Positions 1 to 64,000 of a stretch of 64,000 nt of DNA are shown here, one piece after another; the stretch's first letter is position 1; every line of letters begins with the position of its first letter. Both the position numbers and the translations under genes were made by a program. Below the pieces are notes generated by a model that saw only the letters and a program-made list of their open reading frames with translations, was not told the origin of the DNA and made no database searches. Source of the stretch: an uncultured Eubacteriales bacterium (GTDB lineage Bacteria; Bacillota; Clostridia; Christensenellales; CAG-1252); the NCBI GenBank assembly GCA_902797685.1, contig CADBTQ010000007.1, positions 7,290 through 71,289 of the forward strand, in the 5' to 3' direction.

Positions 1-2091
1 GCAACGCTCCGTTTCGCTTTCGATCTTTTCACCCACCTTTTGATAGTCCACCGACGTATACTCGATACCTTGTGGATCGTAGATCATGCGGTCGTCCACC
101 CCGAAGATCGCGCTTAGAGTGTCAAAGCGCGAAGTGTCTCGCTGCGTGTTGGGGAAAGCGTAAAAATCCCGTCTGAACAAAAGGGAAAAACAAGTCCCGT
201 GGAAGGAGTCGGTCATCACGTACTTGGCGTGCATGAGCAAATAGACGATCTCCTCCAAACTGACGTTGTCCATATACCCCGAGTTTTGTAGCATGGCTGC
301 TTTTTCTTTGGGTTTGTATTGGCGGTCGGTGGTGGAGATCTGTTTGCACCCCAACGCTTTTGCCAAGTCGTCAAACGCCTGTATTTTGGCGGGAGTGGGA
401 TCCAAATAATAGGCGAAAACGTAGTCCCCTTGGGGCTTGCGCTCGGCGTTCCAACTCAAACGATCCCACACCGATCGGTCGCAAAGGAAGACGGGATCCA
501 CCACTTGGGTGGCGTTCACGTCAAACTTTTCTTTGAGGATGCGCACCCCCTCGAGTTCACGCGAGGAGATCGCGTCAAAACGGTGCAAAAGGGATTTGGC
601 ATAGGGGATAGCCTCGTTCGGGAAAAAGTATTTGGGATTGCCAAACGAGGTGGAATAGGCGATCTTGCGATTGTGGTCCGAGGCAAAGTTGAGCATAAAA
701 TTGTAGCCTGCCGAAGCGATCATCGCGTCGTAATACCACAACACGTCCGACCCCACGATATAGGTATCGAAAAACTGGTTGTTGCGCCACATCTCCTCGG
801 GGGGATACTTGGCGGTCATGCGGTAGTGATACTTGTGGTTAAAACTGCCCGCCGTGTTGCGGTCGAAGTTGGGCGGGGAGATAAAGGCGGTCGACAGCCC
901 CAGCGACGCGACGTACCGCTCCAAAGCGTAGGCGGTCAAGGTCGAGCCGTAGTTGGAAGAGGAAGTGTGGATCCACCAACCCAAAATGCCCACGTCCATA
1001 AGCGATTTTTCGGCGTAGCGCACCGCCTTAAACAAGCCGTCCTTGTCGAGATGGTAAAAGAAACATTTGCGCATCTCGTTGGGGTAGGTGGGGCGGATCA
1101 AAGCCCCGTTGGTCTTTTTGCAGGTGTCCACCGCCTCGGCGTAGGGCACTTGTTCGAAGCGCGTGCACACGGGTTTGATCTTGCCGAGCCATTCCGCGCC
1201 CTTGAGGGTGTGGGCGAAAACCAACGAAATGCCTCTGCCGTCGTTCCACTCTCTCTTGACTCCCCAGTAATCGCCCAAGGTGATATCGCCCACCCGCTCT
1301 TGGGTGGCATAGGGGCATTGATAGCACGCCGAACGCATATTGATGCCCGAGTAAAACACGCGCATGTATGCGTCGTTGTGCGCGCTGTACACCGTCGTTT
1401 TGTCGGCAAAATCCACTTTGATCAGCGTGCCCCAACCCTTGTCTTTGGAACGGAAATTGACGTGCGTGATCGTCTTCCCTTCGGGGTTGATTCCCTTCAA
1501 AAAAGAACGATACGCCTTGGGCGACGTCGCGCCGTGGCACATCAGATCCACCGTGATCAAATTGGGATAAGGCTTGCCCAACATGGTTTTGAGCGCGTCC
1601 ACTTGACAGGGACAACCGCAAAACAGCAGGGGCTTTTTGTCGTTAAGTTGCCGTTTGATCTCGCGATAAACCTTGTTGACGTCGCTTTGCACGTACTTGG
1701 ACGTAAGCAGTTTGGGCAGGTCTTTTGCGTCGTAGATCACCTGATGGGATACCCCCTTAAAGTCGGGATCGAACGCCGCTCCGCATACGGCGCCGCCCTC
1801 TTGCAGCACGCGATCGGCAAGCGCCTTAAACACGCCGCCGCTACTGCAGTGGTCTCTCACGTCGTCTTTGCACTGAACGCCAAAGGCGAGGTTGCCGTCT
1901 TCGAAGGTGTGTTTGCCGCTAAGCGCGGGGCACTTGGTAGCGCACAGCCCGCAGTCGATGCAGTTGTTTTGCACTTGAGGGTGCAAAAAACCTTCCTCGT
2001 TTTCGACAAACGCAACGGCGTTCACGGGGCAAATATTGGAGCATAATCTGCAACCCGTACAGCGGGCGGGATCCAATGAGGTGACGTTCAC
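1..2091 (-). CDS. Fe-S protein (two 4Fe-4S ferredoxin motifs, FrhB-like) fused to a polysaccharide pyruvyl transferase; the 3' end runs off the window
   Basis: Hand translation of the minus strand from GTG at 2091-2089 stays open to position 1 (697 codons). The GTG overlaps the upstream stop as GTGA. Sequence: VNVTSLDPARCTGCRLCSNICPVNAV..NNCIDCGLCATKCPAL.., later ..GILGWWIHTSSSNYGSTLTAYALERY.. and ..MTDSFHGTCFSLLFRRDF. It is absent from the ORF track because it has no stop in the window. The 575-aa + ORF at 319..2046 is its antisense shadow. Confidence 0.65.
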   Translation of the reverse strand, partial: MNVTSLDPARCTGCRLCSNICPVNAVAFVENEEGFLHPQVQNNCIDCGLCATKCPALSGKHTFEDGNLAFGVQCKDDVRDHCSSGGVFKALADRVLQEGGAVCGAAFDPDFKGVSHQVIYDAKDLPKLLTSKYVQSDVNKVYREIKRQLNDKKPLLFCGCPCQVDALKTMLGKPYPNLITVDLMCHGATSPKAYRSFLKGINPEGKTITHVNFRSKDKGWGTLIKVDFADKTTVYSAHNDAYMRVFYSGINMRSACYQCPYATQERVGDITLGDYWGVKREWNDGRGISLVFAHTLKGAEWLGKIKPVCTRFEQVPYAEAVDTCKKTNGALIRPTYPNEMRKCFFYHLDKDGLFKAVRYAEKSLMDVGILGWWIHTSSSNYGSTLTAYALERYVASLGLSTAFISPPNFDRNTAGSFNHKYHYRMTAKYPPEEMWRNNQFFDTYIVGSDVLWYYDAMIASAGYNFMLNFASDHNRKIAYSTSFGNPKYFFPNEAIPYAKSLLHRFDAISSRELEGVRILKEKFDVNATQVVDPVFLCDRSVWDRLSWNAERKPQGDYVFAYYLDPTPAKIQAFDDLAKALGCKQISTTDRQYKPKEKAAMLQNSGYMDNVSLEEIVYLLMHAKYVMTDSFHGTCFSLLFRRDFYAFPNTQRDTSRFDTLSAIFGVDDRMIYDPQGIEYTSVDYQKVGEKIESETERC

Positions 2092-5000
2092 GATCGTTTC
2101 TCCTTCTTGTGTAAAAATCGTTTGAGCTTTTGACGGAACAGGGTGTGATCCGCAAAAAACAGCACCAGCGCACGTTTCCAACGAGGCAGCCCCATAAACT
2201 GATTGGTCTGCACGATGGGCGTGCTCGCCTTGTCGATGGCGATCTCGGAGGGGGCGGCGACGCCTAGGCGGTGTTGCAGATTGTATTTCCAGATCTCGTA
2301 GAGAGAGGCGGCGTTGTAATTGTAGTAGAGCATATCTTCCGCCGAACAGCACCTAAACGTCCACAGATCCTTTTCGGGGATGTCGTTGATGAATTGCTCG
2401 AAGGGTAAGGAGATCTCGTCCGAGCGGAAGTCGAACATAAAGTCGTCTTTGCCGAACAAGCCGCAGTAATCGGCGATAAAATCGGTCATACCCCGCACCA
2501 TCTCCTCTTGGATATACCTCTCAATGTACCCGTAGCGGGAGTCGTCGTAGAGGGGCACGAGTTTGCCCTCGTCGAAGCGATAGCCGATACACGATGGCGC
2601 CGTCTCCGAGTAAAAATACTCTCTGACGATCGAGGTGATCTTGGGGGTGTATTGCAAAAAGCTGTAGATGCGGAATCCCTGCTTTTGGGAGAGCATGGAT
2701 GCGGACAAGCCCGACGAGTGCAAGAAGCAAACGTCGATCGGCCGTCCCGCCGCTTGACAGAGCATGGATTGGATGCGCCCGCTGTATCCAAGGTCGAAAG
2801 CAACCGTCCCTTTGGGGAAGACTTCCTGAACGGCTAAGGAGAAACGAGCGTTGTACTCGTCCAATTTGTCAAAGTCGAAATAGTGGTTGAGCACCGCGAT
2901 CGTCTTGTGGAACAAGGTTTGATCGGTCAAGTGATCTTGCGGGTCGATTCCCTGTTTTTCCAGAGCGGAAGAGATGATTTGTTTGTCGTCAAAGTAGTCG
3001 GACAACAATTCCATCAACGATTCGGGCGTGTGCTTGTGGATGGCGACCCACTCTTCCAACGCCGCCAGATCGTGCGCTTGTCCTATGGCGACGGGGATCA
3101 TCGAGCGGCGGGATACGCGGAAATAGTCGTACTTGACGTCGTCCAAGCCGCGCCCCTTCATCATGGCGTCGAAAGCCAAAAGGGGGATATACCCGTCCCG
3201 TGCCAAAAACACCACTTTGCGGTAGCCGTTTTGGCGGCAAACGTCGTAGATCCAAGCCGCCAATCCCAACATTTGGGTCCCGAGCAGGTAGTTACCCATA
3301 AAATAAGCGTTGGCGTTGTAGCGCAATTCGGGATTCCACGAAGGATAGGGTTTGGCGAACATACGGTTCATGGATACCGCTTGGGTGGCGTTGAGGTTGA
3401 TTTGAGCGCTCACTTGACCTATGTCGGCAAAAGTCAATACCCTCGGCGTGTGCATGATGTACGCGTCCGAAGTGTAGTTGTCGTAGTGGATGTTAGCGGC
3501 GATCTCGCGGGTATTGGGAACAAACGCCACCTCGAGCCCTTGCTCCTCGGCGCACACGTAGTCGGATTGCCAGTTGTCGCCGATATGCAAAATGGTTTTG
3601 TCCGGGTACTCCTTTTGGAGCAATTTGTACATATTGCCGCTTCCTTTGAGTTTGCCCGTCTCGGAGGAAACGAACAGCTTGTCCCAACCGTCGATGCCGT
3701 TGGCTTGGAGCAAGCGGAGCAAATAGGGTCTTTCGTAATAGGTGTCGGTGGTGACGATCACCGTTTTGCCGACCGCTTGGGCAAAGCGCAACAAGTCCAT
3801 ACCGCCCTCTCTCGGACGGCACAACTCCATATCCAACTCCTCTTCGTAGTTTTGCAGGCGTTTCGCCACGGTAAGCGACACGTCGTACAGCCGAGCAAAC
3901 GCCTCGTATATTTGGGTAAGGGTGCAATCCTCTATTTGGGGATCGGCGGCGTGGATCTCCTCTCGACAAATGCGCTCGGCGTCCTTGCGCTTGGATACAA
4001 AGTCCACGATCCCTTGTCGTTTGAGGTGGTCGGCATAGCGGATCGCCAAGAAAGAAAACGCGTCGTCGGGGGAGAGGAAGGGGCGCACCAACAAAGTGTC
4101 GAACAAGTCGAAAGACACCACGTCCGTCTTGGGATCGCGGATCCGTCCTCTCAGTTTTTCGGCAAAATGCTGATTGCTCTGCCACGTGGTGCGAATGTCG
4201 TAAAAATAAAAGTCGTCGGGGTGGGACAGTTCCAGTTGGGTCTTGTCAAACCCTTTGAGCAACAAGTCGCGATACTTGGGGTTGTCGTACACCCCGCGAG
4301 CGTACAAAATGTTGCAGTGAATGCGGAAGTTACGATCCTTGTATCGTTCAAAAGAGTCTTTGTAGCGCTCGTAAACCCCGTGTTTTTTCAAAAACGCCTC
4401 GAAAAAGCGGAACACTCGCGAGATGTCGTCGATATGTTTGGCGATGCGCTCCATCGAAATGCTCGCGCTGGTGGACGCTTGCTCGTTGCGGAAGTAAAAA
4501 TAAGCGTCGTGATCGGAAAACGCCATGCGCCGAGCATAGTAATACAGCACCGCCGAGTAGGCGATATCTTCCGCCATGATGAGGTGTTTGTCGATGGCGT
4601 CGTATTCGGGGCGCGCTTTGCGCCACAGTTCCATCGAGTACAATTTGTTCCACACCGTGTGCCAAGCGAAGTCGTACCCTTCGTCGTCCATAAAGACGTC
4701 CATGATGGCGTCCCCGACCAAGGTGGGGCGATGGAAGCAAAGGGACGCGTAGTTGTTTTCGATATAGTAATCTTTGCCGTTGTGCTGTACCGTGTTGGCG
4801 AGCACCATGTCCGCTTTTTCTTCCTCGGCTTTTTGTACGAGCAGTCGGATCCAATCCATGGAGATGGTGTCGTCCGAGTCCACAAAGCAAATATAGTCGC
4901 CCGTGGCTACGTCGGCACCCGCCAGTCTGGCGTGAAACAGTCCGCGGTTACGGTCGTAGGTGACCAATTTGACGCGGGGGTCTTTTTGGGCAAATTGCTC

Positions 5001-5156
5001 GATGATGGAGACGGAGTCGTCGGGGCTGGCGTCGTTGACGCAAATGATTTCCAAACGGGGATAGGTTTGTTGACAAATGCTCGTCAAACAAGCCGGCAGA
5101 TATTCATGCGTGTTATAAACGGGGACGACGACGGAGACAAGTGGTGATACGTTCAT
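2088..5156 (-). CDS. Glycosyltransferase family 2 domain fused to a HAD-like hydrolase domain and a large uncharacterised C-terminal region (1022 aa)
   Basis: N-terminus VSVVVPVYNTHEYLPACLTSICQQTYPRLEIICVNDASPDDS...FVDSDD has the GT2 signature. The middle has a HAD-type DxDxT motif (VVSFDLFDTLLVRPF). It forms an operon with the neighbouring polysaccharide gene. Confidence 0.75.
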   Translation of the reverse strand: MNVSPLVSVVVPVYNTHEYLPACLTSICQQTYPRLEIICVNDASPDDSVSIIEQFAQKDPRVKLVTYDRNRGLFHARLAGADVATGDYICFVDSDDTISMDWIRLLVQKAEEEKADMVLANTVQHNGKDYYIENNYASLCFHRPTLVGDAIMDVFMDDEGYDFAWHTVWNKLYSMELWRKARPEYDAIDKHLIMAEDIAYSAVLYYYARRMAFSDHDAYFYFRNEQASTSASISMERIAKHIDDISRVFRFFEAFLKKHGVYERYKDSFERYKDRNFRIHCNILYARGVYDNPKYRDLLLKGFDKTQLELSHPDDFYFYDIRTTWQSNQHFAEKLRGRIRDPKTDVVSFDLFDTLLVRPFLSPDDAFSFLAIRYADHLKRQGIVDFVSKRKDAERICREEIHAADPQIEDCTLTQIYEAFARLYDVSLTVAKRLQNYEEELDMELCRPREGGMDLLRFAQAVGKTVIVTTDTYYERPYLLRLLQANGIDGWDKLFVSSETGKLKGSGNMYKLLQKEYPDKTILHIGDNWQSDYVCAEEQGLEVAFVPNTREIAANIHYDNYTSDAYIMHTPRVLTFADIGQVSAQINLNATQAVSMNRMFAKPYPSWNPELRYNANAYFMGNYLLGTQMLGLAAWIYDVCRQNGYRKVVFLARDGYIPLLAFDAMMKGRGLDDVKYDYFRVSRRSMIPVAIGQAHDLAALEEWVAIHKHTPESLMELLSDYFDDKQIISSALEKQGIDPQDHLTDQTLFHKTIAVLNHYFDFDKLDEYNARFSLAVQEVFPKGTVAFDLGYSGRIQSMLCQAAGRPIDVCFLHSSGLSASMLSQKQGFRIYSFLQYTPKITSIVREYFYSETAPSCIGYRFDEGKLVPLYDDSRYGYIERYIQEEMVRGMTDFIADYCGLFGKDDFMFDFRSDEISLPFEQFINDIPEKDLWTFRCCSAEDMLYYNYNAASLYEIWKYNLQHRLGVAAPSEIAIDKASTPIVQTNQFMGLPRWKRALVLFFADHTLFRQKLKRFLHKKEKRS

Positions 5157-5242
5157 GATAACTCCTCTATATTGCGCTCCTTTAGGAGTATCCCCTTAGT
5201 AGCGCACACGTAAACATATCATACCAAACAAATCCGAGTATG

Positions 5243-6847
5243 TCAAGAGTTGGCGTCCGCAAGAAGGTCCTCCGGCTCTTTGGGAGCGGTGGCTTTGAGC
5301 CAGCGGGCGCGGCGGACGAGGTGGGAGACGATCATGACGAGAGCGCAAAAGAGCGCGCCCAAAAGGAAGCCCGAAAAGTTGATCAAGGCGTCCTCGAAAC
5401 TGCCGTAACGCCCCGCGGTGATCTCGGGAAGCTGCAAAAACTCGCCGAGTAGGGAAGTAAATACGCCGATGACTATGGTGGCGGGGGCGATCATAAAGCG
5501 GTGACGGCGATAGGCAAACCACATAAGACCCAAGGCGCAAAAGCCTAAGGCGGCGTTGCCCATAAAGTGCCCCAATATCTTGCGCACCCACTTGACGAAG
5601 TTGCCGATAAGGGTGCATTTGACCCGATACGACCCGCTAAGCGAGGGGTCGAGCACGCTGGTGGCGGTGATGGTCACGTTGCCGAAGCGGTGTACGGTCA
5701 CCTGCCCTTTTTCGTCCACTTCGGCGATCTTGGGGTCGGAGGACGACCAAGTCACGCTGTCCCCGCCCGAGGTGTAAAACCCGACCGCTTGCACGTAATA
5801 GCGGGTAGTGGTATCCATGCCCGCTTTTTCGGGACCCACCACGTTGATGGCGGTGGGGTTGACCCTTCGGACGGACACGTTGACGACGTAACGGAAAGAG
5901 GGGTCGTAGAGATTGGTGACCTCGATCTTACCCTTGCCTTCGGCAATTCCTTGCATCGATCCGGACAGGGACGTCTTGACGATCTTGGGGGTCAGCGAGC
6001 GATATTGCGGTACAAACGTCGCCCCCTCTTGGGCGGTCACTTGCAAGGTATATTGGTGTCCGTACAGCAAATTCGTCGACGCCGCTTTGCCCCCGATATC
6101 CACGTATACGGCAAGGTCGGTGGGTGCAACGAACGGCGCGTCCAAGATGGTGACAGGGTACTCGTGACGGAACCCGTCGCGGGAAGCGACGAGACGGGTC
6201 TCTCCCGCCTTGAGGGCGCAAAAGCCCAAATCGCCGAAGTAAAAATACTCCTCGTCCCACTCCCATTCGCACCAAATAAAGGTGCTGGGTTTGTCTTGAT
6301 CCGTCTCCCCGTCCACTATGGGATAGCACACGGGGTAGAGGACGGTGTACAAGTTGATCTCAGACGGGATATCCGCCGCAAAATCGTTGGGCGGGGGAGC
6401 GCAGGTGAGGGCGATACGCCTTTCCACGTCGGTGGACATGGCGGAACGTGCGACGATGGTCACGCCCGCGTATTGGTGGAAGGTGACCACGCCCTTGTCG
6501 TCCACCGTGGCGGCGTCCCCGTTGCTCGACGACCACTTGAGGGTGGGGTCGGTGGCGTTGGACGGGTAAACGGACGGATTGAGCGGGTAGGGTACTCCCA
6601 GTTGGGGTTCTCCTTCGGGCGAAAAGCCGATGGACGATACCACGACCGTGCCCGTATTCACCGCAAAAGTGGTCACCACCTTGTCGGCGACTTGCTGTCC
6701 GGTGGCTGCCGAACTGGAACCGCCTTTGACGTTTTCCACCACCAAAACGGTCGCCACCACCGCAAAAAGAACGGCGAACACAATGGCGCCGATCGTGCGG
6801 AACAGGGGTTTGATGGGGGGTGTTTTGATCTTAGCGGCGGTACTCAT
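5243..6847 (-). CDS. Membrane-anchored protein with Big_2-like Ig repeats and a C-terminal VanZ-like multi-TM domain (534 aa)
   Basis: N-terminal TM helix (IGAIVFAVLFAVVATVLVV). Repeated ..GVVTFHQYAGVTIVARS.. and ..GQVTVHRFGNVTITATS.. segments typical of Big_2. The C-terminus KILGHFMGNAALGFCALGLMWFAY...FSGFLLGALFCALVMIV is VanZ-like. Confidence 0.55.
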   Translation of the reverse strand: MSTAAKIKTPPIKPLFRTIGAIVFAVLFAVVATVLVVENVKGGSSSAATGQQVADKVVTTFAVNTGTVVVSSIGFSPEGEPQLGVPYPLNPSVYPSNATDPTLKWSSSNGDAATVDDKGVVTFHQYAGVTIVARSAMSTDVERRIALTCAPPPNDFAADIPSEINLYTVLYPVCYPIVDGETDQDKPSTFIWCEWEWDEEYFYFGDLGFCALKAGETRLVASRDGFRHEYPVTILDAPFVAPTDLAVYVDIGGKAASTNLLYGHQYTLQVTAQEGATFVPQYRSLTPKIVKTSLSGSMQGIAEGKGKIEVTNLYDPSFRYVVNVSVRRVNPTAINVVGPEKAGMDTTTRYYVQAVGFYTSGGDSVTWSSSDPKIAEVDEKGQVTVHRFGNVTITATSVLDPSLSGSYRVKCTLIGNFVKWVRKILGHFMGNAALGFCALGLMWFAYRRHRFMIAPATIVIGVFTSLLGEFLQLPEITAGRYGSFEDALINFSGFLLGALFCALVMIVSHLVRRARWLKATAPKEPEDLLADANS

Positions 6848-6935
6848 ATCTTATTTTATCACAAATTGTTTTGCGTGTGCAACGGGGAAGGGCGTATTCC
6901 GTGCAAAAAAATCTAACGATTTTTGGTGATAAGGC

Positions 6936-6965
6936 TTGCTTGGGGGTATGCCGATTTGGTACAAT
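6936..6965 (+). promoter_or_regulatory. Putative sigma70-type promoter of guaB (TTGCTT-N18-TGgTACAAT, extended -10)
   Basis: Hexamers read directly from the sequence, 32 nt upstream of the guaB ATG. An AGGAGG RBS follows. Confidence 0.45.
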
Positions 6966-6997
6966 GTTGATAATAACCGTTTGACAAAGGAGGACTT

Positions 6998-8500
6998 ATG
7001 GCTCACTACTGCGATCAACCGTCGAGGACTTTCAGCGAATATCTGCTCATTCCGGGCTACACGGACGAAAACTGCATCCCCCAAAACGTGGATCTTAGGA
7101 CGCCCTTGGTCAAGTTCCGCCAAGGAGAAACGAGCGCCATCACCCTCAATATCCCCTTGACCAGCGCCATCATGCAATCGGTCAGCAACGATACCATGGC
7201 GATCGCGCTTGCCAAAGAGGGAGGGCTCAGCTTTATCTATGGGGCGCAAACCCCCGAAAACCAAGCCGAAATGGTGCGCCGCGTCAAAAAGTACAAGGCG
7301 GGCTACGTCATCTCGGACAGCAACGTCCGTCCCGACGACACCTTGGCGGACGTGTTGGCGTTGGTCGAAAGGCAGGGGCACAACACGGTGGCGGTCACCT
7401 CGGACGGCTCTCCCAACGGGGTGTTGATGGGCATCGTCACTTCGCGCGATTATCGCGTCAGCCGCATGAATCCCTCGGACAAAGTGGCGACCTTTATGAC
7501 GCCTTTGTCCAAGTTGGTGGTGGCGGACGAGTCCACCACCCTTACCGAAGCCAACGACATCATTTGGGAAAACAAACTCAATTCCCTGCCTTTGGTGGAC
7601 AAAGAGGGTAGGCTCGCCTACTTCGTGTTCCGCAAAGACTATTCTTCCCACAAGGAAAACCCCAACGAGATCCTGGATCATAACAAACGCTATCTGGTCG
7701 GCGCGGGTATCAATACGCTCGACTACGAAAAGCGGGTGCCCCTTTTGTTGGAAGCGGGCGCGGACGTGTTGTGTATCGACAGTTCGGAAGGGTACACCGT
7801 GTGGCAAAAACGCACCTTGGACTACATTCGCTCCCACTACGGCGACAAGGTCAAAGTGGGCGCGGGCAACGTGGTGGACCGCGACGGATTTTTGTTCCTT
7901 GCCGAGGCGGGCGCCGACTTCGTCAAAGTGGGTATCGGCGGGGGCAGTATCTGTATCACCCGCGAGCAAAAGGGTATCGGTCGCGGACAAGCCAGCGCGG
8001 TCATCGAGGTGGCGGCGGCTCGCGACGAATACTTCCGCAAGACGGGGGTGTATATCCCCATCTGTTCGGACGGGGGCATCGTGCACGACTACCACATGAC
8101 CTTAGCATTGGCGATGGGCGCCGACTTTTTGATGTTGGGTCGCTACTTCGCCCGTTTTGACGAAAGTCCCACCGAAATTATCAACGTGGGCGGCGCTTAT
8201 TACAAAGAATATTGGGGCGAGGGGTCCAACCGCGCCCGCAACTGGCAACGCTACGACTTGGGCAGCAAAACGGGGTTGAGTTTTGAAGAGGGCGTGGATA
8301 GCTACGTGCCTTACGCCGGCGCTCTCAAAGACAACGTCGCCAAGAGTTTGTACAAGGTGCGTTCCACCATGTGCAACTGCGGCGTGACCTCGATCGAGCA
8401 GCTGCATCGCGACGCCAAGATGACTTTGGTGTCCGCCACTTCCATCGTGGAAGGGGGCAGTCACGACGTGATCCTCAAGAGCAATACCCGCAACAATTAG
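6998..8500 (+). CDS. guaB: IMP dehydrogenase
   Basis: 500 aa. It has a CBS pair region and the catalytic loop [37 protein letters not shown] upstream. Confidence 0.9.
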
Positions 8501-8508
8501 GAGGCAAT

Positions 8509-10176
8509 ATGGCATATTTGACCGATATAGAGATAGCGCAGCGGCACGAGATGCTGCCCATCGACGAGATCGCAAAGGTGGCGGGGATCCCCGCCGATAT
8601 GTTGGAGCATTACGGCCGTTACAAAGCCAAGGTCGATCTGTCCTTGGCGTACCGCGAGCCCCAAGCCAAATTGGTGCTCGTCACCGCCATCAACCCCACG
8701 CCCGCCGGCGAGGGCAAAACCACCGTCACCATCGGTTTGGCGGACGGCTTGCGCCGCATCGGCAAAAAGAGTATCGTCGCTTTGCGCGAGCCGAGTTTGG
8801 GTCCCGTGTTCGGGCTCAAAGGGGGCGCGACGGGGGGCGGCTACAGCCAAGTGGTGCCCATGGAAGACATCAACCTGCACTTTACGGGGGATTTCCACGC
8901 CATCGGCGCCGCCAACAACCTGCTCGCCGCCATGTTGGACAACCACATCCACCAAGGCAACGAGTTGGATATCGATTTGGACAACATCGTGTGGACGCGT
9001 TGCGTGGATATGAACGACCGTCAGTTGCGTACCATCGAGTCAGGACTAGGCGGCAAAGCCAACGGCGTGCCCCACAAAGACCATTTTTGCATTACCGTCG
9101 CAAGCGAAGTGATGGCGGTGCTGTGCTTGGCGTCCTCGATCGCGGATCTCAAACAACGGTTGGGACGCATCGTGGTCGCTTACAACAAGCAGGGCGAGCC
9201 CGTGACCGCGCACGACTTGCACGCCGAGGGCGCGATGGCGGTATTGCTCAAAGACGCCATCAAACCCAACCTTGTGCAGACCTTGGGCGGCACGCCCGCG
9301 CTGGTGCACGGCGGTCCCTTTGCCAATATCGCGCACGGTTGCAACTCGGTGTTGGCGACCCGCACGGCGATGGCGTTGGGCGAGTATGCGGTCACCGAGG
9401 CGGGCTTCGGCGCCGACTTGGGAGCCGAAAAGTTTTTGGATATCAAATGCCGCATGGCGGGCTTGACCCCCTCGGCGGTGGTGTTGGTCGCGACCGTTCG
9501 CGCCCTCAAATTGCACGGGGGAGCGGACAAGGCGGAACTGGCGAAAGAGGATTTGGACGCTTTAAGTAGGGGCTTGCCCAACCTGTTGCGCCACGTCCAC
9601 AACCTGCAGGACGTGTACCGACTTCCCACCGTGGTCGCCCTCAATCACTTCGTCAGCGACGCCCCCGCCGAATTGGCGCTGGTGCAAAAGTCGCTCGAAG
9701 GCGTTTGCCCGGTGGTCTTGGCGGACGTGTGGCTCAAAGGTGGCGAAGGCGCCGAGGAGTTGGCGCGCAAGGTGGTCGAACTCTCCCAAAGCCCTTCCCG
9801 CTTCCGCTTCTCTTACCAACTGGACGAAGGGGGCATCGAGGACAAGATCCGCGCCCTTGCCACCCGTATCTACGGGGCGAAGGACATCGCGTTGGGCGAG
9901 GGGGTCAAAGAACAGATCGCCCGCTTGGAAAAGGACGGCTGCGGCAACCTTCCCATCTGCGTCGCCAAGACCCAGTACAGTTTTTCGGACAACGCCAACC
10001 TGTTGGGCGCGCCCGAGGACTTTACGGTGGCGGTCAGAGGGGTCAAAGTGTCCCAAGGCGCGGGATTCGTGGTGGTGTACACGGGCAAGATCATGACTAT
10101 GCCCGGGCTTCCCAAAGAGCCCGCCGCCAATCGCATCGACATCGACCCCGATGGGGTAGTGTCGGGACTGTTTTGA
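8509..10176 (+). CDS. fhs: Formate--tetrahydrofolate ligase
   Basis: [22 protein letters not shown]...[15 protein letters not shown]... The start was moved to the ATG at 8509, which sits behind AGGAGG. The 8371 start in the ORF track would overlap guaB. Confidence 0.92.
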
Positions 10177-10184
10177 GGTGAAAT

Positions 10185-11042
10185 ATGATACTGTTAGACG
10201 GCAAACAAACGGCAAAAGCCGTAAGAGAGAAGATCAAAATCTGCGCCCAAGAGGCGATGGCTAAGTGGGGCGACCCCATTACGTTGGCGGTGATACTGGT
10301 CGGGGAAGACCCCGCCAGTCAAGTGTACGTGGGCAACAAGATCAAAGGTTGCGCCCAAGTGGGATTCGAGTCCCGCAAGGTGGTGCTGCCCGAGACGGCG
10401 AGCCAAGAGGAAGTCGCCGCGTCTATCCGCGCCCTCAACGCCGACCCCTCGGTACACGGGGTGCTGTTGCAGCTGCCTCTGCCCAAGCATCTCGACGAGC
10501 AGGCGTTGCTCGCCTTGATCGACCCCGACAAGGACGTGGACGGACTGCATATCGTACAGCGGGGCAGACTGTTTTGCGGCTTGCCTTCTCTACTCCCTTG
10601 CACCCCCTTTGGGATCATGAAACTGTTGGAGACCTACGGGATCGATCCCGCGGGCAAGCGCGCGGTCGTGATCGGGCGCAGTAATTTGGTGGGCAAACCC
10701 TTGGCGATGATGCTCCTCAACGCCAACGCCACCGTGACCGTGTGCCACAGCCGCACCCTCGATCTACCCTCGGTGACCAAAGAGGCGGATATCCTCGTCG
10801 CGGCGGTGGGCAAACCCAACTTTGTGACGGCGGACATGGTCAAAGAAGGGGCGATCGTCATCGACGTGGGCATCAACCGCGTGGACGGCAAATTGGTGGG
10901 AGACGTCGATTACGACGAGGTCGCCCCCAAGTGTTCGTATATCACTCCCGTGCCGGGCGGCGTGGGACCCATGACCGTGACCATGTTGCTCGCCAACACC
11001 CTGAAGGCGTACGAAAACGTACACGCGATTGCCGCGCAATGA
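10185..11042 (+). CDS. folD: Bifunctional methylene-THF dehydrogenase / methenyl-THF cyclohydrolase
   Basis: 285 aa: [17 protein letters not shown]...[14 protein letters not shown]...[13 protein letters not shown]. Adjacent to fhs. Confidence 0.92.
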
Positions 11043-11292
11043 TATAGGCAAAGCCTATGATATACCCTTGGGGATATGATATAGACCTTCGGTCAATGAT
11101 ATACGGCTACGCCGCATGATATACGACCTACGGCCGTATTGCGGATAAAATCGAATAGATGGACTATTTGTCAAATCAAATAGACACCAAAATATCCCTC
11201 GAGGACTCGTCCCCGAGGGATATATCATATTCGAGCGCCGCTCGAATATATCATACCGCTTTGCGGTATATCATAGGCGCAGCCTATCTCAT
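11039..11292. repeat. Modular hairpin-array element, copy A1 (ATGATATA left arm / conserved core / TATATCAT right arm)
   Basis: ATGATATA occurs at 11039, 11057, 11076, 11096 and 11116, each followed by a different 3-5 bp GC stem with a 3-nt loop. The core contains TATTGCGGATAAA...TTTGTCAAATC...AATATCCCTCG. TATATCAT occurs at 11221, 11247 and 11267 (degenerate at 11285), separated by longer hairpins. Homologous copies lie at 48175-48447 and 52959-53250. Confidence 0.85.
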
Positions 11293-11305
11293 TGTGTCGA
11301 AGGCA

Positions 11306-12628
11306 CTACTTGCCCGATACGCCCAGTTTGCGCACCACCACCGAGGGGCAGCACACGCCGGACGGCAGGGACTTGCTGTCCGAGCCCACGGCGATCACGT
11401 CCCCAAAGAGGGACAACAGGTTGCCCGATACGGTCACGATATCCAACGCGCGATCCTTTTTGCCGTCCTTGATGAGGAAGCCGGTGGATTGCAGGGAGAA
11501 GTTGCCGCTTTGGGGGTTGAGCCCCGCGTGCAAGCCTTGTACTTCGGTGATGTACACGCCGTCGCCCACTTCGGCAAACAATTCCTCTTGGCTCTTTTTG
11601 CCGGGACGCAACACGAGGTAGGGAGAGCTAACGCCCACCGAAGAGCCGCGGCGATAGCCGTTGCCGGTGGATTGCACCCCCTCTTTGGCGGCGGTGGTCA
11701 GATTGTACAAATAAGTGTTGAGCACGCCGTTTTTGACGATGGGTTTGTTGCTTGTCGCCACGCCTTCGTCGTCAAACCAACGAGCGAACAAACTCTTGTC
11801 CAAAGGTCTGTCCTCGATGGTGACTTTGCTCGACGCCACCTTTTGACCCAATTTGCCGATGAGCAAGCTGGACTTCTTTTGCACTTCCTCGGCGGAGGCG
11901 TAATTGCAAAACACTTTGAGCAAGCTCGCCACCACGGACGGCGCCAGCACGGTCTTGTACTTGCCCGATTCGCAGGGTTCGCCGCCCAGTTGCGCCACCG
12001 TGTTTTCCACCACTTTGCGCGCCAATTCCTCTTCGTCCAATTCGTCGAAGTCGTTGCCGAACTTCATTTCGTAGTTGGATTTGACTTGTCCGTTTTCTTG
12101 CGCCACGGCGGCGCCATAGGTCACGAAGTAGTTGGACTTGCTGTGCAAATCGAGCCCCTTGGAGTTGAGCAGCAGCACTTCCTCGCTCGACTCGGAGTAA
12201 GCTACCGCCTCCACCTCGACGATACGGGGATCGCCCGCTTTGATCGCGGCTTCCAATTTGTGCATTTTGTCCAATTTGGTCTGGAAGGGGATATCGTGGA
12301 GCGCCTTGTTGAAGCTGGACACCTTTTTGTAGCGAGGAGACCCCTCGAAGATGACGATGGGATCCTCGTTTTCGATCACTTTGGCGTTTTGGACGATCTC
12401 TTTGACCAAATACGCGCACTTTTCTTTGCTGAAAGTGTCGCAGCTGGCGGCGCCCGCTTTGCCGTGGAGCAGTCCTCTGGCGTACACGTTTTGGGAGTCG
12501 TTGTTTTCGTAAGCGACTACCTCGCCGTGGAACAGTTGGAAGGATAGGGAAGTGGAGCGGTTGATGTACAACTCGGCTTCCTCCAACCCCGCCTCTTTTG
12601 CCATTTTGAAAAACAGATCGTACTTCAT
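11306..12628 (-). CDS. pmbA: TldD/PmbA-family metalloprotease, PmbA (TldE)-like subunit
   Basis: 440 aa. Family-typical N-terminus (..AELYINRSTSLSFQLFHGEV..). It overlaps the tldD-like gene by 4 nt, and the pair is a classic tldD/pmbA operon. Confidence 0.75.
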   Translation of the reverse strand: MKYDLFFKMAKEAGLEEAELYINRSTSLSFQLFHGEVVAYENNDSQNVYARGLLHGKAGAASCDTFSKEKCAYLVKEIVQNAKVIENEDPIVIFEGSPRYKKVSSFNKALHDIPFQTKLDKMHKLEAAIKAGDPRIVEVEAVAYSESSEEVLLLNSKGLDLHSKSNYFVTYGAAVAQENGQVKSNYEMKFGNDFDELDEEELARKVVENTVAQLGGEPCESGKYKTVLAPSVVASLLKVFCNYASAEEVQKKSSLLIGKLGQKVASSKVTIEDRPLDKSLFARWFDDEGVATSNKPIVKNGVLNTYLYNLTTAAKEGVQSTGNGYRRGSSVGVSSPYLVLRPGKKSQEELFAEVGDGVYITEVQGLHAGLNPQSGNFSLQSTGFLIKDGKKDRALDIVTVSGNLLSLFGDVIAVGSDSKSLPSGVCCPSVVVRKLGVSGK

Positions 12629-14028
12629 AGTTTGAGTTCTCCTCCTCTGCCGCCGACGGTGATCTCGCTCACCCTCAAAGTGGGTTGCCCCACGTTGGTG
12701 CGAATGCTACCGCTCGCGGCGCCGCACATACCTTGTCCCAATTCCAGATCGTTGGCGACCATATCGATCTTTTGCAGTATCTCGTTGCCCTTGCCGATCA
12801 AGGTCGCGCCCTTGACGGGCTCGCAGATCTTGCCGTCGCGAATGATATACGCTTCCGAGCAACCGAAGTTGAATTCGCCCGTGGTGGGGTCGACCGAGCC
12901 GCCGTTGAAGCCCACGGCGTACAGTCCCAACTTGGTGGCGGCGATGATCTCCTCTTTGGTGGACTTGCCATTTTCGATATAGGTGTTGCTCATACGCGAG
13001 GTGGGACAATAGCGGTAGTTTTGCCTGCGGCAAGCGCCGTTGCCCTCACGCCCCATGCGGCGACCGTTGAAGTCGTCCACCATGTAGTCCACCAAGATAC
13101 CGTCTTTGATGAGTTGACGTTTGGATCCCAAGTTGCCCTCGTCGTCGATGTCGATGGAGCCCCAAGCCCCGGGAATGGTGCTGTCGTCCACCGCGCTGAC
13201 CACCTTGCTGGCGATGGGTTTGCCGTACATCCCGTTAAAGCAGCTCAAGCCCTTGGCGATAGCCGACGCTTCCAAGGGGTGTCCGCACGCCTCGTGGAAC
13301 AGCACGCCGCCCCAACCGTTGCCGATGACGACGGGCATACGACCCGAGGGACATTCGGCGGCGGTCAACATGAGTAGCGCCTTGTTGGCGGCTTTGAGCG
13401 CGGTGTCTTTGGGGGTGACTTTGGTGCGGAAATAGGAAATATCCTGTTGCGCGCCCGGTCCCTCGTACGCCGACTCGAATCCGTTTTGATCGGCGGCGAT
13501 GACTTGATACATCATACGGCCGAACTCGCTGTCCCGCTTGAACCACTTGCCCTTGCTGTTAAATACCGCCACGAAGCGATGATTGTTGAGGAAGGTGCCG
13601 GTGTAGCGCACGATGCGTGGATCGCCAAGATCGGCAATGGCTTGGGTGCCCTCGCGGATGAGGGCGATCTTGTCTTCTTTGGAGACGTCGTCGTAACTAT
13701 GTACGACGGGGTTGCGGTTTTTGGCGCGGATCTGGGTGAGGTCTTCCACCGAGAGTACTCTCTCCCCGTTAAAGCGGTTTGCCAGCGAGCCCGCCAAGCC
13801 GATCAACCCCTTGCGGGTGAGGTCGTTGGTGTAGCCGTACACGCTCTCGTTGCCTCGGAGCAAACGGATCCCCACGCCTTGGGTGGAGTTGGAGCTCGAG
13901 CGTTCTACTTTGTTGTTTTCGATCTCCACCGAATAGGCGGTCGAATCCTCGTAGAATATCTCGGCGTAGTCCGCTCCCGAACGCAAAGCTTCGTTAAGGA
14001 CGTCTATCGCTAATTTTTTACTGATCAT
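12625..14028 (-). CDS. tldD: TldD-family metalloprotease
   Basis: 467 aa with the HExxxH-type motif FHEACGHPLE. Paired with pmbA. Confidence 0.85.
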   Translation of the reverse strand: MISKKLAIDVLNEALRSGADYAEIFYEDSTAYSVEIENNKVERSSSNSTQGVGIRLLRGNESVYGYTNDLTRKGLIGLAGSLANRFNGERVLSVEDLTQIRAKNRNPVVHSYDDVSKEDKIALIREGTQAIADLGDPRIVRYTGTFLNNHRFVAVFNSKGKWFKRDSEFGRMMYQVIAADQNGFESAYEGPGAQQDISYFRTKVTPKDTALKAANKALLMLTAAECPSGRMPVVIGNGWGGVLFHEACGHPLEASAIAKGLSCFNGMYGKPIASKVVSAVDDSTIPGAWGSIDIDDEGNLGSKRQLIKDGILVDYMVDDFNGRRMGREGNGACRRQNYRYCPTSRMSNTYIENGKSTKEEIIAATKLGLYAVGFNGGSVDPTTGEFNFGCSEAYIIRDGKICEPVKGATLIGKGNEILQKIDMVANDLELGQGMCGAASGSIRTNVGQPTLRVSEITVGGRGGELKL

Positions 14029-14137
14029 GCGTATCCTCCATAAAAAGGTTTTTCTTCATTATACCATATCAAAAAAACAAAAAACAAATCCGCTCGCCCC
14101 CATCTCGCAAAAAAAGTGTGAAAAATGTGGAAAAATC

Positions 14138-14171
14138 GGGGGGGGGGGGGGGTACTTGAAAAAAAAAAAAA
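14138..14171. repeat. Back-to-back homopolymer tracts: G15 (14138-14152) and A13 (14159-14171)
   Basis: Counted directly in the tldD/lipoprotein divergent intergenic region. The A tract starts inside a TTGAAA -35-like hexamer (14156-14161). Confidence 0.9.
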
Positions 14172-14273
14172 CGCGGAGGAGAATAAAAATATAGAAAGGC
14201 GAATGATACGCATTTAAGTGGATATGACCCACGCTTTTCGTTTATTTTCGCCCGCGTGCGTTAAGGAGAAAAA

Positions 14274-15317
14274 ATGAAAAAAAGATTTTGTTTGTCGTTG
14301 ATCGTCGCGTTGCTTGTCGCCCTCGCTCTGTGCGTGGGACTTTGCGGATGCAAGACGTCCGATACCCACACGTATTCCGTTTTTCAGAAAGAAGTCGATG
14401 AAGTATGGAACGCGGTGTCGCAACAAGAGGCTTTGCGTTTTGACGTGCGCATGATCGTCGCCGGGGAGCAGTCCCCTTCGTTGCTTAACGCGACGATACG
14501 GCAAAAGGGAGAATACGGACCTTGGGCGAGGGTGCAAGTCGGGCAAAAAGAGTATATTTTGTGGGATGATTCGGTCTGGGAGCCGGTGGGCGATACGTGG
14601 CGGCACACGGACCTTGACTCCTTGACTGCCGACGGTAGCGCGGTAATGTCCCTTGACGAAACGCTCGACCTTGTTCCGGCAGGCGACTTCGACCTGCCGT
14701 ATCGACTCACGCGCACCGAGGAGGACGAGGAAACGCTAAAGTACAGATACCAATTTGAGGCGAACGACTGGGCAAGTCTCTTTGCGCTGATCGGCGGGTT
14801 TGACGCGGAGATCGCGTCGATGAAAGACGAGTTAGCCGCTTTGGGCTATGACGTAAGCATATCCGGACTCTATGTGGAGCTTACCGTCAAACGGGGGCAG
14901 TTGACCGAGTTGACTTGCGGCTATACGATGGCGGTGGCACTCGGACCAAAATCGTCGGACGACGATAACGTCCAAATGATACCCGTGCAGCTTATCATGG
15001 CCTGCGATTATCCCGAGGAATGCGTCCTGCCGAGCGCCATGGTCGAATTGGCGAACGATAATGCTCGCCCCTTGCAACAGGTACCTCTGTGCGTTAAGAG
15101 CGTGAGAGATACTATTCGTCCCACCAAGGAAAAGCCCTCCCAGTACAACGTCGTGGACGGAGTAGAGGTGTCGGTCTACAACGATAAACGCGACGCTTGC
15201 GTCGTGGGTAGTAGGTTGTGGGCGGTCGATTATAAAACTGTGCGGGTGTATGCGTTGCCGGGCATGAGCGAGTGGTCAATTTGGAACTCAACCGTGCCGT
15301 TAGTCTCAAAAGTTTGA
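14274..15317 (+). CDS. Lipoprotein of unknown function, probably the 5' part of a disrupted paralog of 16047..17858
   Basis: Signal peptide plus lipobox MKKRFCLSLIVALLVALALCVGLCGCK. RBS AAGGAG. The signal-peptide DNA is nearly identical to that of the downstream gene. Confidence 0.6.
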   Translation: MKKRFCLSLIVALLVALALCVGLCGCKTSDTHTYSVFQKEVDEVWNAVSQQEALRFDVRMIVAGEQSPSLLNATIRQKGEYGPWARVQVGQKEYILWDDSVWEPVGDTWRHTDLDSLTADGSAVMSLDETLDLVPAGDFDLPYRLTRTEEDEETLKYRYQFEANDWASLFALIGGFDAEIASMKDELAALGYDVSISGLYVELTVKRGQLTELTCGYTMAVALGPKSSDDDNVQMIPVQLIMACDYPEECVLPSAMVELANDNARPLQQVPLCVKSVRDTIRPTKEKPSQYNVVDGVEVSVYNDKRDACVVGSRLWAVDYKTVRVYALPGMSEWSIWNSTVPLVSKV

Positions 15318-15966
15318 GCCCGGATCTGGTCGCTTTGTGTTTGCAGGGCAACACGTTTGAGGTGTACAGCGCCGTAAGTTACCGGTTGTTGTTACGCAGA
15401 AACGGTACGCCATTGTGTGCCGACGAACATTACGTTTACTATGCCAAACAAGGTGCGGGGGTTTGGCGGTGTATCGCATAGCCCGTGATACGGGTGCGGA
15501 AACGCCGATATGTCGTCCCCAAGAGATCCCGTCGGGTTATAGCGTAGACGGAGGCGTCGTGTTGCAAGACGGACACTCGGCATGGCGTTTTGACCAAGAC
15601 GGAAGCGAGAGCTATTGCGTCGCCCTTCCTTTAGGCGGCGTGTGGCTCAACACCGTCGATTCCCTCGTCAACGTCTAGCAGGGCAAACGATTGGACTTCG
15701 TCACGGGCATAGTGGGCGATCGGGATCGTTGTGAATACGTCATTCCCGAGGGGAAAGGCACCGTCTTGGACTGCCTTGCCGTTATGGGCGACTTGGACGT
15801 GATCCGGCTTGACGTCACGGGGGTCGGTGCGCGGCACTTCGTATATAACCGCACGACCGATACGCTCGGCAGGCAGTTGCCTGTTACTTGCACCCAATAC
15901 GTTTATCTCGACCAACATTATTTTGTGGGTATAGCAAGCGGCAAGATCATCGTCGTTTGGCACTAA
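15272..15966 (+). pseudogene. Frame-shifted or interrupted continuation of the upstream lipoprotein gene (fragments in two other frames plus an in-frame stop)
   Basis: ORFs 15272..15481, 15415..15678 and 15691..15966 resemble the C-terminal half of the 603-aa paralog. For example, FEVYSAVSYRLL..PLCADEHYVYYAKQ compares with YEIYSVADGSFV..PLALTQDHLFYVHEQ. Confidence 0.4.
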
Positions 15967-16046
15967 TCGCCGACGTTTATTTCGGCGTCGGCGCAAATCA
16001 ATTTGTACATTATAGACTGTTATCCGATCGATAAAGGAGGATCGAT

Positions 16047-17858
16047 ATGAAAACGAGACGTATCGCAGTAGCCCTCGTCGTTTGCATTGCGCTGCTTGTC
16101 GCCCTCGCTTTGTGCGTGGGACTTTGTGGATGCAAATCCGACGAAGAAAAACGACAGGAAGAGTACCAAGGGTATTTCGACGAGATCAATGAGTCCATGC
16201 AAAAAGTGTTTGAGCAGGAACAGATCTCCATGAAAATGAAGCTGACGGCAACGGGAGACGACGGCAAAAGCGATCCCGTTACTTCGTCGTTGACGGTGGT
16301 GCAAATGGACTCTTTCGTCAGTGAGTTCGGTACGCCGTGCGAGCGGCTTCGTATAGGGGGCGTTCCCTTGTATGCGTTCGAGGACTTTTTGATCGCGCAG
16401 TCGGGACGGGAGATCAAGACCGTCTCTTGGGACGAGGTGCCGTCTTATCTGAGACCAACGGCAAAAGAAACGATGGACAAACAGATCGTCGACCCCTTGT
16501 ATGAAATGCCGGACAATATCCACTGCACGATGACCAAACGACAACAACAAAACGAAGTCACGTATACGTTGGCTTTCGATTCGTTGATCGAAGACGTTTT
16601 GGCGATGATGGACGAGGACGTAAGGGCGGAAGTCAAAAAGGCGTTTGCGGACGTTAAAGTCAATGCCGATTGCCAAGTGTCGTTCGTCGTGACGGACGGG
16701 CTTTTGACGTTACAGCAAATCACCGCATGCGCGGACATCGACGACACCAAAGTGACGTTGACTTCCGCCGTGACGTTTGAGTATGACGCCGACCCCGTTA
16801 TTTCCGACAGCGTGCGTACCGAATATCAACTGGCTATGGGGACGCTCCACTTCGTCGAGAGGGTCACCCCCGCCGAAGAGGGGGTGGGCTTACCCCTCGC
16901 CGACGGCGGTCGCGGCGAAAAAAAGTATGAGTTGGGAAAGGTGATTTCTCCCCTCAACACGGTCTTCCGTAACGACCGATATCTCTTGATGGCGTCTTAC
17001 GACAAGATCGTGGCTTACGACCTCGACACGTTGACGATGGCGTATACAGCCGATCTTCGCAAAAAGAGTACTGTAAGCGCATGCGGCGACGGATACGTTG
17101 CGGTGCGTTTCGTCGACTTGCCCTTTTTGGGATACGAGATCTATTCGGTGGCGGACGGGTCCTTCGTTTGCCGCGTGGCGGACAGACCGCTCGCGCTGAC
17201 GCAAGATCATCTCTTTTACGTGCATGAACAAGCGGTCGGCAAAAGCAGAGAAAAAGAAATGCAGGTCAAAGTCCTTGACCGCAACACCAAAGAGGAAGTT
17301 ACGGTGGATACTTTGCCCCAGCACAAATGGTTGGGTACCCCCGTCGCGTACGTGCTCGATCAAGAAAAGGTTTTATTCGTCTCCATCTCCCGTTACAGCG
17401 GGCCCAACGCCTATTACGGCTTCGATCTGACCACGGGCGAATTGCTGTACAACGAAAGGGCTTCTTGGCGCAATTCGTGGGAGAACGTGGACGGGGATAT
17501 GGTGCAAGCCTACCCGGGTGGTTGGCGGTATCGCAACGGCGCCATGGTGCGCACCGCCGAAAAGATCGCCGTTGACGTGAAGACGGGGGTCGGCAGTCAA
17601 TACGTCGCGCCCAAATACCCGCCCCTCACCGTCGGAGACAAGCAGTACGAACACGCACGCACGGCAGCGGACGTCGGAAGATATGCGGTCGTGACTTTGC
17701 ACGATACGGACGGTTTCGGATACTTTTATTTGTTTGACAAGCAAGAGCAAAAGTATCTCTGCCGTTTGGATGACGATTACGGCGAGGGTTTGATGTTGGA
17801 CGAGGATACCATATTCTTGTTCGGGGCGTATTTCGCCGGGCTGATAGAACTGAATTGA
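16047..17858 (+). CDS. Lipoprotein of unknown function (603 aa), intact paralog
   Basis: MKTRRIAVALVVCIALLVALALCVGLCGCK lipobox. RBS AAGGAGG. The C-terminal half is beta-rich and repeat-like. Confidence 0.75.
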   Translation: MKTRRIAVALVVCIALLVALALCVGLCGCKSDEEKRQEEYQGYFDEINESMQKVFEQEQISMKMKLTATGDDGKSDPVTSSLTVVQMDSFVSEFGTPCERLRIGGVPLYAFEDFLIAQSGREIKTVSWDEVPSYLRPTAKETMDKQIVDPLYEMPDNIHCTMTKRQQQNEVTYTLAFDSLIEDVLAMMDEDVRAEVKKAFADVKVNADCQVSFVVTDGLLTLQQITACADIDDTKVTLTSAVTFEYDADPVISDSVRTEYQLAMGTLHFVERVTPAEEGVGLPLADGGRGEKKYELGKVISPLNTVFRNDRYLLMASYDKIVAYDLDTLTMAYTADLRKKSTVSACGDGYVAVRFVDLPFLGYEIYSVADGSFVCRVADRPLALTQDHLFYVHEQAVGKSREKEMQVKVLDRNTKEEVTVDTLPQHKWLGTPVAYVLDQEKVLFVSISRYSGPNAYYGFDLTTGELLYNERASWRNSWENVDGDMVQAYPGGWRYRNGAMVRTAEKIAVDVKTGVGSQYVAPKYPPLTVGDKQYEHARTAADVGRYAVVTLHDTDGFGYFYLFDKQEQKYLCRLDDDYGEGLMLDEDTIFLFGAYFAGLIELN

Positions 17859-17878
17859 CGGACGTTTTTAAGTCCAAA

Positions 17879-17925
17879 CAAAAATCCTTCGCCCGAGGAC
17901 GGACGAAGGATTTTTGGTATAAGTC
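17879..17925. terminator. Bidirectional rho-independent terminator between convergent genes
   Basis: AAAAATCCTTCG...CGAAGGATTTTT: an 8-bp GC-containing stem flanked by an A-run and a T-run. Confidence 0.6.
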
Positions 17926-17928
17926 GGG

Positions 17929-18660
17929 CTATACCCCTTGATCGTGATCTTCGGGACGGCGATGTTTGCGCTCCTCTTGGGGGAGGGGTTCGTCGCCCGC
18001 CATAGCGGCTTGATCCAAGCCGATCATGTCTTTGACGATCAAATTGTCGTCCTGTTTGTGCGCCGAGAACTTGCGCATGATCACGAACTTGTTGCCCAAG
18101 AAGCTGACGACGAACGCCGCGATGCCCGCGACCATTTGGGCGATGAGGTTGTAGATGGCGACCACGATGCCGGTGGCGTCAGGATCCGCTTTGGCAAAAG
18201 CGCCCGTGATACCGCCGCCGATCGCGGTCTGCATCAAGATGATGAGCACCGCCATCACGGTATAGGCGATGGCGCGGAAAACCACGTGATCTTTGACGTT
18301 GAAGGTCTTTTTGCGGTTGAGGATAAAGGTCAAAGCCTGTCCTGCGAACGATCCCACCAAAAAGCCGATGAACTCGCCCAAGCCCTTTTCGGTATAGTCG
18401 AAGATAAACCACTCGAACGGGGAGGACATATTGGGATCCGCCGCTCTCAAAATGATGGGCAACACCAAGGTGATGATCATCTGAGAGACGCCGCAGATCA
18501 GACTGAACAGGAAAAATAACACCATTTGACGGATGTTTTCGTGCGTTTTGATGTAGTGGATCAATTTTTTGATGCCCTTGAGTTGCTCTTGGGGGGCTTG
18601 TTGTTCTTGGGGCGTTTGCTCCGCTTGCTCCTCTTGGGGGGCTTTGACTTCCTCTTCCAT
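17929..18660 (-). CDS. GtrA-like four-TM membrane protein with a Q/E-rich N-terminal tail
   Basis: Four predicted TM helices and ..FILNRKKTFNV.. / ..FLGNKFVIMRKF.. motifs reminiscent of the GtrA family. The start was placed at MEEEV (18660), which sits behind AAGGAG. Confidence 0.5.
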   Translation of the reverse strand: MEEEVKAPQEEQAEQTPQEQQAPQEQLKGIKKLIHYIKTHENIRQMVLFFLFSLICGVSQMIITLVLPIILRAADPNMSSPFEWFIFDYTEKGLGEFIGFLVGSFAGQALTFILNRKKTFNVKDHVVFRAIAYTVMAVLIILMQTAIGGGITGAFAKADPDATGIVVAIYNLIAQMVAGIAAFVVSFLGNKFVIMRKFSAHKQDDNLIVKDMIGLDQAAMAGDEPLPQEERKHRRPEDHDQGV

Positions 18661-18834
18661 AGTCTGCTCCTTAACGTGGGATAGTCCCATTATAAAACAA
18701 TCGCGCGGGCACTGTCAATAGCCAAAACGACCTCTTGCGCACCACCTTAGCGCGGTTTGAGGGGTCGGGAGCGTAGAAAAGGTTATCCACTTGTCAACAT
18801 TAACAAAAATTAATAATTTGCCTTTATCACCAAT

Positions 18835-18863
18835 TTGACTACCAAAAAAGGCTGTGTTACAAT
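18835..18863 (+). promoter_or_regulatory. Putative str-operon promoter TTGACT-N17-TACAAT
   Basis: Hexamers read directly, 55 nt upstream of the L7Ae-like gene. Confidence 0.5.
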
Positions 18864-18917
18864 GTCTTGTGCTTGTAGGAAGTACAAGTATGTATCATAA
18901 TGCATTGAGGTGTACTT

Positions 18918-19181
18918 GTGTCTACGGGCGTCAATGATTTAATTGCTAGTAACCCCGATCGACTTGTCGGGCTGAAACAGGTCGTGAGAGGTATTGCCGA
19001 CGGCAGTGTATGGTGTGTCATAGTGTCGTTGGATTGTGACGATTTTGTCAAACAAAAGGTGGAGGAAGCCATCGGCAACCGCCAAGTGGGGCTCAAATAC
19101 TTCGATACCAAGTCGAAGTTGGGCGCCTTGGTGGGGATCGAGGTGCCCGCCGCCGTAGTGGGACTGCTTCGTCACGACTAG
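18918..19181 (+). CDS. L7Ae-family ribosome-associated protein (YbxF/RplGB-like)
   Basis: 87 aa with a GTG start. It sits immediately upstream of rpsL, as ybxF does in Bacillus. Sequence ..LVGLKQVVRGIADGSVWCVIVSLDCD..KLGALVGIEVPAAVVGL. Confidence 0.7.
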   Translation: MSTGVNDLIASNPDRLVGLKQVVRGIADGSVWCVIVSLDCDDFVKQKVEEAIGNRQVGLKYFDTKSKLGALVGIEVPAAVVGLLRHD

Positions 19182-19243
19182 ACGTTGAGCGACCTCAGGG
19201 TTGGTGGAAGCTCATCCGATTATCTTAACAAGGAGGAAAACAA

Positions 19244-19615
19244 ATGCCAACAATCAATCAGTTAATTAGGCACGGTAGAGAAAAGCAAACCAAGAAGACC
19301 ATGTCTCCTATTTTGCAAAAGTGTCCCCAAAGGCGCGGCGTGTGCTTGTCGGTGACCACGACTACCCCCAAGAAACCTAACTCGGCTATGCGTAAGATCG
19401 CACGTGTCCGCTTGTCCAACGGCATGGAAGGTACCGTCTATATCCCCGGTATCGGCCACAACCTGCAAGAGCACAGCGTCGTGTTGATCCGTGGCGGACG
19501 TGTCAAGGACTTGCCCGGTGTTCGTTACCATATCGTGCGTGGCACTTTGGATACGGCAGGCGTTGCAAAACGTATGCAAGCCCGTTCCAAGTACGGCGCA
19601 AAACGGCCTAAATAA
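19244..19615 (+). CDS. rpsL: 30S ribosomal protein S12
   Basis: [14 protein letters not shown]...; canonical sequence and operon position. Confidence 0.97.
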
Positions 19616-19643
19616 TCATCAATCGGATGACCGAATCAACTAA

Positions 19644-20132
<489 letters not shown>

Positions 20133-20150
20133 TTTTGAGAGGAGCGAGTC

Positions 20151-22211
20151 ATGAGAGAACACGCGCTTGACAGCATCAGAAATATCGGGATCATGGCTCA
20201 CATCGACGCGGGCAAAACCACCACGTCCGAACGTATCTTGTTCTTTACGGGCAAGATCCGCAAAGAGGGCGAGGTGCACGACGGCGCCGCTACCATGGAC
20301 TGGATGGTACAGGAGCAGGAGAGAGGTATCACCATCACTTCCGCCGCCACCACCGTCTTTTGGAAGGGCGCGATGATCAACGTCATCGACACTCCCGGGC
20401 ACGTGGACTTCACCGTCGAGGTGGAGCGGAGCCTCAGGGTGTTGGACGGAGCCGTCGCCGTGTTTTGCGCCAAAGGCGGCGTAGAGCCCCAAAGCGAGAC
20501 GGTATGGAGACAGGCGGAACGCTACGGCGTGCCCCGCATCGCGTTCGTCAACAAGATGGACGTGGAGGGTGCCAATTTCCTGCGCGTCGTCGACATGATG
20601 CACTCCCACCTCAAAGCCAACGCTCATCCCATCGAGTTGCCCATCGGCAGCGCCAAAGAGTTCAGAGGTCTCATCGACTTGGTCAGCATGAAAGCGATCA
20701 TGTTTAACGAGGACGGAGACCGCGATCCCCAACCCCCTATCGACATCCCCGACGATCTCAAAGAGTATGCGGACAAGTATAGGTCGGAATTGGTGGAGGC
20801 GGTGTGCGATCTCGACGACGACTTGATGGAAAAATACCTCATGGAGGAGCCCATCTCCGAACAAGAGATCAAAGCTGCCATTCGCAAGGGCGTGATCGCC
20901 AACAAATTCGTGCCCGTGTTGTGCGGTACGGCATTCCGCAACCGCGGTATTCTCAAATTGTTGGACGCCATCGTGGAGTACCTGCCTTCTCCCGCCGACA
21001 TCGGCGAGACCAAGGGCGTGGATCCCAAGGACAGCGAAAAGGTACTCGTCCGCAAGTGCCAAGACGACGAGCCCTTCTCGGCTTTGGCTTTTAAGATCAT
21101 GACCGATCAATACGGCAAATTGGTCTTCACCCGCGTCTATTCGGGTGTGGTCAAGGTGGGCGACGTGATCCTCAACGCCAACAAGGACAAAAAGGATCGC
21201 GTTATGCGCATATTGCGTATGCACGCCAACGAGCGCAAAGATATAGAGGAATTGCGCGCGGGCGACATCGGCGTCATCGTCGGACTAAAAGAAGTGACGA
21301 CCGGCAATACTCTGTGCGACCCCCGTCACCCCATCGCTTTCGGGCAGATCACCTTTGCGGAACCCGTGGTACGACAGGCCATCGAACCCAGGACCAAAGC
21401 CAGCAAGGACAAGATGGTCTACGCTTTCGAGCGATTGGCGGAGGAGGACCCCACTTTCCGCACCTACGTGGACAAGGAGACGGGGCAGACCATCATCGCC
21501 GGTATGGGCGAGTTGCACTTGGAGATCATCGTGGATCGTCTCAAACGCGAGTTTAAGGTGGAGGCGGATATCGGCTCTCCTCAAGTCAGCTATCGCGAGA
21601 GATTGGTCAAGGCGGTCACCGTGGAAGGCAGACAGGTCAAGCAATCGGGCGGCAAGGGTCAATTTGCCCAAGCCAAAGTGGTGTTTACGCCGCTTGCTCC
21701 CGGTAGCGGCGTGACCTATCAAAGCCACATCGTGGGCGGCGTGATTACCCGAGAGTACACCGAAGCCACCAAGAAGGGTATCGACGACGCGAGGTTCAAC
21801 GGCAACTACGGTTACGAGGTGTTGGACTTCGACGCGGATATCGTGGACGGCGCTATGCACGAGGTGGATAGTAGCGAAATGGCGTTCAAGATCGCCGGGG
21901 CGGACGCGTTCCGTCAGGCGATACAACAAGCCGGCACCATTCTGTTGGAGCCCACTATGGCAGTGGACGTGACCGTGCCCGAAGCCAATATCGGGGACGC
22001 CATCAGTTCCATCGGATTGCGCCACGGCAAAGTGCGCGGACAGGAGAACGAAAACGGGATCTATCTCATCCATGCGGACGTTCCTTTGCGCGAAATGTTC
22101 GGGTACGCCCAGGCTCTTAGGACGGCGACGAGCGGCAGAGGGTCGTTTATGATGACCTTCAAATGCTTCGATCCGCTGCCCGAAGAGGCGAAGAAGAAAT
22201 TATTTTTCTAA
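20151..22211 (+). CDS. fusA: Elongation factor G
   Basis: ..[23 protein letters not shown]..; 686 aa. Confidence 0.97.
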
Positions 22212-22312
22212 TTAATTGAGTAGAAATACTTGATTTACGAGGGAAATGTTGGTAAGATAAAGGTACAAACCAACCCCTACCATTATGGTTATTATTCTAG
22301 GAGGAATTAACA

Positions 22313-23521
22313 ATGGCAAAACAAAAATTTGACAAGAGCAAAGTGCACGTTAACGTTGGTACCATCGGACACGTCGACCACGGCAAAACTACGTTGACCG
22401 CCGCCATCACCATGTATTGCGCTCACAAGGGCAACGCCGCCGTCATGAAGTATGACGAGATCGACAAAGCTCCCGAAGAGAAAGCTCGTGGTATCACAAT
22501 CAACACCGCTCACGTTGAGTACACCACCGAAAAACGTCACTACGCTCACGTGGACTGCCCCGGACACGCCGACTATGTCAAGAACATGATCACCGGTGCC
22601 GCTCAGATGGACGGCGCTATCCTGGTCGTGGCTGCTACCGACGGTCCCATGCCCCAAACCCGCGAGCACATCTTGTTGGCTCGTCAGGTGGGCGTGCCCT
22701 ACATCATCGTCTTCCTCAACAAGTGCGACCAAGTCGACGACGAAGAGTTGTTGGAATTGGTGGAAATGGAAGTCCGCGAATTGTTGGATAAATATGAGTT
22801 CCCCGGCGACGACACCCCCATCATCAAGGGTTCCGCTTTGAACGCTATGACCGCCGGTTTGGAAGGCAAATTCGACGATCCCGCTTTCGGCCCCATCCAA
22901 GAGTTGTTGGACACTTTGGACACCTATATCCCCGATCCCGAGCGTGCTACCGACAAACCCTTCTTGATGCCTGTTGAAGACGTCTTCACCATCACCGGTC
23001 GTGGCACCGTTGCTACCGGTCGTGTTGAGCGCGGTACCGTCAAAGTCGGCGACAAAGTGCAAATCGTCGGTCTCCAAGACGAACCCACCGACACCACCGT
23101 TACCGGCGTGGAAATGTTCCGCAAATTGTTGGATGTGGCCGAGGCCGGCGACAACATCGGCGCATTGCTCCGTGGTATCGATCGTAAGGACGTCGAGCGT
23201 GGTCAAGTTTTGGCGAAACCCGGCTCCATCCATCCCCACACCCACTTCACTTCTCAGGTGTACGTTCTGACCAAGGAAGAGGGCGGCCGTCATACTCCTT
23301 TCTTCAACGGCTATCGTCCCCAATTCTACTTCCGTACCACCGACGTGACTGGCACCATCGAACTGCCCAAGGGTGTTGAAATGGTTATGCCCGGCGACAA
23401 CATCGACATGGAAATCAAATTGATCACTCCTATCGCTATCGAGCAAGGTCTGCGTTTCGCTATCCGTGAGGGTGGCCGTACCGTAGGTTCGGGCGTGGTC
23501 GCTTCCATCATCGAGGACTAA
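22313..23521 (+). CDS. tuf: Elongation factor Tu
   Basis: [33 protein letters not shown]...; 402 aa. Confidence 0.97.
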
Positions 23522-23543
23522 TCGCTATTTAGCAAACAAAAGA

Positions 23544-23604
23544 GGGGATGTCCAAGAAAGACACCCCCTTTTTTTGTGGACGCCAATCGGCGTCCACAAA
23601 AAAA
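23544..23604. terminator. Tandem terminator hairpins after tuf; the second is flanked by T7/A7 and so is bidirectional
   Basis: GGGGATGTC-caagaaa-GACACCCCC followed by TTTTTTT, then GTGGACGCC-aatc-GGCGTCCAC followed by AAAAAAA. Confidence 0.65.
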
Positions 23605-23629
23605 GGATCTAATTAAAGGATCTAATTAC

Positions 23630-25687
23630 ATGAGTCAACGCAGCATAGTCAAAAACATCAAACGCAACACCCTCTATGAGGGGACGTTGAGAGGAAACAA
23701 ACGCGGGTTTGCTTTTCTTGCGCGCCGTGACGGCGGGCAGGATCTTTTCATCCCGCACGAAGGGTTAAACGGCGCCCAACACGGGGACGAGGTCGTCTGC
23801 CGTCTGACGGTGGGGGACAACGCCGAAGTGGTCAGGGTGCTATCCCGCGGGGTGACCCGCTTGGTGGGTACCCTTTGCTTGGGATACGGCTACGCCTATC
23901 TCCGTCCCGACGACCAATCCTATTACAGCAACGTCCGCTTGGGCGGCTGGGACCCCGATTGGCAAGAGGGGCAAAAGGCATTGGTGGACATCACCGAGTG
24001 GACGCCCAAAGGACCCAACGGGGACGTGGTCAAATTGCTTGGGTTTGCGGGCGAAAAGGAGAGCGAGATCTTGTCCGTACTGTATGCGGCGGGATTTAGC
24101 GACTCTTTCCCCGAGGAGGTGGAAAAAGCCGCGCTCCAACTCAAAATGGGCGCGCCCGAACGGGACAGAGACGACCTGCGGTCGCTGCTTACCATCACCA
24201 TCGACGGAGAGGACGCAAGGGATTTCGACGACGCCATCAGTATCACTCGCACCCCCAAAGGATACGATCTTTGGGTGCATATCGCGGACGTGTCCCATTT
24301 CGTCACCCCCGGCGGCGAGATCGACAAAGAGGCGTATAAGCGGGCGACAAGCGTGTATTTCCCCCGCAAGGCGTACCCTATGTTGCCCGAGGTGTTGTGC
24401 AACGGGCTGTGTTCGCTCGTGCCCAATCAAGACCGCTTTGCCCTCTCTTGCCGTATGTCTTTCGATCGGGAGGGTAATCGCAAAGGGGTGTATCTTGCCA
24501 AAAGCGTGATCAATTCGGACTACCGCATGACTTACACCAAGGTGCAAGCCATGTTGGACGGGGACGAAGTCATGCTCAAAGAGTACGCGCCCATCGCCGG
24601 GTTGGTGAGCGAGGCGAGGGAGTTGTCCCGCCTGCTGCGCGCCAAGCGAAAAGAGAGGGGCAGTATCGATTTTGTGACCCAAGAGAGCAAAGTCCTCTTC
24701 GACGGGGACAAGATACTGGGGGTAGAGGGCTACCACACCACCGAAAGCAACCAACTCATCGAGGACTTTATGATCGCCGCCAACGAAGCGGTCGCCGAGA
24801 CCTTGCGGGACGCGGGATATCCGTGCGCTTATCGGGTGCACGATCTGCCCGACCCCGACAAGCTCAAAGCGCTCACCGCCTTTGCGGGCTGCTTTGGATT
24901 GGCGCCGCACAAGCGGTATCTCCAAGCGGACGAGATCGCGGATTTCGTGCGCCGCACCGAGGACAGTCCCTATGCCACGGTGGTCAACCAAGTAGCGATA
25001 CGCTGTATGCAAAAAGCCGAGTACAGCCCCCGCAATATCGGGCACTACGGCTTGGGAAGCGAGTGCTACTGCCACTTTACCTCGCCCATTCGCCGCTATC
25101 CCGACCTCATGGTGCATCGCTTGGTCAAGCGGTATTTGGAAGATCTCGAACAAGCGCCTGACGGGGAGGAACCCCGCATGGATAAAGTTACCCGCAAGGA
25201 GATCGACCAAGACCTCAACAAGCGGTGTCAGCATTGCAGTCAGATGGAGCGCGCCGCCGAAAAAGCCGAGCGGGACATCGTCGCCTACTATATGGCGGTG
25301 TATATGCAAGAGCACGTGGGACAGACCTACGAGGCGGTCGTGTCGGGCGTGACGGCGAGTATGTTGTTTGCCACTTTGCCCAACGGGATCGAAGGAGCGG
25401 TGGCGCTGGACGACTTGCGCGAGGGCTTTTATTTCGATTCCCTCCGCTTTGCCGTCATCAGCGAGCGGCATTCCTATCGCATAGGGGACATCGTCAAGGT
25501 GCGGGTGGAGGAGAGCAACCCCAAGACCCACAAGATCCGCTTTTCGCTGCCCGACGTCAAACCCAAACAAGCCAGGTTGGGGGACGTCGCCCGCCTTCAC
25601 AAGGGAAGCCCCAAGGGCAAAGCCCGTCCCCAAGACCATCGCAAACCCAAAAACCACGGGCGGTCGGGCAGGGGTAGGCGCAGGTAA
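23630..25687 (+). CDS. rnr: Ribonuclease R
   Basis: RNB-domain motifs (..TIDGEDARDFDDAIS..; ..HFTSPIRRYPDLMVHR..), an S1-like C-terminus and a basic tail. The start was moved to the ATG at 23630 because the 23576 start lies inside the tuf terminator hairpins. Confidence 0.85.
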   Translation: MSQRSIVKNIKRNTLYEGTLRGNKRGFAFLARRDGGQDLFIPHEGLNGAQHGDEVVCRLTVGDNAEVVRVLSRGVTRLVGTLCLGYGYAYLRPDDQSYYSNVRLGGWDPDWQEGQKALVDITEWTPKGPNGDVVKLLGFAGEKESEILSVLYAAGFSDSFPEEVEKAALQLKMGAPERDRDDLRSLLTITIDGEDARDFDDAISITRTPKGYDLWVHIADVSHFVTPGGEIDKEAYKRATSVYFPRKAYPMLPEVLCNGLCSLVPNQDRFALSCRMSFDREGNRKGVYLAKSVINSDYRMTYTKVQAMLDGDEVMLKEYAPIAGLVSEARELSRLLRAKRKERGSIDFVTQESKVLFDGDKILGVEGYHTTESNQLIEDFMIAANEAVAETLRDAGYPCAYRVHDLPDPDKLKALTAFAGCFGLAPHKRYLQADEIADFVRRTEDSPYATVVNQVAIRCMQKAEYSPRNIGHYGLGSECYCHFTSPIRRYPDLMVHRLVKRYLEDLEQAPDGEEPRMDKVTRKEIDQDLNKRCQHCSQMERAAEKAERDIVAYYMAVYMQEHVGQTYEAVVSGVTASMLFATLPNGIEGAVALDDLREGFYFDSLRFAVISERHSYRIGDIVKVRVEESNPKTHKIRFSLPDVKPKQARLGDVARLHKGSPKGKARPQDHRKPKNHGRSGRGRRR

Positions 25688-25725
25688 TACTTGCCAAGAG
25701 GGGCGCAAACGGATATAATAAGGAT

Positions 25726-26178
25726 ATGGACAAAAAAGACAACGTAATTGCCACCAACAAAAAGGCGTATCACGACTACTTTATCGAGGATACGTACGAA
25801 GCGGGCGTCGTTCTGGAAGGGAGCGAGGTCAAGTCTTTGCGCTTGCACAACGTGTCCTTTGTGGACAGTTACGTCCGCATCGACGGCTATAAGGTGTGGC
25901 TTGTCAATTTGCATATCAGCCCCTACGAAAAGGGGAGTTATTACAATCCACCCGCCAAAAGGGAGCGGATGCTGTTGCTCAACAAACGCGAGATCAACAA
26001 ACTCCGCGCCATGGTGGAGCGCAAAGGCTACACCCTCGTACCCACCCGCCTGTATTTCAAGCAATCCCTCGTCAAAGTGGAAGTCGGCGTTGCCAAAGGC
26101 AAGCACAACTACGACAAGCGCGAGGACGCCCGCAAAAAACAGATCGAAGAGGACAACCGCCGCCACGAGGACTATTAA
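25726..26178 (+). CDS. smpB: SsrA-binding protein
   Basis: 150 aa: ..IATNKKAYHDYFIEDTYEAGVVLEGSEVKSLR.. Confidence 0.93.
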   Translation: MDKKDNVIATNKKAYHDYFIEDTYEAGVVLEGSEVKSLRLHNVSFVDSYVRIDGYKVWLVNLHISPYEKGSYYNPPAKRERMLLLNKREINKLRAMVERKGYTLVPTRLYFKQSLVKVEVGVAKGKHNYDKREDARKKQIEEDNRRHEDY

Positions 26179-26206
26179 AAAAGGAGCGAACACGCTCCTT
26201 TTTTTA
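26178..26206 (+). terminator. Rho-independent terminator after smpB
   Basis: GGAGCG-aaca-CGCTCC followed by TTTTTTT. Confidence 0.7.
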
Positions 26207-26214
26207 TAAACAGG

Positions 26215-26276
26215 TTGACAATGGTTTACGATTTGGTTTACAATGCTAATAATTAAGTTTACGAAACGGTTTACAA
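26215..26276 (+). promoter_or_regulatory. Promoter TTGACA-N17-TACAAT overlapped by four GTTTAC(G/A)A direct repeats
   Basis: TTGACA at 26215-26220 and TACAAT at 26238-26243. GTTTAC occurs at 26224, 26236, 26257 and 26269, i.e. a 20-bp unit GTTTACGAnnnGGTTTACAA present twice, 33 bp apart. Confidence 0.5.
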
Positions 26277-26287
26277 GGGGGCGTGCT

Positions 26288-27505
26288 ATGAACTACGACG
26301 AAATGGTATTCGGGGCGGTTTATTACGGAACGAAGGACTTGCGGTTTGACAATCGCTACAAGTTTTTTTTGTCCAATCAGCAGTTGGCGGAATATAAGAA
26401 GTACAAGCAGAACTTGATCGAACGCGACCCGCGTATGCAGGCTTTGCCTCTTAGGTCGTACAATTCCGCCTGTCTCTTTTTTACCAAAGGCGAGGCGCTG
26501 ACCAACTTGTGGTCGACCTATCTCAACGTCGTGTTTTCGGATCGGCAACAAACGATGTTTGAGCGCAATTATCAAGATATGCTCTTGGCGCGCGTGTATT
26601 CGGAACTGGAGGGGTCGATGCAAATCGAAAACGTACCTACCACGCGCACGCGCCTTGAGCAGATCCGCTCAGGGAGCGACCCGAGAGACAAAAACGAATT
26701 GATCGCGCGCAATATGATGGCGGCGATCGACTATATCGAACAAAAGCCATCTTTCGATCGGGATCATCTCCGCCGTTTGTACGATATTTTGAGCAAAGAT
26801 TGTTTGGAAGAGGGACAGGAACCGGGTGGACGATACTATCGCGACGACGCGGTCTATATCGATCGCTACGAGGGTTGCCCCAAGGAACAGATCGAGCAAT
26901 GTATGGATAGTCTGTTTGCGTACGTCGACCAAGTGCTAGCCTCGGGCGACGGCTTGGCAAAGGAGTTTTTGCCGCACGTTTGTCACTACTACATTTTGTA
27001 CGTCCACCCCTATTTCGATTATAACGGCAGGACGGCGCGGATGGTATCTTTGTGGATCAGCCTTTTAAGCGCGCGAGAGGGCAGTTTCCCGCTGTTTTTG
27101 AGCGAAGCGATCAACGACAAAAAGAAAGATTATTACGACGCATTGCGTGAGACGCGGGATATGAATAACGATTTGACGTACTTTTTGATCTATCTTCTCG
27201 ATACGGCGATTCGCTATACGCTCGTCTACCAAAATGTGGATCATATCGCCGACCACGTCCTGCAACGTGGCTCGATCATGAGCGCCATCGACAAGGTCTA
27301 CGTCAAAAAAATATTGTTGGGAGCGTCAAACGGTTGGTTTGATTACAAAAAGTTTTTGACGGTCGCCAACGTGGACATTTCCAAGCAAGCCGCGCTGAAA
27401 GCACTCAACAAATTGGCGGACTACGGAGTGCTGGAGAGTAATATCAACGAAAAAAAAGTCAAGCTGTTTCGGCTTGACGGCAGTTGGCTCAAATATACCG
27501 TATAG
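26288..27505 (+). CDS. Fic/DOC-family protein with a C-terminal winged-helix-like region
   Basis: The Fic core motif is present in variant form: HPYFDYNGRTAR, compared with the canonical HxFx(D/E)GNGRxxR. The start was placed at MNYDEMVFG (26288). Confidence 0.8.
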   Translation: MNYDEMVFGAVYYGTKDLRFDNRYKFFLSNQQLAEYKKYKQNLIERDPRMQALPLRSYNSACLFFTKGEALTNLWSTYLNVVFSDRQQTMFERNYQDMLLARVYSELEGSMQIENVPTTRTRLEQIRSGSDPRDKNELIARNMMAAIDYIEQKPSFDRDHLRRLYDILSKDCLEEGQEPGGRYYRDDAVYIDRYEGCPKEQIEQCMDSLFAYVDQVLASGDGLAKEFLPHVCHYYILYVHPYFDYNGRTARMVSLWISLLSAREGSFPLFLSEAINDKKKDYYDALRETRDMNNDLTYFLIYLLDTAIRYTLVYQNVDHIADHVLQRGSIMSAIDKVYVKKILLGASNGWFDYKKFLTVANVDISKQAALKALNKLADYGVLESNINEKKVKLFRLDGSWLKYTV

Positions 27506-27506
27506 A

Positions 27507-27553
27507 ACCCAAACCAAAAACCGCCGACGGGATTTCGTCGGCGGTTTTGGGTT
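27507..27553. terminator. Bidirectional terminator between the convergent Fic and GNAT genes
   Basis: AACCCAAACCAAAAA-CCGCCGAC-gggattt-GTCGGCGG-TTTTGGGTT; the hairpin is flanked by A-rich and T-rich runs. Confidence 0.7.
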
Positions 27554-28007
27554 ATTCAAAATAATACGTCAAATTGAAATGGTCGGGGAGATCGGGGTCG
27601 ATATAGCCCGTGTCGACAAAACCGACCTTTTGGTAGACGTGCAAGGCGGAGAGATCCTCTCTGTCTACGCACACTTCCACGCAGTCGTATTTGCGTTCTT
27701 TTTGGAGCGCATGAAGGATCGCGGTCAGGGCTTGGGTGCCGTAGCCCTTGTTTTGGTAACGATGGTCGATCAAAAACTGTTGCAGGTCGTAGCAAGCGGG
27801 CTCCTCGTCCAAATCTTTGACGAGCGCCACCCCCACGAGCGTCTCCTCATCGGCAATGCCGATCACTTTGGCGCGATGGGCGCGGTAGGCGTATCCTCTT
27901 GCGACGATTCCCAACGGGCTGTCGAGGTAGCGCTTTTGATCGTCTGCGACCGACAGGCGGGCAACGTCCGACCAGTTGGTATCGTCGATTTCAACCAATC
28001 TGATCAT
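27552..28007 (-). CDS. GNAT-family N-acetyltransferase (151 aa)
   Basis: MIRLVEIDDTNWSDVARL...IDHRYQNKGYGTQALTAIL... (acetyl-CoA binding Q/RxxGxG/A-like motif). The longer 253-aa ORF-track version has a nonsense-looking N-terminus overlapping the PRTase gene. Confidence 0.75.
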   Translation of the reverse strand: MIRLVEIDDTNWSDVARLSVADDQKRYLDSPLGIVARGYAYRAHRAKVIGIADEETLVGVALVKDLDEEPACYDLQQFLIDHRYQNKGYGTQALTAILHALQKERKYDCVEVCVDREDLSALHVYQKVGFVDTGYIDPDLPDHFNLTYYFE

Positions 28008-28011
28008 ACCG

Positions 28012-28548
28012 TTACAGCAAAGGAATGGTCGCCAAGTATTTGACGTCGGGGCGATCTTTGGCGGGACCTTCGGCGAGGACGAACGCCTTGCAGTAGATCT
28101 CTCCGCCCGCCAATTCCACGATCTTTTCCAATCCCAACAAGCTGCCGCCCGTGGATACCACGTCGTCGAGGATGGCGACCTTTTTGCCCTTGAGCAGATC
28201 GGCGTCGTGTTTGGAGAGGTAGAGGGTCTGTTGGTGCCCCGTGGTGATGGACTTGACCGTCGCCTCGATACCGTCTTGCATATACAACTTTTTGGTCTTG
28301 CGGCATACCGCATAATAGCGTTGTCCCAACTCGCGCGCGGTCACGTGCGCCAGTTGCAAACCCTTGCTTTCGGCGGTGAGAATGATATCGCAACCCGCCA
28401 CCAGTTTTGCCATCTCTTTGCCGCAATGCTCGGTCAACTCGGTGTCGCCGTGCAAGTTAAAAAAGCAAATATTGACCCCGTTGGGCAAGGGCAAAATGGG
28501 CAATTCGGTGTGGAATCCTTTGATATCGAGGGGATAAAAGTCACTCAT
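28012..28548 (-). CDS. Phosphoribosyltransferase-family protein (adenine/xanthine PRT-like)
   Basis: PRPP-binding motif KKVAILDDVVSTGGSL; 178 aa. Confidence 0.7.
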   Translation of the reverse strand: MSDFYPLDIKGFHTELPILPLPNGVNICFFNLHGDTELTEHCGKEMAKLVAGCDIILTAESKGLQLAHVTARELGQRYYAVCRKTKKLYMQDGIEATVKSITTGHQQTLYLSKHDADLLKGKKVAILDDVVSTGGSLLGLEKIVELAGGEIYCKAFVLAEGPAKDRPDVKYLATIPLL

Positions 28549-28586
28549 GTTGGTTCTCCTTGTCGTCCCAAAGGGACGGATAGTTT

Positions 28587-28713
28587 ATTGCTGACGCAAT
28601 GCGATATATCTGTTGTCACAGATGCGATATATCCGCAGTCTCGGATGCGATATATCTGTTGTCACAGATGCGATATATTGCTAACGCAATGCGATATATC
28701 TTGCAAGCAAGAT
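28587..28713. repeat. Hairpin array B-left: 5 x GCGATATAT linkers alternating with 12-14 nt hairpins (period 21-23 bp)
   Basis: GCGATATAT occurs at 28601, 28624, 28647, 28670 and 28691. The hairpins are ATTGC-tgac-GCAAT, ATCTGT-tgtc-ACAGAT (twice), ATCCG-cagtct-CGGAT, ATTGC-taac-GCAAT and ATCTTGC-aa-GCAAGAT. Confidence 0.85.
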
Positions 28714-28743
28714 GTAGTGGGTCGCTTTGCTCCGAAAGATCGG

Positions 28744-29103
28744 TCAGTTTTCGCCGTTCTTTTTGGCAGTAGTCACGGAAGCGATCAATTTCCTACGTAT
28801 CGTACCGCACTTATTGAACAGCGATTTGTAACGATCGGGCGATAGCGCGCCGGTCTTGTACAATATCTCCAACCAATACTCCGTTTCGTAGCACTCCTTA
28901 AGCGCGATTTCCATTTTGTTGATAAAATCGGCGCGACTTTGTGCATAAAACCCTTCGTGTGCGTTGGCGCCGATGGAAGAACAGGCGCGAAGCAGTTGGT
29001 TGACGAAGATAGCCTTCCCTTGGATGTGTTCACAAAGCATTGTCAACTCCACCGTCAAATCAACCGCCAACTCTTTGATCGTTTTGTCTTGAGTCATCGC
29101 CAT
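28744..29103 (-). CDS. Four-helix-bundle protein (23S rRNA intervening-sequence protein / Avd family)
   Basis: 119 aa: ..VNQLLRACSSIGANAHEGFYAQSRADFINKMEIALKECYETEYWLEILYK.. matches the remembered family pattern (QLxRAxxSIxANIxEG...DFxxKxxIAxKExxETxYWLxLL). The start was placed at MAMTQDK. The 183-aa ORF-track version runs into the right hairpin array. Confidence 0.78.
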   Translation of the reverse strand: MAMTQDKTIKELAVDLTVELTMLCEHIQGKAIFVNQLLRACSSIGANAHEGFYAQSRADFINKMEIALKECYETEYWLEILYKTGALSPDRYKSLFNKCGTIRRKLIASVTTAKKNGEN

Positions 29104-29121
29104 CTTTCCATTATCCACAGC

Positions 29122-29228
29122 ATCTCCCTTAGGAGATATATCGCGCCGAAGGTATATCGCACGCAAAGCGTATCTCGCAAATCCGCTCTGCGGATTTATC
29201 TCGCCGCAAGCGTGCTCTGCACGCTTGC
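29122..29228. repeat. Hairpin array B-right: AT(A/C)TCGC linkers (reverse complement of the B-left linker) alternating with hairpins
   Basis: The linker occurs at 29138, 29154, 29172 and 29198. The hairpins are ATCTCC-ctt-AGGAGAT, ACGC-aaa-GCGT, AAATCCGC-tct-GCGGATTT and GCAAGCGTGC-tct-GCACGCTTGC. The last abuts the proS stop codon. Confidence 0.8.
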
Positions 29229-30680
29229 TTAATACGCTTTGGCGAAGTAGATCAATTTCCCTTTTCCGTTTAGGGGCTTGCCGCAGCAAACGCATTTGTC
29301 CCCGATGGGGGTTTGGTCAAAGGGCATACAGCGGGAACTCGCGGCGGTCAACTCTTTGATCTTGTCCTCGCAGGCGCGCTCGCCGCACCACATGGTACGC
29401 GCGAAGTGGCCGCTATCCACGGCGGCTTTGAGTTCGTCCACGTTGGCGACGTCCACGATATGGCTATCGCGGAAAGCGGTCGCCTTGACGAGCATATGGC
29501 GTTGCACGTCGTCAAGCAACTTGGCGATCTCGTCCGCCAACCCGTCCAAAGACAAGGTGTCTTTGCCGAAAGTGTCGCGGCGGGAGACCACGCACACGTT
29601 ATTTTCGATGTCGCGGGGACCGATCTCCACTCTGAGGGGCACGCCCTTCATCTCCCACTCGTTGAACTTCCAACCCGGAGATTGATCGCGATCGTCCAAT
29701 TCGACGCGGATGCCCGCCCCTTTGAGCAAAGCGGTCAACTCTTGCGCCTTTTCCAGCACGCCCGCCTTGTGCATCGCCACGGGGACGATCACCACTTGGA
29801 TGGGCGCGACCTTGGGGGGAAGCGCCAAACCGCGTTGGTCGCCGTGCGCCATTACCAGTGCGCCGATCAAACGGGTAGACACGCCCCAGCTGGATTGGTA
29901 GGGGTATTTGAGGGTGTTGTCCTTGTCAAGGTATTTGATATCGAACGCCTTGGCAAAGTTTTGTCCCAAGTTGTGCGAAGTGCCGCTTTGCAAGCTCTTG
30001 CCGTCCAACATCATCGCCTCGATGGTGTAGGTGGCGTCCGCACCCGCAAACTTTTCCTTATCCGTTTTGCGACCGGTCAGCATGGGGATAGCGAGCACGT
30101 TTTCGGCAAACTCGCGATACACCTCGAGCATTTGCAAGGTCTCTTCTTGCGCCTCTTCGGGGGTGCGGTGGGCGGTGTGACCCTCTTGCCACAAAAACTC
30201 GCTCGTCCTAAGGAAGGGGCGGGTGGTCTTTTCCCAACGTACCACGTTGGCCCATTGGTTGATCTTGACGGGGAGATCTCTCCACGACTGGATCCACTTG
30301 GCGTACATGGTGCCGATGATGGTCTCGCTGGTGGGGCGCACCACCAATTTTTCGGGCAACTCCTCGTTCCCGACGTGGGTCACCAAGGCGACTTCGGGCG
30401 CAAACCCTTCCACGTGCTCCGCCTCTTTGGTGAGGAAGCTGTACGGGATAAAGAGGGGGAAGTATGCGTTTTGATGTCCGGTCGCTTTGAAGCGAGCGTC
30501 CAATTCGTGCTGAATATTCTCCCACACGGCGTAACCGTAGGGACGGATGACCATCGTGCCCTTGACGGGGCCGTAGTCCACCATGCCCGTCTTAAGGACG
30601 ACGTCGGTGTACCATTGGGGGAAGTCCGCCTGCATGTCGGCGATCTCTTTGACAAAGGATTGTTCTTTTTTGTCTGCCAT
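29229..30680 (-). CDS. proS: Proline--tRNA ligase (archaeal/eukaryote-like short form)
   Basis: 483 aa: ..FPQWYTDVVLKTGMVDYGPVKGTMVIRPYGYAVWE.., ending ..YFAKAY. The start was placed at MADKKEQ behind AAGGAG. Confidence 0.92.
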   Translation of the reverse strand: MADKKEQSFVKEIADMQADFPQWYTDVVLKTGMVDYGPVKGTMVIRPYGYAVWENIQHELDARFKATGHQNAYFPLFIPYSFLTKEAEHVEGFAPEVALVTHVGNEELPEKLVVRPTSETIIGTMYAKWIQSWRDLPVKINQWANVVRWEKTTRPFLRTSEFLWQEGHTAHRTPEEAQEETLQMLEVYREFAENVLAIPMLTGRKTDKEKFAGADATYTIEAMMLDGKSLQSGTSHNLGQNFAKAFDIKYLDKDNTLKYPYQSSWGVSTRLIGALVMAHGDQRGLALPPKVAPIQVVIVPVAMHKAGVLEKAQELTALLKGAGIRVELDDRDQSPGWKFNEWEMKGVPLRVEIGPRDIENNVCVVSRRDTFGKDTLSLDGLADEIAKLLDDVQRHMLVKATAFRDSHIVDVANVDELKAAVDSGHFARTMWCGERACEDKIKELTAASSRCMPFDQTPIGDKCVCCGKPLNGKGKLIYFAKAY

Positions 30681-30823
30681 AGTCAACTCCTTGTTGTTTG
30701 CGTTTATTGCGTACTCATTATACACGCCCGCGCCCAAAAAGTAAATAAATTATCTTTGTTTTTGTGGTATATCCTCGCAAAGTGTTGTATAATGGGGTTA
30801 CGATAGTTCGCAAGGAGAACAAT

Positions 30824-32125
30824 ATGCAAGATTACGACAAGCAAGTAGTGGACACTTTGTCCGATCTCATCCATTTCAATACGGTCGAAGCCCCCGCGGC
30901 GGGGGAGGGCGCCCCCTTCGGTTTGGGCGTCAAAGCGGCTTTGGATTATACCCTCCGCCTGTTGGAGAGTTGGGGCTTTCGCACCCGCAACTTAGACGGC
31001 TATTGCGGTTGGGCGGAAGTCGGCGAAGGCGACCTCTTCGGGGTGCTGTGCCACTTGGATACCGTGCCTTTGGGCGAGGGATGGCGTTACGATCCTTTGT
31101 CCGCCACCATCGCGGACGGCAAACTGTACGGCAGAGGCTCCCAAGACGACAAAGGACCTTTCGTCGCCAGCCTGTACGCGCTCAAAGAGTTGTTGGACGA
31201 GGGCAAGATTCCCTCTAAGCGCGTCCGCTTTATCTTCGGTTGCAACGAGGAGACGGGTTGGCAATGTATGGACCGCTACCTCGCCACCGAGGAGCATCCC
31301 GTGATGGCGATCAGCCCCGACGGCGATTTCCCCGTCATCAACTGCGAAAAGGGGTTGGGACACTTCGAATTGGTGTTCGACCGCCCCGAGTGGTTGCTCG
31401 ATCTCAACGCGGGCTACCGCGTCAACATGGTGCCCGATAAGGCGTATGCCCGCGTCAAGGGCATCGGCGACAGATTGGGCGACGCCCCCTCGCACGGCGT
31501 AGACGTGGAGTGGGACGGGGACGAGTGCGTTTTGAGAGCCAGTGGCAAATCGGCGCACGGCTCCACCCCGTGGTTGGGCGAAAACGCCCTTCTCAAGATC
31601 CTGTCCGTATTGGTGGGCGTGGACGAGGTCGCGACCGCTTTGGGCAAGGGCTTGTCCCGCACCAACGGCTCGGCGGCGGGCGTGGGCTTCCACGACGACC
31701 AGTCGGGGGACTTGTCCCTCAACGCCGGTTACGCCAGATTGGAAGACGGCTGCCTCAAAGTGGGTTTGGATATCCGTTTCCCCATTTCCTTCTCGCACGA
31801 GATGGTCACGCACGGCTTGGAGAGCGCTTTCCCCATGGCGAAAGTCGTGCTCAAACACGCCCATCCCAGCTTGTACCTCGCGCCCGATCATCCCCTGGTG
31901 TCCGCCCTCTTGGATTCGTACGCCGAAGTGATGGGAGAGCGTCCCGCCCCCTTGTGCATCGGCGGCGCGACCTATGCGCGCGCCCTTCCCAACGCGGTGG
32001 CGTTCGGTCCCGTCTTCCCGGGGGACGAGGAGATGTGTCACCAAGTGGACGAGTACGTCCGACTGGATCGCTTGGTGCAAATGCGCCGCATTTACAAAGT
32101 GGCGTTTGAAAAGATCTGTTTTTAG
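30824..32125 (+). CDS. M20-family dipeptidase (PepV/Sapep-like)
   Basis: ..CHLDTVPLGEGWRYDPLSATIADGKLYGRGSQDDKGP..; start at MQDYDKQ behind AAGGAG. Confidence 0.8.
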   Translation: MQDYDKQVVDTLSDLIHFNTVEAPAAGEGAPFGLGVKAALDYTLRLLESWGFRTRNLDGYCGWAEVGEGDLFGVLCHLDTVPLGEGWRYDPLSATIADGKLYGRGSQDDKGPFVASLYALKELLDEGKIPSKRVRFIFGCNEETGWQCMDRYLATEEHPVMAISPDGDFPVINCEKGLGHFELVFDRPEWLLDLNAGYRVNMVPDKAYARVKGIGDRLGDAPSHGVDVEWDGDECVLRASGKSAHGSTPWLGENALLKILSVLVGVDEVATALGKGLSRTNGSAAGVGFHDDQSGDLSLNAGYARLEDGCLKVGLDIRFPISFSHEMVTHGLESAFPMAKVVLKHAHPSLYLAPDHPLVSALLDSYAEVMGERPAPLCIGGATYARALPNAVAFGPVFPGDEEMCHQVDEYVRLDRLVQMRRIYKVAFEKICF

Positions 32126-32228
32126 GCGATCGCGCCGAAATCGACAAACATTGAATTATTGGGGGACGTTAGACGACTAACGCCCCTTTTTTTGATCGGA
32201 ATGATGGCTAACTTGTCCCGTTTGTCGC

Positions 32229-32972
32229 TTACACCAACACCGCCACGATCGATAGGCAAAAGGTGTAGATACCGAAGATCAGGTAGCTTTGCCCAAAGGC
32301 TTTGAGCATCAGGCGCAAGCCGACGAGCCCCGATACGAAAGCGGACAAGGTCGCGGCGGCGAGGGTGATGGGAGACAGCCCCGCCAAAGACACCCCTTTG
32401 ACGATCTCCAGCCCGAGCCCGCCCACGATGACGGGAATGGACGCCAAAAAGGACAACGTCACCGCCCTCTCTTGGGGGATGCCCGCTATGCGCATGGCGG
32501 TCACGGTGGCGCCCGAACGGCTTAGCCCCGGCAGCACCGCGATCCCGTGTACCGCGCCCACCCACAAGGCGTTGGGGACGGAGAGTTTTTTGTCCCCTTT
32601 GGGCAGGGTGCGCGCGAAAAGCAACAGCACCGACGTACCCAAAAATCCCAACGGTAGCCACGCCCCCTCCACCAAGGAGGGCGCCCATTTGGTCAGCGCA
32701 AAAGCGACCCCCGCCGTGGGCAAGCACAGAAGAGCGAGCCACCACGTCCCTGCTCTCACGGGGTGCCGTATGCACGCCCATATCTCCCGCCTCATCACGA
32801 TCCCCACCGCTACGAGGGTGGCAAGGTGAAGCAACAGGTTGAGAAAAACCGAGGGCGGCGCCACCCCCATTCGCTCCAAAAGAAGCAAGTGTCCGCTACT
32901 GGATACGGGCAAAAACTCGGTCAGCCCTTGGGTCAGTCCCAACAGCAATCCCTTCAACAAGTCCAACCACAT
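32229..32972 (-). CDS. uppP: Undecaprenyl-diphosphate phosphatase
   Basis: MWLDLLKGLLLGLTQGLTEFLPVSSSGHLLL...; 247 aa, multi-TM. Confidence 0.9.
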   Translation of the reverse strand: MWLDLLKGLLLGLTQGLTEFLPVSSSGHLLLLERMGVAPPSVFLNLLLHLATLVAVGIVMRREIWACIRHPVRAGTWWLALLCLPTAGVAFALTKWAPSLVEGAWLPLGFLGTSVLLLFARTLPKGDKKLSVPNALWVGAVHGIAVLPGLSRSGATVTAMRIAGIPQERAVTLSFLASIPVIVGGLGLEIVKGVSLAGLSPITLAAATLSAFVSGLVGLRLMLKAFGQSYLIFGIYTFCLSIVAVLV

Positions 32973-33108
32973 ACAAAACCCCCGTCAAAAGATTGAAAAA
33001 ACGCCGCGCTTGGTGTATAATAGTAGTCCGAGACAAATGCGCAAGCATTTGCTATACGACAAAATACAGTATGTGGCAGCCCCTTGGGGTATGCTCAAAG
33101 GACGAGAT

Positions 33109-34200
33109 ATGAAATTAGGTGTGGTAGGACTGCCCAACGTGGGCAAATCGACGTTGTTTAACGCCATTACGCAAGCGGGTGCCGAGTGCGCCAACTATCC
33201 CTTTTGCACGATAGAGCCCAACGTGGGCGTGGTCGCCGTGCCCGACCATCGCCTCGCCAAATTGGCGGCGTTGTACGACAGCCAAAAGGTGACCCCCGCG
33301 GTGTTGGAGTTTGTGGACATCGCCGGGCTCGTCAAGGGGGCGAGCCAAGGGGAAGGCTTGGGCAACAAGTTCCTCTCCCACATCCGCGAAGTGGACGCCA
33401 TCGTGCACGTGGTGCGCTGTTTTGACGACGGCAACATCACCCACGTGGACGGCAAAGTGGATCCCGTGTCCGACGTGGAGACCATCGACTACGAGTTGAT
33501 CTTTGCGGACATGGACACGGTGGCTCGCCGCGTCGCCCGCATCAAAAACGCCGCCAAGAGCGGGGACAAAAAATTGCTCGTCGAGTTGGAAGCGGTGGAA
33601 AAGATCGCCTCGCTGTTGGAGCAAGGCCGTCCCGTGCGGGATATGGGCTTGACCCCCGAGGAGTACGCCTTCGTCGCCGACTTGTTTTTGCTGACCGCCA
33701 AACCCGTGATCTACGTCGCCAACATCGGCGAAAACGACATCGGCAAAGAGGACAACGCCCACGTGTCGGCGCTTAAAGCCATCGCCCGAAAAGAGGGCGC
33801 CGAGGTGATCGTATTGTGCGCCAAGGTGGAAGAGGAATTGGCGGCTCTGAGTCCCGAAGACCACGCCATGTTCGCCGAGGAATACGGCATCAAGGAGAGC
33901 GGTTTGGATCTTTTGATCAAGGTGGGTTACAAGACGCTCGGCTTGATCTCTTTCCTCACCGCGGGCGAAAAGGAGACCCGCGCTTGGACTATCACCCAGG
34001 GCACCAAAGCCCCCCAAGCCGCGGGCAAGATCCACACCGATTTCGAAAAGGGCTTTATCCGCGCCGAGATCGTCAACTGGCAAGACCTGTTGGATTGCGG
34101 CTCCCTCAACGTCGCCAAGGAGAGGGGATTGTTGCGCAGCGAAGGCAAGGAATACGTGATGAAAGACGGAGACGTGGTGTTGTTCCGCTTTAACGTGTAG
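33109..34200 (+). CDS. ychF: Redox-regulated ATPase YchF
   Basis: [21 protein letters not shown]...; 363 aa. The longer ORF-track start at 32839 overlaps uppP and is rejected. Confidence 0.92.
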
Positions 34201-34208
34201 GAGGAGAT

Positions 34209-35888
34209 ATGGACTACAAGAGAGAGATCGCCAAACTATTTGCCCCTCACCTCACCGAGGAGGAGGCGTACAGCCTGCTCGTGCCCCCCAAGGATATCGC
34301 CATGGGGGATATTTGCTTGCCCTGTTTTCGCTTGGCAAAGACCATGCGTATGTCTCCCGTCGCTATCGCCGACAAGTTGGCGGCGGAATTGACCTTGCCC
34401 CCCTTCGTCGCCGAAGTCAAATCGGTAGCGGGCTACCTCAATTTCAAGTTCAGTTCGCACGACTTCGCCTCCACCGTGTTGGGCAACGTGTTGTCCCAAG
34501 GGGCGGTTTACGGCAAGTCGGACTTGGGCGCAGGCAAGACCGTGTGCATCGATTATAGCTCCATCAATATCGCCAAACCCTTCCATATCGGGCATTTGTC
34601 CACCACCGTGTTGGGCGCGGCGCTCTACCGGCTGTATAAGGAGTTGGGCTACAACGTCGTGGGCATCAATCACCTGGGGGATTGGGGCACCCAATTCGGC
34701 AAGTTGATAGTCGCCTATCACAAGTGGTCGTCCAAAGAGGAGATCGAGCGTGGCGGCGTGCGCAAGTTGGTGGAGATCTACGTCAAGTTCCACCAAGAGG
34801 CGGAAGACCATCCCGAGTTGGACGAGGAAGCGCGCTCTTGGTTCAAAAAGTTGGAAGACGGGGACGAGGAAGCGGTGTCTTTGTGGAAGTGGTTCAAGGA
34901 GATCACCCTCGCGGACGACGTGCCCATTTACGACCGCTTGGGGGTGCATTTCGACTCTTACGCGGGCGAAAGCTTTTACAACGACAAGATGGACGCCGTG
35001 GTGGACGAGTTGGCTGCCAAGGGGTTGCTGACCCTCTCGGACGGGGCGCAGATCGTGGAACTGGACGGCATGCCCCCCTGCATCATCCGCAAGTCGGACG
35101 GGGCGACTCTGTACGCCACCCGCGATTTGGCGGCGGCGTTTTACCGCAAGTCCACCTACGACTTCGCCAAGTGTCTGTACGTGGTGGCGTATCAACAAAA
35201 CCTCCACTTCAAGCAATGGTTCGAGGTGGTACACAAGATGGGCTACGAGTGGTACAAGGACTTGGAGCACGTGGCGTTCGGTATGGTGAGTTTGGAGGAC
35301 GGCGCCATGAGCACCCGCAAGGGCAACGCCGTGTGGCTGACGGACGTACTGGATAAGGCGGTGGAGAAAGCCGCCGAGATCATCAAGCAAAAGTCCCCCG
35401 ACCTCGACGATCCCAACGAAGTCGCCGAGATGGTGGGCGTGGGTAGCGTCATCTTTTCGGCACTCATCAACAACCGTATCAAGGACATCGAGTTCCGCTA
35501 CGACAAGATCCTCAATTTCGACGGGGAGACCTGCCCCTACGTGCAATACACCCACGCCCGCTGTGCGTCTTTGCTCGCCAAAGCGGGGGAGTGGCAAGCG
35601 CCCCGAGATTACGGCGCCCTCTCGGACGACGTCGCCAAGGACATCCTGCGCAATTTGGAGAGGTACCCCTCTCTGCTCAGGGAAGCCGCCGACAAAAACG
35701 AGCCGAGCATGATCACCCGCCACGTGGTGGATCTGTGCAAGTTGTACAACAAGTTCTACTTTGACAACAAGATCCTCACCGCTCCCGACGGCGTGCGCGA
35801 AGCCCGCTTGGCGTTGACTTTAGCGGTCAAGACGGTGATGGAAAACGGCATGGCGATCATCGGCATCCGCTTGCCGGACAAGATGTAG
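34209..35888 (+). CDS. argS: Arginine--tRNA ligase
   Basis: 559 aa: ..SSINIAKPFHIGHLSTTVLG.. (HIGH) and ..MSTRKG.. (KMSK-like). Confidence 0.93.
   Translation: MDYKREIAKLFAPHLTEEEAYSLLVPPKDIAMGDICLPCFRLAKTMRMSPVAIADKLAAELTLPPFVAEVKSVAGYLNFKFSSHDFASTVLGNVLSQGAVYGKSDLGAGKTVCIDYSSINIAKPFHIGHLSTTVLGAALYRLYKELGYNVVGINHLGDWGTQFGKLIVAYHKWSSKEEIERGGVRKLVEIYVKFHQEAEDHPELDEEARSWFKKLEDGDEEAVSLWKWFKEITLADDVPIYDRLGVHFDSYAGESFYNDKMDAVVDELAAKGLLTLSDGAQIVELDGMPPCIIRKSDGATLYATRDLAAAFYRKSTYDFAKCLYVVAYQQNLHFKQWFEVVHKMGYEWYKDLEHVAFGMVSLEDGAMSTRKGNAVWLTDVLDKAVEKAAEIIKQKSPDLDDPNEVAEMVGVGSVIFSALINNRIKDIEFRYDKILNFDGETCPYVQYTHARCASLLAKAGEWQAPRDYGALSDDVAKDILRNLERYPSLLREAADKNEPSMITRHVVDLCKLYNKFYFDNKILTAPDGVREARLALTLAVKTVMENGMAIIGIRLPDKM
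35829..35888 (+). repeat. Left copy of a perfect 60-bp direct repeat (last 60 nt of argS including the stop)
   Basis: AAGACGGTGATGGAAAACGGCATGGCGATCATCGGCATCCGCTTGCCGGACAAGATGTAG is identical to 37444-37503. Confidence 0.95.
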
Positions 35889-35985
35889 AATTCATAGCTA
35901 TTCGTCTTGGTGTGGGTCATATTATAGATATATTGTGCTATAATATGCAGTCATGGGCGTGGTTTTCACCGACATATTATTATCA

Positions 35986-36032
35986 ATAGAGAGCAACGCG
36001 GGCAGTTTTAATCTGCCCGCGTTGCTCTCTAT
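35986..36032. terminator. Perfect 20-bp-stem hairpin between argS and the convergent XRE gene
   Basis: ATAGAGAGCAACGCGGGCAG-ttttaat-CTGCCCGCGTTGCTCTCTAT. The right arm contains the XRE stop codon. Confidence 0.65.
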
Positions 36033-36250
36033 TTGATATTTATGGTTAAACCCAAAAAGTAATCTGCCGAAATGCCATACACCAATGACATTCTTCGTAG
36101 AATATCATATCCAGGTTTTGCTTTCCCATGCAGCCATTCGCTTACTTGGCTTTGCTTTACGCCTATCGTCTGTGCGAACGCGCTTTGAGATAGATTTTTT
36201 TCAATTAAAAAATCTTCTAGTATTTCACTAAACGTAACCTCTGTCTCCAT
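36029..36250 (-). CDS. XRE-family helix-turn-helix regulator (73 aa)
   Basis: ..LSQSAFAQTIGVKQSQVSEWLHGKAKPGYDILRRMSLVYGISADYFLG.. is a classic HTH_3-type sequence. Confidence 0.85.
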   Translation of the reverse strand: METEVTFSEILEDFLIEKNLSQSAFAQTIGVKQSQVSEWLHGKAKPGYDILRRMSLVYGISADYFLGLTINIK

Positions 36251-36261
36251 ATGGTCATTAT

Positions 36262-36313
36262 ATAGAATATTCTATTAGCGCGTCTTGACATATAGAATAT
36301 TCTATTATATAAT
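36262..36313. promoter_or_regulatory. Two copies of the 14-bp perfect palindrome ATAGAATATTCTAT; the second fills the spacer of a consensus TTGACA-N17-TATAAT promoter
   Basis: Palindromes at 36262-36275 and 36292-36305. TTGACA at 36285-36290 and TATAAT at 36308-36313, facing the + strand gene at 36341. Confidence 0.7.
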
Positions 36314-36340
36314 TTTAGCAACGAGTGACTGAGGTGGACT

Positions 36341-37435
36341 ATGGACGAAAATGATCAAGTTGAACTAAGAACGCAAGATGCAAATTCTTTTTTTTCTTCG
36401 TTACCTTTATATCATAGATCAAAGATTCTTAACCAGTATGTAGAGGAGGACAAGGAATATAGAAAAAAGTTGAGTGTAGGAATGCTTTCTCTCCTTCTCG
36501 CCGGCGGGGTAATTCTTGGGGGCGTATCAATTATTACATGGTGTTTTGACGAGGTTATAGGTTTCTCGATATTTATTGCTTTTTTGGTATTTGAGCTTGT
36601 TATGACCATAATTATTGGATTGGTCTGGCATAATGCAATTAAAAAAGGAGTCATGAGCAAAAGGAAACGTTCTTTAATGACGGAATCGGAGTTATGTGCC
36701 GATTATCTTGATAATCATCATCATGAAGTGATAATTCTTCAAAAGCGATATGCCGATATGATGGAAAACCATTTCTCCCCATCAAGTGTTTATTTGTTGC
36801 CAAACAAATATGAATTATATCTTGATAATGTAGCAAAGAGGTTTTGTCTCTTCCAATCATACAATGCAAAGTATTACGACTATAAGGACATAATAGGATA
36901 TGAGGTTTATCAAAACGAACAAGAAATGTCTTACCAAAGTGGGAATAGCGGGAAAGCCCTTCTGGGTGGTCTTGTTCTTGGTGTACCGGGCGCTATTGCA
37001 GGTGCCGCTGGATCTAGGCATATTAAACTTGAAAAAACGATAACCAATTTATCTTTGATTATTAAAGTTAATGATCCCTTAGAACCTATTATTCGGATTG
37101 TCTATCTTAATTCAAATCAACCATCACCCCCTGTTGTTGAAGGAACAGAACGACATAGTTCACTGCAACATAGCATACAAGAAATTTGCGCAGTGATTGA
37201 AATAATGAAATCACAAGCAAATAAGCCTCATACGAACCCAAATACAAAATCACCTATACCCGATGCCACCAATAATACTACAGTAGTCGCAAGGTTGCCA
37301 AGACAGCACATTATTAATAATGAAACTGATATAAAATCACGATTAACGGAATTGAAAGACTGGCACGATGAAGGACTAATTTCCGACGATGACTACGAAG
37401 AACTAAAAAAACAAGCACTATCTAAGTTGCGGTAA
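36341..37435 (+). CDS. Membrane protein with two TM helices, a glycine-zipper segment and a C-terminal SHOCT domain (364 aa)
   Basis: TM helices LSVGMLSLLLAGGVILGGVSIITW and FSIFIAFLVFELVMTIIIGLVW. Glycine zipper GKALLGGLVLGVPGAIAGAAGS. C-terminus RLTELKDWHDEGLISDDDYEELKKQALSKL (SHOCT pattern). Confidence 0.75.
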   Translation: MDENDQVELRTQDANSFFSSLPLYHRSKILNQYVEEDKEYRKKLSVGMLSLLLAGGVILGGVSIITWCFDEVIGFSIFIAFLVFELVMTIIIGLVWHNAIKKGVMSKRKRSLMTESELCADYLDNHHHEVIILQKRYADMMENHFSPSSVYLLPNKYELYLDNVAKRFCLFQSYNAKYYDYKDIIGYEVYQNEQEMSYQSGNSGKALLGGLVLGVPGAIAGAAGSRHIKLEKTITNLSLIIKVNDPLEPIIRIVYLNSNQPSPPVVEGTERHSSLQHSIQEICAVIEIMKSQANKPHTNPNTKSPIPDATNNTTVVARLPRQHIINNETDIKSRLTELKDWHDEGLISDDDYEELKKQALSKLR

Positions 37436-37443
37436 TATTAGAT

Positions 37444-37503
37444 AAGACGGTGATGGAAAACGGCATGGCGATCATCGGCATCCGCTTGCCGGACAAGATG
37501 TAG
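37444..37503 (+). repeat. Right copy of the 60-bp direct repeat (orphan argS 3' fragment)
   Basis: Identical to 35829-35888. Confidence 0.95.
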
Positions 37504-37655
37504 TAACGCCAAAGCGAAATGATGTTTCGCCTAATGGCGAAGTGATGTATGCGCCAAGCGCAAATGATGTTATTGGCTTGCGCCAAAAGTGATGTTTTCT
37601 TTGCAAATTGCAAAGAAAGTGATGGAAGCCGCACAGCGTGCGGCTTTTTTGATGG
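37504..37655. repeat. Hairpin array C with recurring RTGATGK motif
   Basis: ATGATGT at 37519, GTGATGT at 37542, ATGATGT at 37564, GTGATGT at 37589, GTGATGG at 37619 and TTGATGG at 37649. Interleaved with GCGAA/TTCGC, GGCG/CGCC and GCGCAA/TTGCGC stems and the 21-bp palindrome TTCTTTGCAA-a-TTGCAAAGAA. Confidence 0.7.
37628..37650 (+). terminator. Rho-independent terminator, probably the native argS terminator
   Basis: GCCGCAC-agc-GTGCGGC followed by TTTTTT. Confidence 0.7.
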
Positions 37656-37806
37656 GATTTTCCTTGATTCGTTAGTTGAAGGGGTGACCATGACGGCGAA
37701 CGCATTTTTCGGTCGGCGGCGAAAACTTTTTGTGTTTCCGCTTGAAAACCCGCTTTCCGTTGTGTTACTATTAAAAGAAAAGGGTGCTTTCTTATTATAT
37801 AGAACG

Positions 37807-39855
37807 ATGACCGATCAAGAGTTTTGGGCGCAATACGGACAGGGGCTCAACGCCAAGCAGCGTGCCGCCGTGAGTCAGATCACGGGGGCGGATCTTTTGT
37901 TGGCTGTCCCCGGCAGCGGCAAAACCACCGTGCTCGTCCACCGCGTGGGCTACATGGTGTTGGTCGGTGGGGTCGAGCCCGAGCATATCCTCACCATGAC
38001 CTACACGGTCGCCGCCACCGACGATATGCGGGAGCGGTGCGCCGCTATCTTTGGGCACGAGTTGGCGGATAGGGTCAACTTCGGCACCATCAACGCGGTG
38101 GCTTTGGAGGTGATCCGCTATTTCGGTGAGGTCACGGGACGGGAAGCGCCGCCACTGTATCCCGACGAGAGGTTGGTGGGCGGTATCGTCGCGGGACTAC
38201 TGCGTAGGCAGGGCAACTATTTTCCCACCGAGTACGATTTGAGGCTCGCTCGCACCGCCATCACTTACGTCAAAAACCAAATGCTCAACCACGGGGAATA
38301 CCGCACGGTCGAGGCGGGGGAGATCGACGTGGAAGCCTTGATGGACGGCTACGAGGAAGCCATGCGAGAGGCGGGTTGGATGGACTTCGACGACCAGTTG
38401 GTGTACGCTCACCGCATTTTGTCCCACTATCCCGCCGTACAGGCGTATTTTGCCGCCAAATACACCCATATCTTGGTGGACGAGGCGCAGGACACGTCCA
38501 AAATACAGCACGCCATCATTCGCCTGCTTGCGGGGGACAAGCCCAACCTGTTTATGGTGGGGGACGAGGACCAAAGTATTTACGGTTTCCGCGCGGCGTA
38601 CCCCGAGGCGTTGATGGACTTTACCAAAGACTACGAGGGCGCCACCGTGGCGTACCTCGACCAAAACTACCGCTCCACCCAAGGGATCGTGGAGATCGCC
38701 CAGCGGTTCGTGGGCAAAAACGTCAATCGCCGTCCCAAACGCATGGTCGCCGTGCGCGACGTGGCGGGCGGGGTAGAGAGGGTGCAACTGGGCACGCGGT
38801 CGGATCAATACGACTACCTCGTCAAGGTCGCCGCCGCCGTCCCACGCGATACCGCCGTGCTGTATCGGGACAACGAGTGCGCCATTCCCTTGATCCAACG
38901 GCTGTTTAAGCAGGATATACCCTTCCGAGGGGTGGGCTTCAATATGGCGTCCTTTTTCGATCACCGCTCGGTGCGGGACGCGTTGGATATTATGGAGTTT
39001 GCCTTCTTCCCGCGGGACAGGGAACGCTTTATGCGCATCTATTCCCGCTTGGGCTGCCGTATCAAGCGCGAGGACGCCGACTACGCCTGCAAGCAAGCCG
39101 CGGGCACGGGTACGCCCATCCTCAACGTGTTGCTTCGCCGTTACAAATCCCAATACGCCAAAGCCGCCGACGTGCTGTCCGCCGTGGACGCTTTGATCGC
39201 CATCTCCAAGTGCGGCACCGCCGAGGACGCCTTGGCGATATTGGTGGAGCATTTTTGCCGCGCGGGCTCCACTTGGCTCAGCCCCAACAAACAGTATATC
39301 CTGTCCTCGCTGTCCGAGGGGACCAACGTCCACCCGATGGCGTTCCGCACCCATCTCAAAAGCTTGGCTGCCAAGATCGACGGGCACGTCAATCCCCCGT
39401 TAGGGATCATCTTGTCCACCGTCCACAGCGCCAAGGGATTGGAGTACGACGACGTGTACTTGATCGACGTGGTCAACGGGGTGTTCAACGCCCGTCAGCG
39501 CCGAGAGGAGCAGGAAGGCGACCCCGAAGAGGACAGGCGGCTGTTTTACGTGGCGATGACCCGCGCCAAAAACCATTTGTACGTTTTGAGCTACCGCGAC
39601 CACTCAAGCGACTATGCGAGCGAGTTGTTCGGCAAAATGCTCGCCCCCAAACCCAAAGCCGACTCCCGCCTCGCCGATTGGTGCGAGACCCACAAGGCGG
39701 GACATTACGTGCGCCACCGCAAGTACGGATTGCTCCGTATCGTCGCGGTAGACCAAGGCGCCGAGGACGCTACCGTGACCTTGGACGTGGCGGGCGCTCC
39801 CAAAAAGTTTTCACTCAAAGCCCTCTTGGACAACAAGATCATCTCGGACGAATAA
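37807..39855 (+). CDS. UvrD/Rep/PcrA-family SF1 DNA helicase (682 aa)
   Basis: Motifs AVPGSGKTTVL, ILVDEAQDTS, FMVGDEDQSIYGFRAA, QNYRST, TVHSAKGLEYDDVY and LFYVAMTRAK. The C-terminal ..GHYVRHRKYGLLRIVAV.. resembles the UvrD/PcrA Tudor-like tail. The start was placed at MTDQEFW (37807), because the 37549 start would read through the hairpin array and terminator. Confidence 0.85.
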   Translation: MTDQEFWAQYGQGLNAKQRAAVSQITGADLLLAVPGSGKTTVLVHRVGYMVLVGGVEPEHILTMTYTVAATDDMRERCAAIFGHELADRVNFGTINAVALEVIRYFGEVTGREAPPLYPDERLVGGIVAGLLRRQGNYFPTEYDLRLARTAITYVKNQMLNHGEYRTVEAGEIDVEALMDGYEEAMREAGWMDFDDQLVYAHRILSHYPAVQAYFAAKYTHILVDEAQDTSKIQHAIIRLLAGDKPNLFMVGDEDQSIYGFRAAYPEALMDFTKDYEGATVAYLDQNYRSTQGIVEIAQRFVGKNVNRRPKRMVAVRDVAGGVERVQLGTRSDQYDYLVKVAAAVPRDTAVLYRDNECAIPLIQRLFKQDIPFRGVGFNMASFFDHRSVRDALDIMEFAFFPRDRERFMRIYSRLGCRIKREDADYACKQAAGTGTPILNVLLRRYKSQYAKAADVLSAVDALIAISKCGTAEDALAILVEHFCRAGSTWLSPNKQYILSSLSEGTNVHPMAFRTHLKSLAAKIDGHVNPPLGIILSTVHSAKGLEYDDVYLIDVVNGVFNARQRREEQEGDPEEDRRLFYVAMTRAKNHLYVLSYRDHSSDYASELFGKMLAPKPKADSRLADWCETHKAGHYVRHRKYGLLRIVAVDQGAEDATVTLDVAGAPKKFSLKALLDNKIISDE

Positions 39856-40012
39856 CTTTCCGCGCCCGGCTTTTTGATATTTTTTGAAAAAAATCCCTTT
39901 TGGGCGGGACAAAACGCCTTGCAAAATCGTCTATCTTTATGAGAGGTGGACTCTCCGTGTTTTGTAACGAATAGCACCGCTGTTGCATTTCCCGCAAACC
40001 TTGCGGAATTAC

Positions 40013-40112
40013 GCCATTGACGGCGCACGTTCCATTGGGTACAATAGAGTAGGATACTATGAACGCAAGCACTTATACCATACCCCCATATAGCGACGAG
40101 TACCTTGCCCAA
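40013..40112 (+). repeat. Promoter+leader repeat R1 (100 bp; 3 mismatches to 41393-41492)
   Basis: Aligned by eye with an offset of exactly 1380 bp. Mismatches at 40031, 40091 and 40094. Confidence 0.9.
40017..40045 (+). promoter_or_regulatory. Near-consensus promoter TTGACG-N17-TACAAT inside R1
   Basis: Hexamers read directly. An ATG lies 13 nt after the -10. Confidence 0.55.
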
Positions 40113-40163
40113 TTTGATTGGATAGAAGCACTTAATCGGCTTTTCTTCGCAGGAAAAATGTAA
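40059..40163 (+). CDS. Possible 34-aa leader peptide, variant 1 (MNASTYTIPPYSDEYLAQ-FDWIEALNRLFFAGKM)
   Basis: Hand-translated. It shares its first 18 codons with 41439..41612. No SD sequence and an almost leaderless position; coding status is uncertain. Confidence 0.25.
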   Translation: MNASTYTIPPYSDEYLAQFDWIEALNRLFFAGKM

Positions 40164-40184
40164 TTCGGAGGGATATATAGAATC

Positions 40185-40526
40185 ATGAGTACTAATCCAA
40201 CAGACAACATGAGATATTGGCTTGTGATCCCCTTTATGGGCTTGTTTGTTGCGCATAGGCGCAGCATGCAATATTTGCAGTACAAACGACGTTATGATAG
40301 CAATATGGCAAAGAAGCAAATACTCAATATGCTTCTATGCGTCCTCACTGGCGTCATTACAATGGTCGGTTTTACGATAGCGATCGCTTTTTTGATACGT
40401 CTTTGGGTAAATGAGCCATTAAAATGGGGAAAGCTTATCGTTATGATCGGATCCCTGATCGGGGGTTGGTGCGCCGGTTTGCCATGTATAGGGTGGCTTG
40501 CCTATATCAAAAAAATGTGTTTGTAA
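40185..40526 (+). CDS. Small membrane protein, unknown function (113 aa)
   Basis: The ORF track protein has about three hydrophobic helices. GGAGGG lies upstream. The region is AT-richer. Confidence 0.55.
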   Translation: MSTNPTDNMRYWLVIPFMGLFVAHRRSMQYLQYKRRYDSNMAKKQILNMLLCVLTGVITMVGFTIAIAFLIRLWVNEPLKWGKLIVMIGSLIGGWCAGLPCIGWLAYIKKMCL

Positions 40527-40616
40527 AAGAGGTGTTATCATGAAGTATATTTTACTTCATTCTTGTCTTATTTATCATATCAGGGGCTCAATCAAATCAA
40601 TTGGGGGTTTTGATAT

Positions 40617-41339
40617 ATGGATAGGCTTTATATGTGGGTAATCTCGTCGGCGGTGGTCGTTTTGTCAAGCATCATTTTTGCGAAGACCAACAAGCGTAAG
40701 CCGCCCGAAGGAGTGGCAAACAAATATCGCGTGAAAGATACCTCGGTATTGCGCAAGTTGTTACATTTCAGGGATACCGAGCAGGAAGTGCACACGTATT
40801 TTACCGTGCTTCCCCCTTATCTCGCATTATTGGTGGCGATAGGTTGCTTGGTGATTTGGGGTGTGGATATGGGGACTAACCATGCTATAGAATCCAAACT
40901 GCCGAAAAGTGCCATCGTGGGGTTTTGGGTGTCATGGATGCTCGTGTGTGTGCTATACTACCTCGTTCTTTTTGTGTGGTGGGATATGGCTCGCACCAAA
41001 ACCCGTTCGACCAATCGCGAAGTGATCAAAATGGGGTTAGCCTTTGCCAAACAGGCAAAAAAAGCGAAAGGGGAGCAAGATGAGCTTTTTTTGGACAACC
41101 TTGTCGAAGGGAAAGATTTTGATTTTGAATGGGAGCGCAACCGCTATTACGTAAGGCATATCGACGGGGAGATGGGCGGTCCTGTGCAACTGTTTCGTCG
41201 GGAAGAAAGGGGCAAAACCTTGCTTGCGACTTACCAATCCCCTGCCGAGTTGTTGGTCGAAGGCGAGATAGGCGGACAGCCAATAGGGGATATTTATACG
41301 CAATGTAACGTTGTGCGGACGTATTCTCGCAAGGAGTAG
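40617..41339 (+). CDS. Membrane protein with a soluble C-terminal domain, unknown function (240 aa)
   Basis: TM segments WVISSAVVVLSSIIF, LPPYLALLVAIGCLVIWGV and IVGFWVSWMLVCVLYYLVLFVWW, followed by a charged soluble C-terminus. Confidence 0.6.
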   Translation: MDRLYMWVISSAVVVLSSIIFAKTNKRKPPEGVANKYRVKDTSVLRKLLHFRDTEQEVHTYFTVLPPYLALLVAIGCLVIWGVDMGTNHAIESKLPKSAIVGFWVSWMLVCVLYYLVLFVWWDMARTKTRSTNREVIKMGLAFAKQAKKAKGEQDELFLDNLVEGKDFDFEWERNRYYVRHIDGEMGGPVQLFRREERGKTLLATYQSPAELLVEGEIGGQPIGDIYTQCNVVRTYSRKE

Positions 41340-41392
41340 TCCAACTGTATATTGATTATACCGCTATTATCCTTTGTAGTTTGCAGGATACT

Positions 41393-41517
41393 GCCATTGA
41401 CGGCGCACGTCCCATTGGGTACAATAGAGTAGGATACTATGAACGCAAGCACTTATACCATACCCCCATACAGTGACGAGTACCTTGCCCAAGTGGCAAG
41501 GGTGGTTGGGGTGGCGC
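41393..41517 (+). repeat. Promoter+leader repeat R2 (left 100 bp = R1; right 59 bp = R3)
   Basis: 41393-41492 matches R1. 41459-41517 matches 44105-44163 with 4 mismatches. Confidence 0.9.
41397..41425 (+). promoter_or_regulatory. Second copy of the TTGACG-N17-TACAAT promoter
   Basis: Same hexamers as in R1. Confidence 0.55.
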
Positions 41518-41612
41518 TATTGTTGCTGTTGCATATGTACCTCAAGCGTGTCCCGTGGTCACATCAGTTGCCTTTTTTGTTGACATATATGAAAAACTAC
41601 GTAAATTGCTAG
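41439..41612 (+). CDS. Possible 57-aa leader peptide, variant 2 (MNASTYTIPPYSDEYLAQ-VARVVGVALLLLLHMYLKRVPWSHQLPFLLTYMKNYVNC)
   Basis: Hand-translated. Hydrophobic middle segment. Below the ORF-track size cut-off. Confidence 0.25.
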   Translation: MNASTYTIPPYSDEYLAQVARVVGVALLLLLHMYLKRVPWSHQLPFLLTYMKNYVNC

Positions 41613-41625
41613 CGGAGGTGTTCGC

Positions 41626-42540
41626 ATGACAATACAATATACACTTGACGATAAAAAACGTAGACGGTTATTCCAACAAATACTGTGGACACATATCAAA
41701 GCAGTGTTCATACTATTTTGCATAGCACTTGTTGTCGGTGTTGTCTGCATCGGCATTGGCTTTGGACTCAATTATCGCAACTTGTGGATAGATGGTCTTG
41801 CTTTTGTCGGGTTGGCATTCCTACTGGCGTGGATCTGCTTGGGCCATTACGCCAATGACAAGCAGTATATCTTGGGAGAGCGCAAAGGGACAAAACAATA
41901 TGAGTTGACTATCGACGAGGGTACCGTTCAACTTCTGGAGATGGACAGTGGGGTACTGGTGCGTTATAACGAAAACGATTTGCGAGTCAAAATCAAAACG
42001 GCTGACGCGATATACTTGGTGTTTGATAGGACGCAGGTGTTGTATTTTCCTCGGTTGTCCGAGATTGAGACCGTTCTACCCGATCCGCCGACTCAATCTG
42101 CCAAGAAGCGGAACAAAAAACAAATCGCTATCCTTCTCATCGCCTTGGTGGTTACATTTGCAATTATCGGTGGTGCTATCGGTTTTCTTGTTGGCGAATC
42201 GATGCAAATGAAACGATATCTGTCGGACGATACCTATCAGCAGCTGGATTGTCGTATCGTGCAGGTCTATGAAGAGTCGGGAAAACTCTGTGTCACGGTA
42301 GACATTCTCAGCGAGGGTCAAGACTTGCAACCCATTGACGGAGCCTATCGATTTGCATTTGTATCCGAAGGTGCTCGGTCGGCGGGTCTCGAAACGGGAG
42401 ACGTCGTTACTATCAAAACCACACCAAAGCGAGGCAAAGTATTGAATGCCTATTTGGCGGCATATCTTGTCAAGAATGATGTGATATACGTGGACTTCGA
42501 GACAGGCAAACACGACGTATGGCTGTGGCAAATGCAATAA
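41626..42540 (+). CDS. Membrane protein, 2 TM + soluble domain + TM + soluble domain (YcxB/bPH-like architecture?) (304 aa)
   Basis: RBS GGAGG. TM helices AVFILFCIALVVGVVCIGIGFGL and GLAFVGLAFLLAWICLG, followed by ..YELTIDEGTVQLLE..IYLVFDRTQVLYFPR... The family call is from memory only. Confidence 0.55.
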   Translation: MTIQYTLDDKKRRRLFQQILWTHIKAVFILFCIALVVGVVCIGIGFGLNYRNLWIDGLAFVGLAFLLAWICLGHYANDKQYILGERKGTKQYELTIDEGTVQLLEMDSGVLVRYNENDLRVKIKTADAIYLVFDRTQVLYFPRLSEIETVLPDPPTQSAKKRNKKQIAILLIALVVTFAIIGGAIGFLVGESMQMKRYLSDDTYQQLDCRIVQVYEESGKLCVTVDILSEGQDLQPIDGAYRFAFVSEGARSAGLETGDVVTIKTTPKRGKVLNAYLAAYLVKNDVIYVDFETGKHDVWLWQMQ

Positions 42541-42594
42541 TGTTCGTCAAGTCAACAAGCTGACGGAGTGGTGCTTTACTAGGAGTGATTGCTG

Positions 42595-43101
42595 ATGGAT
42601 AAAGTGGGGAGAATAAGAATGAACAAGCCAATATCTATAATCAAATCGGGGGATAAAGTAAACATAGAACTATTCGGGTCTACTGCCCCCGCGAATCTGA
42701 TCAATATAATGTCGCTCTTCTCATTTGAGTACCTCTTCGGCGAATTCTTTTCCGATCGGGACATCCCCAATGGCTATTGGGGGGATCATGAAAGACTGGT
42801 TAAACAATACATTGATTATAATAGACGAGGACACAAGATCATTAGAGTATGCGTGCCTCGTAGTGCGCTATCCCTTTTTATTAACTTGACGGATGCGCTG
42901 CAAACGACTATAAGCGGAACTATCGGCGAAGCGACTGACTGGGATGAATATCTTAATACTCATCAGGTGTGTGGTTCTCCCCTTACTTTTGTTTGGAATG
43001 ACAATTACAGTTCGTGCATAACTTTTGATCGCAAGCTCTATTCGCCTCAAAAGTTGATAACGGAAATACAATCCTTGCATTGGATAGAAGAAAACGTTTA
43101 A
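42595..43101 (+). CDS. Soluble protein of unknown function (168 aa)
   Basis: ORF track 42589..43101. The ATG at 42595 sits 9 nt after AGGAG. No motif recognised. Confidence 0.55.
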   Translation: MDKVGRIRMNKPISIIKSGDKVNIELFGSTAPANLINIMSLFSFEYLFGEFFSDRDIPNGYWGDHERLVKQYIDYNRRGHKIIRVCVPRSALSLFINLTDALQTTISGTIGEATDWDEYLNTHQVCGSPLTFVWNDNYSSCITFDRKLYSPQKLITEIQSLHWIEENV

Positions 43102-43107
43102 GATCGT

Positions 43108-44052
43108 ATGATTAGATTCAAAGGGATATTATCGGAAGAATGTCGTAAAGAGCGATCGCTTCGGGTTTATAAGAATCTTTTGGTCATGGGCTGGTTTGGC
43201 GTCGTCTTTATGACGGCAACAGGCGTGATCCTATGTGTGCTCAAACACACGTGGTACCCTATTATATTATCTTTGATCGGGGTCATCGGTTTGATTGGTG
43301 TGTACATAACAAAAAATAAGAATTCCGCACGTGTATATACGGTTATCGAGATCGACAATGAGTTTATCAGCGTTTTGGCGTTAGGGACGACGCGTCGCCC
43401 CGTTTCCGACGTCGATAGGGTTATCGACAGAGGCGGTTGGTATTATATCCTTTTCAAAAGAGGAGATTATACTAATAGCGTCACATGTGAGAAGAGTCTA
43501 ATAGTTGATGGGACGCTTCAGGAGTTTGAAAGCATATTTTTGGGAAAGGTCGTTACCGAAACCGATCCAAAAACTCAACCTTTAACACCCGAAGCCATAG
43601 CAAAAGAATTGTTCTTTGACAATAACGGAAATATCGAGCGCATGAAAAACAACGGATCGTTTGAGAGAATCCAACAATGTCATATCGACGATAACACGAT
43701 TCGCTTATGGAAGCAGGAGATAAAACTGAACTTACACCGCGTGATCTCGCACTGCAAAGGAAGCACGCGTGTCCATAATGTCGAAGACTACTTGTTGTTG
43801 GCGAACGAAGAAGAAAGAAGAACTCTATTGGCTCAACTCATCATCGACAAACAGATCGATAGTTTTTCACGGCTGCGCTTTTGCGAAATGGCTAAATGCT
43901 ACGTTACAGAGGATGTGTCCTTTTTGCAACTGCTCGAACAGGGGAAGGATATGATCGAGCGGGATCCATATAATATCGATATGTCGTTTTACAAAGAGTA
44001 TCCTAACACTGACTTGAGAGAGCAAACAAAACATCGCGTTAGCTTGCTATAA
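43108..44052 (+). CDS. Membrane protein, 2 TM + soluble domains (YcxB/bPH-like N-terminal architecture?) (314 aa)
   Basis: TM helices LLVMGWFGVVFMTATGVILCVL and PIILSLIGVIGLIGVYI, followed by ..YTVIEIDNEFISVLA..WYYILFKRGDY.. Confidence 0.55.
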   Translation: MIRFKGILSEECRKERSLRVYKNLLVMGWFGVVFMTATGVILCVLKHTWYPIILSLIGVIGLIGVYITKNKNSARVYTVIEIDNEFISVLALGTTRRPVSDVDRVIDRGGWYYILFKRGDYTNSVTCEKSLIVDGTLQEFESIFLGKVVTETDPKTQPLTPEAIAKELFFDNNGNIERMKNNGSFERIQQCHIDDNTIRLWKQEIKLNLHRVISHCKGSTRVHNVEDYLLLANEEERRTLLAQLIIDKQIDSFSRLRFCEMAKCYVTEDVSFLQLLEQGKDMIERDPYNIDMSFYKEYPNTDLREQTKHRVSLL

Positions 44053-44072
44053 GCTCGTAAACCGTACGTCAA

Positions 44073-44231
44073 ATGTCAGTAGATCAAAATAAAAAATGCA
44101 TAGTCATACCCCCATACAGCGACGAGTACCTTGCCCAAGTGGCAAGGGTTGTTGGTGTGGCACTCCTCGCCCGCGGCGTTTACGACGCTTGGGGCAACCA
44201 TAAGGTGCTCAATCCCGACGGAAGAGTTTGA
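44073..44231 (+). CDS. Possible 52-aa small protein, variant 3 (MSVDQNKKCIV-IPPYSDEYLAQVARVVGVALLARGVYDAWGNHKVLNPDGRV)
   Basis: Hand-translated. It shares IPPYSDEYLAQ with variants 1 and 2, and VARVVGVALL with variant 2. A terminator follows it. Confidence 0.3.
   Translation: MSVDQNKKCIVIPPYSDEYLAQVARVVGVALLARGVYDAWGNHKVLNPDGRV
44105..44163 (+). repeat. Repeat R3 (lacks the promoter part)
   Basis: 59 bp matching 41459-41517 with 4 mismatches. Confidence 0.85.
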
Positions 44232-44241
44232 TTTTCGTGAC

Positions 44242-44280
44242 AAAAAAGAAGGAGCAAGTTGCCTTGCCCCTTCTTTTTTA
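44242..44280. terminator. Bidirectional terminator (A6-stem-loop-stem-T6)
   Basis: AAAAAAGAAGGAGCAAG-ttgc-CTTGCCCCTTCTTTTTT. It lies between the cassette locus (+) and the convergent GT-B gene (-). Confidence 0.7.
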
Positions 44281-44318
44281 GGAGATATACGGTTGGTCTT
44301 ACCAACCAAGACAATGGT

Positions 44319-45758
44319 CTATTCTTTTTGGAGACCCGCCGCCAATCTCACGCACTCGTAAGCGCCGTCGTAGTAGCCGGTGGCTTTGAGTTCGTCGATG
44401 CGGTCGCACATATGGGCGAGGATCTCTTTGTCCGACAAAAGACGGTCGAACATTTCGTTGATGGACTCGGCGGTGGGGCACTCGAAGGTGCTGTCGCCTT
44501 TTTCTCTACCGTTGATGGCGCCGTACACCTCGTGTCCGCCGATATGGCGCATAAAAACTTTGGGGATGGGGTAGTACGCCAACTCGCTGGGCTTGGTGAC
44601 CAACAGATCGGACACTGGCATAAAGAGGTTGGTGGAGTACACGGCTTGGAAAATGTCGTTGTTGCAGAAGGCGTAGATACCGGTGACGTCCTTGGTGCGG
44701 ATGTCTTTGGCAAACGCTTTGAGCTTGTCGTACTCGTTGAAGAAGTTGTGGGTCTCGATGCCGCCCAACGCCTTGTTGAGCTTGTGATAGATGCCCTCGT
44801 GATCGCCGAAGTTGATAAACAAGGCGACCTTGCCCTCGTTGACGTAGGGCAACAGGTGCTTGATCATGGCGACGTACATATCGAAGCCCGCGCCCGCGCC
44901 GCCGACCGTCATGAGGATGCGCACGGGCTTGCCGGTGGCAAAGCGCTCTTTGCGCAGACGGTTGTCCTCTTCCAGGTTGACCAACAATTCGTGATCCACA
45001 AAGCAACCCACCATCTTGAGATCCTTTTCGGGGATGCCTTTGAGGGGCTTTTTGTCAAATCCGTTGAGCATCTTGTAGCCCAAGTAAGCATAGGGGGTTT
45101 GCACGGTGTGGATGGCGCCTTCCGACAGGTGCAGACCCATGGGCCAGTTGTCGGGGATGGCGTTGACCACGTGGGTCATGCCCGCATGGATAGCGCCTTG
45201 CGAAGGCCACACGTGGGTGGCGATGTAGGGGATATCCTTGGGGATGTTGCGGAAGATAGGCGCAAGCAGTTCGGAATTGGCTTGATCTTTGGCGTTGTAG
45301 CTGATCTTTTTGAAGCCCTCGCAGTTGAGGGGCTCCCACACCAATTTGTTGAACAGTTTGGACTTTTGGCTGATGCGGCTGGCGAGCGAATACATATCGT
45401 TTTGCTCGCGGATCATCTTGGAGCCGGTAGCGTCGAAGGACGCCAAGTCCAACCAATAGGGGTTGAATCCCAACGCCTTGGCGGCGGACGCCATGGCGAT
45501 GGAGATACGATAGTGACCAAATCCCATACGGATGTTGCCCACGATCAAGGCTTTGGGGTCAAACTCGTGGTTTTGCTTGTCAAACACGATGTTGTTGGCG
45601 CCGATGAAGTCTAAGGTGTCAATGGGCTTGAAACCGATCTTGTAGTCGGCTTTGGAGTCGTCTCCGTACTTCTTGACGTATTTTTGTTGGGACTTTTGGG
45701 CGGCTTTGACCGTCTTTTTGTCCATGGGGTTGCCAAAAATGACGCTGGATTTGTCCAT
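44319..45758 (-). CDS. Putative GT-B fold glycosyltransferase (MurG/MGDG-synthase-like), 479 aa
   Basis: ..GKPVRILMTVGGAGAGFDMY.. resembles the glycine-rich nucleotide-sugar loop of GT28-type enzymes. It is in an operon with a GPH sugar transporter. The family call is tentative. Confidence 0.45.
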   Translation of the reverse strand: MDKSSVIFGNPMDKKTVKAAQKSQQKYVKKYGDDSKADYKIGFKPIDTLDFIGANNIVFDKQNHEFDPKALIVGNIRMGFGHYRISIAMASAAKALGFNPYWLDLASFDATGSKMIREQNDMYSLASRISQKSKLFNKLVWEPLNCEGFKKISYNAKDQANSELLAPIFRNIPKDIPYIATHVWPSQGAIHAGMTHVVNAIPDNWPMGLHLSEGAIHTVQTPYAYLGYKMLNGFDKKPLKGIPEKDLKMVGCFVDHELLVNLEEDNRLRKERFATGKPVRILMTVGGAGAGFDMYVAMIKHLLPYVNEGKVALFINFGDHEGIYHKLNKALGGIETHNFFNEYDKLKAFAKDIRTKDVTGIYAFCNNDIFQAVYSTNLFMPVSDLLVTKPSELAYYPIPKVFMRHIGGHEVYGAINGREKGDSTFECPTAESINEMFDRLLSDKEILAHMCDRIDELKATGYYDGAYECVRLAAGLQKE

Positions 45759-45760
45759 GA

Positions 45761-47383
45761 TTATTCCTCCTCTCTCGACGTCGCTTCGCTTTGCTCGAGA
45801 TGACTATGGTTTTCTTGCTCGGATTCCTCTCTCGACTCCGCTTCGCTCTGCTCGGCGGGTTGCTCGTTGGTCTCGACAGCCTCTTCGGTGGGTTCGTCGT
45901 CTTTGTCTTTTTCGTTCTCGACGGCAGCCAAGAACGCGGCGTCCGACTCTTTGGCGATGATCTTCATGATCTTCTTTTCACGATACATGAGAAGGATCGC
46001 GCCGCCCGCCAAGCAGAAGCCGATGGCGACCAACGCCACGATCAACAGACCGTTGGTGGAGGGGACGATATCGTTGCTGGTCTTGTCTTGGGTGGTACCG
46101 ATGATGGCGAGAGAGGTAAACGCCAACATAGCGATGGATTGACCCAGTTTCATGGAGAAGGTACGAGCCGCAAAGAACATACCCTCGCGGTTTTCGCCGG
46201 TGGTGATACTTTCGGCTTCGGCGACGTCAGCCACGATGGATTGCGGGATGATACCCAACAAAGCCATAGGCAAAGCGGCGATCACGCAGATAGCAAAGCC
46301 CATCACGTAAGCGACGGGAGTGCCGCCGTCCACGGTACGATCGATGAAGTTGAGGTTGGTGAGTGCGGCGATGAGGTAAGCGACCGCCAAGCCGACGAAG
46401 CCGGCGATGACGAGTTTTTTCTTACCGAACTTTTTGACCAACTTGGTCACGAAGGGATACAACGCGGCGGAGAGTACGGTCATTACGCCCATCAGGATCA
46501 TGACGTACAACTCGGGCAGGTGCATACTCACTTTGACGAAGAAGGGGAGACCCGTTTGGAACAGGGTCAGACCGATCCAGTACATGATGTCCGAGCCGAC
46601 GAAAACGCGGAAGTCCTTGTTTTTGAAGGTGGACGCCAAGGATTTGAACATATTGGATTTGCTGGGCTCCGCGTCCACGAACTCCTTTTCTTTGAGCAGG
46701 AAGGTGGGCAACAACATCATCACCAAGGCGATGACAGCCAGCACGATAAAGATCACGCGATAGCTCCAAGCGAAGCTCAAGCCGGCGCCGCGCAGCACGC
46801 CGCCGAACAGGAAGGGCAGGTAGGCGAGCAGAGTACCCACGAAGAAGGTGAGGGAGATGGCGGTGGAGATCGCCATGCGGTCCTCTTGCGTCTTACCGAA
46901 CTCGGAGATCAAGGCGTTGTAGGGGGTGCAGTACATCGTCATAAACAGGTAGAACAGGATGATGAACACGGACACCCAAGCCACGTTGCCGCCCGAGGTG
47001 TGGTCGATAGGCGCGCAGAACAGCAACACGGTCACGACCGCAAAGGGCACGGCGGCGTATTGCATAAAGGGGATGCGACGGCCTCTCTTGTTGCGGCTAC
47101 GGTCGGACAGCGAAGCGATAAGGGGATCGGTCACGGCGTCAAACAGACGGGAGATCGCGGTGATAAGACCCAAGATGGTAAGGAATCCGCCGATCACCAA
47201 ACCGGGAGCGATGTACTTGATGGCGCCCGCTTTGACGTCGTCCGCGGTGGGAAGATAGAAGGTGACCAACCAAGTGTTGATGATGCCGCCCAGAATGGAC
47301 CAGCCCAGTTGTCCCAAAGCGAAGATCCAGATCTGCTTTTTGGACAGTCGTTTGCCAATCGGCTTTTCTTGTACGTTTTCCAT
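45761..47383 (-). CDS. MFS transporter, glycoside-pentoside-hexuronide (GPH):cation symporter-like, with an acidic repeat tail
   Basis: ..LSKKQIWIFALGQLGWSILGGIINTWLVTFYLP.. is a typical GPH/MelB N-terminus, with about 12 TM helices. The C-terminal tail carries two EQSEAxSREE repeats. Confidence 0.75.
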   Translation of the reverse strand: MENVQEKPIGKRLSKKQIWIFALGQLGWSILGGIINTWLVTFYLPTADDVKAGAIKYIAPGLVIGGFLTILGLITAISRLFDAVTDPLIASLSDRSRNKRGRRIPFMQYAAVPFAVVTVLLFCAPIDHTSGGNVAWVSVFIILFYLFMTMYCTPYNALISEFGKTQEDRMAISTAISLTFFVGTLLAYLPFLFGGVLRGAGLSFAWSYRVIFIVLAVIALVMMLLPTFLLKEKEFVDAEPSKSNMFKSLASTFKNKDFRVFVGSDIMYWIGLTLFQTGLPFFVKVSMHLPELYVMILMGVMTVLSAALYPFVTKLVKKFGKKKLVIAGFVGLAVAYLIAALTNLNFIDRTVDGGTPVAYVMGFAICVIAALPMALLGIIPQSIVADVAEAESITTGENREGMFFAARTFSMKLGQSIAMLAFTSLAIIGTTQDKTSNDIVPSTNGLLIVALVAIGFCLAGGAILLMYREKKIMKIIAKESDAAFLAAVENEKDKDDEPTEEAVETNEQPAEQSEAESREESEQENHSHLEQSEATSREEE

Positions 47384-47447
47384 GACTGTGTCGTTGAACG
47401 GCAGTCGTCTAATCTACCGCTCTTTCTCCTTATCTTTTTTGCTTGCG

Positions 47448-48050
47448 TTAGACGCGCAAGTTGTTGAGCCTGTACACGAATACGTCGATCAAAGCCTGCA
47501 CCTCTTGCTCGCCGCGTGAGTCTTGGTTGAGTACCACTCGGTTGAGGGTCAGCTTTTTGCAAAGCCCCATGAGGGCGTGTGTGGTAGCGAGATAAAACAG
47601 TTTGACGTCCTCGATCTCCTTGACCGTGCCGTCTTCCCGTCCCAAGCGGTAGGCGGCGAGATAGTCCTCGAAGTAGGGGAGAAGGGTATTTTCGTACTCG
47701 TCCAAACCCGCATTGGGGATGACGGTGGCGTCAAACTCGGAGATAAAGCGGAAGTAGTCGGGGCGCTCTCTGTAAACGGTAAGGAAGTCCCCGTAAAAAG
47801 CGCGCAATTTGTCCAAACCCGCTTTCGGTGCGCTGAGATCGAAAAAGTGATCCCTAACGTCTGCCGCCATGCGGGTGGCGACCGCCACGACCAAGTTTTG
47901 CTTGTTGGCAAAGTAGCGATACAACGTAGCCTCGCCCACGCCCACTTTGACGGCGACGTCTTTGATCGTAACGCTCGAGATACCCTTGTCCAAAAACAGT
48001 TGGGCAGAGGTCTCCACGATATAGTCGATCTTAGCTTGTTGTACGCTCAT
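47448..48050 (-). CDS. TetR-family transcriptional regulator
   Basis: MSVQQAKIDYIVETSAQLFLDKGISSVTIKDVAVKVGVGEATLYRYFANKQNL (TetR HTH). An alternative TTG start lies at 48062. Confidence 0.85.
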   Translation of the reverse strand: MSVQQAKIDYIVETSAQLFLDKGISSVTIKDVAVKVGVGEATLYRYFANKQNLVVAVATRMAADVRDHFFDLSAPKAGLDKLRAFYGDFLTVYRERPDYFRFISEFDATVIPNAGLDEYENTLLPYFEDYLAAYRLGREDGTVKEIEDVKLFYLATTHALMGLCKKLTLNRVVLNQDSRGEQEVQALIDVFVYRLNNLRV

Positions 48051-48063
48051 TTTCCCTCGCAAG

Positions 48064-48131
48064 TGATAGTCAATCTATCAAAATGATAACCTATCTATCA
48101 AAATTATATCTTATATAATCAACCCTGTCAA
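48064..48131 (-). promoter_or_regulatory. Consensus promoter (TTGACA-N17-TATAAT on the minus strand) followed by two palindromic operator-like sites
   Basis: -35 = reverse complement of 48126-48131; -10 = reverse complement of 48103-48108. Inverted repeats TGATAGtcaatCTATCA (48064-48080) and TGATAacctatcTATCA (48084-48100) lie between the -10 and the start codon. Confidence 0.6.
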
Positions 48132-48174
48132 TACCCATTTTTGCAAAAGTTGCGAAAAAACGCATTTTTTTGCG

Positions 48175-48447
48175 ATGAGATAGACCCTCGGTCAATGATA
48201 TATCGGCAAGCCGATATATGATATACGCCTTAGTCGTATTGCGGATAAAGCTATCAGACGTGTCATTTGTCAAATCGATCAAACACCACAATATCCCTCG
48301 GAGGCTTTGCCCTCGAGGGATATATCCTGTTCGAGCGCGGCTCGAATATATCATACCGCAGTGCGGTATATCATAGGCAAAGCCTATCTTATTGCCTTTG
48401 GCTTGCCAACGGCAGTGCGGTATATCGTATCACACGTGATCTATCAT
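48175..48447. repeat. Modular hairpin-array element, copy A2
   Basis: Same core (TATTGCGGATAAA..TTTGTCAAATC..AATATCCCTCG) and right-arm hairpins as A1 and A3. The left arm has 3 hairpin modules. Confidence 0.85.
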
Positions 48448-48546
48448 CTCCCCGCGGCTTCGGAACGTTTTTTTCTCTGTGAACGATAAGGGGAACACGG
48501 GTGGATTATTCCTTTTTTGGTTTATATTTTTTTTCTCAAAAAAGGG

Positions 48547-48575
48547 TTGCTTTTTTTACTTGCTCGCCGTATAAT
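48547..48575 (+). promoter_or_regulatory. Putative promoter TTGCTT-N17-TATAAT for the lipoprotein/surface-protein module
   Basis: Hexamers read directly, about 90 nt upstream of the ATG at 48667. Confidence 0.45.
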
Positions 48576-48666
48576 GTTGAGGCTGTCCCCGATTTCGGAC
48601 GAAAAAAAGCAATGTGTGCGACAAAAAAGTCGTGTTTTTTGCTTTGTAAAATATATGGAGGAAAAT

Positions 48667-49218
48667 ATGACAAAAATCAACAAAATAACGATTATTCTCT
48701 TGCTGCTTGTTTTTTGCGCGCTCTGTTCCTTTGGGCTTGTCGGATGCAGGAGCAAAGCACCTAGCGACCAGAGTTATTGGTATGGGACGTACAAGTATGA
48801 CGCGTCCTTAACTCGTGTTATTATTGAAATAGAAGGTGATGACTCTTCCAAGACAGGGATGTTAAGCACTTTGCGCCAAGACGGAATAGATATAATCGCT
48901 TACGATGGTCTTCGTAATTATGATTTCGAGTGGGGCACGGATAATTACAGCCTATTACAGTGGGAAATAGAGAATATACAGCACGACATCATCGTAAATA
49001 AAAAAGGATTTCATATGGGGCACGGGATCATGCAATGGGCTGAGCGGGAGTTTATTTCCGAGTTATCCAAGGATCCCGCAAGCATACGAAGCGTAAGTTG
49101 CCTTGGTCTTGGTTCGTTCGACCAGTTGGCGGTTCGATATAGTGTCGTATTGCCGATCACTTTGCCTAAGGGCAATATGACGATTAAGTTTTTCGTGGAC
49201 TACATAAAAGCAAAATAG
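48667..49218 (+). CDS. Lipoprotein of unknown function (183 aa)
   Basis: MTKINKITIILLLLVFCALCSFGLVGCRS lipobox. The ATG at 48667 lies 5 nt after GGAGG. The ORF-track start at 48517 is upstream of the promoter. Confidence 0.7.
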   Translation: MTKINKITIILLLLVFCALCSFGLVGCRSKAPSDQSYWYGTYKYDASLTRVIIEIEGDDSSKTGMLSTLRQDGIDIIAYDGLRNYDFEWGTDNYSLLQWEIENIQHDIIVNKKGFHMGHGIMQWAEREFISELSKDPASIRSVSCLGLGSFDQLAVRYSVVLPITLPKGNMTIKFFVDYIKAK

Positions 49219-49247
49219 CAGCGTCCACGGTGATAAGAGGTAGAAAA

Positions 49248-52200
49248 ATGACAATTAAGCATAAAATGAGTGGTATCATAACTGTTTTATCTATACTGAT
49301 TACGGTGTTGGTAATTTCCTCTGCGGGAAGTGAAGCGACCGCTTCCGCTGACGACATCTTTACTCCTGATGATGAATTTGTTTATTGTGTTACAAAGGAC
49401 GGCGTAGGCTTATGGAATTATATTGAAGAATATAATGAATGTGAAATTGCGGTATCGGAATTAATTACGCATTATAATATCAATATTGGTCAAACATTCG
49501 GTAACGGTGTTATTATACAAAACATGTCTACTGCACACAGTTTAGTATGTTCGCAGGATGATAACATAGTTAAGTTTGTACCTAAGACTGCTTTCATCAA
49601 CGTTGGCACGGTAATGCATATCGGTGAGGACTATGGGTTTGTCATCAAAACCACTGTGGATACAGATCCTGATAATTCGAGTAGGCACTATAATCGTAGT
49701 ACTGTCATTATTATAAAGAACGAAAGCCATTGGCAAGGTGATATGTTTTGTATAAAACTAACTGTTTGCGCTACTATTGATTACTTCTGTTTTGATCAAA
49801 GTGGCGTCGTTGCTCTTTTGCAGGAAGTAGATGATGGTAGCAATATAGGGCGTATTACCTCAACGAAATGGAACTTGATCAAGAGTGCGGGCGTAGACGG
49901 TTGGGTTGTGGTGCCGGCTATACGTTTATATAACGTAGACACTTATGGACATCCCATTGTTACAGTTGCAAAATCCAATAACCTGACGTTAAGTAATCTT
50001 TCGATTGGGTCACGTATCTATAATTTGCAGAGTTATAATACATGGGATTCGGAATATGACCCCAACACGGACGACGGATATTATTTGATCGGTGCGCAAT
50101 ATTTTTATCAAGTAACACAAAAACATGGTGAGTGGAATACCCAAAGCAGCGTTGTAGGGATGGTTAAAGAGTTTGGGAAGATTGCTTTGGGTGCACTTGT
50201 TGATACGGTCGCTGATTATTTGAATTTGTCCTCTCTGAATACGTTTTATGAAGCAAGTGAAGGTTTGCTTGCGCTGACCGGACAAATACAAACGGTCCAA
50301 GATGTACACTTGACAAACAATGAAAACGGTTTGGTGTATCCCGATTTCGCTTATGCAGGGGTTAATACTCGAACCAATCAAATCGCTCAATTCGGGCGGT
50401 TAGTAAAAGATAGCAGTATGCTCTTTGACCAAACAGCCGGAATATTATGCTATGGTAAGGACGAGTACATAGAGGCAAGGTTTAATTATTCTCATACGGA
50501 TGGCAAAGCTGAGCCCACAAGGTTGGATTTGTCAGTGGGTGGATTGGTAATCGACAACCGAGAGGGTGGCGGTAATGACGCAGTAGTTAACGAGGCACAA
50601 CTATTTACTTATAAGAATTGCGGGGCGAGCATTGCGCCTTCTCTTTCTCTTAATCTATGCCAAAGTAGAATCTATTACGCAATTTATGATAGTGCAATAC
50701 CTTCCTATGTCTTTACCCCCACGTATAATGGTACCTATGCGTTGCAGTTGGACGGAAATGTCGGCACGGTGGAGATAGACGGGCAAGTGGCGTCGGGTAA
50801 CAACGGCTGTTACCTTTTCGAGGGCATTGCCAACACGCCTGTCAACATAGTATTGCGTCCATCGGGTGACACTATCATCAAAGGCACGTTGTCGATAGAC
50901 GTCCATCAAGGCGCGCAGGCTTTTCCGTCCAACCAGACGAGAATTACCAAGATCGACATTCCTACGGACGGCATCTATGCGGCGTGCAATAACTCTTTGC
51001 AAGTAAATGCGTTACTCAAAAGCGACTTTTCGGAGTATCGAGCGGGAGGGGTCGGTTGGTCGGACACGGCGAATATGATCCCGCTGCCCGCCGGCACCTA
51101 TTATTTGCTCGTCGACAACGATACAGACCATAGTATAGAGGCAGGAACTTTCTTAGAGAAGGTAACGTCCAACAACTTGGTGTCGTCTGTGGCGAAGTCG
51201 GTATCATTGACCGACAAGTATTCATTTTACCGCGCGTCGGCGGAGCGAGACAAAGGATATTGTATCGCCCCCCAAAACGAATCGTTATCTCCCGTGTACT
51301 ATACTTTTGTTGATTCAACGTTTTGTAGTTTTTCGCCTATGGCGGTAGGCGGCAACTATGCTCGCATTAGTTCACAACCTATCGATACTTATTATTACGT
51401 GGGTGTGAGGCTGTATGAAGGCATAGCAGACGCGCAACTATTGTGGAAGCAAGACGCGGGCAGCGGTGCGTGGCTCGTCGACGGGGCGTCTGTCGGCACG
51501 CATTGTTCGTTGGAGCGCAATCGTTCTTATACAATCTCGTATTTTCATAATGGGCAATATACCGTGTCGGACATTGATTTGGACGGGAGCTCGTCGCCTA
51601 ATTTCAATTTGGTAAACAACACGTTTACCATATTGCCTACGGCGGATTTGGGGCAGACCTTCGTGCTGCGGGCGCAAGCCGGTCTCGGCGCACATTACGA
51701 TTGTCAACTGACCATTACGACAGTACGAGAGAACAAGATATCGCTATCCGCAACAAACACGGCGACCGCTTGTGCCGTCAATTGGACGGCGCTGTTGCCG
51801 GGGATTACCGAATTTGACGTTGAATTATACGGGGATTCAACCGGCACGCACGCCGTTAGGACCGTAACGACCGACGGGGCGATGAGCGGCACCGTCAACT
51901 TGCTCTCAATGACCGGTACTCACTATACGCGTGCCGTGGTACGCAGAGTCGTGTTTGAGGGGAGATCAAACGTAGGCGATAGCTATGAGACTGCGATTGA
52001 CAACTGGTTCGGCGGCGGATCGGGCGTGGAGAATGCACCGTATTTGATTAAAAATATACGGCACTTTAATAACATTTACCATGCCAACGCCGCTTATTAC
52101 AAACAAACGGTGCATTTGAATTTCGGCGGTACGGCACCGCGGGCGGGCGTAACCTTCAACGGCAATTACAATGGCAACAATAAACGGATATCCGGTATCG

Positions 52201-52901
52201 TTCGCACCGTCACTATGACGGCTAGCAGCCCGACGTCAGGCAGTTTCGGCGGGTTGTTTGATATTTGCGGTGGCACTATTCGGGGCATTTCGTCGTACGT
52301 CGCGACAGTAAGTGTTACTGTTTATAACGTGCTATCCGCTTATCATATCGGCGGCGTTGTCGGCACTATGACGGAGGGTAGTTCCATTGCGGGATTAATG
52401 TTTGCCACTACGGTGTCGAGCAACACGCATAGCGCATATGGCACTATCGGCGGTGTGGCGGGATTGTCCGGTGGCGTGGTATCTGCGTTAGCATTCGGCT
52501 CCATCAATTTGAGCGGTTGCGGCAATATGGGCGGCATCGTTGGGCACAATTGTGCGAGCGGTCGAGTGAGCGGCGGGTTGGTAGACACCCAAGTTAATTT
52601 TCGTGTATATTCCGGATTCAGTCCCAATATCGGCGGCGCGGTAGGGCTCAACGAAGGATACGTTCATACGTCATTGGAAGCGAATATTACGGTAGTAGGG
52701 AGCATGGACTCCATTTTGTTGAGGAAATGCACCCCTCGGGTGGGAATACTGGTTGGATATAATCACTTGGGCACGGTGACCCACGGCGAGTTGGACGATA
52801 CGTGTTCGATAGACGTTTCGTCGCTGACCGGCGCAACCTTGACGTATGCGACGGGCGCGGCGATCGGACGAGACGAACCAGCGCCCGAGCAAAACGGATA
52901 A
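49248..52901 (+). CDS. Large secreted/surface protein (1217 aa) with PPC-like beta domains and C-terminal GLUG-like glycine-rich repeats
   Basis: Signal peptide MTIKHKMSGIITVLSILITVLVISSAGSEATASA. ..LPAGTYYLLVDNDTD.. is PPC-like. Repeated GGVVG/GGVAG/GGIVGHN/GGAVGLN units near the C-terminus are GLUG-like. No LPXTG motif was seen. Confidence 0.7.
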   Translation: MTIKHKMSGIITVLSILITVLVISSAGSEATASADDIFTPDDEFVYCVTKDGVGLWNYIEEYNECEIAVSELITHYNINIGQTFGNGVIIQNMSTAHSLVCSQDDNIVKFVPKTAFINVGTVMHIGEDYGFVIKTTVDTDPDNSSRHYNRSTVIIIKNESHWQGDMFCIKLTVCATIDYFCFDQSGVVALLQEVDDGSNIGRITSTKWNLIKSAGVDGWVVVPAIRLYNVDTYGHPIVTVAKSNNLTLSNLSIGSRIYNLQSYNTWDSEYDPNTDDGYYLIGAQYFYQVTQKHGEWNTQSSVVGMVKEFGKIALGALVDTVADYLNLSSLNTFYEASEGLLALTGQIQTVQDVHLTNNENGLVYPDFAYAGVNTRTNQIAQFGRLVKDSSMLFDQTAGILCYGKDEYIEARFNYSHTDGKAEPTRLDLSVGGLVIDNREGGGNDAVVNEAQLFTYKNCGASIAPSLSLNLCQSRIYYAIYDSAIPSYVFTPTYNGTYALQLDGNVGTVEIDGQVASGNNGCYLFEGIANTPVNIVLRPSGDTIIKGTLSIDVHQGAQAFPSNQTRITKIDIPTDGIYAACNNSLQVNALLKSDFSEYRAGGVGWSDTANMIPLPAGTYYLLVDNDTDHSIEAGTFLEKVTSNNLVSSVAKSVSLTDKYSFYRASAERDKGYCIAPQNESLSPVYYTFVDSTFCSFSPMAVGGNYARISSQPIDTYYYVGVRLYEGIADAQLLWKQDAGSGAWLVDGASVGTHCSLERNRSYTISYFHNGQYTVSDIDLDGSSSPNFNLVNNTFTILPTADLGQTFVLRAQAGLGAHYDCQLTITTVRENKISLSATNTATACAVNWTALLPGITEFDVELYGDSTGTHAVRTVTTDGAMSGTVNLLSMTGTHYTRAVVRRVVFEGRSNVGDSYETAIDNWFGGGSGVENAPYLIKNIRHFNNIYHANAAYYKQTVHLNFGGTAPRAGVTFNGNYNGNNKRISGIVRTVTMTASSPTSGSFGGLFDICGGTIRGISSYVATVSVTVYNVLSAYHIGGVVGTMTEGSSIAGLMFATTVSSNTHSAYGTIGGVAGLSGGVVSALAFGSINLSGCGNMGGIVGHNCASGRVSGGLVDTQVNFRVYSGFSPNIGGAVGLNEGYVHTSLEANITVVGSMDSILLRKCTPRVGILVGYNHLGTVTHGELDDTCSIDVSSLTGATLTYATGAAIGRDEPAPEQNG

Positions 52902-52958
52902 GCTTGCGTCGAATCGGTACACAGCCGCCAACACACCTGCGGCAGTGATTGCTTCACA

Positions 52959-53250
52959 ATGATATAGCCTATGGCTATGATATATCCCTTTGGGATATGA
53001 TATAGACCTTCGGTCAATGATATACGACCTATGGTCGTATTGCGGATAAAACTATTAGATAGGTGATTTATCAAATCAATCAAACCACACAATATCCCTC
53101 GGAGGCTTTGCCCTCGAGGGATATATCCTATTCGAGCCCTGCTCGAATATATCATACCGCTTAGCGGTATATCATAGGCACTGCCTATCTCATTGCCTTT
53201 GGCAAGCCATAGGCAGTGCGGTATATCATATCCCGTGGGGGATATATCAT
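52959..53250. repeat. Modular hairpin-array element, copy A3
   Basis: ATGATATA modules with ATAGCC-tat-GGCTAT, CCC-ttt-GGG, GACC-ttc-GGTC and CGACC-tat-GGTCG. The core and right arm are nearly identical to A2. Confidence 0.85.
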
Positions 53251-53424
53251 TTGCAATTCACCCGCTTTCGGTTGCCTGAAAACGGGTGAATTGTATTTAC
53301 CGCTCGGGCGTATCAAAATCGGGCGCAAAGGGGCGTTTTGCCCGCCGTTTTGGGAAAAATCGGGGATTTTTACCCCAAAATGCGATTATTAACAAAACTT
53401 AATCAAAATCAAAGCAACAAGTAT

Positions 53425-53453
53425 TTGACGGCAAAACCCTTTATATATATACT
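53425..53453 (+). promoter_or_regulatory. Putative S10-operon promoter TTGACG-N17-TATACT
   Basis: Hexamers read directly. A structured leader of about 195 nt follows before rpsJ. Confidence 0.5.
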
Positions 53454-53652
53454 TAAGCGTGCTCGGGCGGGGATAAGTCTCTTAACGGATGATGTATGAG
53501 GTTACCCGCACCTTAGGGATAGTTCATACGGACTAGTTCGATACAATCGGGCGCTAACTCAGGGCAAACTTCGGTTTGCCTATAAAAATGAGAGGCGTGA
53601 AACGCACGAGCGAGAAAACAAATTTGCGAGTTAGAAAACAGGAGGCAAAATT

Positions 53653-53961
53653 ATGGCAAACCAAACTTTGAGAATCAAATTGAAAGCGTACGATCACGAC
53701 TTGGTGGACGCAGTCGCCGCCAAAATCGTTGACGTTGTGTCCCAAAACGGCGCTAAGATCAGCGGTCCTATCCCCCTTCCCACCGAGAAAGAGGTCGTGA
53801 CCATCTTGCGTTGCCCTCACAAATATAAGGACAGCCGCGAGCAATTCGAAATGCGCACCCACAAACGTCTGATCGACATCTTCAATCCCAACCAAAAGGT
53901 CGTCACCGCTTTGATGAGCATCGACGTGCCCGCCGGCGTGGATATCAAGATCAAGATCTGA
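53653..53961 (+). CDS. rpsJ: 30S ribosomal protein S10
   Basis: [19 protein letters not shown]... Confidence 0.97.
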
Positions 53962-54020
53962 TCGCGCGAATCTATTATATCAATATTATAAGGAAATACA
54001 TTTGGAGGTGAACTTTATCA

Positions 54021-54677
54021 ATGAATAAAGCAATCGTCGGAAAGAAATTAGGAATGAGCCAAGTCTTCACTGCCGAAGGCGAAGTGATCCCCGTGACCGT
54101 GGTCCTGGCGGGTCCCTGCCCCGTGGTGCAAGTCAAGACTGTCGAGAAGGACGGGTACAAAGCCGTTAAGGTCGCGTTCGAACCCGCCGTGGCTCGCAAA
54201 GTGTCCGGAGACGTCAAGCCCTCTTACAAGGGTATCAACCGTCCCTTGGAAGGCGCTTACAAAAAAGCAGGCGTGGCTCCCCATCGTTATTTGAGAGAAC
54301 TCAAATTGGACGAGGAGTTGGAAGTCGGCGCTACCATCTCCTGCGACACGTTCGCAGAGGGCGACAAGGTAGACGTGGTCGGCAAGACTCGCGGTCGCGG
54401 TTATACGGGTGTTATCCAACGCTGGAATCATCACCGCATCCCCATGAGCCACGGTGCCGGTCCCGTGCACAGAGAGGTCGGTTCTATGGCAGCCAACTCG
54501 GATCCCAGCCGCGTGTTCAAAAACAAAAAGATGGCAGGTCAATACGGTAACGAACGCGTCACCATTCAAAACCTGACCGTTGTCAAGGTGGACGCAGCCC
54601 GCAATTTGCTCCTCATCAAAGGCGCAATCCCCGGTCCCAAGGGCGGTTTGGTCATCGTCCGCTCCACCGTCAAATAG
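54021..54677 (+). CDS. rplC: 50S ribosomal protein L3
   Basis: ..IVGKKLGMSQVFTAEGEVIPVTVV.. Confidence 0.97.
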   Translation: MNKAIVGKKLGMSQVFTAEGEVIPVTVVLAGPCPVVQVKTVEKDGYKAVKVAFEPAVARKVSGDVKPSYKGINRPLEGAYKKAGVAPHRYLRELKLDEELEVGATISCDTFAEGDKVDVVGKTRGRGYTGVIQRWNHHRIPMSHGAGPVHREVGSMAANSDPSRVFKNKKMAGQYGNERVTIQNLTVVKVDAARNLLLIKGAIPGPKGGLVIVRSTVK

Positions 54678-54688
54678 GAGGTCGACAA

Positions 54689-55321
54689 ATGATTAGCGTA
54701 AAAGTGTATGACAAAACTGCCAAAGAAGTAGGCAATATCCAAGTCAGCGAAGAGGTGTTCGGCCGCGATTTCAACGAGGCTTTGATCCACCAAGTCGTGG
54801 TTGCCCAGCTCGCCAATCGTCGTCAAGGCACCAAGAGCGCCCTCACCCGTACCGAAGTGCGCGGCGGCGGCAAAAAGCCCTGGAGACAAAAAGGCACCGG
54901 CAACGCCCGTCAAGGCAGCATCCGCGCTCCCCAATGGATCAAAGGCGGCGTGGTGTTCGCTCCCAAACCCCGCGACTTCTCCCAAAAGGTCAACAAGACC
55001 ATGCGTCGCCAAGCCATCAAGAGCGCTTTGTCCACTAAGTTGGCGGACGGCGAATTGACCGTGATCGACAACCTCAACCTCGAGGCCGCCAAGACCCGCG
55101 AAGCGCAAGCCATCCTCAACAACTTCGGCTTTGCCAAGAGGACCTTGATCGTCATCGACGGCGAAGATCAAAACTTGCTGCGCGCAACCAACAACATCCA
55201 AAACGTGACCTTGATCGACAGCGCTTTGCTCAACGTGTACGACATCGTCGCCAGCTACAACCTGTTGGTGACCAAAGCCGCCGTGGAAGCGATCGAAAAG
55301 GCATTAGGCGAGGAGGAATAA
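54689..55321 (+). CDS. rplD: 50S ribosomal protein L4
   Basis: ..GGGKKPWRQKGTGNARQGSIRAPQW.. Confidence 0.97.
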   Translation: MISVKVYDKTAKEVGNIQVSEEVFGRDFNEALIHQVVVAQLANRRQGTKSALTRTEVRGGGKKPWRQKGTGNARQGSIRAPQWIKGGVVFAPKPRDFSQKVNKTMRRQAIKSALSTKLADGELTVIDNLNLEAAKTREAQAILNNFGFAKRTLIVIDGEDQNLLRATNNIQNVTLIDSALLNVYDIVASYNLLVTKAAVEAIEKALGEEE

Positions 55322-55322
55322 T

Positions 55323-55613
55323 ATGAACAATCACGATATTATCATTCGTCCCGTGCTCAGCGAAAAGAGCTTTGAGGGAATTGCCGACAAAAAATACGTC
55401 TTTATCGTAGCTCCCAACGCTAACAAGACCGAGATCAAAAAGGCGGTCGAGGAAGTGTTCGGCGTAAGAGTGGCAAAAGTAAACACCGTCAATTACGACG
55501 GCAAAGTGAAAAGACGCGGCGCGTCGGTTGGCAAGAGAGCCGATTTCAAAAAGGCTTACGTCCAATTGACTGCCGACAGCAAATCTATCGAGTACTTCGA
55601 GAGTTTGACCTAA
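55323..55613 (+). CDS. rplW: 50S ribosomal protein L23
   Basis: ..IIIRPVLSEKSFEGI..; operon position. Confidence 0.95.
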   Translation: MNNHDIIIRPVLSEKSFEGIADKKYVFIVAPNANKTEIKKAVEEVFGVRVAKVNTVNYDGKVKRRGASVGKRADFKKAYVQLTADSKSIEYFESLT

Positions 55614-55624
55614 GGAGGTAGAAT

Positions 55625-56452
55625 ATGGCTATCAAGAAATACAAACCTACGTCTCCCGCTCGTCGTGGCATGTCGGTGTCTACCTTCGAGGAAATCACCA
55701 AAACCAAGCCCGAACGTAGCCTGATGGTCACCCTGCACAAGACCGGCGGTCGCAATGCGACGGGTCGTATCACGGTGCGCCACATCGGCGGCGGCAACAA
55801 AAAGAAATACAGAATCATCGACTTTAAGCGCAACAAGGACAACATCCCCGCCAAAGTCACCGCGATCGAATACGATCCCAACCGCACCGCCAACATCGCT
55901 TTGTTGACCTATGCGGACGGCGAAAAGAGATACATTCTCGCGCCCGTGGGCTTGAACGTCGGCGACACCGTGGAAAGCGGAGCGGACGTGGATATCAAAG
56001 TGGGTAACTGCTTGCCCTTGAGCTCCATTCCCGTCGGTACCTTCGTCCACAACATCGAGATGTATGCCGGTCGCGGCGGCGTGATCGCCCGCTCTGCCGG
56101 TATCGCCGCTCAGTTGATGGCAAAGGAAGCAAAAGGCGCTATCCTTCGTATGCCTTCGGGCGAAATGCGCTACATCCCCGCGGGCTGCCGCGCTACCATC
56201 GGTATGGTCGGCAACGTGGATAGCGAGATCGTCAACCTGGGCAAAGCGGGTCGTAAACGTCACATGGGCGTCCGTCCCACCGTCCGCGGTGTGGTCATGA
56301 ACCCCTGCGATCACCCCCACGGCGGCGGCGAAGGCAAATCCCCCATCGGTATGCCCAGCCCTGTCACTCCTTGGGGTAAGCCTGCTTTGGGTTACAAGAC
56401 CCGCAAAAAGAAGAAGGCCAGCAGCAAGATGATTATCAAGCGCATTAACTAG
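55625..56452 (+). CDS. rplB: 50S ribosomal protein L2
   Basis: [18 protein letters not shown]... Confidence 0.97.
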
Positions 56453-56462
56453 GAGGATTACA

Positions 56463-56744
56463 ATGAGTAGATCTGTTAAAAAAGGACCTTATGTTGAAGA
56501 AAGGTTGTTGAATAGAATCATTGATATGAACGAAGGCAAGAGCGAAAAGAAGGTCGTCAAGACCTGGTCCCGCGCTTCGACCATCTTCCCGGATATGATC
56601 GGTCACACGATCGCCGTCCACGACGGTCGCAAACACGTGCCTGTCTATATCACCGAAGATATGGTAGGTTGCAAGCTCGGCGAGTTTGCTCCCACCCGTA
56701 CGTTCAAAGGTCACGCCGGCTCCAAATCCGCCGGTGCCAAATAA
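56463..56744 (+). CDS. rpsS: 30S ribosomal protein S19
   Basis: [16 protein letters not shown]... Confidence 0.97.
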
Positions 56745-56758
56745 GGAGGTAGCACACT

Positions 56759-57148
56759 ATGGCAACAAGAATGAAAGAAAAGGCAGAAGCTCGTAAGCAA
56801 AACGCAGACCTTCGCCCCCATGCTACCGCCAAATACATCCGCATTTCCCCCTTCAAGGTGAGAGTTGTGTTGGACGTCATCAGAGGCAAGAGCTACACCG
56901 AAGCGGTGGCTATCCTCAAAAACACCAACAAAGCCGCGTCGGCAGACATCCTCAAGGTGCTCAATTCCGCCGCCGCCAACGCCGAAAACAACCAAAACCT
57001 GTCGAAGAGCGACTTGTACGTAGCAGAGTGCTTCGCCGGTCAAGGCCCCACTCTCAAGAGGATCCAACCCGTGTCCAAAGGCCGCGCTCACCGCATCCTC
57101 AAGCGTACCAGCCACATCACCGTCATCCTTGACGTCAAGAACAATTAA
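56759..57148 (+). CDS. rplV: 50S ribosomal protein L22
   Basis: ..[23 protein letters not shown].. Confidence 0.95.
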
Positions 57149-57158
57149 GGAGGAAATC

Positions 57159-57914
57159 ATGGGACAAAAAGTTAATCCTAACGGTTTGAGAATCGGTGTC
57201 AACAAGGAATGGGAAGCCAAATGGTTTGCCGGCAAAAAGAACTTTAGCGAGTACCTTGTTGAGGACGTAGCAATCCGTAACTACATCAAAAACGTGTACA
57301 AACCCGCTCCTTTGACCAAGGAAACCCCCGTGGCAGAGGGCGAAAACCAAGACGCGAGACCCCAACGCAAATTGGACGACCGTCCCCGCATCAGCAAGAT
57401 CGTCGTCGAGCGTTGCGATCAATACATCAAGGTCAAAGTGTTCACCGGTCGTCCCGGCTTGTTGATCGGCAAAGAGGGTAGCGGTGTGGAAGCATTGTCC
57501 AACGCGGTCAAAAAGATCTGCAAAGACAAGGGTCACACTTATCCCAACTACTTGATCGAGTTCGTGGCGGTCAAGACCGTGGACGCGGACGCTCAATTGG
57601 TGGCGGAAGAGATCGCCAACCAAATCGAAAAGAGAGTCAGCTTCCGTCGGGCGATGAAGATGAGCATGAAGCGCGCCATGCAATCGGGCGCGAAAGGTAT
57701 CAAGACCATGGTCAGCGGTCGTTTGGACGGCGCGGAGATCGCGCGTACCGAGCAATACCACGACGGCAGTATCCCCCTGCAAACCTTGCGTGCGGATATC
57801 GACTACGGTTTTGCGGAGGCAAGCACCACTTACGGTCGTATCGGCGTCAAGTGCTGGATCTACCACGGTGAAGTGTTTGGCAAGAAAGCAGAGAAGAAAG
57901 GAGGCGAAGCGTAA
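57159..57914 (+). CDS. rpsC: 30S ribosomal protein S3 (with an internal insertion of about 25 aa)
   Basis: [23 protein letters not shown]..., start behind AAGGAGG. It carries the extra segment [29 protein letters not shown]. Confidence 0.95.
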
Positions 57915-57916
57915 TT

Positions 57917-58348
57917 ATGTTAATGCCTAAGAGAGTTAAGAGAAGACGTCAGGCTCGCGGCCGTATGAAGGGCACCGCCCATCGCGGCAACGTGATCGCT
58001 TACGGCGAGTACGGTCTTGTCGCCGCCGAGTGCGGTTGGATCACGAGTAATCAAATTGAGGCAGCGCGTATCGCCATGACCAGATTTACCAAGCGTGGCG
58101 GTCAAGTGTGGATCGACATCTTCCCCCACAAGCCTATCACCAAAAAGCCCGCTGAGACCCGTATGGGTAGCGGTAAAGGTAGCGTGGAATACTGGGTCGC
58201 CGTCGTCAAACCGGGCAGAGTTATGTTCGAAATGGGCGGCGTGAGCGAAGAAGTGGCGCGCGAAGCGTTGAGATTGGCATCTCACAAACTTCCTGTCAAA
58301 TGCAAGATCGTCAAGAAGGACGAAATCGAAGAAGGCGGTGACGAATAA
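57917..58348 (+). CDS. rplP: 50S ribosomal protein L16
   Basis: [19 protein letters not shown]... Confidence 0.97.
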
Positions 58349-58572
58349 TGAAAGCTTCTGAATATGCAAAAAAGAGTACGGCCGATTTGCAAAACGAATT
58401 GACCAAGTTGAAAGCCCAATTGTTCAACCTCCGTTTCCAATTGGCGGCAGGACAGCTCGCCAACAACGCGCTTTTGAACGCTTGCAAAAAGGATATCGCG
58501 AGAGTAAGCACTATCCTTCGTCAACGCGAACTCAATATCGCCGAGGAACCCGCTAAGGGCAAGAAGGCGTAA
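58348..58572 (+). CDS. rpmC: 50S ribosomal protein L29
   Basis: ..LQNELTKLKAQLFNLRFQLAAGQL.. Confidence 0.95.
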   Translation: MKASEYAKKSTADLQNELTKLKAQLFNLRFQLAAGQLANNALLNACKKDIARVSTILRQRELNIAEEPAKGKKA

Positions 58573-58585
58573 TAGGAGGTAGACT

Positions 58586-58846
58586 ATGGCTATCGAGAGA
58601 AATTTGAGAAAAACCAGAGTGGGTGTCGTCGTCAGCGACAAAATGGACAAAACCGTGGTCGTGGCACTCGATGTGAAGTACAAACACCCTCTTTACAAAA
58701 AGACCGTTAAAGTGACCAAGAGATACAAGGCTCATGACGAAAACAACGAGTGCAACGTGGGTGACACGGTGGAGATCGCCGAGACCCGTCGCTTGTCCGC
58801 CGACAAGAATTGGCGCGTTGTCCGCATCATCACGAGAGCTAAGTAA
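58586..58846 (+). CDS. rpsQ: 30S ribosomal protein S17
   Basis: ..[19 protein letters not shown].. Confidence 0.96.
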
Positions 58847-58860
58847 GGAGGAATTGGAAT

Positions 58861-59229
58861 ATGATTCAACCCCAATCGAGATTGATTGCAGCCGACAACA
58901 CCGGCGCTAAAGTAATTCAATGTATCAAAGTGATGGGCGGCTCCTTCCGTAAGTTCGGCAACATCGGCGACGTGATCGTGGCGTCCGTTAAGACCGCGAC
59001 CCCCGGTGGCACCGTCAAGAAGGGCGACGTCGTCAAGGCAGTGATCGTGCGCACCACCAAGGGCGTCGGTCGTCCCGACGGCAGCCACATTCGTTTTGAC
59101 GACAACGCGGCAGTCATCATTGACTCGCAAAAACAACCCCGCGGCACCCGTATCTTTGGGCCCATCGCTCGCGAACTGAGAGATAAAGACTACATGAAGA
59201 TTATCTCTTTGGCGCCCGAAGTTCTGTAA
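58861..59229 (+). CDS. rplN: 50S ribosomal protein L14
   Basis: [17 protein letters not shown]... Confidence 0.97.
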
Positions 59230-59239
59230 GGAGGAGAGT

Positions 59240-59623
59240 ATGGAAATCAAGAAAGGTGATGCAGTAAAAATTATTGCCGGCAAAGACAAAGGTCAAACCG
59301 GTGAAGTCATCCGCGTACTCCCCAAGGACAACAAGATCGTGGTCGACGGCGTCAACAAGGTATTCAAGAGCGTACGCCCCCGCAGTGCCAACGAAAAAGG
59401 CGGCATCGTGGAACAACCCGCTCCCTTTGACGCAAGCAACGCCATGTTGATTTGTCCCGCTTGCCACGAAGCGACTCGCGTGTCTCACGCGGACGTCGAC
59501 GGTCGCAAAGTGCGTATCTGCAAACATTGCGGCGCCAACATCGACGAAAAAGCCGGCAAGGGCAAAGCTACGGCCAAGAAAGCCGCTCGTAAAGCGGCTC
59601 GCAAGGCTGACGACAAAGAGTAA
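59240..59623 (+). CDS. rplX: 50S ribosomal protein L24 (CxxC...CxxC variant with a K/A-rich tail)
   Basis: MEIKKGDAVKIIAGKDKGQTGEV..; contains CPACHE...CKHCG. Confidence 0.93.
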   Translation: MEIKKGDAVKIIAGKDKGQTGEVIRVLPKDNKIVVDGVNKVFKSVRPRSANEKGGIVEQPAPFDASNAMLICPACHEATRVSHADVDGRKVRICKHCGANIDEKAGKGKATAKKAARKAARKADDKE

Positions 59624-59637
59624 GTCGGAGGTAGACT

Positions 59638-60258
59638 ATGGCAGACAAAAAGAAAGAGAACAAGGTCCAAGCAGCCAAAGCTACTGCTGCTGTGGCCAAA
59701 GCAAGTGATAATCGCGAGTACAGACTCAAAACCCTGTACAACAACGAAGTCGCCCCCGCTTTGCAAAAGAAGTTTGGTTATACCAACGTGCACCAGATCC
59801 CCCGTCTCGAGAAGATCGTCTTGAACATGGGCTTGGGCGACGTCAAAGACAATGCCAAATCCTTCCAATTGGCGGTGGAGGAAATGACCCAGATCGCTGG
59901 TCAAAAACCCATCATCACCAAAGCGCGTAAGAGCGTGGCTAACTTCAAGATCCGCGAAGGTATGGACGTAGGTTGCAAGGTGACCTTGCGCGGCGCGAGA
60001 ATGTACGACTTCCTCGACAAATTGATGAACGTCGTGCTGCCCCGTGTGCGTGACTTCAAGGGTGTACCCACCAAGTCGTTCGACGGCCGCGGTTCGTACG
60101 CTATGGGCGTCAAAGAACAGTTGATCTTCCCCGAAATCAACTATGAGCAAGTGGAAAAGATCAGAGGTATGGACATCTGCATCGTGACCAGTGCCAAGAC
60201 CGACGAGGAAGCTAAGGAACTGTTGACCCTCATGGGAATGCCCTTCGCTCGCAACTAA
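59638..60258 (+). CDS. rplE: 50S ribosomal protein L5 (with an N-terminal K/A-rich extension)
   Basis: ..[37 protein letters not shown].. Confidence 0.95.
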
Positions 60259-60272
60259 TGGAGGAATGAGTT

Positions 60273-60458
60273 ATGGCAAAAACATCTTTGAAAAATAAAC
60301 AACAGAGACCTGCGAAATACGCCGTGCGCGCTTACACCCGTTGCAAGCTCTGCGGTCGTCCGCACGCTGTTTTGAGAAAATACGGTATTTGCAGAGTTTG
60401 CTTCCGTGAGTTGGCGTACAAAGGGGAGATCCCCGGCGTCAAGAAAGCAAGCTGGTAA
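60273..60458 (+). CDS. rpsZ: 30S ribosomal protein S14 type Z (zinc-binding)
   Basis: 61 aa; [20 protein letters not shown]. Confidence 0.95.
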
Positions 60459-60469
60459 GGAGGTAGACT

Positions 60470-60871
60470 ATGTTCGTAACAGATCCCGTAGCAGATATGC
60501 TTACAAGAATCAGGAACGCGTTGACCGCCAAACATCCCACCGTGGACATCCCCCGCTCCCGCGCCAAGATCGCGGTTGCCAATATCCTCAAAGAGGAAGG
60601 GTATGTCGCCGACGTGGAGTTGGTGGGCAACGAGGACTATACCGGTGTGATCCGCATTACTTTGAAATACGGTCCCAACGGTCAAAAAGTCATCAGCGGC
60701 TTGCGCCGTATCAGCAAACCCGGCTTGCGCGTGTACGCCAGTGCGGACGAGCTCCCCAAAGTGTTGGGCGGCTTGGGCATCGCCATCATCAGTACCAACA
60801 AAGGTATCATGACCGACAAGGCTGCCCGCTCCGCCAAGTTGGGCGGCGAAGTCATGGCTTACGTGTGGTAA
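60470..60871 (+). CDS. rpsH: 30S ribosomal protein S8
   Basis: ..[14 protein letters not shown].. Confidence 0.97.
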
Positions 60872-60884
60872 GGAGGTAGGAACT

Positions 60885-61430
60885 ATGAGTAGAATCGGAA
60901 GACAACCCGTAGAAATCCCTGCCGGCGTCACCGTCACCCTCGGCGAGGGCAACGTCGTGACCGTCAAAGGTCCCTTGGGCACCTTGACCCGCACCTTCGA
61001 CCCCGCTATGACCATCTCTATCGACGGCAACGTGCTCCACGTGACTCGTTCCAGCGATACCAAAAAGGTCGCCGCGTTGCACGGTCTGACCCGCGTGTTG
61101 ATCCACAATATGATCTTGGGCGTGAGCAAAGGCTTCGAAAAGGTCATGGTCGTCAACGGCGTAGGTTACAAAGTCGCGCAAACCAACCCCACCACCGTCA
61201 CCTTCACCGTGGGTTACTCCCACACCGTGGACGTCGTCGCTCCCAAAGGCATCGAGCTCAAAGCGCTCAGCGCTACCGAAGTTTCGGTCAAGGGTATCGA
61301 CAAAGAATTGGTGGGTCAAACCGCTGCCAACATCAAACGCATCAGGATTCCCGACGCTTTCCACCTCTACGGCATCCGCTATAAGGATGAAGTGCTGGTC
61401 AAGAAAGAAGTCAAGAAAGCCGGTAAATAA
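60885..61430 (+). CDS. rplF: 50S ribosomal protein L6
   Basis: MSRIGRQPVEIPAGVTV... Confidence 0.97.
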   Translation: MSRIGRQPVEIPAGVTVTLGEGNVVTVKGPLGTLTRTFDPAMTISIDGNVLHVTRSSDTKKVAALHGLTRVLIHNMILGVSKGFEKVMVVNGVGYKVAQTNPTTVTFTVGYSHTVDVVAPKGIELKALSATEVSVKGIDKELVGQTAANIKRIRIPDAFHLYGIRYKDEVLVKKEVKKAGK

Positions 61431-61442
61431 GGAGAGTAGGAT

Positions 61443-61811
61443 ATGATTAGCAAAATTGACAAGAATGCCGAGAGAGTAAAAAGGCATAAGAGAATCAGAA
61501 ATAGAATATCCGGTACCCAAGAAAGACCCCGTCTGAGCGTTTATCGCAGCGAAAAGCACATCTACGCCCAAATCATCGACGACGTCGCCGGCAAGACCCT
61601 GGTCGCCGCCAGCACCGTCGAAAAAGCCATCGCCGAGCAAATCGGCGAGTTGGCCAAAAAGGACGCCGCCAAAGTGGTGGGCAAAGCTCTGGCCGAAAAA
61701 GCCTTGGCTGCCGGCATCAAAGAGGTCGTGTTCGACCGTGGCGGTTATCTCTACATGGGTCGCGTGCAATCTTTGGCAGAAGGCGCCAGAGAGGGCGGAC
61801 TTGAGTTCTAA
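61443..61811 (+). CDS. rplR: 50S ribosomal protein L18
   Basis: ..[20 protein letters not shown].. Confidence 0.96.
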
Positions 61812-61825
61812 GGAGGACGATCGAT

Positions 61826-62359
61826 ATGGCAAGACAAGAAAAATTTGCAAGACACGAACAAAGCGAGTTCGACAAAGTTACCATTTCGATGAACCGCGTT
61901 ACCAAGGTCGTTAAGGGTGGTAAAAACACCCGTCAAGCCGCTTTGGTGTGCGTGGGTGACAAAAAGGGCCGTGTCGGATTGGGCATGGGCAAAGCCGCCG
62001 AGGCCGTGGACGCCATCAACAAGGCGGAGACCGCCGCTAAGCACAATATGTTTGCCGTCCCCATGGTAGGCACTACCATTCCTCACGAGATCATCGGTAA
62101 GTTCGGTAGTGGCAGCGTGTTGCTGCTTCCCGCCGAGGAAGGTACCGGTGTTATTGCGGGTGGTCCCGTGCGTGCGGTGTTGGAAATGGCGGGTATCCAA
62201 GATATCCGTACCAAATCCTTGGGCAGCAACAACCCCATCAACTGCGCCAAAGCCACCATCGCCGGTTTGCAAGCTCTGCGTACCGCCGAGCAGATCGCCG
62301 CTCTCCGCGGCAAGTCCGTGGAAGAGGTCGCTTCCTTGACTTTGGTCGAGAAGAAGTAA
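61826..62359 (+). CDS. rpsE: 30S ribosomal protein S5
   Basis: ..[17 protein letters not shown].. Confidence 0.96.
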
Positions 62360-62369
62360 GGAGGGAGAT

Positions 62370-62552
62370 ATGGCTCAAATCAAAATCACATTGGTAAAAA
62401 GCACCATCGGTGCTCTCAAAAATCAAAAGGCTACCGTCAAGGCGTTGGGTCTGCATAAGACCAACAGCTCGGTCGTGCGTGAAGACAACGACGTGACCCG
62501 CGGTATGATCAAGGTCGTCTCCCACCTCGTCAAGGTGGAAAACGCCGACTAA
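62370..62552 (+). CDS. rpmD: 50S ribosomal protein L30
   Basis: [28 protein letters not shown]... Confidence 0.95.
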
Positions 62553-62567
62553 GGAAGGAGGTAGACT

Positions 62568-63014
62568 ATGAAATTGAACGAATTGTCTAATCCCGACGCT
62601 AAGCAAAGCAAAAAGAGATTGGGTCGTGGTATCGGCTCGGGGCTCGGCAAGACCAGCGGCAAAGGCCACAAAGGTCAATGGGCTCGTTCGGGCGGCGGCG
62701 TCCGTCCCGGGTTCGAAGGCGGCCAAATGCCTTTGACCCGTCGTATCCCCAAACGCGGCTTTACCAACATCTTCAAGAAAGAGTATACCGTCATCAACGT
62801 CGGCAAACTCAACGAGTTGTTTGAAGCAGGCGAAACCGTGACCGCTCAAAGCATCGTGGAAAAGGGTTACATCGCCCAAATCGCTCCCTACGGACTCAAA
62901 GTCTTGGGCGGCGGCGAATTGAGCAAAGCCCTCACCGTGCAAGCAGCCCAATTCAGCGACAGCGCCAAAGCGGCTATCGAGGCCGCAGGCGGCAAGGCGG
63001 AAGAGGTAAAGTAA
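62568..63014 (+). CDS. rplO: 50S ribosomal protein L15
   Basis: [37 protein letters not shown]... Confidence 0.96.
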
Positions 63015-63015
63015 G

Positions 63016-64000
63016 ATGTTCTTAACGTTGAAAAATGCCTTCGCAGAGAAGGGAATAAGGAAAAAGTTATTGATGACGCTGCTGTTGCTGTTGCTTTTCA
63101 GACTCGGCAGCTTCATCCCCATCCCCGGCCTCTCTCCGAGTGCTTTCGGCAATTTGGCTACCAACGATTTCTTCAGCGTCATGTCGACGATCACCGGTGG
63201 CAACTTGGAGCAAGGCACGCTGTTTGCCTTGGGCATCCTGCCGTATATCAACGCTTCGATTATCATGCAGTTGTTGACCTTGATCATTCCTCCCTTGGAG
63301 AGATTGTCCAAGCAAGGGGAAGAAGGTCGCCGTAAGATGACCCAGATCACTCGCTACGCGTCCATCGTGTTGGCGATCGTGCAGGGCATCGGTATCGCTA
63401 TCACCTGGTACAACACCGTTCCTTCGGGCGGCGCCGCTCACGACTACATCACTCCGATGTTCGCTATTGGCGGCAACGGCTCGACCGTCGGCTTCGCGTT
63501 CAGTTTGATGATCATCATCCTGACCATGGTCGCGGGTAGCTGTATCGTCATGTGGCTCGCCGACCTCATCACCGAATTCGGTGTGGGCAACGGTGCGTCC
63601 TTGATCATCTTCGCAGGTATTTTGGTCGGTTTCGCTTCCGGTTTCATCGACGAGATGAAGTTGGTGTCGGGCGACGTGACCCAAATCTGGCGCGTGTTGT
63701 TGTACTTGGCGGTCGTCGTGATCGTGTTCGTGTTCATTATCTTTATCGATATGGCGCAACGCAACATCACCGTGCAATACGCCAAACAAGTCAAGGGCAA
63801 CAAGATGTACGGCGGACAAAGCACGCATATCCCCATCAAGGTCAATGCGTCCGGCGTCATGCCCATCATCTTCGCCAGCTCCTTCCTGATGTTCCCCCAA
63901 CTGATCGGCAGCTTGATCAACAACGGTCAAAACGCCTTCTACATTTGGTGGCAACAATACCTCGGAGTAGGTACTTGGGCGTATAGCGTACTGATGGCGC
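63016..64000 (+). CDS. secY: Preprotein translocase subunit SecY (5' part; continues beyond the window)
   Basis: Hand translation from the ATG at 63016: MFLTLKNAFAEKGIRKKLLMTLLLLLLFRLGSFIPIPGL...GTLFALGILPYINASIIMQLLT... It has no stop in the window and so is absent from the ORF track. Confidence 0.9.
   Translation, partial: MFLTLKNAFAEKGIRKKLLMTLLLLLLFRLGSFIPIPGLSPSAFGNLATNDFFSVMSTITGGNLEQGTLFALGILPYINASIIMQLLTLIIPPLERLSKQGEEGRRKMTQITRYASIVLAIVQGIGIAITWYNTVPSGGAAHDYITPMFAIGGNGSTVGFAFSLMIIILTMVAGSCIVMWLADLITEFGVGNGASLIIFAGILVGFASGFIDEMKLVSGDVTQIWRVLLYLAVVVIVFVFIIFIDMAQRNITVQYAKQVKGNKMYGGQSTHIPIKVNASGVMPIIFASSFLMFPQLIGSLINNGQNAFYIWWQQYLGVGTWAYSVLMA

Follow-up and report, generated by a model that had tools for sequence, protein, structure and literature searches.

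A Gut-1-type hairpin array between the convergent folD and pmbA genes and its possible relationship to four-helix-bundle protein genes

What is the element that lies between the convergent folD and pmbA genes? In the 64-kb stretch of DNA analyzed here (the window) the gap measures 263 nt, from the TGA stop codon of folD (11040-11042) to the stop codon of pmbA (11306), and holds a 258-nt element, A1 (11037-11294). A1 adjoins both stop codons, that of folD falling within the first A1 linker. The initial annotation took the gap to be a single structured, modular and repeated non-coding element, and the counts bear this out. The octamer ATGATATA was counted 22 times in the 64 kb, where 0.72 occurrences would be expected (the maximum in 100 shuffles was 4), and 20 of these 22 occurrences fall in A1 and two sister copies, A2 and A3. 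Relative to dinucleotide shuffles the A1 fold gave z = -9.5 for plus-strand RNA, -9.7 for minus-strand RNA and -7.5 with DNA parameters. The parts of A1 are as follows.

11037-11136, plus strand: A1 left arm, five modules, each ATGATATA plus a variable G+C hairpin
11055-11127, plus strand: match to the Rfam Gut-1 model in the left arm, 47.1 bits, E = 2.7e-8 locally
11137-11191, no strand: A1 core, 55 nt, holding GTATTGCGGATAAA and, on the minus strand, TTGACA
11192-11223, minus strand: A1 central hairpin, 14 bp, ATATCCCTCGAGG..CCCCGAGGGATAT
11221-11294, plus strand: A1 right arm, three modules of a hairpin plus TATATCAT, then a terminal TATCTCATTG
11217-11294, minus strand: match to the Gut-1 model in the right arm, 42.1 bits

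The left arm reads directly as the annotation had described it, with five exact ATGATATA octamers (at 11039, 11057, 11076, 11096 and 11116, at spacings of 18, 19, 20 and 20 nt) and a distinct small hairpin after each one: GGCaaaGCC, CCCttgGGG, GACCttcGGTC, CGGCtacGCCG and CGACCtacGGcCG, the last of which has one A.C mismatch. The right-arm linker is indeed the reverse complement, with minus-strand matches at 11221, 11247 and 11267, and the hairpins of that arm are TTCGAGCgccGCTCGAA, ACCGCtttGCGGT and AGGCgcaGCCT. The final TATCTCATTG, which reaches 11294, forms an 11-bp terminal inverted repeat with the other end, GCAATGATATA / TATCTCATTG(C), and A1-A3 all have such termini. A hairpin-free core of about 75 bp had been proposed, which is roughly right. 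The central hairpin exists in four compensatory versions among the copies and on the minus strand is directly followed by TTTGGTGTCT. Short conserved parts do alternate with variable palindromes in A1. The description of the conserved parts as unstructured linkers needs revision, as they consist mostly of the conserved ATA/TAT foot of the adjoining hairpin and only about 3 nt (GAT) are left unpaired.

The window contains two further copies of this type.

48172-48452, plus strand: A2, array proper at 48172-48395, then a tail with a partial extra module
52955-53250, plus strand: A3, array proper at 52955-53196, then a tail with two further modules

A2 lies between a tetR-like gene on the minus strand and a low-GC cassette, and A3 between the end of a 1223-aa ORF and the S10 ribosomal-protein operon, such that A2 and A3 flank a cassette that varies between strains. 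Derivation of the cassette-free allele by simple recombination between A2 and A3 was rejected since the junctions do not fit. PADLOC returned nothing for the cassette proteins, no tRNA or tmRNA gene was found in the window, and BLASTN of A1 against 72,556 plasmids gave no match.

The sequence family was initially not recognized. A described family nevertheless resembles it: both arms of A1-A3 match the covariance model of Rfam Gut-1 (RF01706). The A1 scores (47.1 and 42.1 bits) fall under the curated gathering score of 50 bits, A3 at 53.8 bits lies above it, and a set of compact relatives scores 54-63 bits. The structural features of Gut-1 are present, namely a run of at least three hairpins, the conserved linker G-[AUG]-G/A-A-[AU]-A-U between them and covariation in the stems. 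In the original Gut-1 alignment the sequences flanking the seeds show a second, inverted arm, which is the two-armed layout of A1, and some of these flanks place the array just after a tRNA and terminator. Searches against the other Rfam families gave only chance-level matches (His leader, miRNAs, CRISPR-DR). Gut-1 was described in 2010 from human gut metagenomes only, without organism, neighbor or function, and has stayed an orphan, so that the match supplies a family without a known function. Its authors considered it an RNA that is not tied to mRNAs (Weinberg et al. 2010, PMC2864571).

In a one-genome-per-species collection more than 118 loci have three ATGATATA repeats at module spacing and 58 of these have two inverted arms of hairpins. 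The carriers of arrays with the TGATATA linker are mostly gut and rumen Clostridia, a habitat shared with Gut-1, and several copies occur per genome in unrelated contexts. Among the inspected matches in viral contigs there was one genuine array (L241, beside a tRNA), the remainder being unrelated A+T-rich tandem repeats. A1 resembles Gut-1 in its tandem short G+C hairpins and conserved purine-rich linker, although the linker reads GUGAAAU or GUGAUAU in Gut-1 and UGAUAUA in the A1 type. The Rfam entry treats three hairpins of a single arm as an sRNA that reads in the GAxAU sense, whereas the A1 unit has two arms and a core; the window type in addition has a long variable core and the 14-bp central hairpin, and the loop and wobble bias described below favors the strand opposite to the Rfam model. 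On this evidence only half of the element would be covered by the Rfam model, which may also sit on the wrong strand.

The module of about 20 nt is composed of the 3-nt GAT spacer and a hairpin with an invariant ATA...TAT foot and a G+C-rich top, the sequence of which is free but the pairing of which is kept. Three to six such modules make up each arm, and the arms are inverted on either side of a dispensable core. RNAalifold on 25 compact arrays gave 54 pairs, 16 of which have double compensatory changes (for example, GC 11 / CG 7 / UA 3 at one pair and UA 12 / CG 10 at another). The window-type copies likewise exchange AGGC/GCCT, AGCC/GGCT and ACCGCG/CGCGGT, and CCGC/GCGG with CCCC/GGGG. These exchanges argue that the hairpin structure is under selection. 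The three window copies are more than a local duplication, given the more than 118 loci of the TGATATA type.

The hairpin top is usually closed by a C-G pair around a loop of 3-4 nt that on one strand reads G..A. A census of 275 distinct modules gave C-TNC-G and C-TNNC-G on the TGATAT strand and, on the opposite strand, C-GNA-G (GAA 25, GCA 22) and C-GNNA-G, mostly not GNRA. In both arms the G..A reading belongs to the strand running outward from the core. Wobble pairs in the stem tops favor that strand (opposite to the Rfam Gut-1 sense) 39 to 16, whereas over whole stems, where the conserved foot obscures the strand signal, the count is 41 to 51. G.U pairs are about 2% of stem-top pairs.

A fourth array in the window, of a variant linker type (ATGCGATAT, GCGATAT type; 28587-29228), has a different arrangement, as it brackets a gene.

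28587-28712, plus strand: variant-linker arm 1, six hairpins and five GCGATATAT linkers; downstream in the sense of the gene
28744-29103, minus strand: four-helix-bundle gene, 119 aa; TIGR02436 (91 bits), PF05635, PDB 2RLD (E = 2.7e-22)
29122-29228, plus strand: variant-linker arm 2, five hairpins and four linkers (TATATCGC / TATCTCGC)

Arm 2, which has a weak Gut-1 match (25 bits), lies between a proS-like gene and the start codon of the four-helix-bundle gene. The protein, for which PADLOC likewise returned nothing, resembles Avd and the 23S IVS proteins. The PF05635/TIGR02436 family, known as "23S IVS protein" and an orphan since 1993 except for the DGR relative Avd, is Avd-like (PMC10053308); a solved member is a homopentameric toroid (PMC4990558), and the matching entry, 2RLD, has five chains.

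Given this arrangement, how regular is the company of array and gene? Among 80 loci picked solely by similarity to the four-helix-bundle protein, a periodic array lies upstream of the TIGR02436/PF05635 gene in 65 of the 72 metagenomic loci that have more than 200 nt of upstream sequence, and downstream of the gene in only 6 of 79. Which linker an array has follows the clade of the protein, the types being GCGATAT, TCGATAT, GAGATAT, GTGAAAT and GTGATAT, of which GTGAAAT is the Gut-1 consensus. Seen from the arrays the association is looser. In a genome scan only 14 of about 60 TGATATA arrays have a four-helix-bundle gene directly after them, A1, A2 and A3 have none adjoining, and the one four-helix-bundle gene of the window goes with the GCGATAT linker, not TGATATA. 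When 535 ORFs near arrays were clustered, the only recurrent families were HTH proteins (8 loci) and the four-helix-bundle protein. No transposase, integrase, RAYT or reverse transcriptase family appeared among these ORFs (Pfam was run on selected ones), nor was a transposase found among the scanned window ORFs. The protein-binding scaffold proposed earlier as one role for A1 thereby gains a candidate partner in the gene that has the array as its near-constant upstream neighbor. The link between them is one of co-location, and adjacent genes would be co-inherited under any model. The literature searched contained no report connecting Gut-1 with four-helix-bundle genes or with the ends of tRNA operons. 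Viral contigs yielded only four relatives of the protein; the scarcity of both arrays and protein relatives there indicates that the family is not phage-borne.

The second recurrent neighbor is a tRNA gene. Thirty-three of the 58 two-armed arrays have a tRNA pointing at them, and at about 24 of 44 canonical loci the tRNA stands at a constant 34-48 nt from the array end, the gap being filled by a terminator hairpin. A tRNA lies within 500 nt upstream in 20 of 57 metagenomic four-helix-bundle loci, and one compact array sits after, not within, a 16S-23S-5S-tRNA operon. Near-identical modules of terminator, array and promoter, sometimes with the gene, are found behind many different tRNAs in different species. 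In compact loci the terminator precedes the array and the promoter follows it.

From these observations we tentatively favor, at somewhat less than even confidence, the reading that A1 is a non-coding modular hairpin array of the Gut-1 type and a gene-less copy of a protein-plus-array module. The full module would be an array directly upstream of, or occasionally around, a small Avd-like four-helix-bundle gene (TIGR02436/PF05635), typically with a tRNA or rRNA operon and its terminator just ahead of the pair. The hairpins would form in single-stranded nucleic acid, and the array would then act as a multivalent platform in cis for predicted recognition by the four-helix-bundle ring via the hairpin foot and G..A loop rather than the stem sequence. 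What the sequences show is the layout of the element, its family, the covariation, the strand bias and the company of genes and tRNAs; binding of the protein to the array, the choice between DNA and RNA and the role in termination are predictions. Duplication or recombination would give rise to gene-less copies such as A1-A3, which may stay at gene boundaries as passive structured 3' ends or insulators. Against this reading, the A1 core varies in length (L004 lacks 25 nt, L214 has about 135 nt and a related species about 20 nt) and module number also differs between strains, variation that fits weak constraint on the A1 copy.

Whether the hairpins would act as DNA or as RNA is nearly balanced, and we lean slightly toward DNA hairpins, either extruded or single stranded. 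The d(cGNAg) and d(cGNNAg) sequences are stable DNA minihairpin motifs, and this loop chemistry, the low G.U frequency and the terminator-array-promoter order of the compact loci are the grounds for that lean. Against it, no promoter fits between array and ATG in the GCGATAT-type loci or in the window's own locus and hence those arms are necessarily transcribed; in addition, Rfam files Gut-1 as RNA, in the opposite orientation.

A different reading is that the array is a stand-alone structured sRNA, one or both arms being made from a promoter of their own and acting in trans, perhaps as a sponge for a protein, having several single-stranded GAU linkers between its hairpins. The Rfam matches and the verdict of the original authors favor such an RNA, the covariation backs the hairpins, and the wobble and loop bias would suit RNAs read outward from the core. 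In the compact arrays, moreover, one arm ends in TGATATAAT, which is invariant, matches an extended -10 perfectly and faces a bidirectional terminator. However, no -35 box is present and GTGAAAT-type cores have no -10-like sequence. In A1 the abutting stop codons leave no room for outside promoters. Any promoter of A1 would have to lie in the core, which is deleted or expanded between strains. The candidate there (TTGACA-N17/18-(T/C)TTTAT on the minus strand, conserved in A1-A3) was set aside, as the -11 A is missing and strains L004 and L129 have lost the region. The rarity of G.U pairs (about 2%), loops that are mostly triloops or non-GNRA GNNA, and the favored strand being opposite to the Rfam model also count against an sRNA, and we consider it unlikely.

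We are equally doubtful that A1 is a non-autonomous mobile element of REP/BIME or MITE character, the single-stranded DNA hairpins of which would be sites for an unlinked transposase (RAYT or another HUH enzyme) or recombinase, any local function being incidental. The multiple copies per genome in unrelated contexts, the 11-bp terminal inverted repeat, the near-identical modules behind many tRNAs in different species, the match of the loops to stable DNA minihairpins and the strain-variable cassette bracketed by A2 and A3 all invite this reading, as do the tandem array copies of L035 and L212. The L212 copy, however, contains the last 9 nt of folD and is therefore a local duplication rather than an insertion. 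Target-site duplications or flanking direct repeats are absent from A1-A3, no pair of empty and filled sites was recovered, and neither a transposase nor an integrase family emerged from the 535 clustered ORFs (Pfam on selected ones). The copies keep their stems but differ in their loops, which argues for long-term selection rather than recent transposition. The array is found after folD in all strains having 98-100% identical FolD and in one 84%-identical species; in a 70%-identical folD relative a plain terminator replaces it, and the neighboring gene differs as well.

A third reading, which we regard as improbable, is that both arms lie on one transcript and zip together through their complementary linkers into a branched duplex resembling an IVS processing stem, cleavage of which by RNase III or another nuclease would excise or insulate a cassette. 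The minimum-free-energy fold of full-length A1 does pair arm with arm and the arm linkers are reverse complements in every linker family, although such complementarity follows equally from arms that are inverted repeats. Distant TIGR02436 genes lie inside operons flanked by inverted arrays of repeats of about 7 nt, and 23S IVS elements with the same ORF have terminal inverted repeats that are cut by RNase III (PMC4990558). The covariation nevertheless backs local hairpins, not arm-to-arm pairs, and the outermost linkers of A1 and A3 would meet in a U.C mismatch. In the compact loci, with a terminator before the array and a promoter after it, one transcript over both arms is not expected. Least credible of all, and very improbable, are iteron- or operator-like double-stranded DNA binding sites or promoter decoys in which linkers 18-20 bp apart mimic -35 and extended -10 elements, for although a promoter scan found ATGATA-18-TATAyT with an upstream TG inside the arms and the spacing is near two helical turns, a protein reading duplex DNA would not require palindromic spacers kept by compensatory change, and the linkers vary widely (TGATATA, GCGATAT, GTGAAAT) while the architecture is kept.

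If A1 is a gene-less copy of a protein-plus-array module, its role at the folD-pmbA boundary is probably that of a passive 3' boundary structure or structured spacer. The central hairpin and its U-rich tail may end pmbA transcripts, as the sequence is terminator-like, and the plain terminator that replaces the array in the 70%-identical folD relative also speaks for such a local role. On the plus strand no U-tract follows the A1 hairpins and thus termination of folD by A1 is doubtful. The practical consequence for A1 alone is modest. The broader consequence is that two entries of unknown function, Gut-1 and PF05635/TIGR02436, become tied together via the array as the near-constant upstream neighbor of one gene clade, with gene-less arrays scattered at gene boundaries that include the edges of a strain-variable low-GC cassette. 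It is possible, although we hold it with considerable doubt, that Gut-1-type arrays are the cognate nucleic-acid ligand of free-standing Avd-like pentamers. Protein ring and multivalent hairpin platform would then make up a widespread module of two parts, selfish or regulatory, that settles at stable-RNA operon 3' ends and, in IVS form, within rRNA, with gene-less copies marking sites of exchange of strain-variable cassettes. Were this so, it would be the first function for both Gut-1 and the S23p/IVP family.

How do these arrays compare with known systems? The REP/BIME sequences of enterobacteria and pseudomonads and the BOX elements of pneumococci are dispersed extragenic palindromes, single or clustered and in both orientations, often found at 3' ends and between convergent genes, in which hairpins matter more than exact sequence; BOX is modular with a variable number of boxB units. 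The likeness in concept to REP/BIME proposed by the initial annotation holds, since the arrays share dispersed modular palindromes, variable unit number and 3'-end or convergent sites. Unlike REP/BIME, A1 lacks a GTAG-type 5' tetranucleotide and is built of units of about 20 nt rather than about 35-45 nt, the stems vary between modules with only the A/T foot and spacer conserved, and no RAYT gene was seen near any array among the 535 clustered ORFs. Like MITEs, A1-A3 and the compact arrays have terminal inverted repeats, which in the compact arrays read (TTTC)AATGATAT ... ATATCATT(GAAA), but neither target-site duplication nor filled-empty polymorphism was seen at A1-A3. CRISPR arrays have identical direct repeats of 23-50 nt, unique non-palindromic spacers and a single orientation, usually near cas, whereas A1 has a conserved part of 7-8 nt, palindromic spacers and two inverted arms; the annotation was right to set CRISPR apart. 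Integron attC sites, in which R''/R' core sites (GTTRRRY) end a single imperfect palindrome and an IntI integrase takes part, differ as well, for the A1 sequence contains no such core sites and the clustered ORFs no integrase family.

In type III toxin-antitoxin systems (ToxIN) tandem structured repeats lie directly upstream of a small protein gene and the complex of array and protein is the working unit. The arrays share the short structured repeats directly upstream of such a gene, but their protein does not belong to the ToxN-like endoribonucleases, the repeats differ from one another and form two inverted arms, and compact loci have a promoter, not only a terminator, between array and gene.

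Closer in protein family are the 23S intervening sequences, versions of which exist without an ORF. Those with S23p in Leptospira and Coxiella have the same PF05635 family in or beside a large inverted-repeat structure attached to a stable-RNA operon and are regarded as selfish (PMC4990558). Their position is within helix 25 or 45 of the rRNA gene, and RNase III cuts their terminal stem, which is long and simple, whereas the arrays are outside genes, usually behind a tRNA terminator, with arms that are strings of independent hairpins; A1-A3 and the four-helix-bundle locus of the window are intergenic. A PF05635 ORF enclosed by or beside inverted repeats is not found at A1 but is at 28587-29228 in the window and, at the family level, in 65 of 72 loci.

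The remaining comparison is with diversity-generating retroelements (DGRs), the one system in which an Avd protein is known to act and thus a possible precedent for an array-protein pairing. A DGR has one hairpin by its variable repeat, together with a reverse transcriptase and a template repeat, whereas here there are 6-10 tandem hairpins, no variable repeat and no reverse transcriptase family among the clustered neighboring ORFs. The target sites of DGRs depend on a hairpin or cruciform in DNA; its G+C stem is free in sequence, its loop reads 5'-GRNA, and a change of GAAA to CTTT abolishes function (PMC3240598). The arrays likewise have G+C stems kept by structure and not by sequence, short loops that on one strand begin with G and end with A, a strand-specific bias and an Avd-type four-helix-bundle protein (PMC10053308), a likeness limited by there being no evidence that Avd itself reads the DGR hairpin. 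If the array-protein pairing is real, the hairpins, as DNA or RNA with G..A loops, would be recognized in the manner of the DGR target hairpins.

Array A1, which fills the interval from the folD stop to the pmbA stop between these convergent genes, is a real feature far from chance, and inspection of the sequence bore out nearly to the base the initial annotation's account of two inverted arms of short repeats and variable hairpins. Its parts are:

11039, 11057, 11076, 11096 and 11116 (starts): five ATGATATA octamers of the left arm, each followed by a different G+C-rich mini-hairpin
Between the left arm and the 14-bp hairpin: core of 55 nt
11192-11223: central hairpin, 14 bp
Ending at 11294: right arm of three hairpins with TATATCAT after each, terminus TATCTCATTG

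The ATGATATA octamer occurs 22 times in the window versus 0.72 expected, and 20 of these copies are confined to A1 and the two other two-armed arrays, A2 (48172-48395) and A3 (52955-53196). The folding z-scores of A1 were -9.5 and -9.7 for the RNA of either strand and -7.5 when DNA parameters were used. The repeats had been read as short unstructured linkers, which holds for GAT, the only part that stays unpaired; most of each repeat belongs to the following hairpin, as its conserved ATA/TAT foot.

The sequence family, which had gone unrecognised, is of the type of Rfam Gut-1 (RF01706). The Rfam scan of the window at the gathering threshold (50 bits for Gut-1) gave this one match, to the A3 left arm at 53.8 bits, and a local scan scored the A1 arms, each on its own strand, at 47.1 and 42.1 bits, both below the threshold. 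The 2010 description of Gut-1 presents it as a probable non-coding RNA, gives no function and reports it from human gut metagenomes only, in no sequenced organism (PMC2864571). The flanks in its authors' alignment contain, beyond a short core, a second arm in inverted orientation; at some sites the 3' end of a tRNA and a terminator lie immediately upstream (PMC2864571). The array family is already partly known, being a variant of the uncharacterised Gut-1 and no new class, and the identity of A1 as a Gut-1-type two-armed array copy without an adjacent partner gene seems secure.

In a collection with a single genome for each species, a search for three ATGATATA repeats spaced like modules gave at least 118 loci. 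Nearly all of those listed are gut or rumen Clostridia MAGs (Acutalibacteraceae, Oscillospiraceae, Faecousia, 'Eubacteriales'), and a few listed matches are unrelated tandem repeats. At most loci among the matches listed the element is compact, about 165 nt long, and composed of (TTTC)AA, three units of TGATATA plus hairpin, TGATATAATATCCGTTCC, three units of hairpin plus TATATCA, and CCGTTCCnnnnGGAACGGATATCATTG. At about 24 of the 44 compact loci among the matches listed, a tRNA of nearly any identity points at the array and ends 34-48 nt from it, a terminator hairpin occupying the gap; at four further compact loci the tRNA lies 210-245 nt away. An orientation-blind census found a tRNA pointing at the array within 330 nt for 33 of the 58 two-armed arrays listed, and one array is located after a 16S-23S-5S-tRNA operon. 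At the far end of the compact array the terminal TTGAAA is the -35 of a TTGAAA-N17-TATAAT promoter directed away from the array.

Several other arrangements were seen. At four loci (L006 4270-4600, L021 2640-2960, L081 2540-2840 and L087 6470-6800) an extra 150-200 nt or so separates tRNA from array, the order being tRNA, terminator, a stretch ending in a second tRNA 3' end (...CACCA), a second terminator and the array; the extra stretch resembles the scar of an integration, or a small insert derived from a tRNA. Whole arrays also stand in tandem, with three copies at locus L035 (104-640) and two at L212 (3349-3815). Adjacent linkers 18 nt apart fit the sigma-70 pattern ATGATA-18-TATAyT with an upstream TG (window 11245-11274, L100 1600-1629, L115 3346-3375), so that each arm resembles a string of inward-facing promoter look-alikes, and the innermost linker of compact arrays is itself a perfect extended -10 (TGATATAAT).

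At 14 listed loci the array-end promoter would drive a 117-aa gene starting MSENKLLDLSFEFAV, the product of which belongs to PF05635 (23S rRNA intervening-sequence protein) and TIGR02436 (four helix bundle protein). An HMM of these proteins found one homologue in the window, and this gene is bracketed by an array of its own:

28744-29103, minus strand: four-helix-bundle gene, between proS-like and phosphoribosyltransferase-domain genes
28587-28712 and 29122-29228: bracketing array of A1 design, linker ATGCGATAT / TATATCGC

Among 80 metagenomic loci chosen solely by similarity to the window protein (47-73% identity), a periodic array lay directly upstream in 65 of the 72 whose upstream sequence exceeded 200 nt, and downstream in only 6 of 79. 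The linkers there were GCGATAT, TCGATAT, GAGATAT, GTGAAAT (the Gut-1 consensus) and GTGATAT, their type following protein similarity, and co-oriented tRNA genes were found within 500 nt upstream at 20 of 57 loci. Distant plasmid-borne genes of the family (32-48% identity) are located within operons (RND efflux, hsdS/hsdR, DrmD/PglX). Of six distant members examined, four, namely L336 (Treponema pTS1), L339 (Planktothrix p1), L340 (Chondrinema) and L337 (Monoglobus), are flanked by inverted arrays of approximately 7-nt tandem repeats, not hairpin modules (GGTGAAAG / CTCTCCG; GATTGGG, GATTTAC / CCCCAAT, GTAAATC; ACAGTGA / AACTGT). The cyanobacterial 7-nt repeats look like the STRR heptamers of older literature. 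In the literature searched we found no report linking Gut-1 or such repeat arrays to the TIGR02436/PF05635 family.

The strand that folds was judged from loops and wobbles. On the TGATAT strand the loops of 275 distinct modules are C-TNC-G and C-TNNC-G, which on the complementary ATATCA strand read C-GNA-G (GAA 25, GCA 22, AAA 17) and C-GNNA-G, the majority of the latter not being GNRA. Loops of the GNA and GNNA type closed by C-G are classic, very stable DNA minihairpins, whereas RNA prefers GNRA. G.T wobbles in the variable stem tops number 39 on the ATxTC-sense strand versus 16, in the same direction in all three linker families; overall they are rare (about 2% of stem-top pairs). Since the two arms are inverted relative to each other, the DNA strand that is favoured switches from one arm to the other and runs outward from the core in both; the Rfam model of Gut-1 has the opposite orientation. 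The loop chemistry and scarce wobbles, together with the position of compact arrays between terminator and promoter, lean slightly toward hairpins that would form as DNA. Action as RNA is slightly less favoured. In its favour, Rfam classes Gut-1 as RNA, A1 lies within two 3' UTRs, and the arms are necessarily transcribed at GCGATAT-type loci and the window's own four-helix-bundle locus, since array and start codon leave no room for a promoter between them. At A1 the only terminator-like feature for pmbA is the central hairpin plus UUUGGUGU on the minus strand, and there is none for folD. We consider it unlikely that the element is a stand-alone sRNA; A1 alone is probably a passive boundary structure.

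Strain comparisons bear on a REP- or MITE-like mobile element. A1 is present in all strains with 98-100% identical FolD and differs between them: in one (L004) the first stem is flipped, 25 nt of the core are deleted and 9 nt have been inserted at the right end, and another (L214) carries one module more, its core being about 135 nt long. In a species whose FolD is 84% identical, folD is followed by a tandem pair of arrays, and pmbA is not the neighbour. As the repeat unit of the tandem copy (L212) takes in the last 9 nt of folD (AAAGGCTAA), it is a local duplication and not an insertion. In the window the folD TGA (11040-11042) lies inside the first ATGATATA linker, versus a TAA 6 nt before the array in the 84% species, so that array boundary and gene end are interlocked in this lineage. 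A relative with 70% identical FolD has an ordinary terminator after folD and no array. The interval from the tetR-like gene to the S10 operon has three alleles in related strains:

L125 1748-2501: single A2-like array
Window 48517-52901 and the arrays on either side: A2 and A3 flanking a low-GC cassette of 4.5 kb with ORFs 233 and 1223 aa long
L129 6838-10001: A2 and A3 flanking a low-GC cassette that differs from the window's, 1.8 kb long with three small ORFs (183-200 aa)

These alleles place arrays at the edges of variable DNA. A mobile element of the REP or MITE type is an unlikely account. A simple A2 x A3 recombination does not explain the junctions. The cassette proteins matched no family in Pfam or PADLOC and none significantly in NCBIfam, where the 1223-aa protein gave one sub-threshold match. 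A second low-GC block in the window (40100-44100; 0.42-0.46 versus about 0.55), with a gene for a UvrD-like helicase on one side and a DUF6937/DUF6938 gene on the other, has no hairpin array at its edges; its five ORFs (113, 240, 304, 170 and 314 aa) have no Pfam match, and L129 carries different small ORFs at the equivalent place.

RNAalifold of 25 aligned compact elements gave 54 pairs, 16 with compensatory double changes, all 16 in local hairpins. Genes of the four-helix-bundle protein family occur in 23S rRNA intervening sequences, which have inverted repeats at their ends and have long been suspected to be selfish or mobile (PMC4990558); a processing stem like that of such sequences is a quite improbable reading of the arrays. 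Among window-type copies from three strains and one related species, the module 1 stem is AGGC/GCCT, AGCC/GGCT or ACCGCG/CGCGGT, one right-arm module is CCGC/GCGG or CCCC/GGGG, and the central hairpin has four versions. As the loops vary freely between copies, the stems are kept by selection and not by recent copying; given such exchange of stem sequence, double-stranded DNA binding sites are highly improbable. It seems secure that the hairpin structure of the A1-type family is under selection and that, in the family's complete form, an Avd-like four-helix-bundle gene accompanies the array.

One family member crystallised as a homopentameric toroid of four-helix bundles (PMC4990558), and the five-chain PDB entry 2RLD matches the window protein (E = 2.7e-22). 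We infer that recognition of array by ring is the working mode: the pentameric ring would read the array as a multivalent platform of hairpins, recognising foot and loop and not stem sequence, and orphan copies, A1 among them, would be retained at gene boundaries in the role of structured spacers. The main interest is the family-level association of arrays with TIGR02436/PF05635 genes and tRNA operon ends, which makes two long-standing orphans, Gut-1 and TIGR02436/PF05635, jointly testable.

The four-helix-bundle family is similar to the accessory protein Avd found in diversity-generating retroelements (DGRs) (PMC10053308). DGR target sites need a DNA hairpin or cruciform, with a G+C-rich stem variable in sequence and a 4-nt loop, 5'-GRNA on one strand, and changing the loop GAAA to CTTT abolished function (PMC3240598). 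As a likeness of hairpin design, not of demonstrated Avd-hairpin contact, the parallel with the array modules is close, a free G+C stem being combined with a strand-specific G..A loop, and this target-site precedent was also counted in favour of DNA hairpins.

Follow-up and report, generated by a model that had tools for sequence, protein, structure and literature searches.

A four-helix-bundle gene of the PF05635/TIGR02436 family lies between two oppositely oriented heptamer arrays at positions 28587-29228 of the window, by which we mean the whole 64-kb stretch of DNA analysed here. The arms share one design: they are oppositely oriented arrays of a single 7-nt repeat (GCGATAT), and the copies are separated by hairpins of arbitrary sequence. 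Homologous loci show a widespread class of such elements, in which PF05635 genes from several phyla lie between, or directly next to, inverted arrays with approximately four to five copies of a lineage-specific heptamer. On balance we favour the view that the locus is an operon-embedded cassette similar to the intervening sequences (IVSs) of 23S rRNA genes, and that its protein would bind the heptamer repeats of its own cassette.

The cassette (approximately 680 bp) occupies the spacer between proS and a phosphoribosyltransferase gene and has the same orientation as the host operon, all three genes being on the minus strand (Table 1). This agrees with the intergenic placement given in the initial annotation; an Rfam scan of the window found no rRNA, so the cassette lies outside any 23S rRNA gene. 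Genes annotated within approximately 3 kb encode Fic, GNAT, phosphoribosyltransferase, ProRS and M20 peptidase proteins, and no transposase was seen in the cassette itself.

Table 1. Features of the cassette and of its two neighbours, in window coordinates, listed in the direction of the operon
Feature	Position	Strand	Remarks
proS	29229-30737	-	upstream neighbour of the cassette
Capping hairpin hp0	29206-29228	-	GCAAGCGTGC-AGA-GCACGCTTGC, 10 bp; directly abuts the proS stop codon (first base after it)
Upstream (D) arm	29133-29204	-	four heptamer linkers; sub-threshold Gut-1 match, 25.0 bits
Linkers of the D arm	29198-29204; 29172-29178; 29154-29160; 29136-29144	-	GCGAGAT; GCGAGAT; GCGATAT; GCGATATAT, in this order
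Hairpins separating the D-arm linkers		-	AAATCCGC/GCGGATTT, ACGC/GCGT, ACC/GGC
Last hairpin of the D arm	29122-29137	-	AUCUCC-UAA-GGGAGAU; 3' half carries the Shine-Dalgarno sequence of the alternative GTG start
PF05635/TIGR02436 four-helix-bundle gene	28744-29103	-	119 aa from ATG; 124 aa from GTG at 29118
Downstream (I) arm	28587-28711	-	five ATATATCGCAT linkers (gene strand); sub-threshold Gut-1 match on the + strand, 25.4 bits
Linkers of the I arm	28601; 28624; 28647; 28670; 28691	+	GCGATATAT, exact matches
Junction with the phosphoribosyltransferase gene	28549-28586	-	hairpin CCGTCCC-UUU-GGGACG (28563-28579), then the ribosome-binding site of that gene
Adenine phosphoribosyltransferase-like gene	28012-28548	-	downstream neighbour of the cassette

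The initial annotation had described five hairpin-separated linkers with a period of 21-23 bp on the left and four in reverse-complement orientation on the right, which together would make two inverted modular arms. Each part of this description is reproduced. Successive linkers of the I arm are spaced by 23, 23, 23 and 21 nt, and TRF assigns the left array a period of 23 (4.6 copies, score 129); GCGA(T/G)AT is found on the minus strand at 29138, 29154, 29172 and 29198; and both arms match the Gut-1 model, as discussed below. The motif GCGATATAT has six matches in the 64-kb window (five on the plus strand, one on the minus strand at 29136-29144) versus 0.31 expected, and none of 100 shuffles reached six. 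Every spacer between linkers is a short palindrome, and the hairpins are perfectly paired. The I arm holds six of them: five between or outside the linkers in the order A-B-C-B-A', followed by a sixth (CTTGC-AA-GCAAG, 28700-28711). Because the junction hairpin precedes the ribosome-binding site of the phosphoribosyltransferase gene, the I arm forms the 5' leader of that gene. A hairpin equivalent to hp0, of unrelated sequence, stands ahead of the first linker in nearly all related elements. A CRISPR array was considered and rejected: the conserved unit is 7-11 nt long, the spacers are palindromes of 9-20 nt, and the flanks hold no cas genes.

Both sequence and fold bear out the earlier assignment of the protein to the 23S-IVS/Avd-type family. 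The matches to PF05635 (E-value 8.6e-23, 81 bits, cut-off 33.8) and TIGR02436 (E-value 5.3e-26, 91 bits, cut-off 24) exceed the curated cut-offs and extend over almost the full length, and a sequence search finds the structure 2RLD (E-value 2.7e-22). The AF2 model of the protein has four helices (pLDDT 91.3). With this model, Foldseek matches 2RLD (TM 0.82-0.90), 2GSC, the Avd structure 4DWL (TMq 0.78-0.80, rmsd 1.8 Å, 14% identity) and the Avd chains of 8UB7 and 8UBE, two ribonucleoprotein entries of diversity-generating retroelements (DGRs). Sequence profiles did not detect Avd in the PDB; it was found only by the fold search. The 2RLD, 2GSC and 4DWL entries contain five chains each. The protein is thus, as modelled, a PF05635 four-helix bundle with the Avd fold, and with a pI of 8.3 it is only mildly basic. 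As its start codon, an in-frame GTG at 29118 is equally plausible as the ATG; it lies five codons upstream of the ATG and has a Shine-Dalgarno sequence (AAGGGAG) in the last hairpin of the upstream arm. A 99%-identical database protein is 124 amino acids long.

The arrays had been proposed to be linked to the protein gene, and the homologues agree. In gut Clostridia, all 13 independent contexts with readable upstream DNA have arrays at most approximately 60 nt from the start codon; for comparison, arrays occur in 5 of the approximately 25 intergenic gaps of the window. Among 13 plasmid-borne homologues (Cyanobacteriota, Bacteroidota, Chloroflexota, Spirochaetota and Clostridia), 12 have plain tandem heptamers as inverted arms of approximately 4.7 copies, and at five plasmid loci the inverted repeat measures 30-37 nt versus a shuffled maximum of 10-13 nt. 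The pairing of gene and array recurs in five or six bacterial phyla. Repeat number departs from approximately five in Treponema (approximately 35), Euhalothece (12) and Bernardetia (9). Within 50 kb of a Nostoc plasmid, almost all strong period-7 arrays belong to inverted pairs of approximately 4.7 copies, each array forming one arm; two pairs flank the gene and three are gene-less. One Nostoc plasmid carries two paralogues flanked by two different heptamers. The arms of the Nostoc relatives are continuous inverted repeats of 30-37 nt. At one Nostoc locus (L187) the cassette may have split a gene for a C5 DNA methylase: a weak DNA_methylase match is seen at the N-terminus of the upstream ORF (76 aa), and no match in the downstream ORF. 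The annotated start of XCC0516, the Xanthomonas protein of structure 2GSC, is overlapped by a heptamer array of GGGAATC, and each Xanthomonas genome has approximately 70 convergent inverted GGGAATC pairs (PMC4692102).

Judged from these sequence comparisons, the heptamer mostly follows the protein lineage: proteins at least 64% identical share their heptamer or a 1-nt variant of it, with two exceptions (L190/L195 and L148/L183). The position of the gene relative to the arms is less constant. The picture of arms enclosing the ORF is correct for the window, and the gene also lies inside the pair at L001, at L148 and in Nostoc, but in most close relatives it lies just downstream of a complete inverted pair.

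The association is also one-sided. Homologues have arrays, but most arrays have no gene: approximately 9 of 120 GCGATAT array loci bear one, and approximately 90% lack one within 8 kb. Inverted pairs of these heptamers without the gene are dispersed through the same genomes and outnumber the gene-bearing ones. The arrays can be dense, with five loci in the 64-kb window and four arrays in 8 kb at L059.

The gene-less elements bring in Gut-1 (RF01706), which was described as a stand-alone sRNA without context or function (Weinberg et al. 2010, PMC2864571). Both cassette arms align full-length to the Gut-1 model (positions 1-77), each pointing towards the gene, with scores (25.4 and 25.0 bits) below the threshold of 50. 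Like Gut-1, they have tandem short hairpins, at least three of them, split by a conserved purine-rich 7-nt linker. The linker differs (GUGAAAU in Gut-1, GCGAUAU in the cassette), and the Rfam model spans one arm only, whereas the cassette has two. A true Gut-1 match in the window (52957-53028, 53.8 bits) is one arm of a gene-less A-element of the same design. The likeness drawn earlier between the cassette and these A-elements therefore stands: they too consist of inverted arms, here ATGAUAUA arrays of linker type ATGATAT. At L182 and L183, Gut-1 matches above the threshold (65 and 59 bits) lie directly upstream of homologous genes; L183 is identical in sequence to the Gut-1 seed BAAZ01025322.1, and this seed runs straight into the homologous gene. 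Rfam Gut-1 is shown here to correspond to one arm of the hairpin-spaced version in gut Clostridia. A scan of viral contigs for ATGATATA arrays returned mostly AT-rich repeats of giant viruses and one informative locus, L233, where a homologous gene is accompanied by ATGATAT linkers, the same type as in the gene-less A-elements of the window.

The site is empty in related species (L153, L155-158), where proS adjoins the phosphoribosyltransferase gene, and the element is therefore an accessory insertion, in line with the IVS-like or mobile cassette that the initial annotation had suggested as a possibility. Strains of the same species (L151/L152) differ from the window by a two-unit (46-nt) indel in one arm, with an I arm of three units (A-B-A') instead of five; at the strain level, this shows that slippage or recombination adds units to the arrays and removes them. 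Nearly identical proteins (88-98%) are found in three or more unrelated contexts, mostly on short contigs. The locus of rlmD, element and gene is syntenic across species, which shows that it has long been inherited vertically and has not moved frequently. Besides the four-helix-bundle gene, the only recurrent neighbours of the arrays are an rlmD/rumA-like methyltransferase (conserved synteny) and generic ABC ATPases; no recurrent transposase-like family or RAYT was found next to the arrays.

We propose the following mechanism for an IVS-like cassette. The protein would assemble like its structural relatives, with their five chains per deposited entry, and each subunit would bind roughly one heptamer repeat of a single-stranded nucleic acid, either the transcript or transient ssDNA. 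The protein's targets would be its own cassette and the gene-less copies, and the hairpins may hold the heptamers apart and so leave them exposed. Owing to the inverted arms, the transcript could form a fold-back that encloses the ORF, like that of 23S rRNA IVSs, and given such a fold-back the cassette could sit inside operons without a promoter or terminator of its own. A scan found no promoter-like or same-strand terminator-like site around the window cassette. Reportedly, IVSs bearing PF05635 ORFs were described in Leptospira and Coxiella by Ralph and McClelland in 1993 and by Afseth and colleagues in 1995. IVSs of 23S rRNA are located in helix 25 or 45. The cassette resembles them in its protein family, in having an ORF within inverted repeats, and in being co-oriented in a transcribed operon without a transposase. 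Unlike them, it sits between protein-coding genes, and its arms are 7-nt repeat arrays broken by hairpins and not one continuous stem. IVSs are excised by RNase III; the cassette is likened to them from its sequence anatomy.

How far the RNA itself supports a fold-back can be judged from predicted structure. The suggestion that the two arms pair is right in part. In the minimum free energy fold of the 683-nt RNA they do pair with each other (z = -4.25), but this follows from the complementarity of the linkers and from nothing beyond it. Linker variants such as GAGAT show no position-by-position covariation between the arms, and the hairpins interrupt the helix. A strict RNA ladder, in which each linker pairs with its mirror linker, was rejected as a selected structure since the variants do not covary between arm positions: in the window, L079 and L030, GAGAT in one arm faces ATATC in the other.

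The same RNA evidence bears on a reading that we consider unlikely, in which the arrays act in cis at the RNA level only. They would be structured leaders or trailers (a Gut-1 sRNA or a riboregulator) through which the four-helix-bundle gene and the genes next to it are regulated, whether in stability, processing or translation, with alternative pairings as a switch and the protein merely a regulated gene or an autoregulator. Several features fit: both arrays match Gut-1; the elements lie just 3' of co-oriented genes (of the 31 related elements in which an upstream ORF could be called, 20 have an upstream gene in the same orientation that ends at most approximately 120 nt away); the last linker is followed after 10-20 nt by a ribosome-binding site or start codon; and in the window the Shine-Dalgarno sequence is within the last hairpin. 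There is also a three-way covariation, in which linker 1 and the 5' half of hairpin 1 have two alternative partners, one local (paired in 94.8% of cells) and the other the core (97%, with 6 of 12 pairs compensatory; 0 of 500 shuffles). Single arms, as far as crude ORF calls allow, show no clear orientation bias relative to genes. The stems tell a different story from a single RNA. Their 1589 pairs include 1564 Watson-Crick, 6 G:U and 7 A:C pairs with no strand bias; because they are almost all Watson-Crick, weighing G:U against A:C is uninformative about the transcribed strand. Loop types are mirror-imaged between the arms: GNRA-like loops in the gene-proximal arm favour an RNA, but the gene-distal arm has the complementary types and so is optimised on the other strand. 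Scarce G:U pairs and mirrored loops together fit a DNA-level or two-strand function better than one RNA. Furthermore, the array of the L149-type clade comes after a strong terminator and may therefore lie upstream of the gene's own promoter (a possible one, TTGCAC-17-TACAAT, scores below the tool's threshold). Presence/absence between species and the many gene-less copies are left unexplained by RNA-level control.

We rank next, and likewise as improbable, a mobile element acting at the DNA level. Here the arrays would form a MITE- or REPIN-like family of palindromic repeats, a recombination or replication factor would recognise the several sites in the inverted arms, and the protein would be an element-encoded DNA-binding specificity factor, comparable to RAYT, whose gene is flanked by REPs of its own, or to Tn7 and Mu with their multiple end-binding sites. 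The elements carry or adjoin no nuclease, transposase or recombinase, and the four-helix-bundle family has no known catalytic motif. Among the elements listed no consistent target-site duplication was found: the 8-nt direct repeat of L033 (GCGCGACA) is the only convincing one, L043 has a 9-nt match in AT-rich flanks, and in most of the remaining listed elements (approximately 34 distinct ones) the direct matches at the ends are 4-7 nt long. The strong orientation bias relative to the upstream gene and the synteny of the rlmD locus also argue against mobility, which would otherwise agree with the empty site in related species, the 88-98% identical proteins in at least three unrelated contexts, the excess of gene-less derivatives, the perfect palindromic stems with loop polarity mirrored between arms, and the convergent inverted array pairs in Xanthomonas. 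REP/BIME sequences with RAYT genes (REPINs), which Nunvar in 2010 and Bertels and Rainey in 2011 are said to have described, are similar in that a dispersed palindromic repeat stands in inverted copies on either side of a single gene, inverted doublets without the gene occur in intergenic regions, and each hairpin has a conserved short motif beside it. The cassette differs from them in that its gene is of the PF05635 family and not an HUH/Y1 transposase, its linker is conserved and its palindrome variable, and its orientation is biased relative to the upstream gene.

That the arrays are generic intergenic filler (REP/BIME-like stabilisers or terminators), with the small gene among them by chance, is very improbable. 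It draws on how common arrays are in the window, on array-dense genomes such as that of L059 and on the many GCGATAT arrays lacking the gene, but it is contradicted by arrays at the gene in 13 of 13 and 12 of 13 independently sampled cases from several phyla, by precise junctions, by heptamers that track the protein lineage and by the two heptamers flanking two paralogues on one Nostoc plasmid.

Avd is a scaffold bound to structured RNA, and in ToxIN a repeated RNA array stands next to a small protein gene. The cassette protein shares with Avd (4DWL; 8UB7/8UBE) the four-helix-bundle fold and the five chains per entry of its structural relatives, and the cassette shares with ToxIN a repeat array beside a small protein gene; yet the proposal that the gene is the Avd subunit of a DGR, or that the cassette pairs a type III toxin-antitoxin-like repeat RNA with a protein, is already largely refuted and retains almost no probability, as identity to Avd is low and sequence profiles missed it, no template or variable repeat adjoins the gene, PADLOC gives no match, and the 7-nt repeats with variable hairpins are not identical units of approximately 36 nt and come with no endoribonuclease fold. 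No reverse transcriptase is among the genes annotated within approximately 3 kb of the cassette, and the homologue contexts are likewise without one, which indicates that the protein is not a DGR Avd.

The cassette can also be set beside heptanucleotide tandem repeats. Those of cyanobacteria have reportedly been known since 1990, when Mazel is said to have described the STRR repeats of heterocystous species. Such repeats, which include GGGAATC of Xanthomonas (PMC4692102) and TAACTGA of Beggiatoaceae (PMC4679880), resemble the cassette arrays in their 7-nt unit, few copies per site and intergenic location, and convergent inverted pairs are frequent in Xanthomonas; unlike the cassette arrays, their copies are directly tandem, with no hairpin spacers. 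Neither PMC4692102 nor PMC4679880 proposes a protein partner, and within the library that could be searched we found no paper linking PF05635 genes to flanking repeats.

PF05635/TIGR02436 is a very large family that occurs in many bacterial phyla, and single genomes often have many copies; the Avd of DGRs is its only understood member. Gut-1 (since 2010), the Xanthomonas GGGAATC repeats (since 2015) and, reportedly, the cyanobacterial heptanucleotide tandem repeats (since 1990) are repeat classes described without a function or a protein partner. The anatomy of the cassette joins such orphan repeats in one scheme, in which the gene of a small protein is enclosed by inverted arrays of the protein's own heptamer. 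We tentatively extend our preferred reading, as a possibility in which we have limited confidence: PF05635 proteins may bind heptanucleotide repeats in a sequence-specific manner, probably as pentamers, and every lineage may have a cognate heptamer. In that case these proteins would supply the trans-acting partners so far missing for Gut-1, STRR-type and GGGAATC repeats, and the gene with its inverted arms would be a self-contained "IVS for operons" that seeds gene-less copies without a conventional transposase. The results suggest that cassettes embedded in operons form a broader class, with the 23S rRNA intervening sequences as one special case, and the pairing in five or six phyla suggests that several repeat families still lacking an explanation have this protein as their missing partner.

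The cassette at 28587-29228 consists of a four-helix-bundle gene enclosed by two inverted arrays of conserved 7-nt linkers, which alternate with hairpins of varying sequence. On the gene strand, we call the upstream array the D arm and the downstream array the I arm. The layout proposed in the initial annotation holds in each of its parts. On the left flank, where five linkers with a period of 21-23 bp had been described, GCGATATAT occurs in five exact plus-strand copies (28601, 28624, 28647, 28670, 28691; spacings 23/23/23/21), and TRF reports a period of 23 with 4.6 copies. A sixth copy lies on the minus strand at 29136; 0.31 copies are expected in the window, and no dinucleotide-preserving shuffle reached six. 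The four inverted linkers of the right flank are present as GCGA(T/G)AT, all spacers between linkers are short palindromes, as expected of the hairpins described, and the ORF assigned to the 23S-IVS/Avd family encodes a PF05635/TIGR02436 protein. Neither a sigma-70-like promoter nor a same-strand terminator was found in the cassette region, and the cassette is probably transcribed with the proS operon.

Features of the cassette (in gene-strand order) and of related elements
Feature	Position	Strand	Composition
proS stop codon
Capping hairpin	29206-29228		10 bp
D arm	29138, 29154, 29172, 29198 (linkers)	-	four GCGA(G/T)AT linkers with hairpins
Shine-Dalgarno-bearing hairpin
PF05635/TIGR02436 ORF	28744-29103	-	four-helix-bundle gene
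I arm			five ATATATCGCAT linkers with hairpins
Phosphoribosyltransferase ribosome-binding site
A-elements, three copies	11030-11295, 48175-48395, 52955-53190		gene-less
L143, L144, L146, L147 (metagenome loci)			D-core-I upstream of gene; L146 linkers ACGATAT/ATATCGT
L148 (metagenome locus, 50% identity)			D-gene-I; GTGATAT/ATATCAC
L149 (metagenome locus, 47% identity)			D arm; ACGATGT
L197 (Nostoc flagelliforme pNFSY06)	18753-18960, 26239-26425, 37399-37533		gene-less pairs, ~4.7 heptamers

Other repeats also occur in the window. The 11-mer CAAGATGTAGT has just two exact copies there, one at the inner end of the cassette array (28708-28718) and one at the start of a one-armed array (37494-37650), in which A(A/G)TGATGT linkers separate six hairpins and whose end is marked by a strong terminator-like hairpin and a T run. 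Fifteen consecutive G residues (14138-14152) adjoin short A-rich tandem repeats (14070-14136).

The cassette arms are akin to Gut-1 (Rfam RF01706), described in 2010 only as a human-gut metagenome motif with no known function (PMC2864571). Both arms align to the model over its full length, each alignment pointing at the gene, with sub-threshold scores (25.4 and 25.0 bits vs a threshold of 50). The sole above-threshold Rfam match in the window, also to Gut-1 (53.8 bits, 52957-53028), is the left arm of an A-element. These gene-less elements do share the design of the cassette, as had been suggested: opposed arms, with ATGATATA linkers on the left and TATATCAT linkers on the right, surround a conserved core (CGTATTGCGGATAAA...GTCAAATC). 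Their left arms have 5, 3 and 4 units; the right arms of all three copies agree to 100% in stems and linkers, while all three hairpin loops are wholly different. The Gut-1 seed alignment, viewed with its flanks, already displays a second, inverted arm outside the model.

The cassette is an accessory insertion of variable unit number. It is absent from species with a 79-81% identical phosphoribosyltransferase, and there 59-77 nt separate proS from that gene. Contigs from strains of the same species as the window (L151 and L152), with an identical phosphoribosyltransferase protein, have three linkers in the I arm vs five in the window; the difference is a 46-nt indel of two units that lies between duplicated units (A-B-A' vs A-B-C-B-A'; 28587-28711). 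No transposase-like protein recurs among the array neighbors examined. At another locus the cassette is syntenic over several species, with the gene truncated in one. Here an rlmD/rumA-like 23S rRNA methyltransferase gene is followed by the element and then by the four-helix-bundle gene in several Clostridia species (L012, L030, L073, L083, L131, L139); in L083, the one with the truncated gene, the last linker is fused to mid-ORF.

Is the gene regularly accompanied by arrays? Relatives of the window protein at 70-78% identity number in the thousands, and many of them lie on very short contigs. The D-gene-I layout recurs at the syntenic locus of a related species (L001, 84% identity), where the hairpin sequences differ. 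In two unrelated contexts (L002-L011 and L012-L021), a complete D-core-I element lies directly upstream of the gene, its last ATATCGC linker being followed by the ribosome-binding site. A protein-based metagenome scan added further contexts (L143, L144 and L146-L149; see table), and the clade typified by L149 (88-98% identity over more than 120 clusters) has ACGATGT arrays in all of its contexts, of which there are at least three. True Gut-1 matches (65 and 59 bits) lie directly upstream of homologous genes on two faecal scaffolds, one of them identical in sequence to a Gut-1 seed. In 13/13 independent contexts with readable upstream DNA, arrays lie no more than ~60 nt from the start codon, compared with 5 of the ~25 intergenic gaps of the window.

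Arrays are also found without the gene. Scanning genomes for a pattern of three GCGATAT linkers yielded 120 loci, mostly in Oscillospiraceae, Acutalibacteraceae, Ruminococcaceae and other Clostridia MAGs, and only ~9 of them have a four-helix-bundle gene. The most frequent form is compact and gene-less, ~175 nt long with four linkers in each of the D and I arms; single arms occur as well. The parts of the composite element follow one fixed polarity: the capping hairpin, which varies, four linkers and their hairpins, the core, and four linkers in inverse orientation, again with hairpins. Of the 31 elements with a callable upstream ORF, 20 have a co-oriented upstream gene that ends within ~120 nt. 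A stretch of the core, a copy of the 3' half of hairpin 1, is complementary to the first linker and the 5' half of that hairpin. In an alignment of 22 related elements (A1; columns 3-14, 20-26 and 98-109), 97% of this long-range helix is paired and 6/12 pairs show compensatory changes, and none of 500 shuffles was as good; the competing local hairpin 1 is supported too (94.8% paired). The three-way covariation reflects either alternation between two folds, as in a structural switch, or a short direct repeat on either side of hairpins 2-4. Another locus, L059 (1732-7960), has four I-type arrays (ATATCGC linkers) inside 8 kb, each preceded by a second repeat family (CCCTAC/GTAGGG palindromes); at least three arrays are 30-40 nt upstream of a start codon, and the locus ends before any start at the fourth.

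The association extends to other phyla, where PF05635 genes accompany inverted, lineage-specific heptamer arrays with gene-less copies alongside. From a tblastn search of annotated plasmids and phages, we examined 13 loci, which come from Nostoc, Aulosira, Planktothrix, Gloeocapsa, Euhalothece, Chondrinema, Bernardetia, Chlorohelix, Treponema and Monoglobus. In 12 of these, the gene stands between inverted arrays built from a plain tandem heptamer, e.g., (TAATTCG)4-gene-(CGAATTA)4, (CAATTCG)4 with (TTGCGAA)4, and (AATTCAA)4 with (TTTTGAA)5. The inverted repeats measured in five loci are 30-37 nt long vs a shuffled maximum of 10-13. These co-oriented genes occupy operon sites between RND pump subunits, helicase and methylase, or hsdS and hsdR. 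In 50 kb of a Nostoc flagelliforme plasmid (L197), nearly all strong period-7 arrays are an arm of an inverted pair of ~4.7 copies (33 nt), the exception being an unpaired ATTCTGA array (35434-35462); four-helix-bundle genes lie within two pairs, and three pairs enclose just 70-140 nt. The pair at 18753-18960 has the heptamer of the four-helix-bundle gene 800 nt upstream, and the AATTCAA type on this plasmid is shared with a paralogue from a second plasmid of that strain (L188). Proteins at least 64% identical have a common heptamer or heptamers one base apart; with two exceptions, heptamers of more distant proteins differ. In L233, a homologue is flanked by ATGATAT/TATATCAT linkers, the type found in the gene-less A-elements.

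In Nostoc plasmid loci L187 and L196 (331-1227), a 76-aa ORF and a 92-aa ORF border the cassette, and both run into heptamer arrays; the first has a weak N-terminal match to C5 DNA methylase and the second has no match. The cassette may have inserted into coding sequence. In Treponema saccharophilum pTS1 (L185), ~35 purine-rich heptamers (GGTGAAA, GCGGAAA and similar) and then the complement CTCTCCG precede the gene (~670-1000), and CTCTCCG-type heptamers recur downstream (~1360-1460), far exceeding the usual 4-5 copies.

A published case fits the same pattern. Xanthomonas genomes have ~70 convergent inverted pairs of GGGAATC each (PMC4692102), and the supplementary table lists an array of four copies that overlaps the annotated XCC0516 start in campestris (XCC0516-XCC0517; PMC4692102). 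The repeats were treated there only as possible G-quadruplex sequences, and the XCC0516 protein without comment (PMC4692102). PDB entry 2GSC is the structure of that protein, which is related to the window protein in both fold and sequence profile.

The window gene belongs to PF05635. Its product (pI 8.3) is modeled by AF2 as four helices with high confidence (pLDDT 91.3). The best structural match is 2RLD (40% identity, TM 0.82-0.90), followed by 2GSC and then by Avd of the Bordetella phage diversity-generating retroelement (DGR) and the Avd chains of the DGR ribonucleoprotein (TMq about 0.7-0.8, 14-17% identity). A sequence-profile search did not recover Avd, no reverse transcriptase lies near the gene, and PADLOC gave no match. 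The structures 2RLD, 2GSC and 4DWL (Avd) have five chains apiece.

Do the arrays act as RNA or as DNA? The stems of 494 non-redundant hairpins contain 1564 Watson-Crick pairs, 6 G:U, 7 A:C and 12 other mismatches. The loops are polar: those of the D arm read C[TNC]G or C[TNNC]G and those of the I arm C[GNA]G or C[GNNA]G, which makes the arms true mirror modules. A single structured RNA would not usually show this stem and loop pattern, and a role on both strands, or in DNA, suits it at least as well.

We class the cassette as an IVS-like, ORF-bearing palindromic element. We propose that the four-helix-bundle protein, probably a pentamer, binds the heptamers, which the hairpins, as spacers, would keep accessible on single-stranded nucleic acid. 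Like rRNA intervening sequences, the inverted arms would fold the transcript about the ORF, and gene-less copies would be targets or derivatives. The usual 4-5 heptamers per arm agree with a putative five-subunit binder; longer arrays exist. PF05635 ORFs in rRNA IVSs, Gut-1, heptamer repeats and REPIN-like logic are already known; our literature search found no paper tying PF05635 genes to flanking repeat arrays. The connection is of high value, as it opens the function of a large orphan protein family, and that of several orphan repeat classes, to direct tests.

Follow-up and report, generated by a model that had tools for sequence, protein, structure and literature searches.

A foreign 1.6-kb two-gene cassette flanked by a perfect 60-nt duplication of the argS 3' end in one strain of an uncultured Clostridia bacterium from the rumen

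Organization of the argS locus and of its insert

In one strain of an uncultured rumen Clostridia (Christensenellales-like) bacterium, a foreign two-gene cassette of 1.6 kb lies within the last 60 bases of argS. The window, i.e., the whole 64-kb stretch of DNA that was analysed, carries this target gene for arginyl-tRNA synthetase intact at positions 34209-35888 on the plus strand (Pfam tRNA-synt_1d, 2e-93; DALR_1; Arg_tRNA_synt_N). The last 19 codons of argS and its TAG stop codon form the left copy (attL, 35829-35888, plus strand) of a direct repeat, whose right copy (attR, 37444-37503, plus strand) starts 8 nt past the stop codon of the membrane protein gene described below. The first-pass annotation, made from the sequence alone, had reported a perfect duplication of the argS end including the TAG, and the two copies are indeed 60/60 identical. 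The repeat begins in frame with the argS codons and runs up to and including the TAG. Its edges are sharp, with zero extension of identity on either side, and the flanks of the two copies (30-80 nt) are no more similar to each other than shuffled sequence. None of the 12-mers of the 60-nt block recurs elsewhere in the window, no inverted repeat inside it exceeds 5 nt, and its GC content of 55% is host-like. The peptide encoded by the 19 codons is unchanged in the relatives L085 and L113, one residue differs in L111, and a relative with a 90%-identical ArgS shows 6/60 differences from the 60-mer, at wobble positions.

Beyond attR lies the ancestral downstream region of argS (37504-37655, plus strand), now split from its gene and collinear with the sequence that follows argS in the sister species L111. 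Five ARTGATGKW motifs alternate there with short variable palindromes (37507-37626), and this region holds 5 of the 7 matches to the motif in the entire window. The native argS terminator hairpin follows the motif array at 37626-37655, the fold of the downstream region giving a z of -2.9.

The DNA between the repeat copies amounts to 1,555 bp and had been described in the first-pass annotation as visibly richer in AT. This is borne out by a GC content of 36.6%, vs 55.6% in the 10 kb to the left, 57.6% at 37504-39900 and roughly 57% for the chromosome, as well as by a GC3 of 0.30-0.35 in the two insert ORFs vs 0.76-0.83 in neighbouring genes. Two intact genes, one hairpin and a spacer of 96 nt make up the whole content of the insert. 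The spacer is the non-coding left arm (35889-35984, 35% GC, by direct reading of the sequence), in which the extended -10-like TGCTATAAT at 35936-35944 could speculatively be a promoter, and a 27-codon ORF running from 35953 through the hairpin to 36036 is an equally speculative feature. No direct or inverted k-mer of at least 8 nt is common to the left and right insert ends, which carry no terminal or arm-type repeats, and no known RNA family matched the insert at threshold. The hairpin (35985-36033) has arms that are 96% complementary, a dG of -44.4 kcal/mol and a z of -10.5, and was scored terminator-like. Its presence agrees with the terminator annotated at first, though the stem, with 24-nt arms, is somewhat longer than the 20 bp then given. 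It likely stops transcription from both sides, serving the displaced argS transcript as well as the XRE gene.

This XRE gene (36029-36250, minus strand) encodes a Cro/CI-type HTH repressor of 73 aa (HTH_3, 5e-12; phrog_8 transcriptional regulator, 6e-15) and appears leaderless, a TATAAT being followed after 6 nt by the ATG on the minus strand. Its homologues number 795, in Clostridia, and are 67-78% identical among the matches listed; no match to the family was obtained in IMG/VR scans. Sequence reading and promoter scoring place a divergent control region at 36260-36313. Two operators, O1 (36260-36277) and O2 (36290-36307), are 18-nt copies that each contain the perfect 14-nt palindrome ATAGAATATTCTAT, and O2 lies within the spacer of a 12/12 consensus promoter (TTGACA-17-TATAAT, 36285-36313) that is predicted to drive the membrane protein gene. 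The repressor, the divergent consensus promoter and the palindromic operators had all been named in the first-pass annotation, and each of them stood. The operator pair and its layout recur at the unrelated locus L114, upstream of a 76%-identical XRE with a different membrane cargo.

The second gene (36341-37435, plus strand) encodes a membrane protein of 364 aa, assigned through PF27000 PH_gly_zipper, phrog_888 (2e-13), an AlphaFold model (pLDDT 80) and hydropathy. The hydropathy profile gives two transmembrane helices at about aa 44-98. Further on come a PH-like beta domain, interrupted by a glycine-zipper hairpin at aa 203-225, and, at the C-terminus, a SHOCT domain. The earlier designation as a SHOCT membrane protein holds at the level of the family, SHOCT being matched by 29/29 aligned homologues (best E-value 2.6e-11), but not for the protein's own match, which scores 19.6 bits against a Pfam cut-off of 27 bits. 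The closest fold matches of the model are uncharacterised siphovirus SHOCT proteins. In IMG/VR, 11 of 22 viral loci have a recombinase (10 large serine, 1 tyrosine) immediately after a distant relative of the membrane protein, and a divergent 74-aa XRE lies upstream of the homologue in several loci. The order XRE, membrane protein, integrase, phage end recurs in these contigs, at a similarity between the membrane protein and phage proteins of only about 20-30%. The adjacency to integrases points to a temperate-phage lysogeny module as the origin of the cargo. PADLOC defence annotation returned generic HTH matches only for the XRE and none for the membrane protein. The latter probably has a phage-type accessory function, e.g., exclusion or abortive infection, and is a reasonable candidate for phage exclusion.

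Occupied sites, empty sites and the search for recombinases

The interior of the insert and its attR junction were recovered in further assemblies. The independent contig L001 is 100% identical over 35834-38216, and the attR junction is also assembled there. L004 is 100% identical over 36000-37240 and keeps to the path of the window beyond the point where L003 leaves it. L003 itself is 100% identical over 35928-37189 and continues into DNA of 31.6% GC with an ABC substrate-binding gene. Its path shortens the membrane protein, whereas that of the window gives the full-length protein with a C-terminus that aligns with the family; L003 may be a chimeric contig and was set aside as a second genomic context. 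The attL junction, from unique argS to insert, was seen only in the window's own contig.

Conspecific contigs, located through cluster members, provided the counterpart. L113 is 97.8-98.8% identical to the window over 24256-35887 and 37703-39965, and has a single 60-mer (59/60 identical, stop TAA) without the XRE/membrane protein insert; a different insertion is found there directly after the argS stop codon. In the sister species L111, the 60-mer is likewise single and the insert absent, argS being followed by a hairpin array and terminator of the kind found downstream of attR, then by the helicase gene. An empty site in relatives, which the first-pass annotation had proposed to look for, was therefore found twice, and the insertion is recent and strain-specific. 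Neither the 3'-end duplication nor the cargo was found in L108-L110 or in any of 80 distant argS loci, which are GTDB representatives of at most 60% amino-acid identity. With 0/80 of these loci carrying the duplication, argS was rejected as a general integration hotspot.

The absence of a recombinase, also part of the initial description, was borne out. The insert ORFs are the XRE and membrane protein genes only, and neither they nor the tested ORFs of the 64-kb window include an integrase, excisionase or transposase. Two blocks of low GC in the window, at 40-44 kb and at 48-53 kb, contained no Pfam recombinase domain, and phmmer searches with four phage recombinases returned nothing in the window, L113 or L111. 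The insert contains no pseudogene remnants, i.e., no residual integrase or other phage gene fragments, and none of its ORFs or non-coding stretches could hold a relaxase, T4SS or integrase remnant. Further copies were sought on a larger scale. A blastn search of the whole insert against phage and plasmid records gave no match, the membrane protein returned only its shortened L003 copy and no other close homologue from 5.8 billion proteins, and no relative turned up in JGI metagenomes. The att sequence, searched as a wobble-degenerate 14-codon pattern, was absent from IMG/VR and the JGI metagenomes. Hence, neither the integrase-carrying version nor the second copy that the first-pass annotation had suggested looking for was found in any collection searched.

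Origin of the insertion

The favoured explanation, to which a probability of roughly 55% is given, is a small non-autonomous integrated element: a foreign AT-rich cassette would have recombined into the last 60 nt of argS. The best reading of this element is that it is att-flanked and recombinase-less, comparable to a CIME or a pseudo-SCC (see below), and either decayed or dependent on an integrase in trans. The 1,555-bp cassette would come from a low-GC Clostridia or phage gene pool, and the incoming DNA would have brought its own copy of the 60 nt, with recombination taking place within the argS end. As a result, argS would have been rebuilt at attL and a spare, non-functional copy of its end left at attR, past which the original downstream region and terminator would continue. 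The most likely chemistry would be site-specific recombination of the tyrosine-integrase type between a 60-nt attP core and attB, a mode suggested by the gene-end duplication. On the insert side of the attL junction the 60-mer is followed by AATTCATAGC, and the attP junction of a circular form would read TATTAGAT, the 60-mer and AATTCATAGC.

A decayed island and a minimal element moved in trans are the two leading readings of its present state. The recombinase would either have been lost, from a decayed prophage or island, or always have been supplied by another element. Mobility at the present day would be possible only via an integrase recognising attL and attR, in trans or after accretion of a related element, and the trans-mobilisation of the cassette is accordingly a putative step. 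Within the insert, the leaderless-type XRE repressor would bind the two palindromic operators, one in the spacer of its own promoter and the other in that of the divergent consensus promoter, and would keep the membrane PH/glycine-zipper/SHOCT protein repressed, this direction of regulation being predicted from the layout of the control region. The strong hairpin of the insert would replace the argS terminator.

Several observations weigh against this explanation. No integrase-bearing relative with this att and no second copy came to light. No more than 8 nt lie between the end of the cargo gene and attR, and arm-type or terminal repeats are lacking. Most of the phage relatives rely on large serine integrases, enzymes that are not known to generate 60-nt identities. 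The decay route would need two clean deletions that left no pseudogene debris, and the attL junction comes from a single contig, that of the window. Besides, the 60-mer is host-specific and host-like in GC, the rest of the element being 20 GC points lower; therefore, the att block would have been acquired in this species, or duplicated in situ.

An unlikely competitor is a RecA-dependent Campbell insertion, in which circular or concatemeric foreign DNA with a captured 60-nt argS end would have entered by a single crossover that duplicated the homology. Such a capture could have resulted, e.g., from the aberrant excision of DNA located just past the argS stop codon. In keeping with this mechanism, the repeat consists of nothing but host sequence, with host-like GC, and its end coincides precisely with the stop codon; L113 has a different insertion at the same spot. 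The lack of a recombinase and of arm-type sites in the insert is also in line with it, as is the absence of the att pattern from the viral and metagenomic contigs searched, where a widespread attP would be expected to turn up. However, 60 nt is a short substrate for RecA, so that such events would be rare, and a prior capture step that left no trace is needed. Moreover, regeneration of a gene end is the classical signature of att sites borne by integrase elements (PMC5704250).

Somewhat less probable still is a long target-site duplication produced in situ, through staggered cuts 60 nt apart, or break repair or template switching, followed by fill-in. In that case both 60-mers would be of chromosomal origin, the element itself having had no att site at any time. 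The copies are identical to each other and match the conspecific empty site at 59/60, the 60-mer is host-like in composition unlike the rest of the element, and similarity is confined to the 60-mer, all of which this mechanism accommodates. It is opposed by the absence of a transposase, of terminal inverted repeats and of other transposon ends, and by the length of the duplication, since known target-site duplications in prokaryotes measure about 2-15 bp. Random staggered cuts would not be expected to fit a codon boundary and a stop codon exactly, and the single copy offers no second target for comparison.

An assembly artefact, in which the chromosome is empty and a separate molecule sharing the 60-mer was threaded through the 60-nt repeat node, is slightly more doubtful again. 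That molecule would be an excised circle or a larger element or, in a variant, a low-GC organism would have contributed the DNA through a chimeric join. In favour of this, the sequence comes from a metagenome assembly, the start of L001, exactly 55 nt inside attL, is where a graph break at the repeat with k = 55 would fall, and the departure of L003 from the window path after 37189 indicates that at least one alternative join exists. Nevertheless, the attR junction, comprising insert, 60-mer, native downstream region and helicase gene, is present in two contigs, and a 60-nt repeat can be resolved because it is shorter than typical reads. The membrane protein is full-length on the window path, which L004 supports, and shortened on that of L003. 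Even in this scenario, a molecule joining the argS end of this species to the cassette would be needed. Finally, the argS end could have been rearranged or duplicated long ago and become fixed as a native trait of the lineage. Nothing speaks for this except the existence of the repeat, and the empty sites in L113 and L111 refute it: neither the conspecific of about 98% identity nor any other relative examined has the duplication, its two copies have remained perfect, and the insert has not drifted towards host composition. The situation that the first-pass annotation had named as fatal to a mobile insertion, i.e., the same duplication with host-like composition in all relatives, is thus contradicted by these empty sites and the foreign GC content of the insert.

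Relation to known non-autonomous elements

The element favoured above was compared with known systems. CIMEs are elements whose integration and transfer genes have been lost and which retain attL and attR, 235 of which are catalogued in ICEberg 2.0 (PMC6323972, PMC5704250). Like CIMEs, e.g., CIME19258 and CIME302 at the 3' end of fda in Streptococcus thermophilus, the argS element sits at the 3' end of a housekeeping gene, with gene-regenerating attL and attR, accessory cargo and no integration or transfer genes (PMC6323972, PMC5704250). Att-type repeats mark its integration site (the 60-nt repeat, with an empty conspecific site), their recognition by an integrase being putative, and its XRE and membrane protein ORFs leave no gene for integration, excision or conjugation. 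In contrast to CIMEs, it is much smaller, with 1.6 kb and two genes, and the relatives of its cargo are found in the lysogeny modules of prophages. The insert revealed no homology to modules of ICEs or IMEs and, as a whole, had no DNA match in plasmid and phage collections. Descent from the decay of an ICE or IME was not apparent, the nearest architecture being a prophage lysogeny module.

Pseudo-SCC elements without ccr sit at orfX and depend on the recombinases of a related element (PMC6243372). The argS element resembles these staphylococcal cassettes at the 3' end of orfX/rlmH in being recombinase-less, in having its att site at a gene 3' end and in being bounded by direct repeats. Its 60-nt repeat contrasts with the short repeats of SCC elements, which span about 15-18 bp and serve as substrates of serine Ccr recombinases. 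The two types of element also differ in the genes they target, in their cargo and in host clade. Like remnant prophages, it carries an XRE repressor and a membrane accessory protein that both belong to phage families (phrog_8 and phrog_888), arranged in the order of a lysogeny module at a distant similarity of about 20-30%. Unlike them, it is devoid of genes and pseudogenes for phage structure, replication or an integrase, and no residual integrase or other phage gene fragments were found in the insert.

Integration and excision without an element-encoded recombinase are also found in IMEX elements, which use the host XerCD at dif, and in the CR2-sul2 unit. The latter is reported to be moved in trans by the GIsul2 integrase (PMC9376610). 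The argS repeat differs from the sites of both in being a coding gene end that is not dif-like, and any partner island would be hypothetical; no dif-like 28-bp XerC/XerD sites were recognised when the 60-mer was compared by eye with the dif consensus. Neither a transposase nor terminal inverted repeats nor a short target-site duplication, as expected of a transposon or IS, were found at the locus, where the duplication is 60 nt. The integrase and arm-type sites of a tyrosine-integrase element are lacking as well, without repeated motifs near the insert ends. Gene-end regeneration fits the tyrosine-integrase family, and the element may work like one of its members without belonging to it autonomously. 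It represents, on a small scale, a class of non-autonomous genomic islands that has been described before.

With its filled and empty sites, the locus is a clean natural instance of one strain having gained genes, here at the 3' end of a housekeeping gene that is essential. It shows that att-flanked, recombinase-less mini-islands exist beyond the well-studied streptococci and staphylococci, and brings in argS as a possible target of integration. A cassette that is a remnant would reflect ordinary genome decay. Should it prove mobile, it would rank with the smallest known integrative units and offer a way to study integrases that act in trans in gut anaerobes. A further and rather improbable possibility is that the 1.6-kb unit is a functional miniature integrative cassette that spreads within the species without a recombinase of its own. 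It would consist of the XRE/operator switch, one membrane effector and a 60-nt host gene end, and would spread through a resident integrase in trans, or through RecA-mediated Campbell insertion after transduction or transformation. If true, the cassette could be regarded as the counterpart of MITEs in the integrase world. The XRE/operator module of L114, with its different membrane cargo, would fit a modular cassette family.

The duplicated argS end and its empty counterpart

The last 60 nt of argS occur twice in the window as a perfect direct repeat, at 35829-35888 (attL) and 37444-37503 (attR), on either side of a 1,555-bp insert. The left copy forms the 3' end of a 559-aa ORF bearing all three ArgRS Pfam domains; its first base falls on an argS codon boundary and its last closes the TAG stop. 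Identity ends sharply at both the left and right edges. Similarity between the flanks of the two copies (30-80 nt) was not above that of shuffled sequence, and no 12-mer from the repeat was found elsewhere in the 64-kb window. The GC content of the insert is 36.6% vs 55.6% and 57.6% in the two flanks, and its two genes have a GC3 of 0.30-0.35 vs 0.76-0.83 in argS and its neighbours, the 60-mer itself being host-like (55%). Hence, the gene-end duplication around AT-rich DNA described in the first-pass annotation is confirmed. The attL junction reads GCGGTC, 60-mer, AATTCATAGC, and the attR junction TATTAGAT, 60-mer, TAACGCCAAAG; the corresponding empty site (attB) would read GCGGTC, 60-mer, TAACGCCAAAG, and the junction of a putative circle (attP) TATTAGAT, 60-mer, AATTCATAGC.

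GTDB representatives were too distant for an insertion test (ArgS identity ≤60%), and the argS-end duplication was present in 0 of their 80 loci. Two closer contigs, L113 and L111, were reached via cluster members of near-identical ArgS proteins. L113 (ENA ERZ27292096, 113.8 kb) aligns with window positions 24256-35887 and 37703-39965 at 97.8-98.8% identity and is therefore a conspecific strain. It carries a single 60-mer (59/60 identical, stop TAA) and neither the XRE nor the membrane gene of the insert. Right after the argS stop, an unrelated 1.48-kb filler (L113 11681-13166) extends up to the resumption of homology; in it, a membrane-anchored ORF (236 aa, unknown family) lies between a MITE-like hairpin array and a second half array. 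Because this filler occupies the same spot, the argS-helicase spacer is a strain-variable hotspot. In L111, from a sister species (~82% identity), argS is followed by a hairpin array, a terminator, more hairpin repeats and the helicase. Directly past the argS stop, its sequence is collinear with the part of the window that follows attR, through GGAAGCCGC...GCGGCTT...GATGG. The loci of these relatives thus place the argS stop, hairpin array, terminator and helicase in the ancestral order. Compared with this order, the window strain gained 1,555 + 60 nt, and the difference is an insertion.

Content of the cassette

The insert starts with a 96-nt spacer, followed by a hairpin (35985-36033; 24-nt arms, dG -44 kcal/mol, z -10.5), a minus-strand gene for a 73-aa XRE/HTH_3 protein (36029-36250), a 90-nt control region and a 364-aa ORF (36341-37435) whose stop lies 8 nt before the right repeat. 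The control region holds two 18-mer copies, each with the 14-nt palindrome ATAGAATATTCTAT. One of these putative operators lies in the spacer of the minus-strand promoter, whose TATAAT is 6 nt 5' of the XRE start codon, and the second inside the spacer of a consensus promoter (12/12 match). Such a layout suggests that the XRE protein is a leaderless, autoregulated repressor. An unrelated contig of ~41% GC, L114, encodes an XRE protein 76% identical to this one and carries exactly the same palindrome together with a one-off variant; the TTGACAT between the operator copies and the start-codon context are identical to those of the window. This conserved layout supports the operator assignment. 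At this L114 locus (5155-7864), the XRE protein controls a different divergent operon, comprising a 62-aa ORF, a Band_7-like 414-aa ORF and others; the locus adjoins rpsR-ssb-rpsF and has no flanking repeats. The XRE/operator unit resembles a portable switch serving different kinds of membrane cargo. XRE homologues number 795 in Clostridia, and an XRE-based search of IMG/VR returned none. In the left arm of the insert, an extended -10-like motif (TGCTATAAT, 35936-35944) precedes by ~8 nt the start of a 27-codon ORF (MGVVFTDILLSIESNAGSFNLPALLSI) continuing through the large hairpin (35936-36036 overall), where a leaderless micro-ORF, a short RNA or no function at all is conceivable.

The 364-aa protein is predicted to contain two TM helices, a PH-like beta domain split by a glycine-zipper hairpin, a disordered linker and a SHOCT tail. 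Its homologues are all distant (668 at E<1e-3; 24-42% identity over aligned stretches among the matches listed). Its PHROG match is to phrog_888 (function unknown), and the structures closest to it belong to uncharacterised SHOCT proteins of siphoviruses. In 11 of 22 IMG/VR loci with distant homologues, the gene immediately downstream encodes a recombinase, of the large serine type in 10 and of the tyrosine type in 1; several loci also have a divergent 74-aa XRE gene upstream, and the phage-host boundary comes next. The cassette thus resembles that part of a temperate-phage lysogeny module which lies next to the integrase, with attR in the integrase's place.

As read from the sequence, the C-terminus of ArgS remains intact and conserved despite the insertion, and argS is separated from its native terminator (37626-37655). 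The hairpin of the element, 97 nt downstream of the argS stop, is predicted to stand in for it. The attR copy is a spare, non-coding one.

Origin of the cassette

No recombinase was found in the insert, the adjacent low-GC blocks or the other tested window ORFs, and phmmer with four phage recombinases returned nothing, in line with the absence noted at first pass. The window has no tRNA genes, and the insert ends show neither terminal inverted repeats nor repeated motifs. Phage and plasmid records, IMG/VR, JGI metagenomes and protein collections yielded neither a cognate integrase nor a second copy. Duplicating a gene end in a way that rebuilds the target is what tyrosine-integrase elements classically leave behind. 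Site-specific integration of an element that is now CIME-like, either decayed or trans-dependent, is the favoured reading (probability about 0.55). It calls for caution in that decay requires two clean deletions and that serine integrases, the commonest neighbours of the cargo family, are not known to create 60-nt identities. Recombinase-less att-flanked derivatives are indeed a defined category, with 235 CIMEs in ICEberg 2.0 (PMC6323972, PMC5704250), and pseudo-SCC elements at orfX are further examples (PMC6243372). That the cassette is a functional miniature integrative element, mobile without its own recombinase, is doubtful.

The 60-mer is species-specific, since a relative with 90% identical ArgS differs at 6/60 positions, all wobble, and the cassette lies 20 GC points below its host. 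Hence, the att copy should come from an earlier residence in the species or have been made in situ. RecA-mediated Campbell insertion of DNA with a captured argS end is unlikely as the source of the second copy, and a long duplication made in situ is quite improbable.

An assembly artefact, in which a circular or larger element was mis-threaded through the repeat, is very unlikely. Contig L001 matches 35834-38216 at 100% identity, covering the interior and the attR junction, and L004 matches the interior at 36000-37240, also at 100%. The start of L001, 55 nt inside attL, is suggestive of an assembly-graph break at k = 55, so that the unique argS-to-insert join is known only from the window's own contig. 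In a third contig, L003, 100% identity to the window covers 35928-37189 and gives way, at 37190, to 31.6% GC DNA encoding an ABC substrate-binding lipoprotein (L003 1-882), which truncates the membrane protein at residue 285 (287-aa product). The window's version aligns over its full length with the family, L003's does not, and L004 agrees with the window beyond the L003 breakpoint. L003 probably arose by chimeric assembly or rearrangement, unless it shows the cassette in a further setting, within a low-GC organism. Finally, an ancient fixed rearrangement, with the duplication common to all relatives and of host-like composition, can be dismissed, as the insert is missing from L113, L111 and relatives at ~76% ArgS identity.

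The cassette is a very small att-flanked island without recombinase, of a kind already known, in an understudied host, and a specialist would not find it surprising. An uninformative literature search gave no report of argS as an integration target. The value of the locus lies in its clean filled/empty pair and in its being a candidate for testing trans-mobilisation.

Other elements in the window

MITE-like elements of ~250 nt occur at 11038-11293, 48175-48393 and 52958-53194, with a variant at 37507-37626; those of the relatives are at 11700-11900 and 13050-13170 in L113 and 8130-8530 in L111. In each, short hairpins linked by ATGATAT(A) form a forward array, which a central segment separates from an inverted array with TATATCAT as linker. 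At 53.8 bits, the forward half of the copy near 53 kb exceeds the gathering threshold of Rfam for Gut-1 RNA (RF01706). Such copies occupy the argS-helicase spacer in the relatives and also flank a low-GC block of the window (48.5-52.9 kb). There, two large low-GC ORFs (233 and 1,223 aa; 48517-52901), without Pfam match, lie downstream of a TetR gene and between two Gut-1/MITE-like copies.

Another low-GC block (39900-44200, 41-49%) contains ORFs on the plus strand for which Pfam, PADLOC and recombinase searches gave no match. They are separated by imperfect direct repeats (40001-40112/41381-41492 and 41459-41518/44105-44164, 93% each), in which a promoter-like TTGACG-17-TACAAT is found along with the 5' part of a small coding region. 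The gene content between these repeats differs between the window and L113, and the block gives the impression of cassettes in tandem, every one of which restores the start of a gene.
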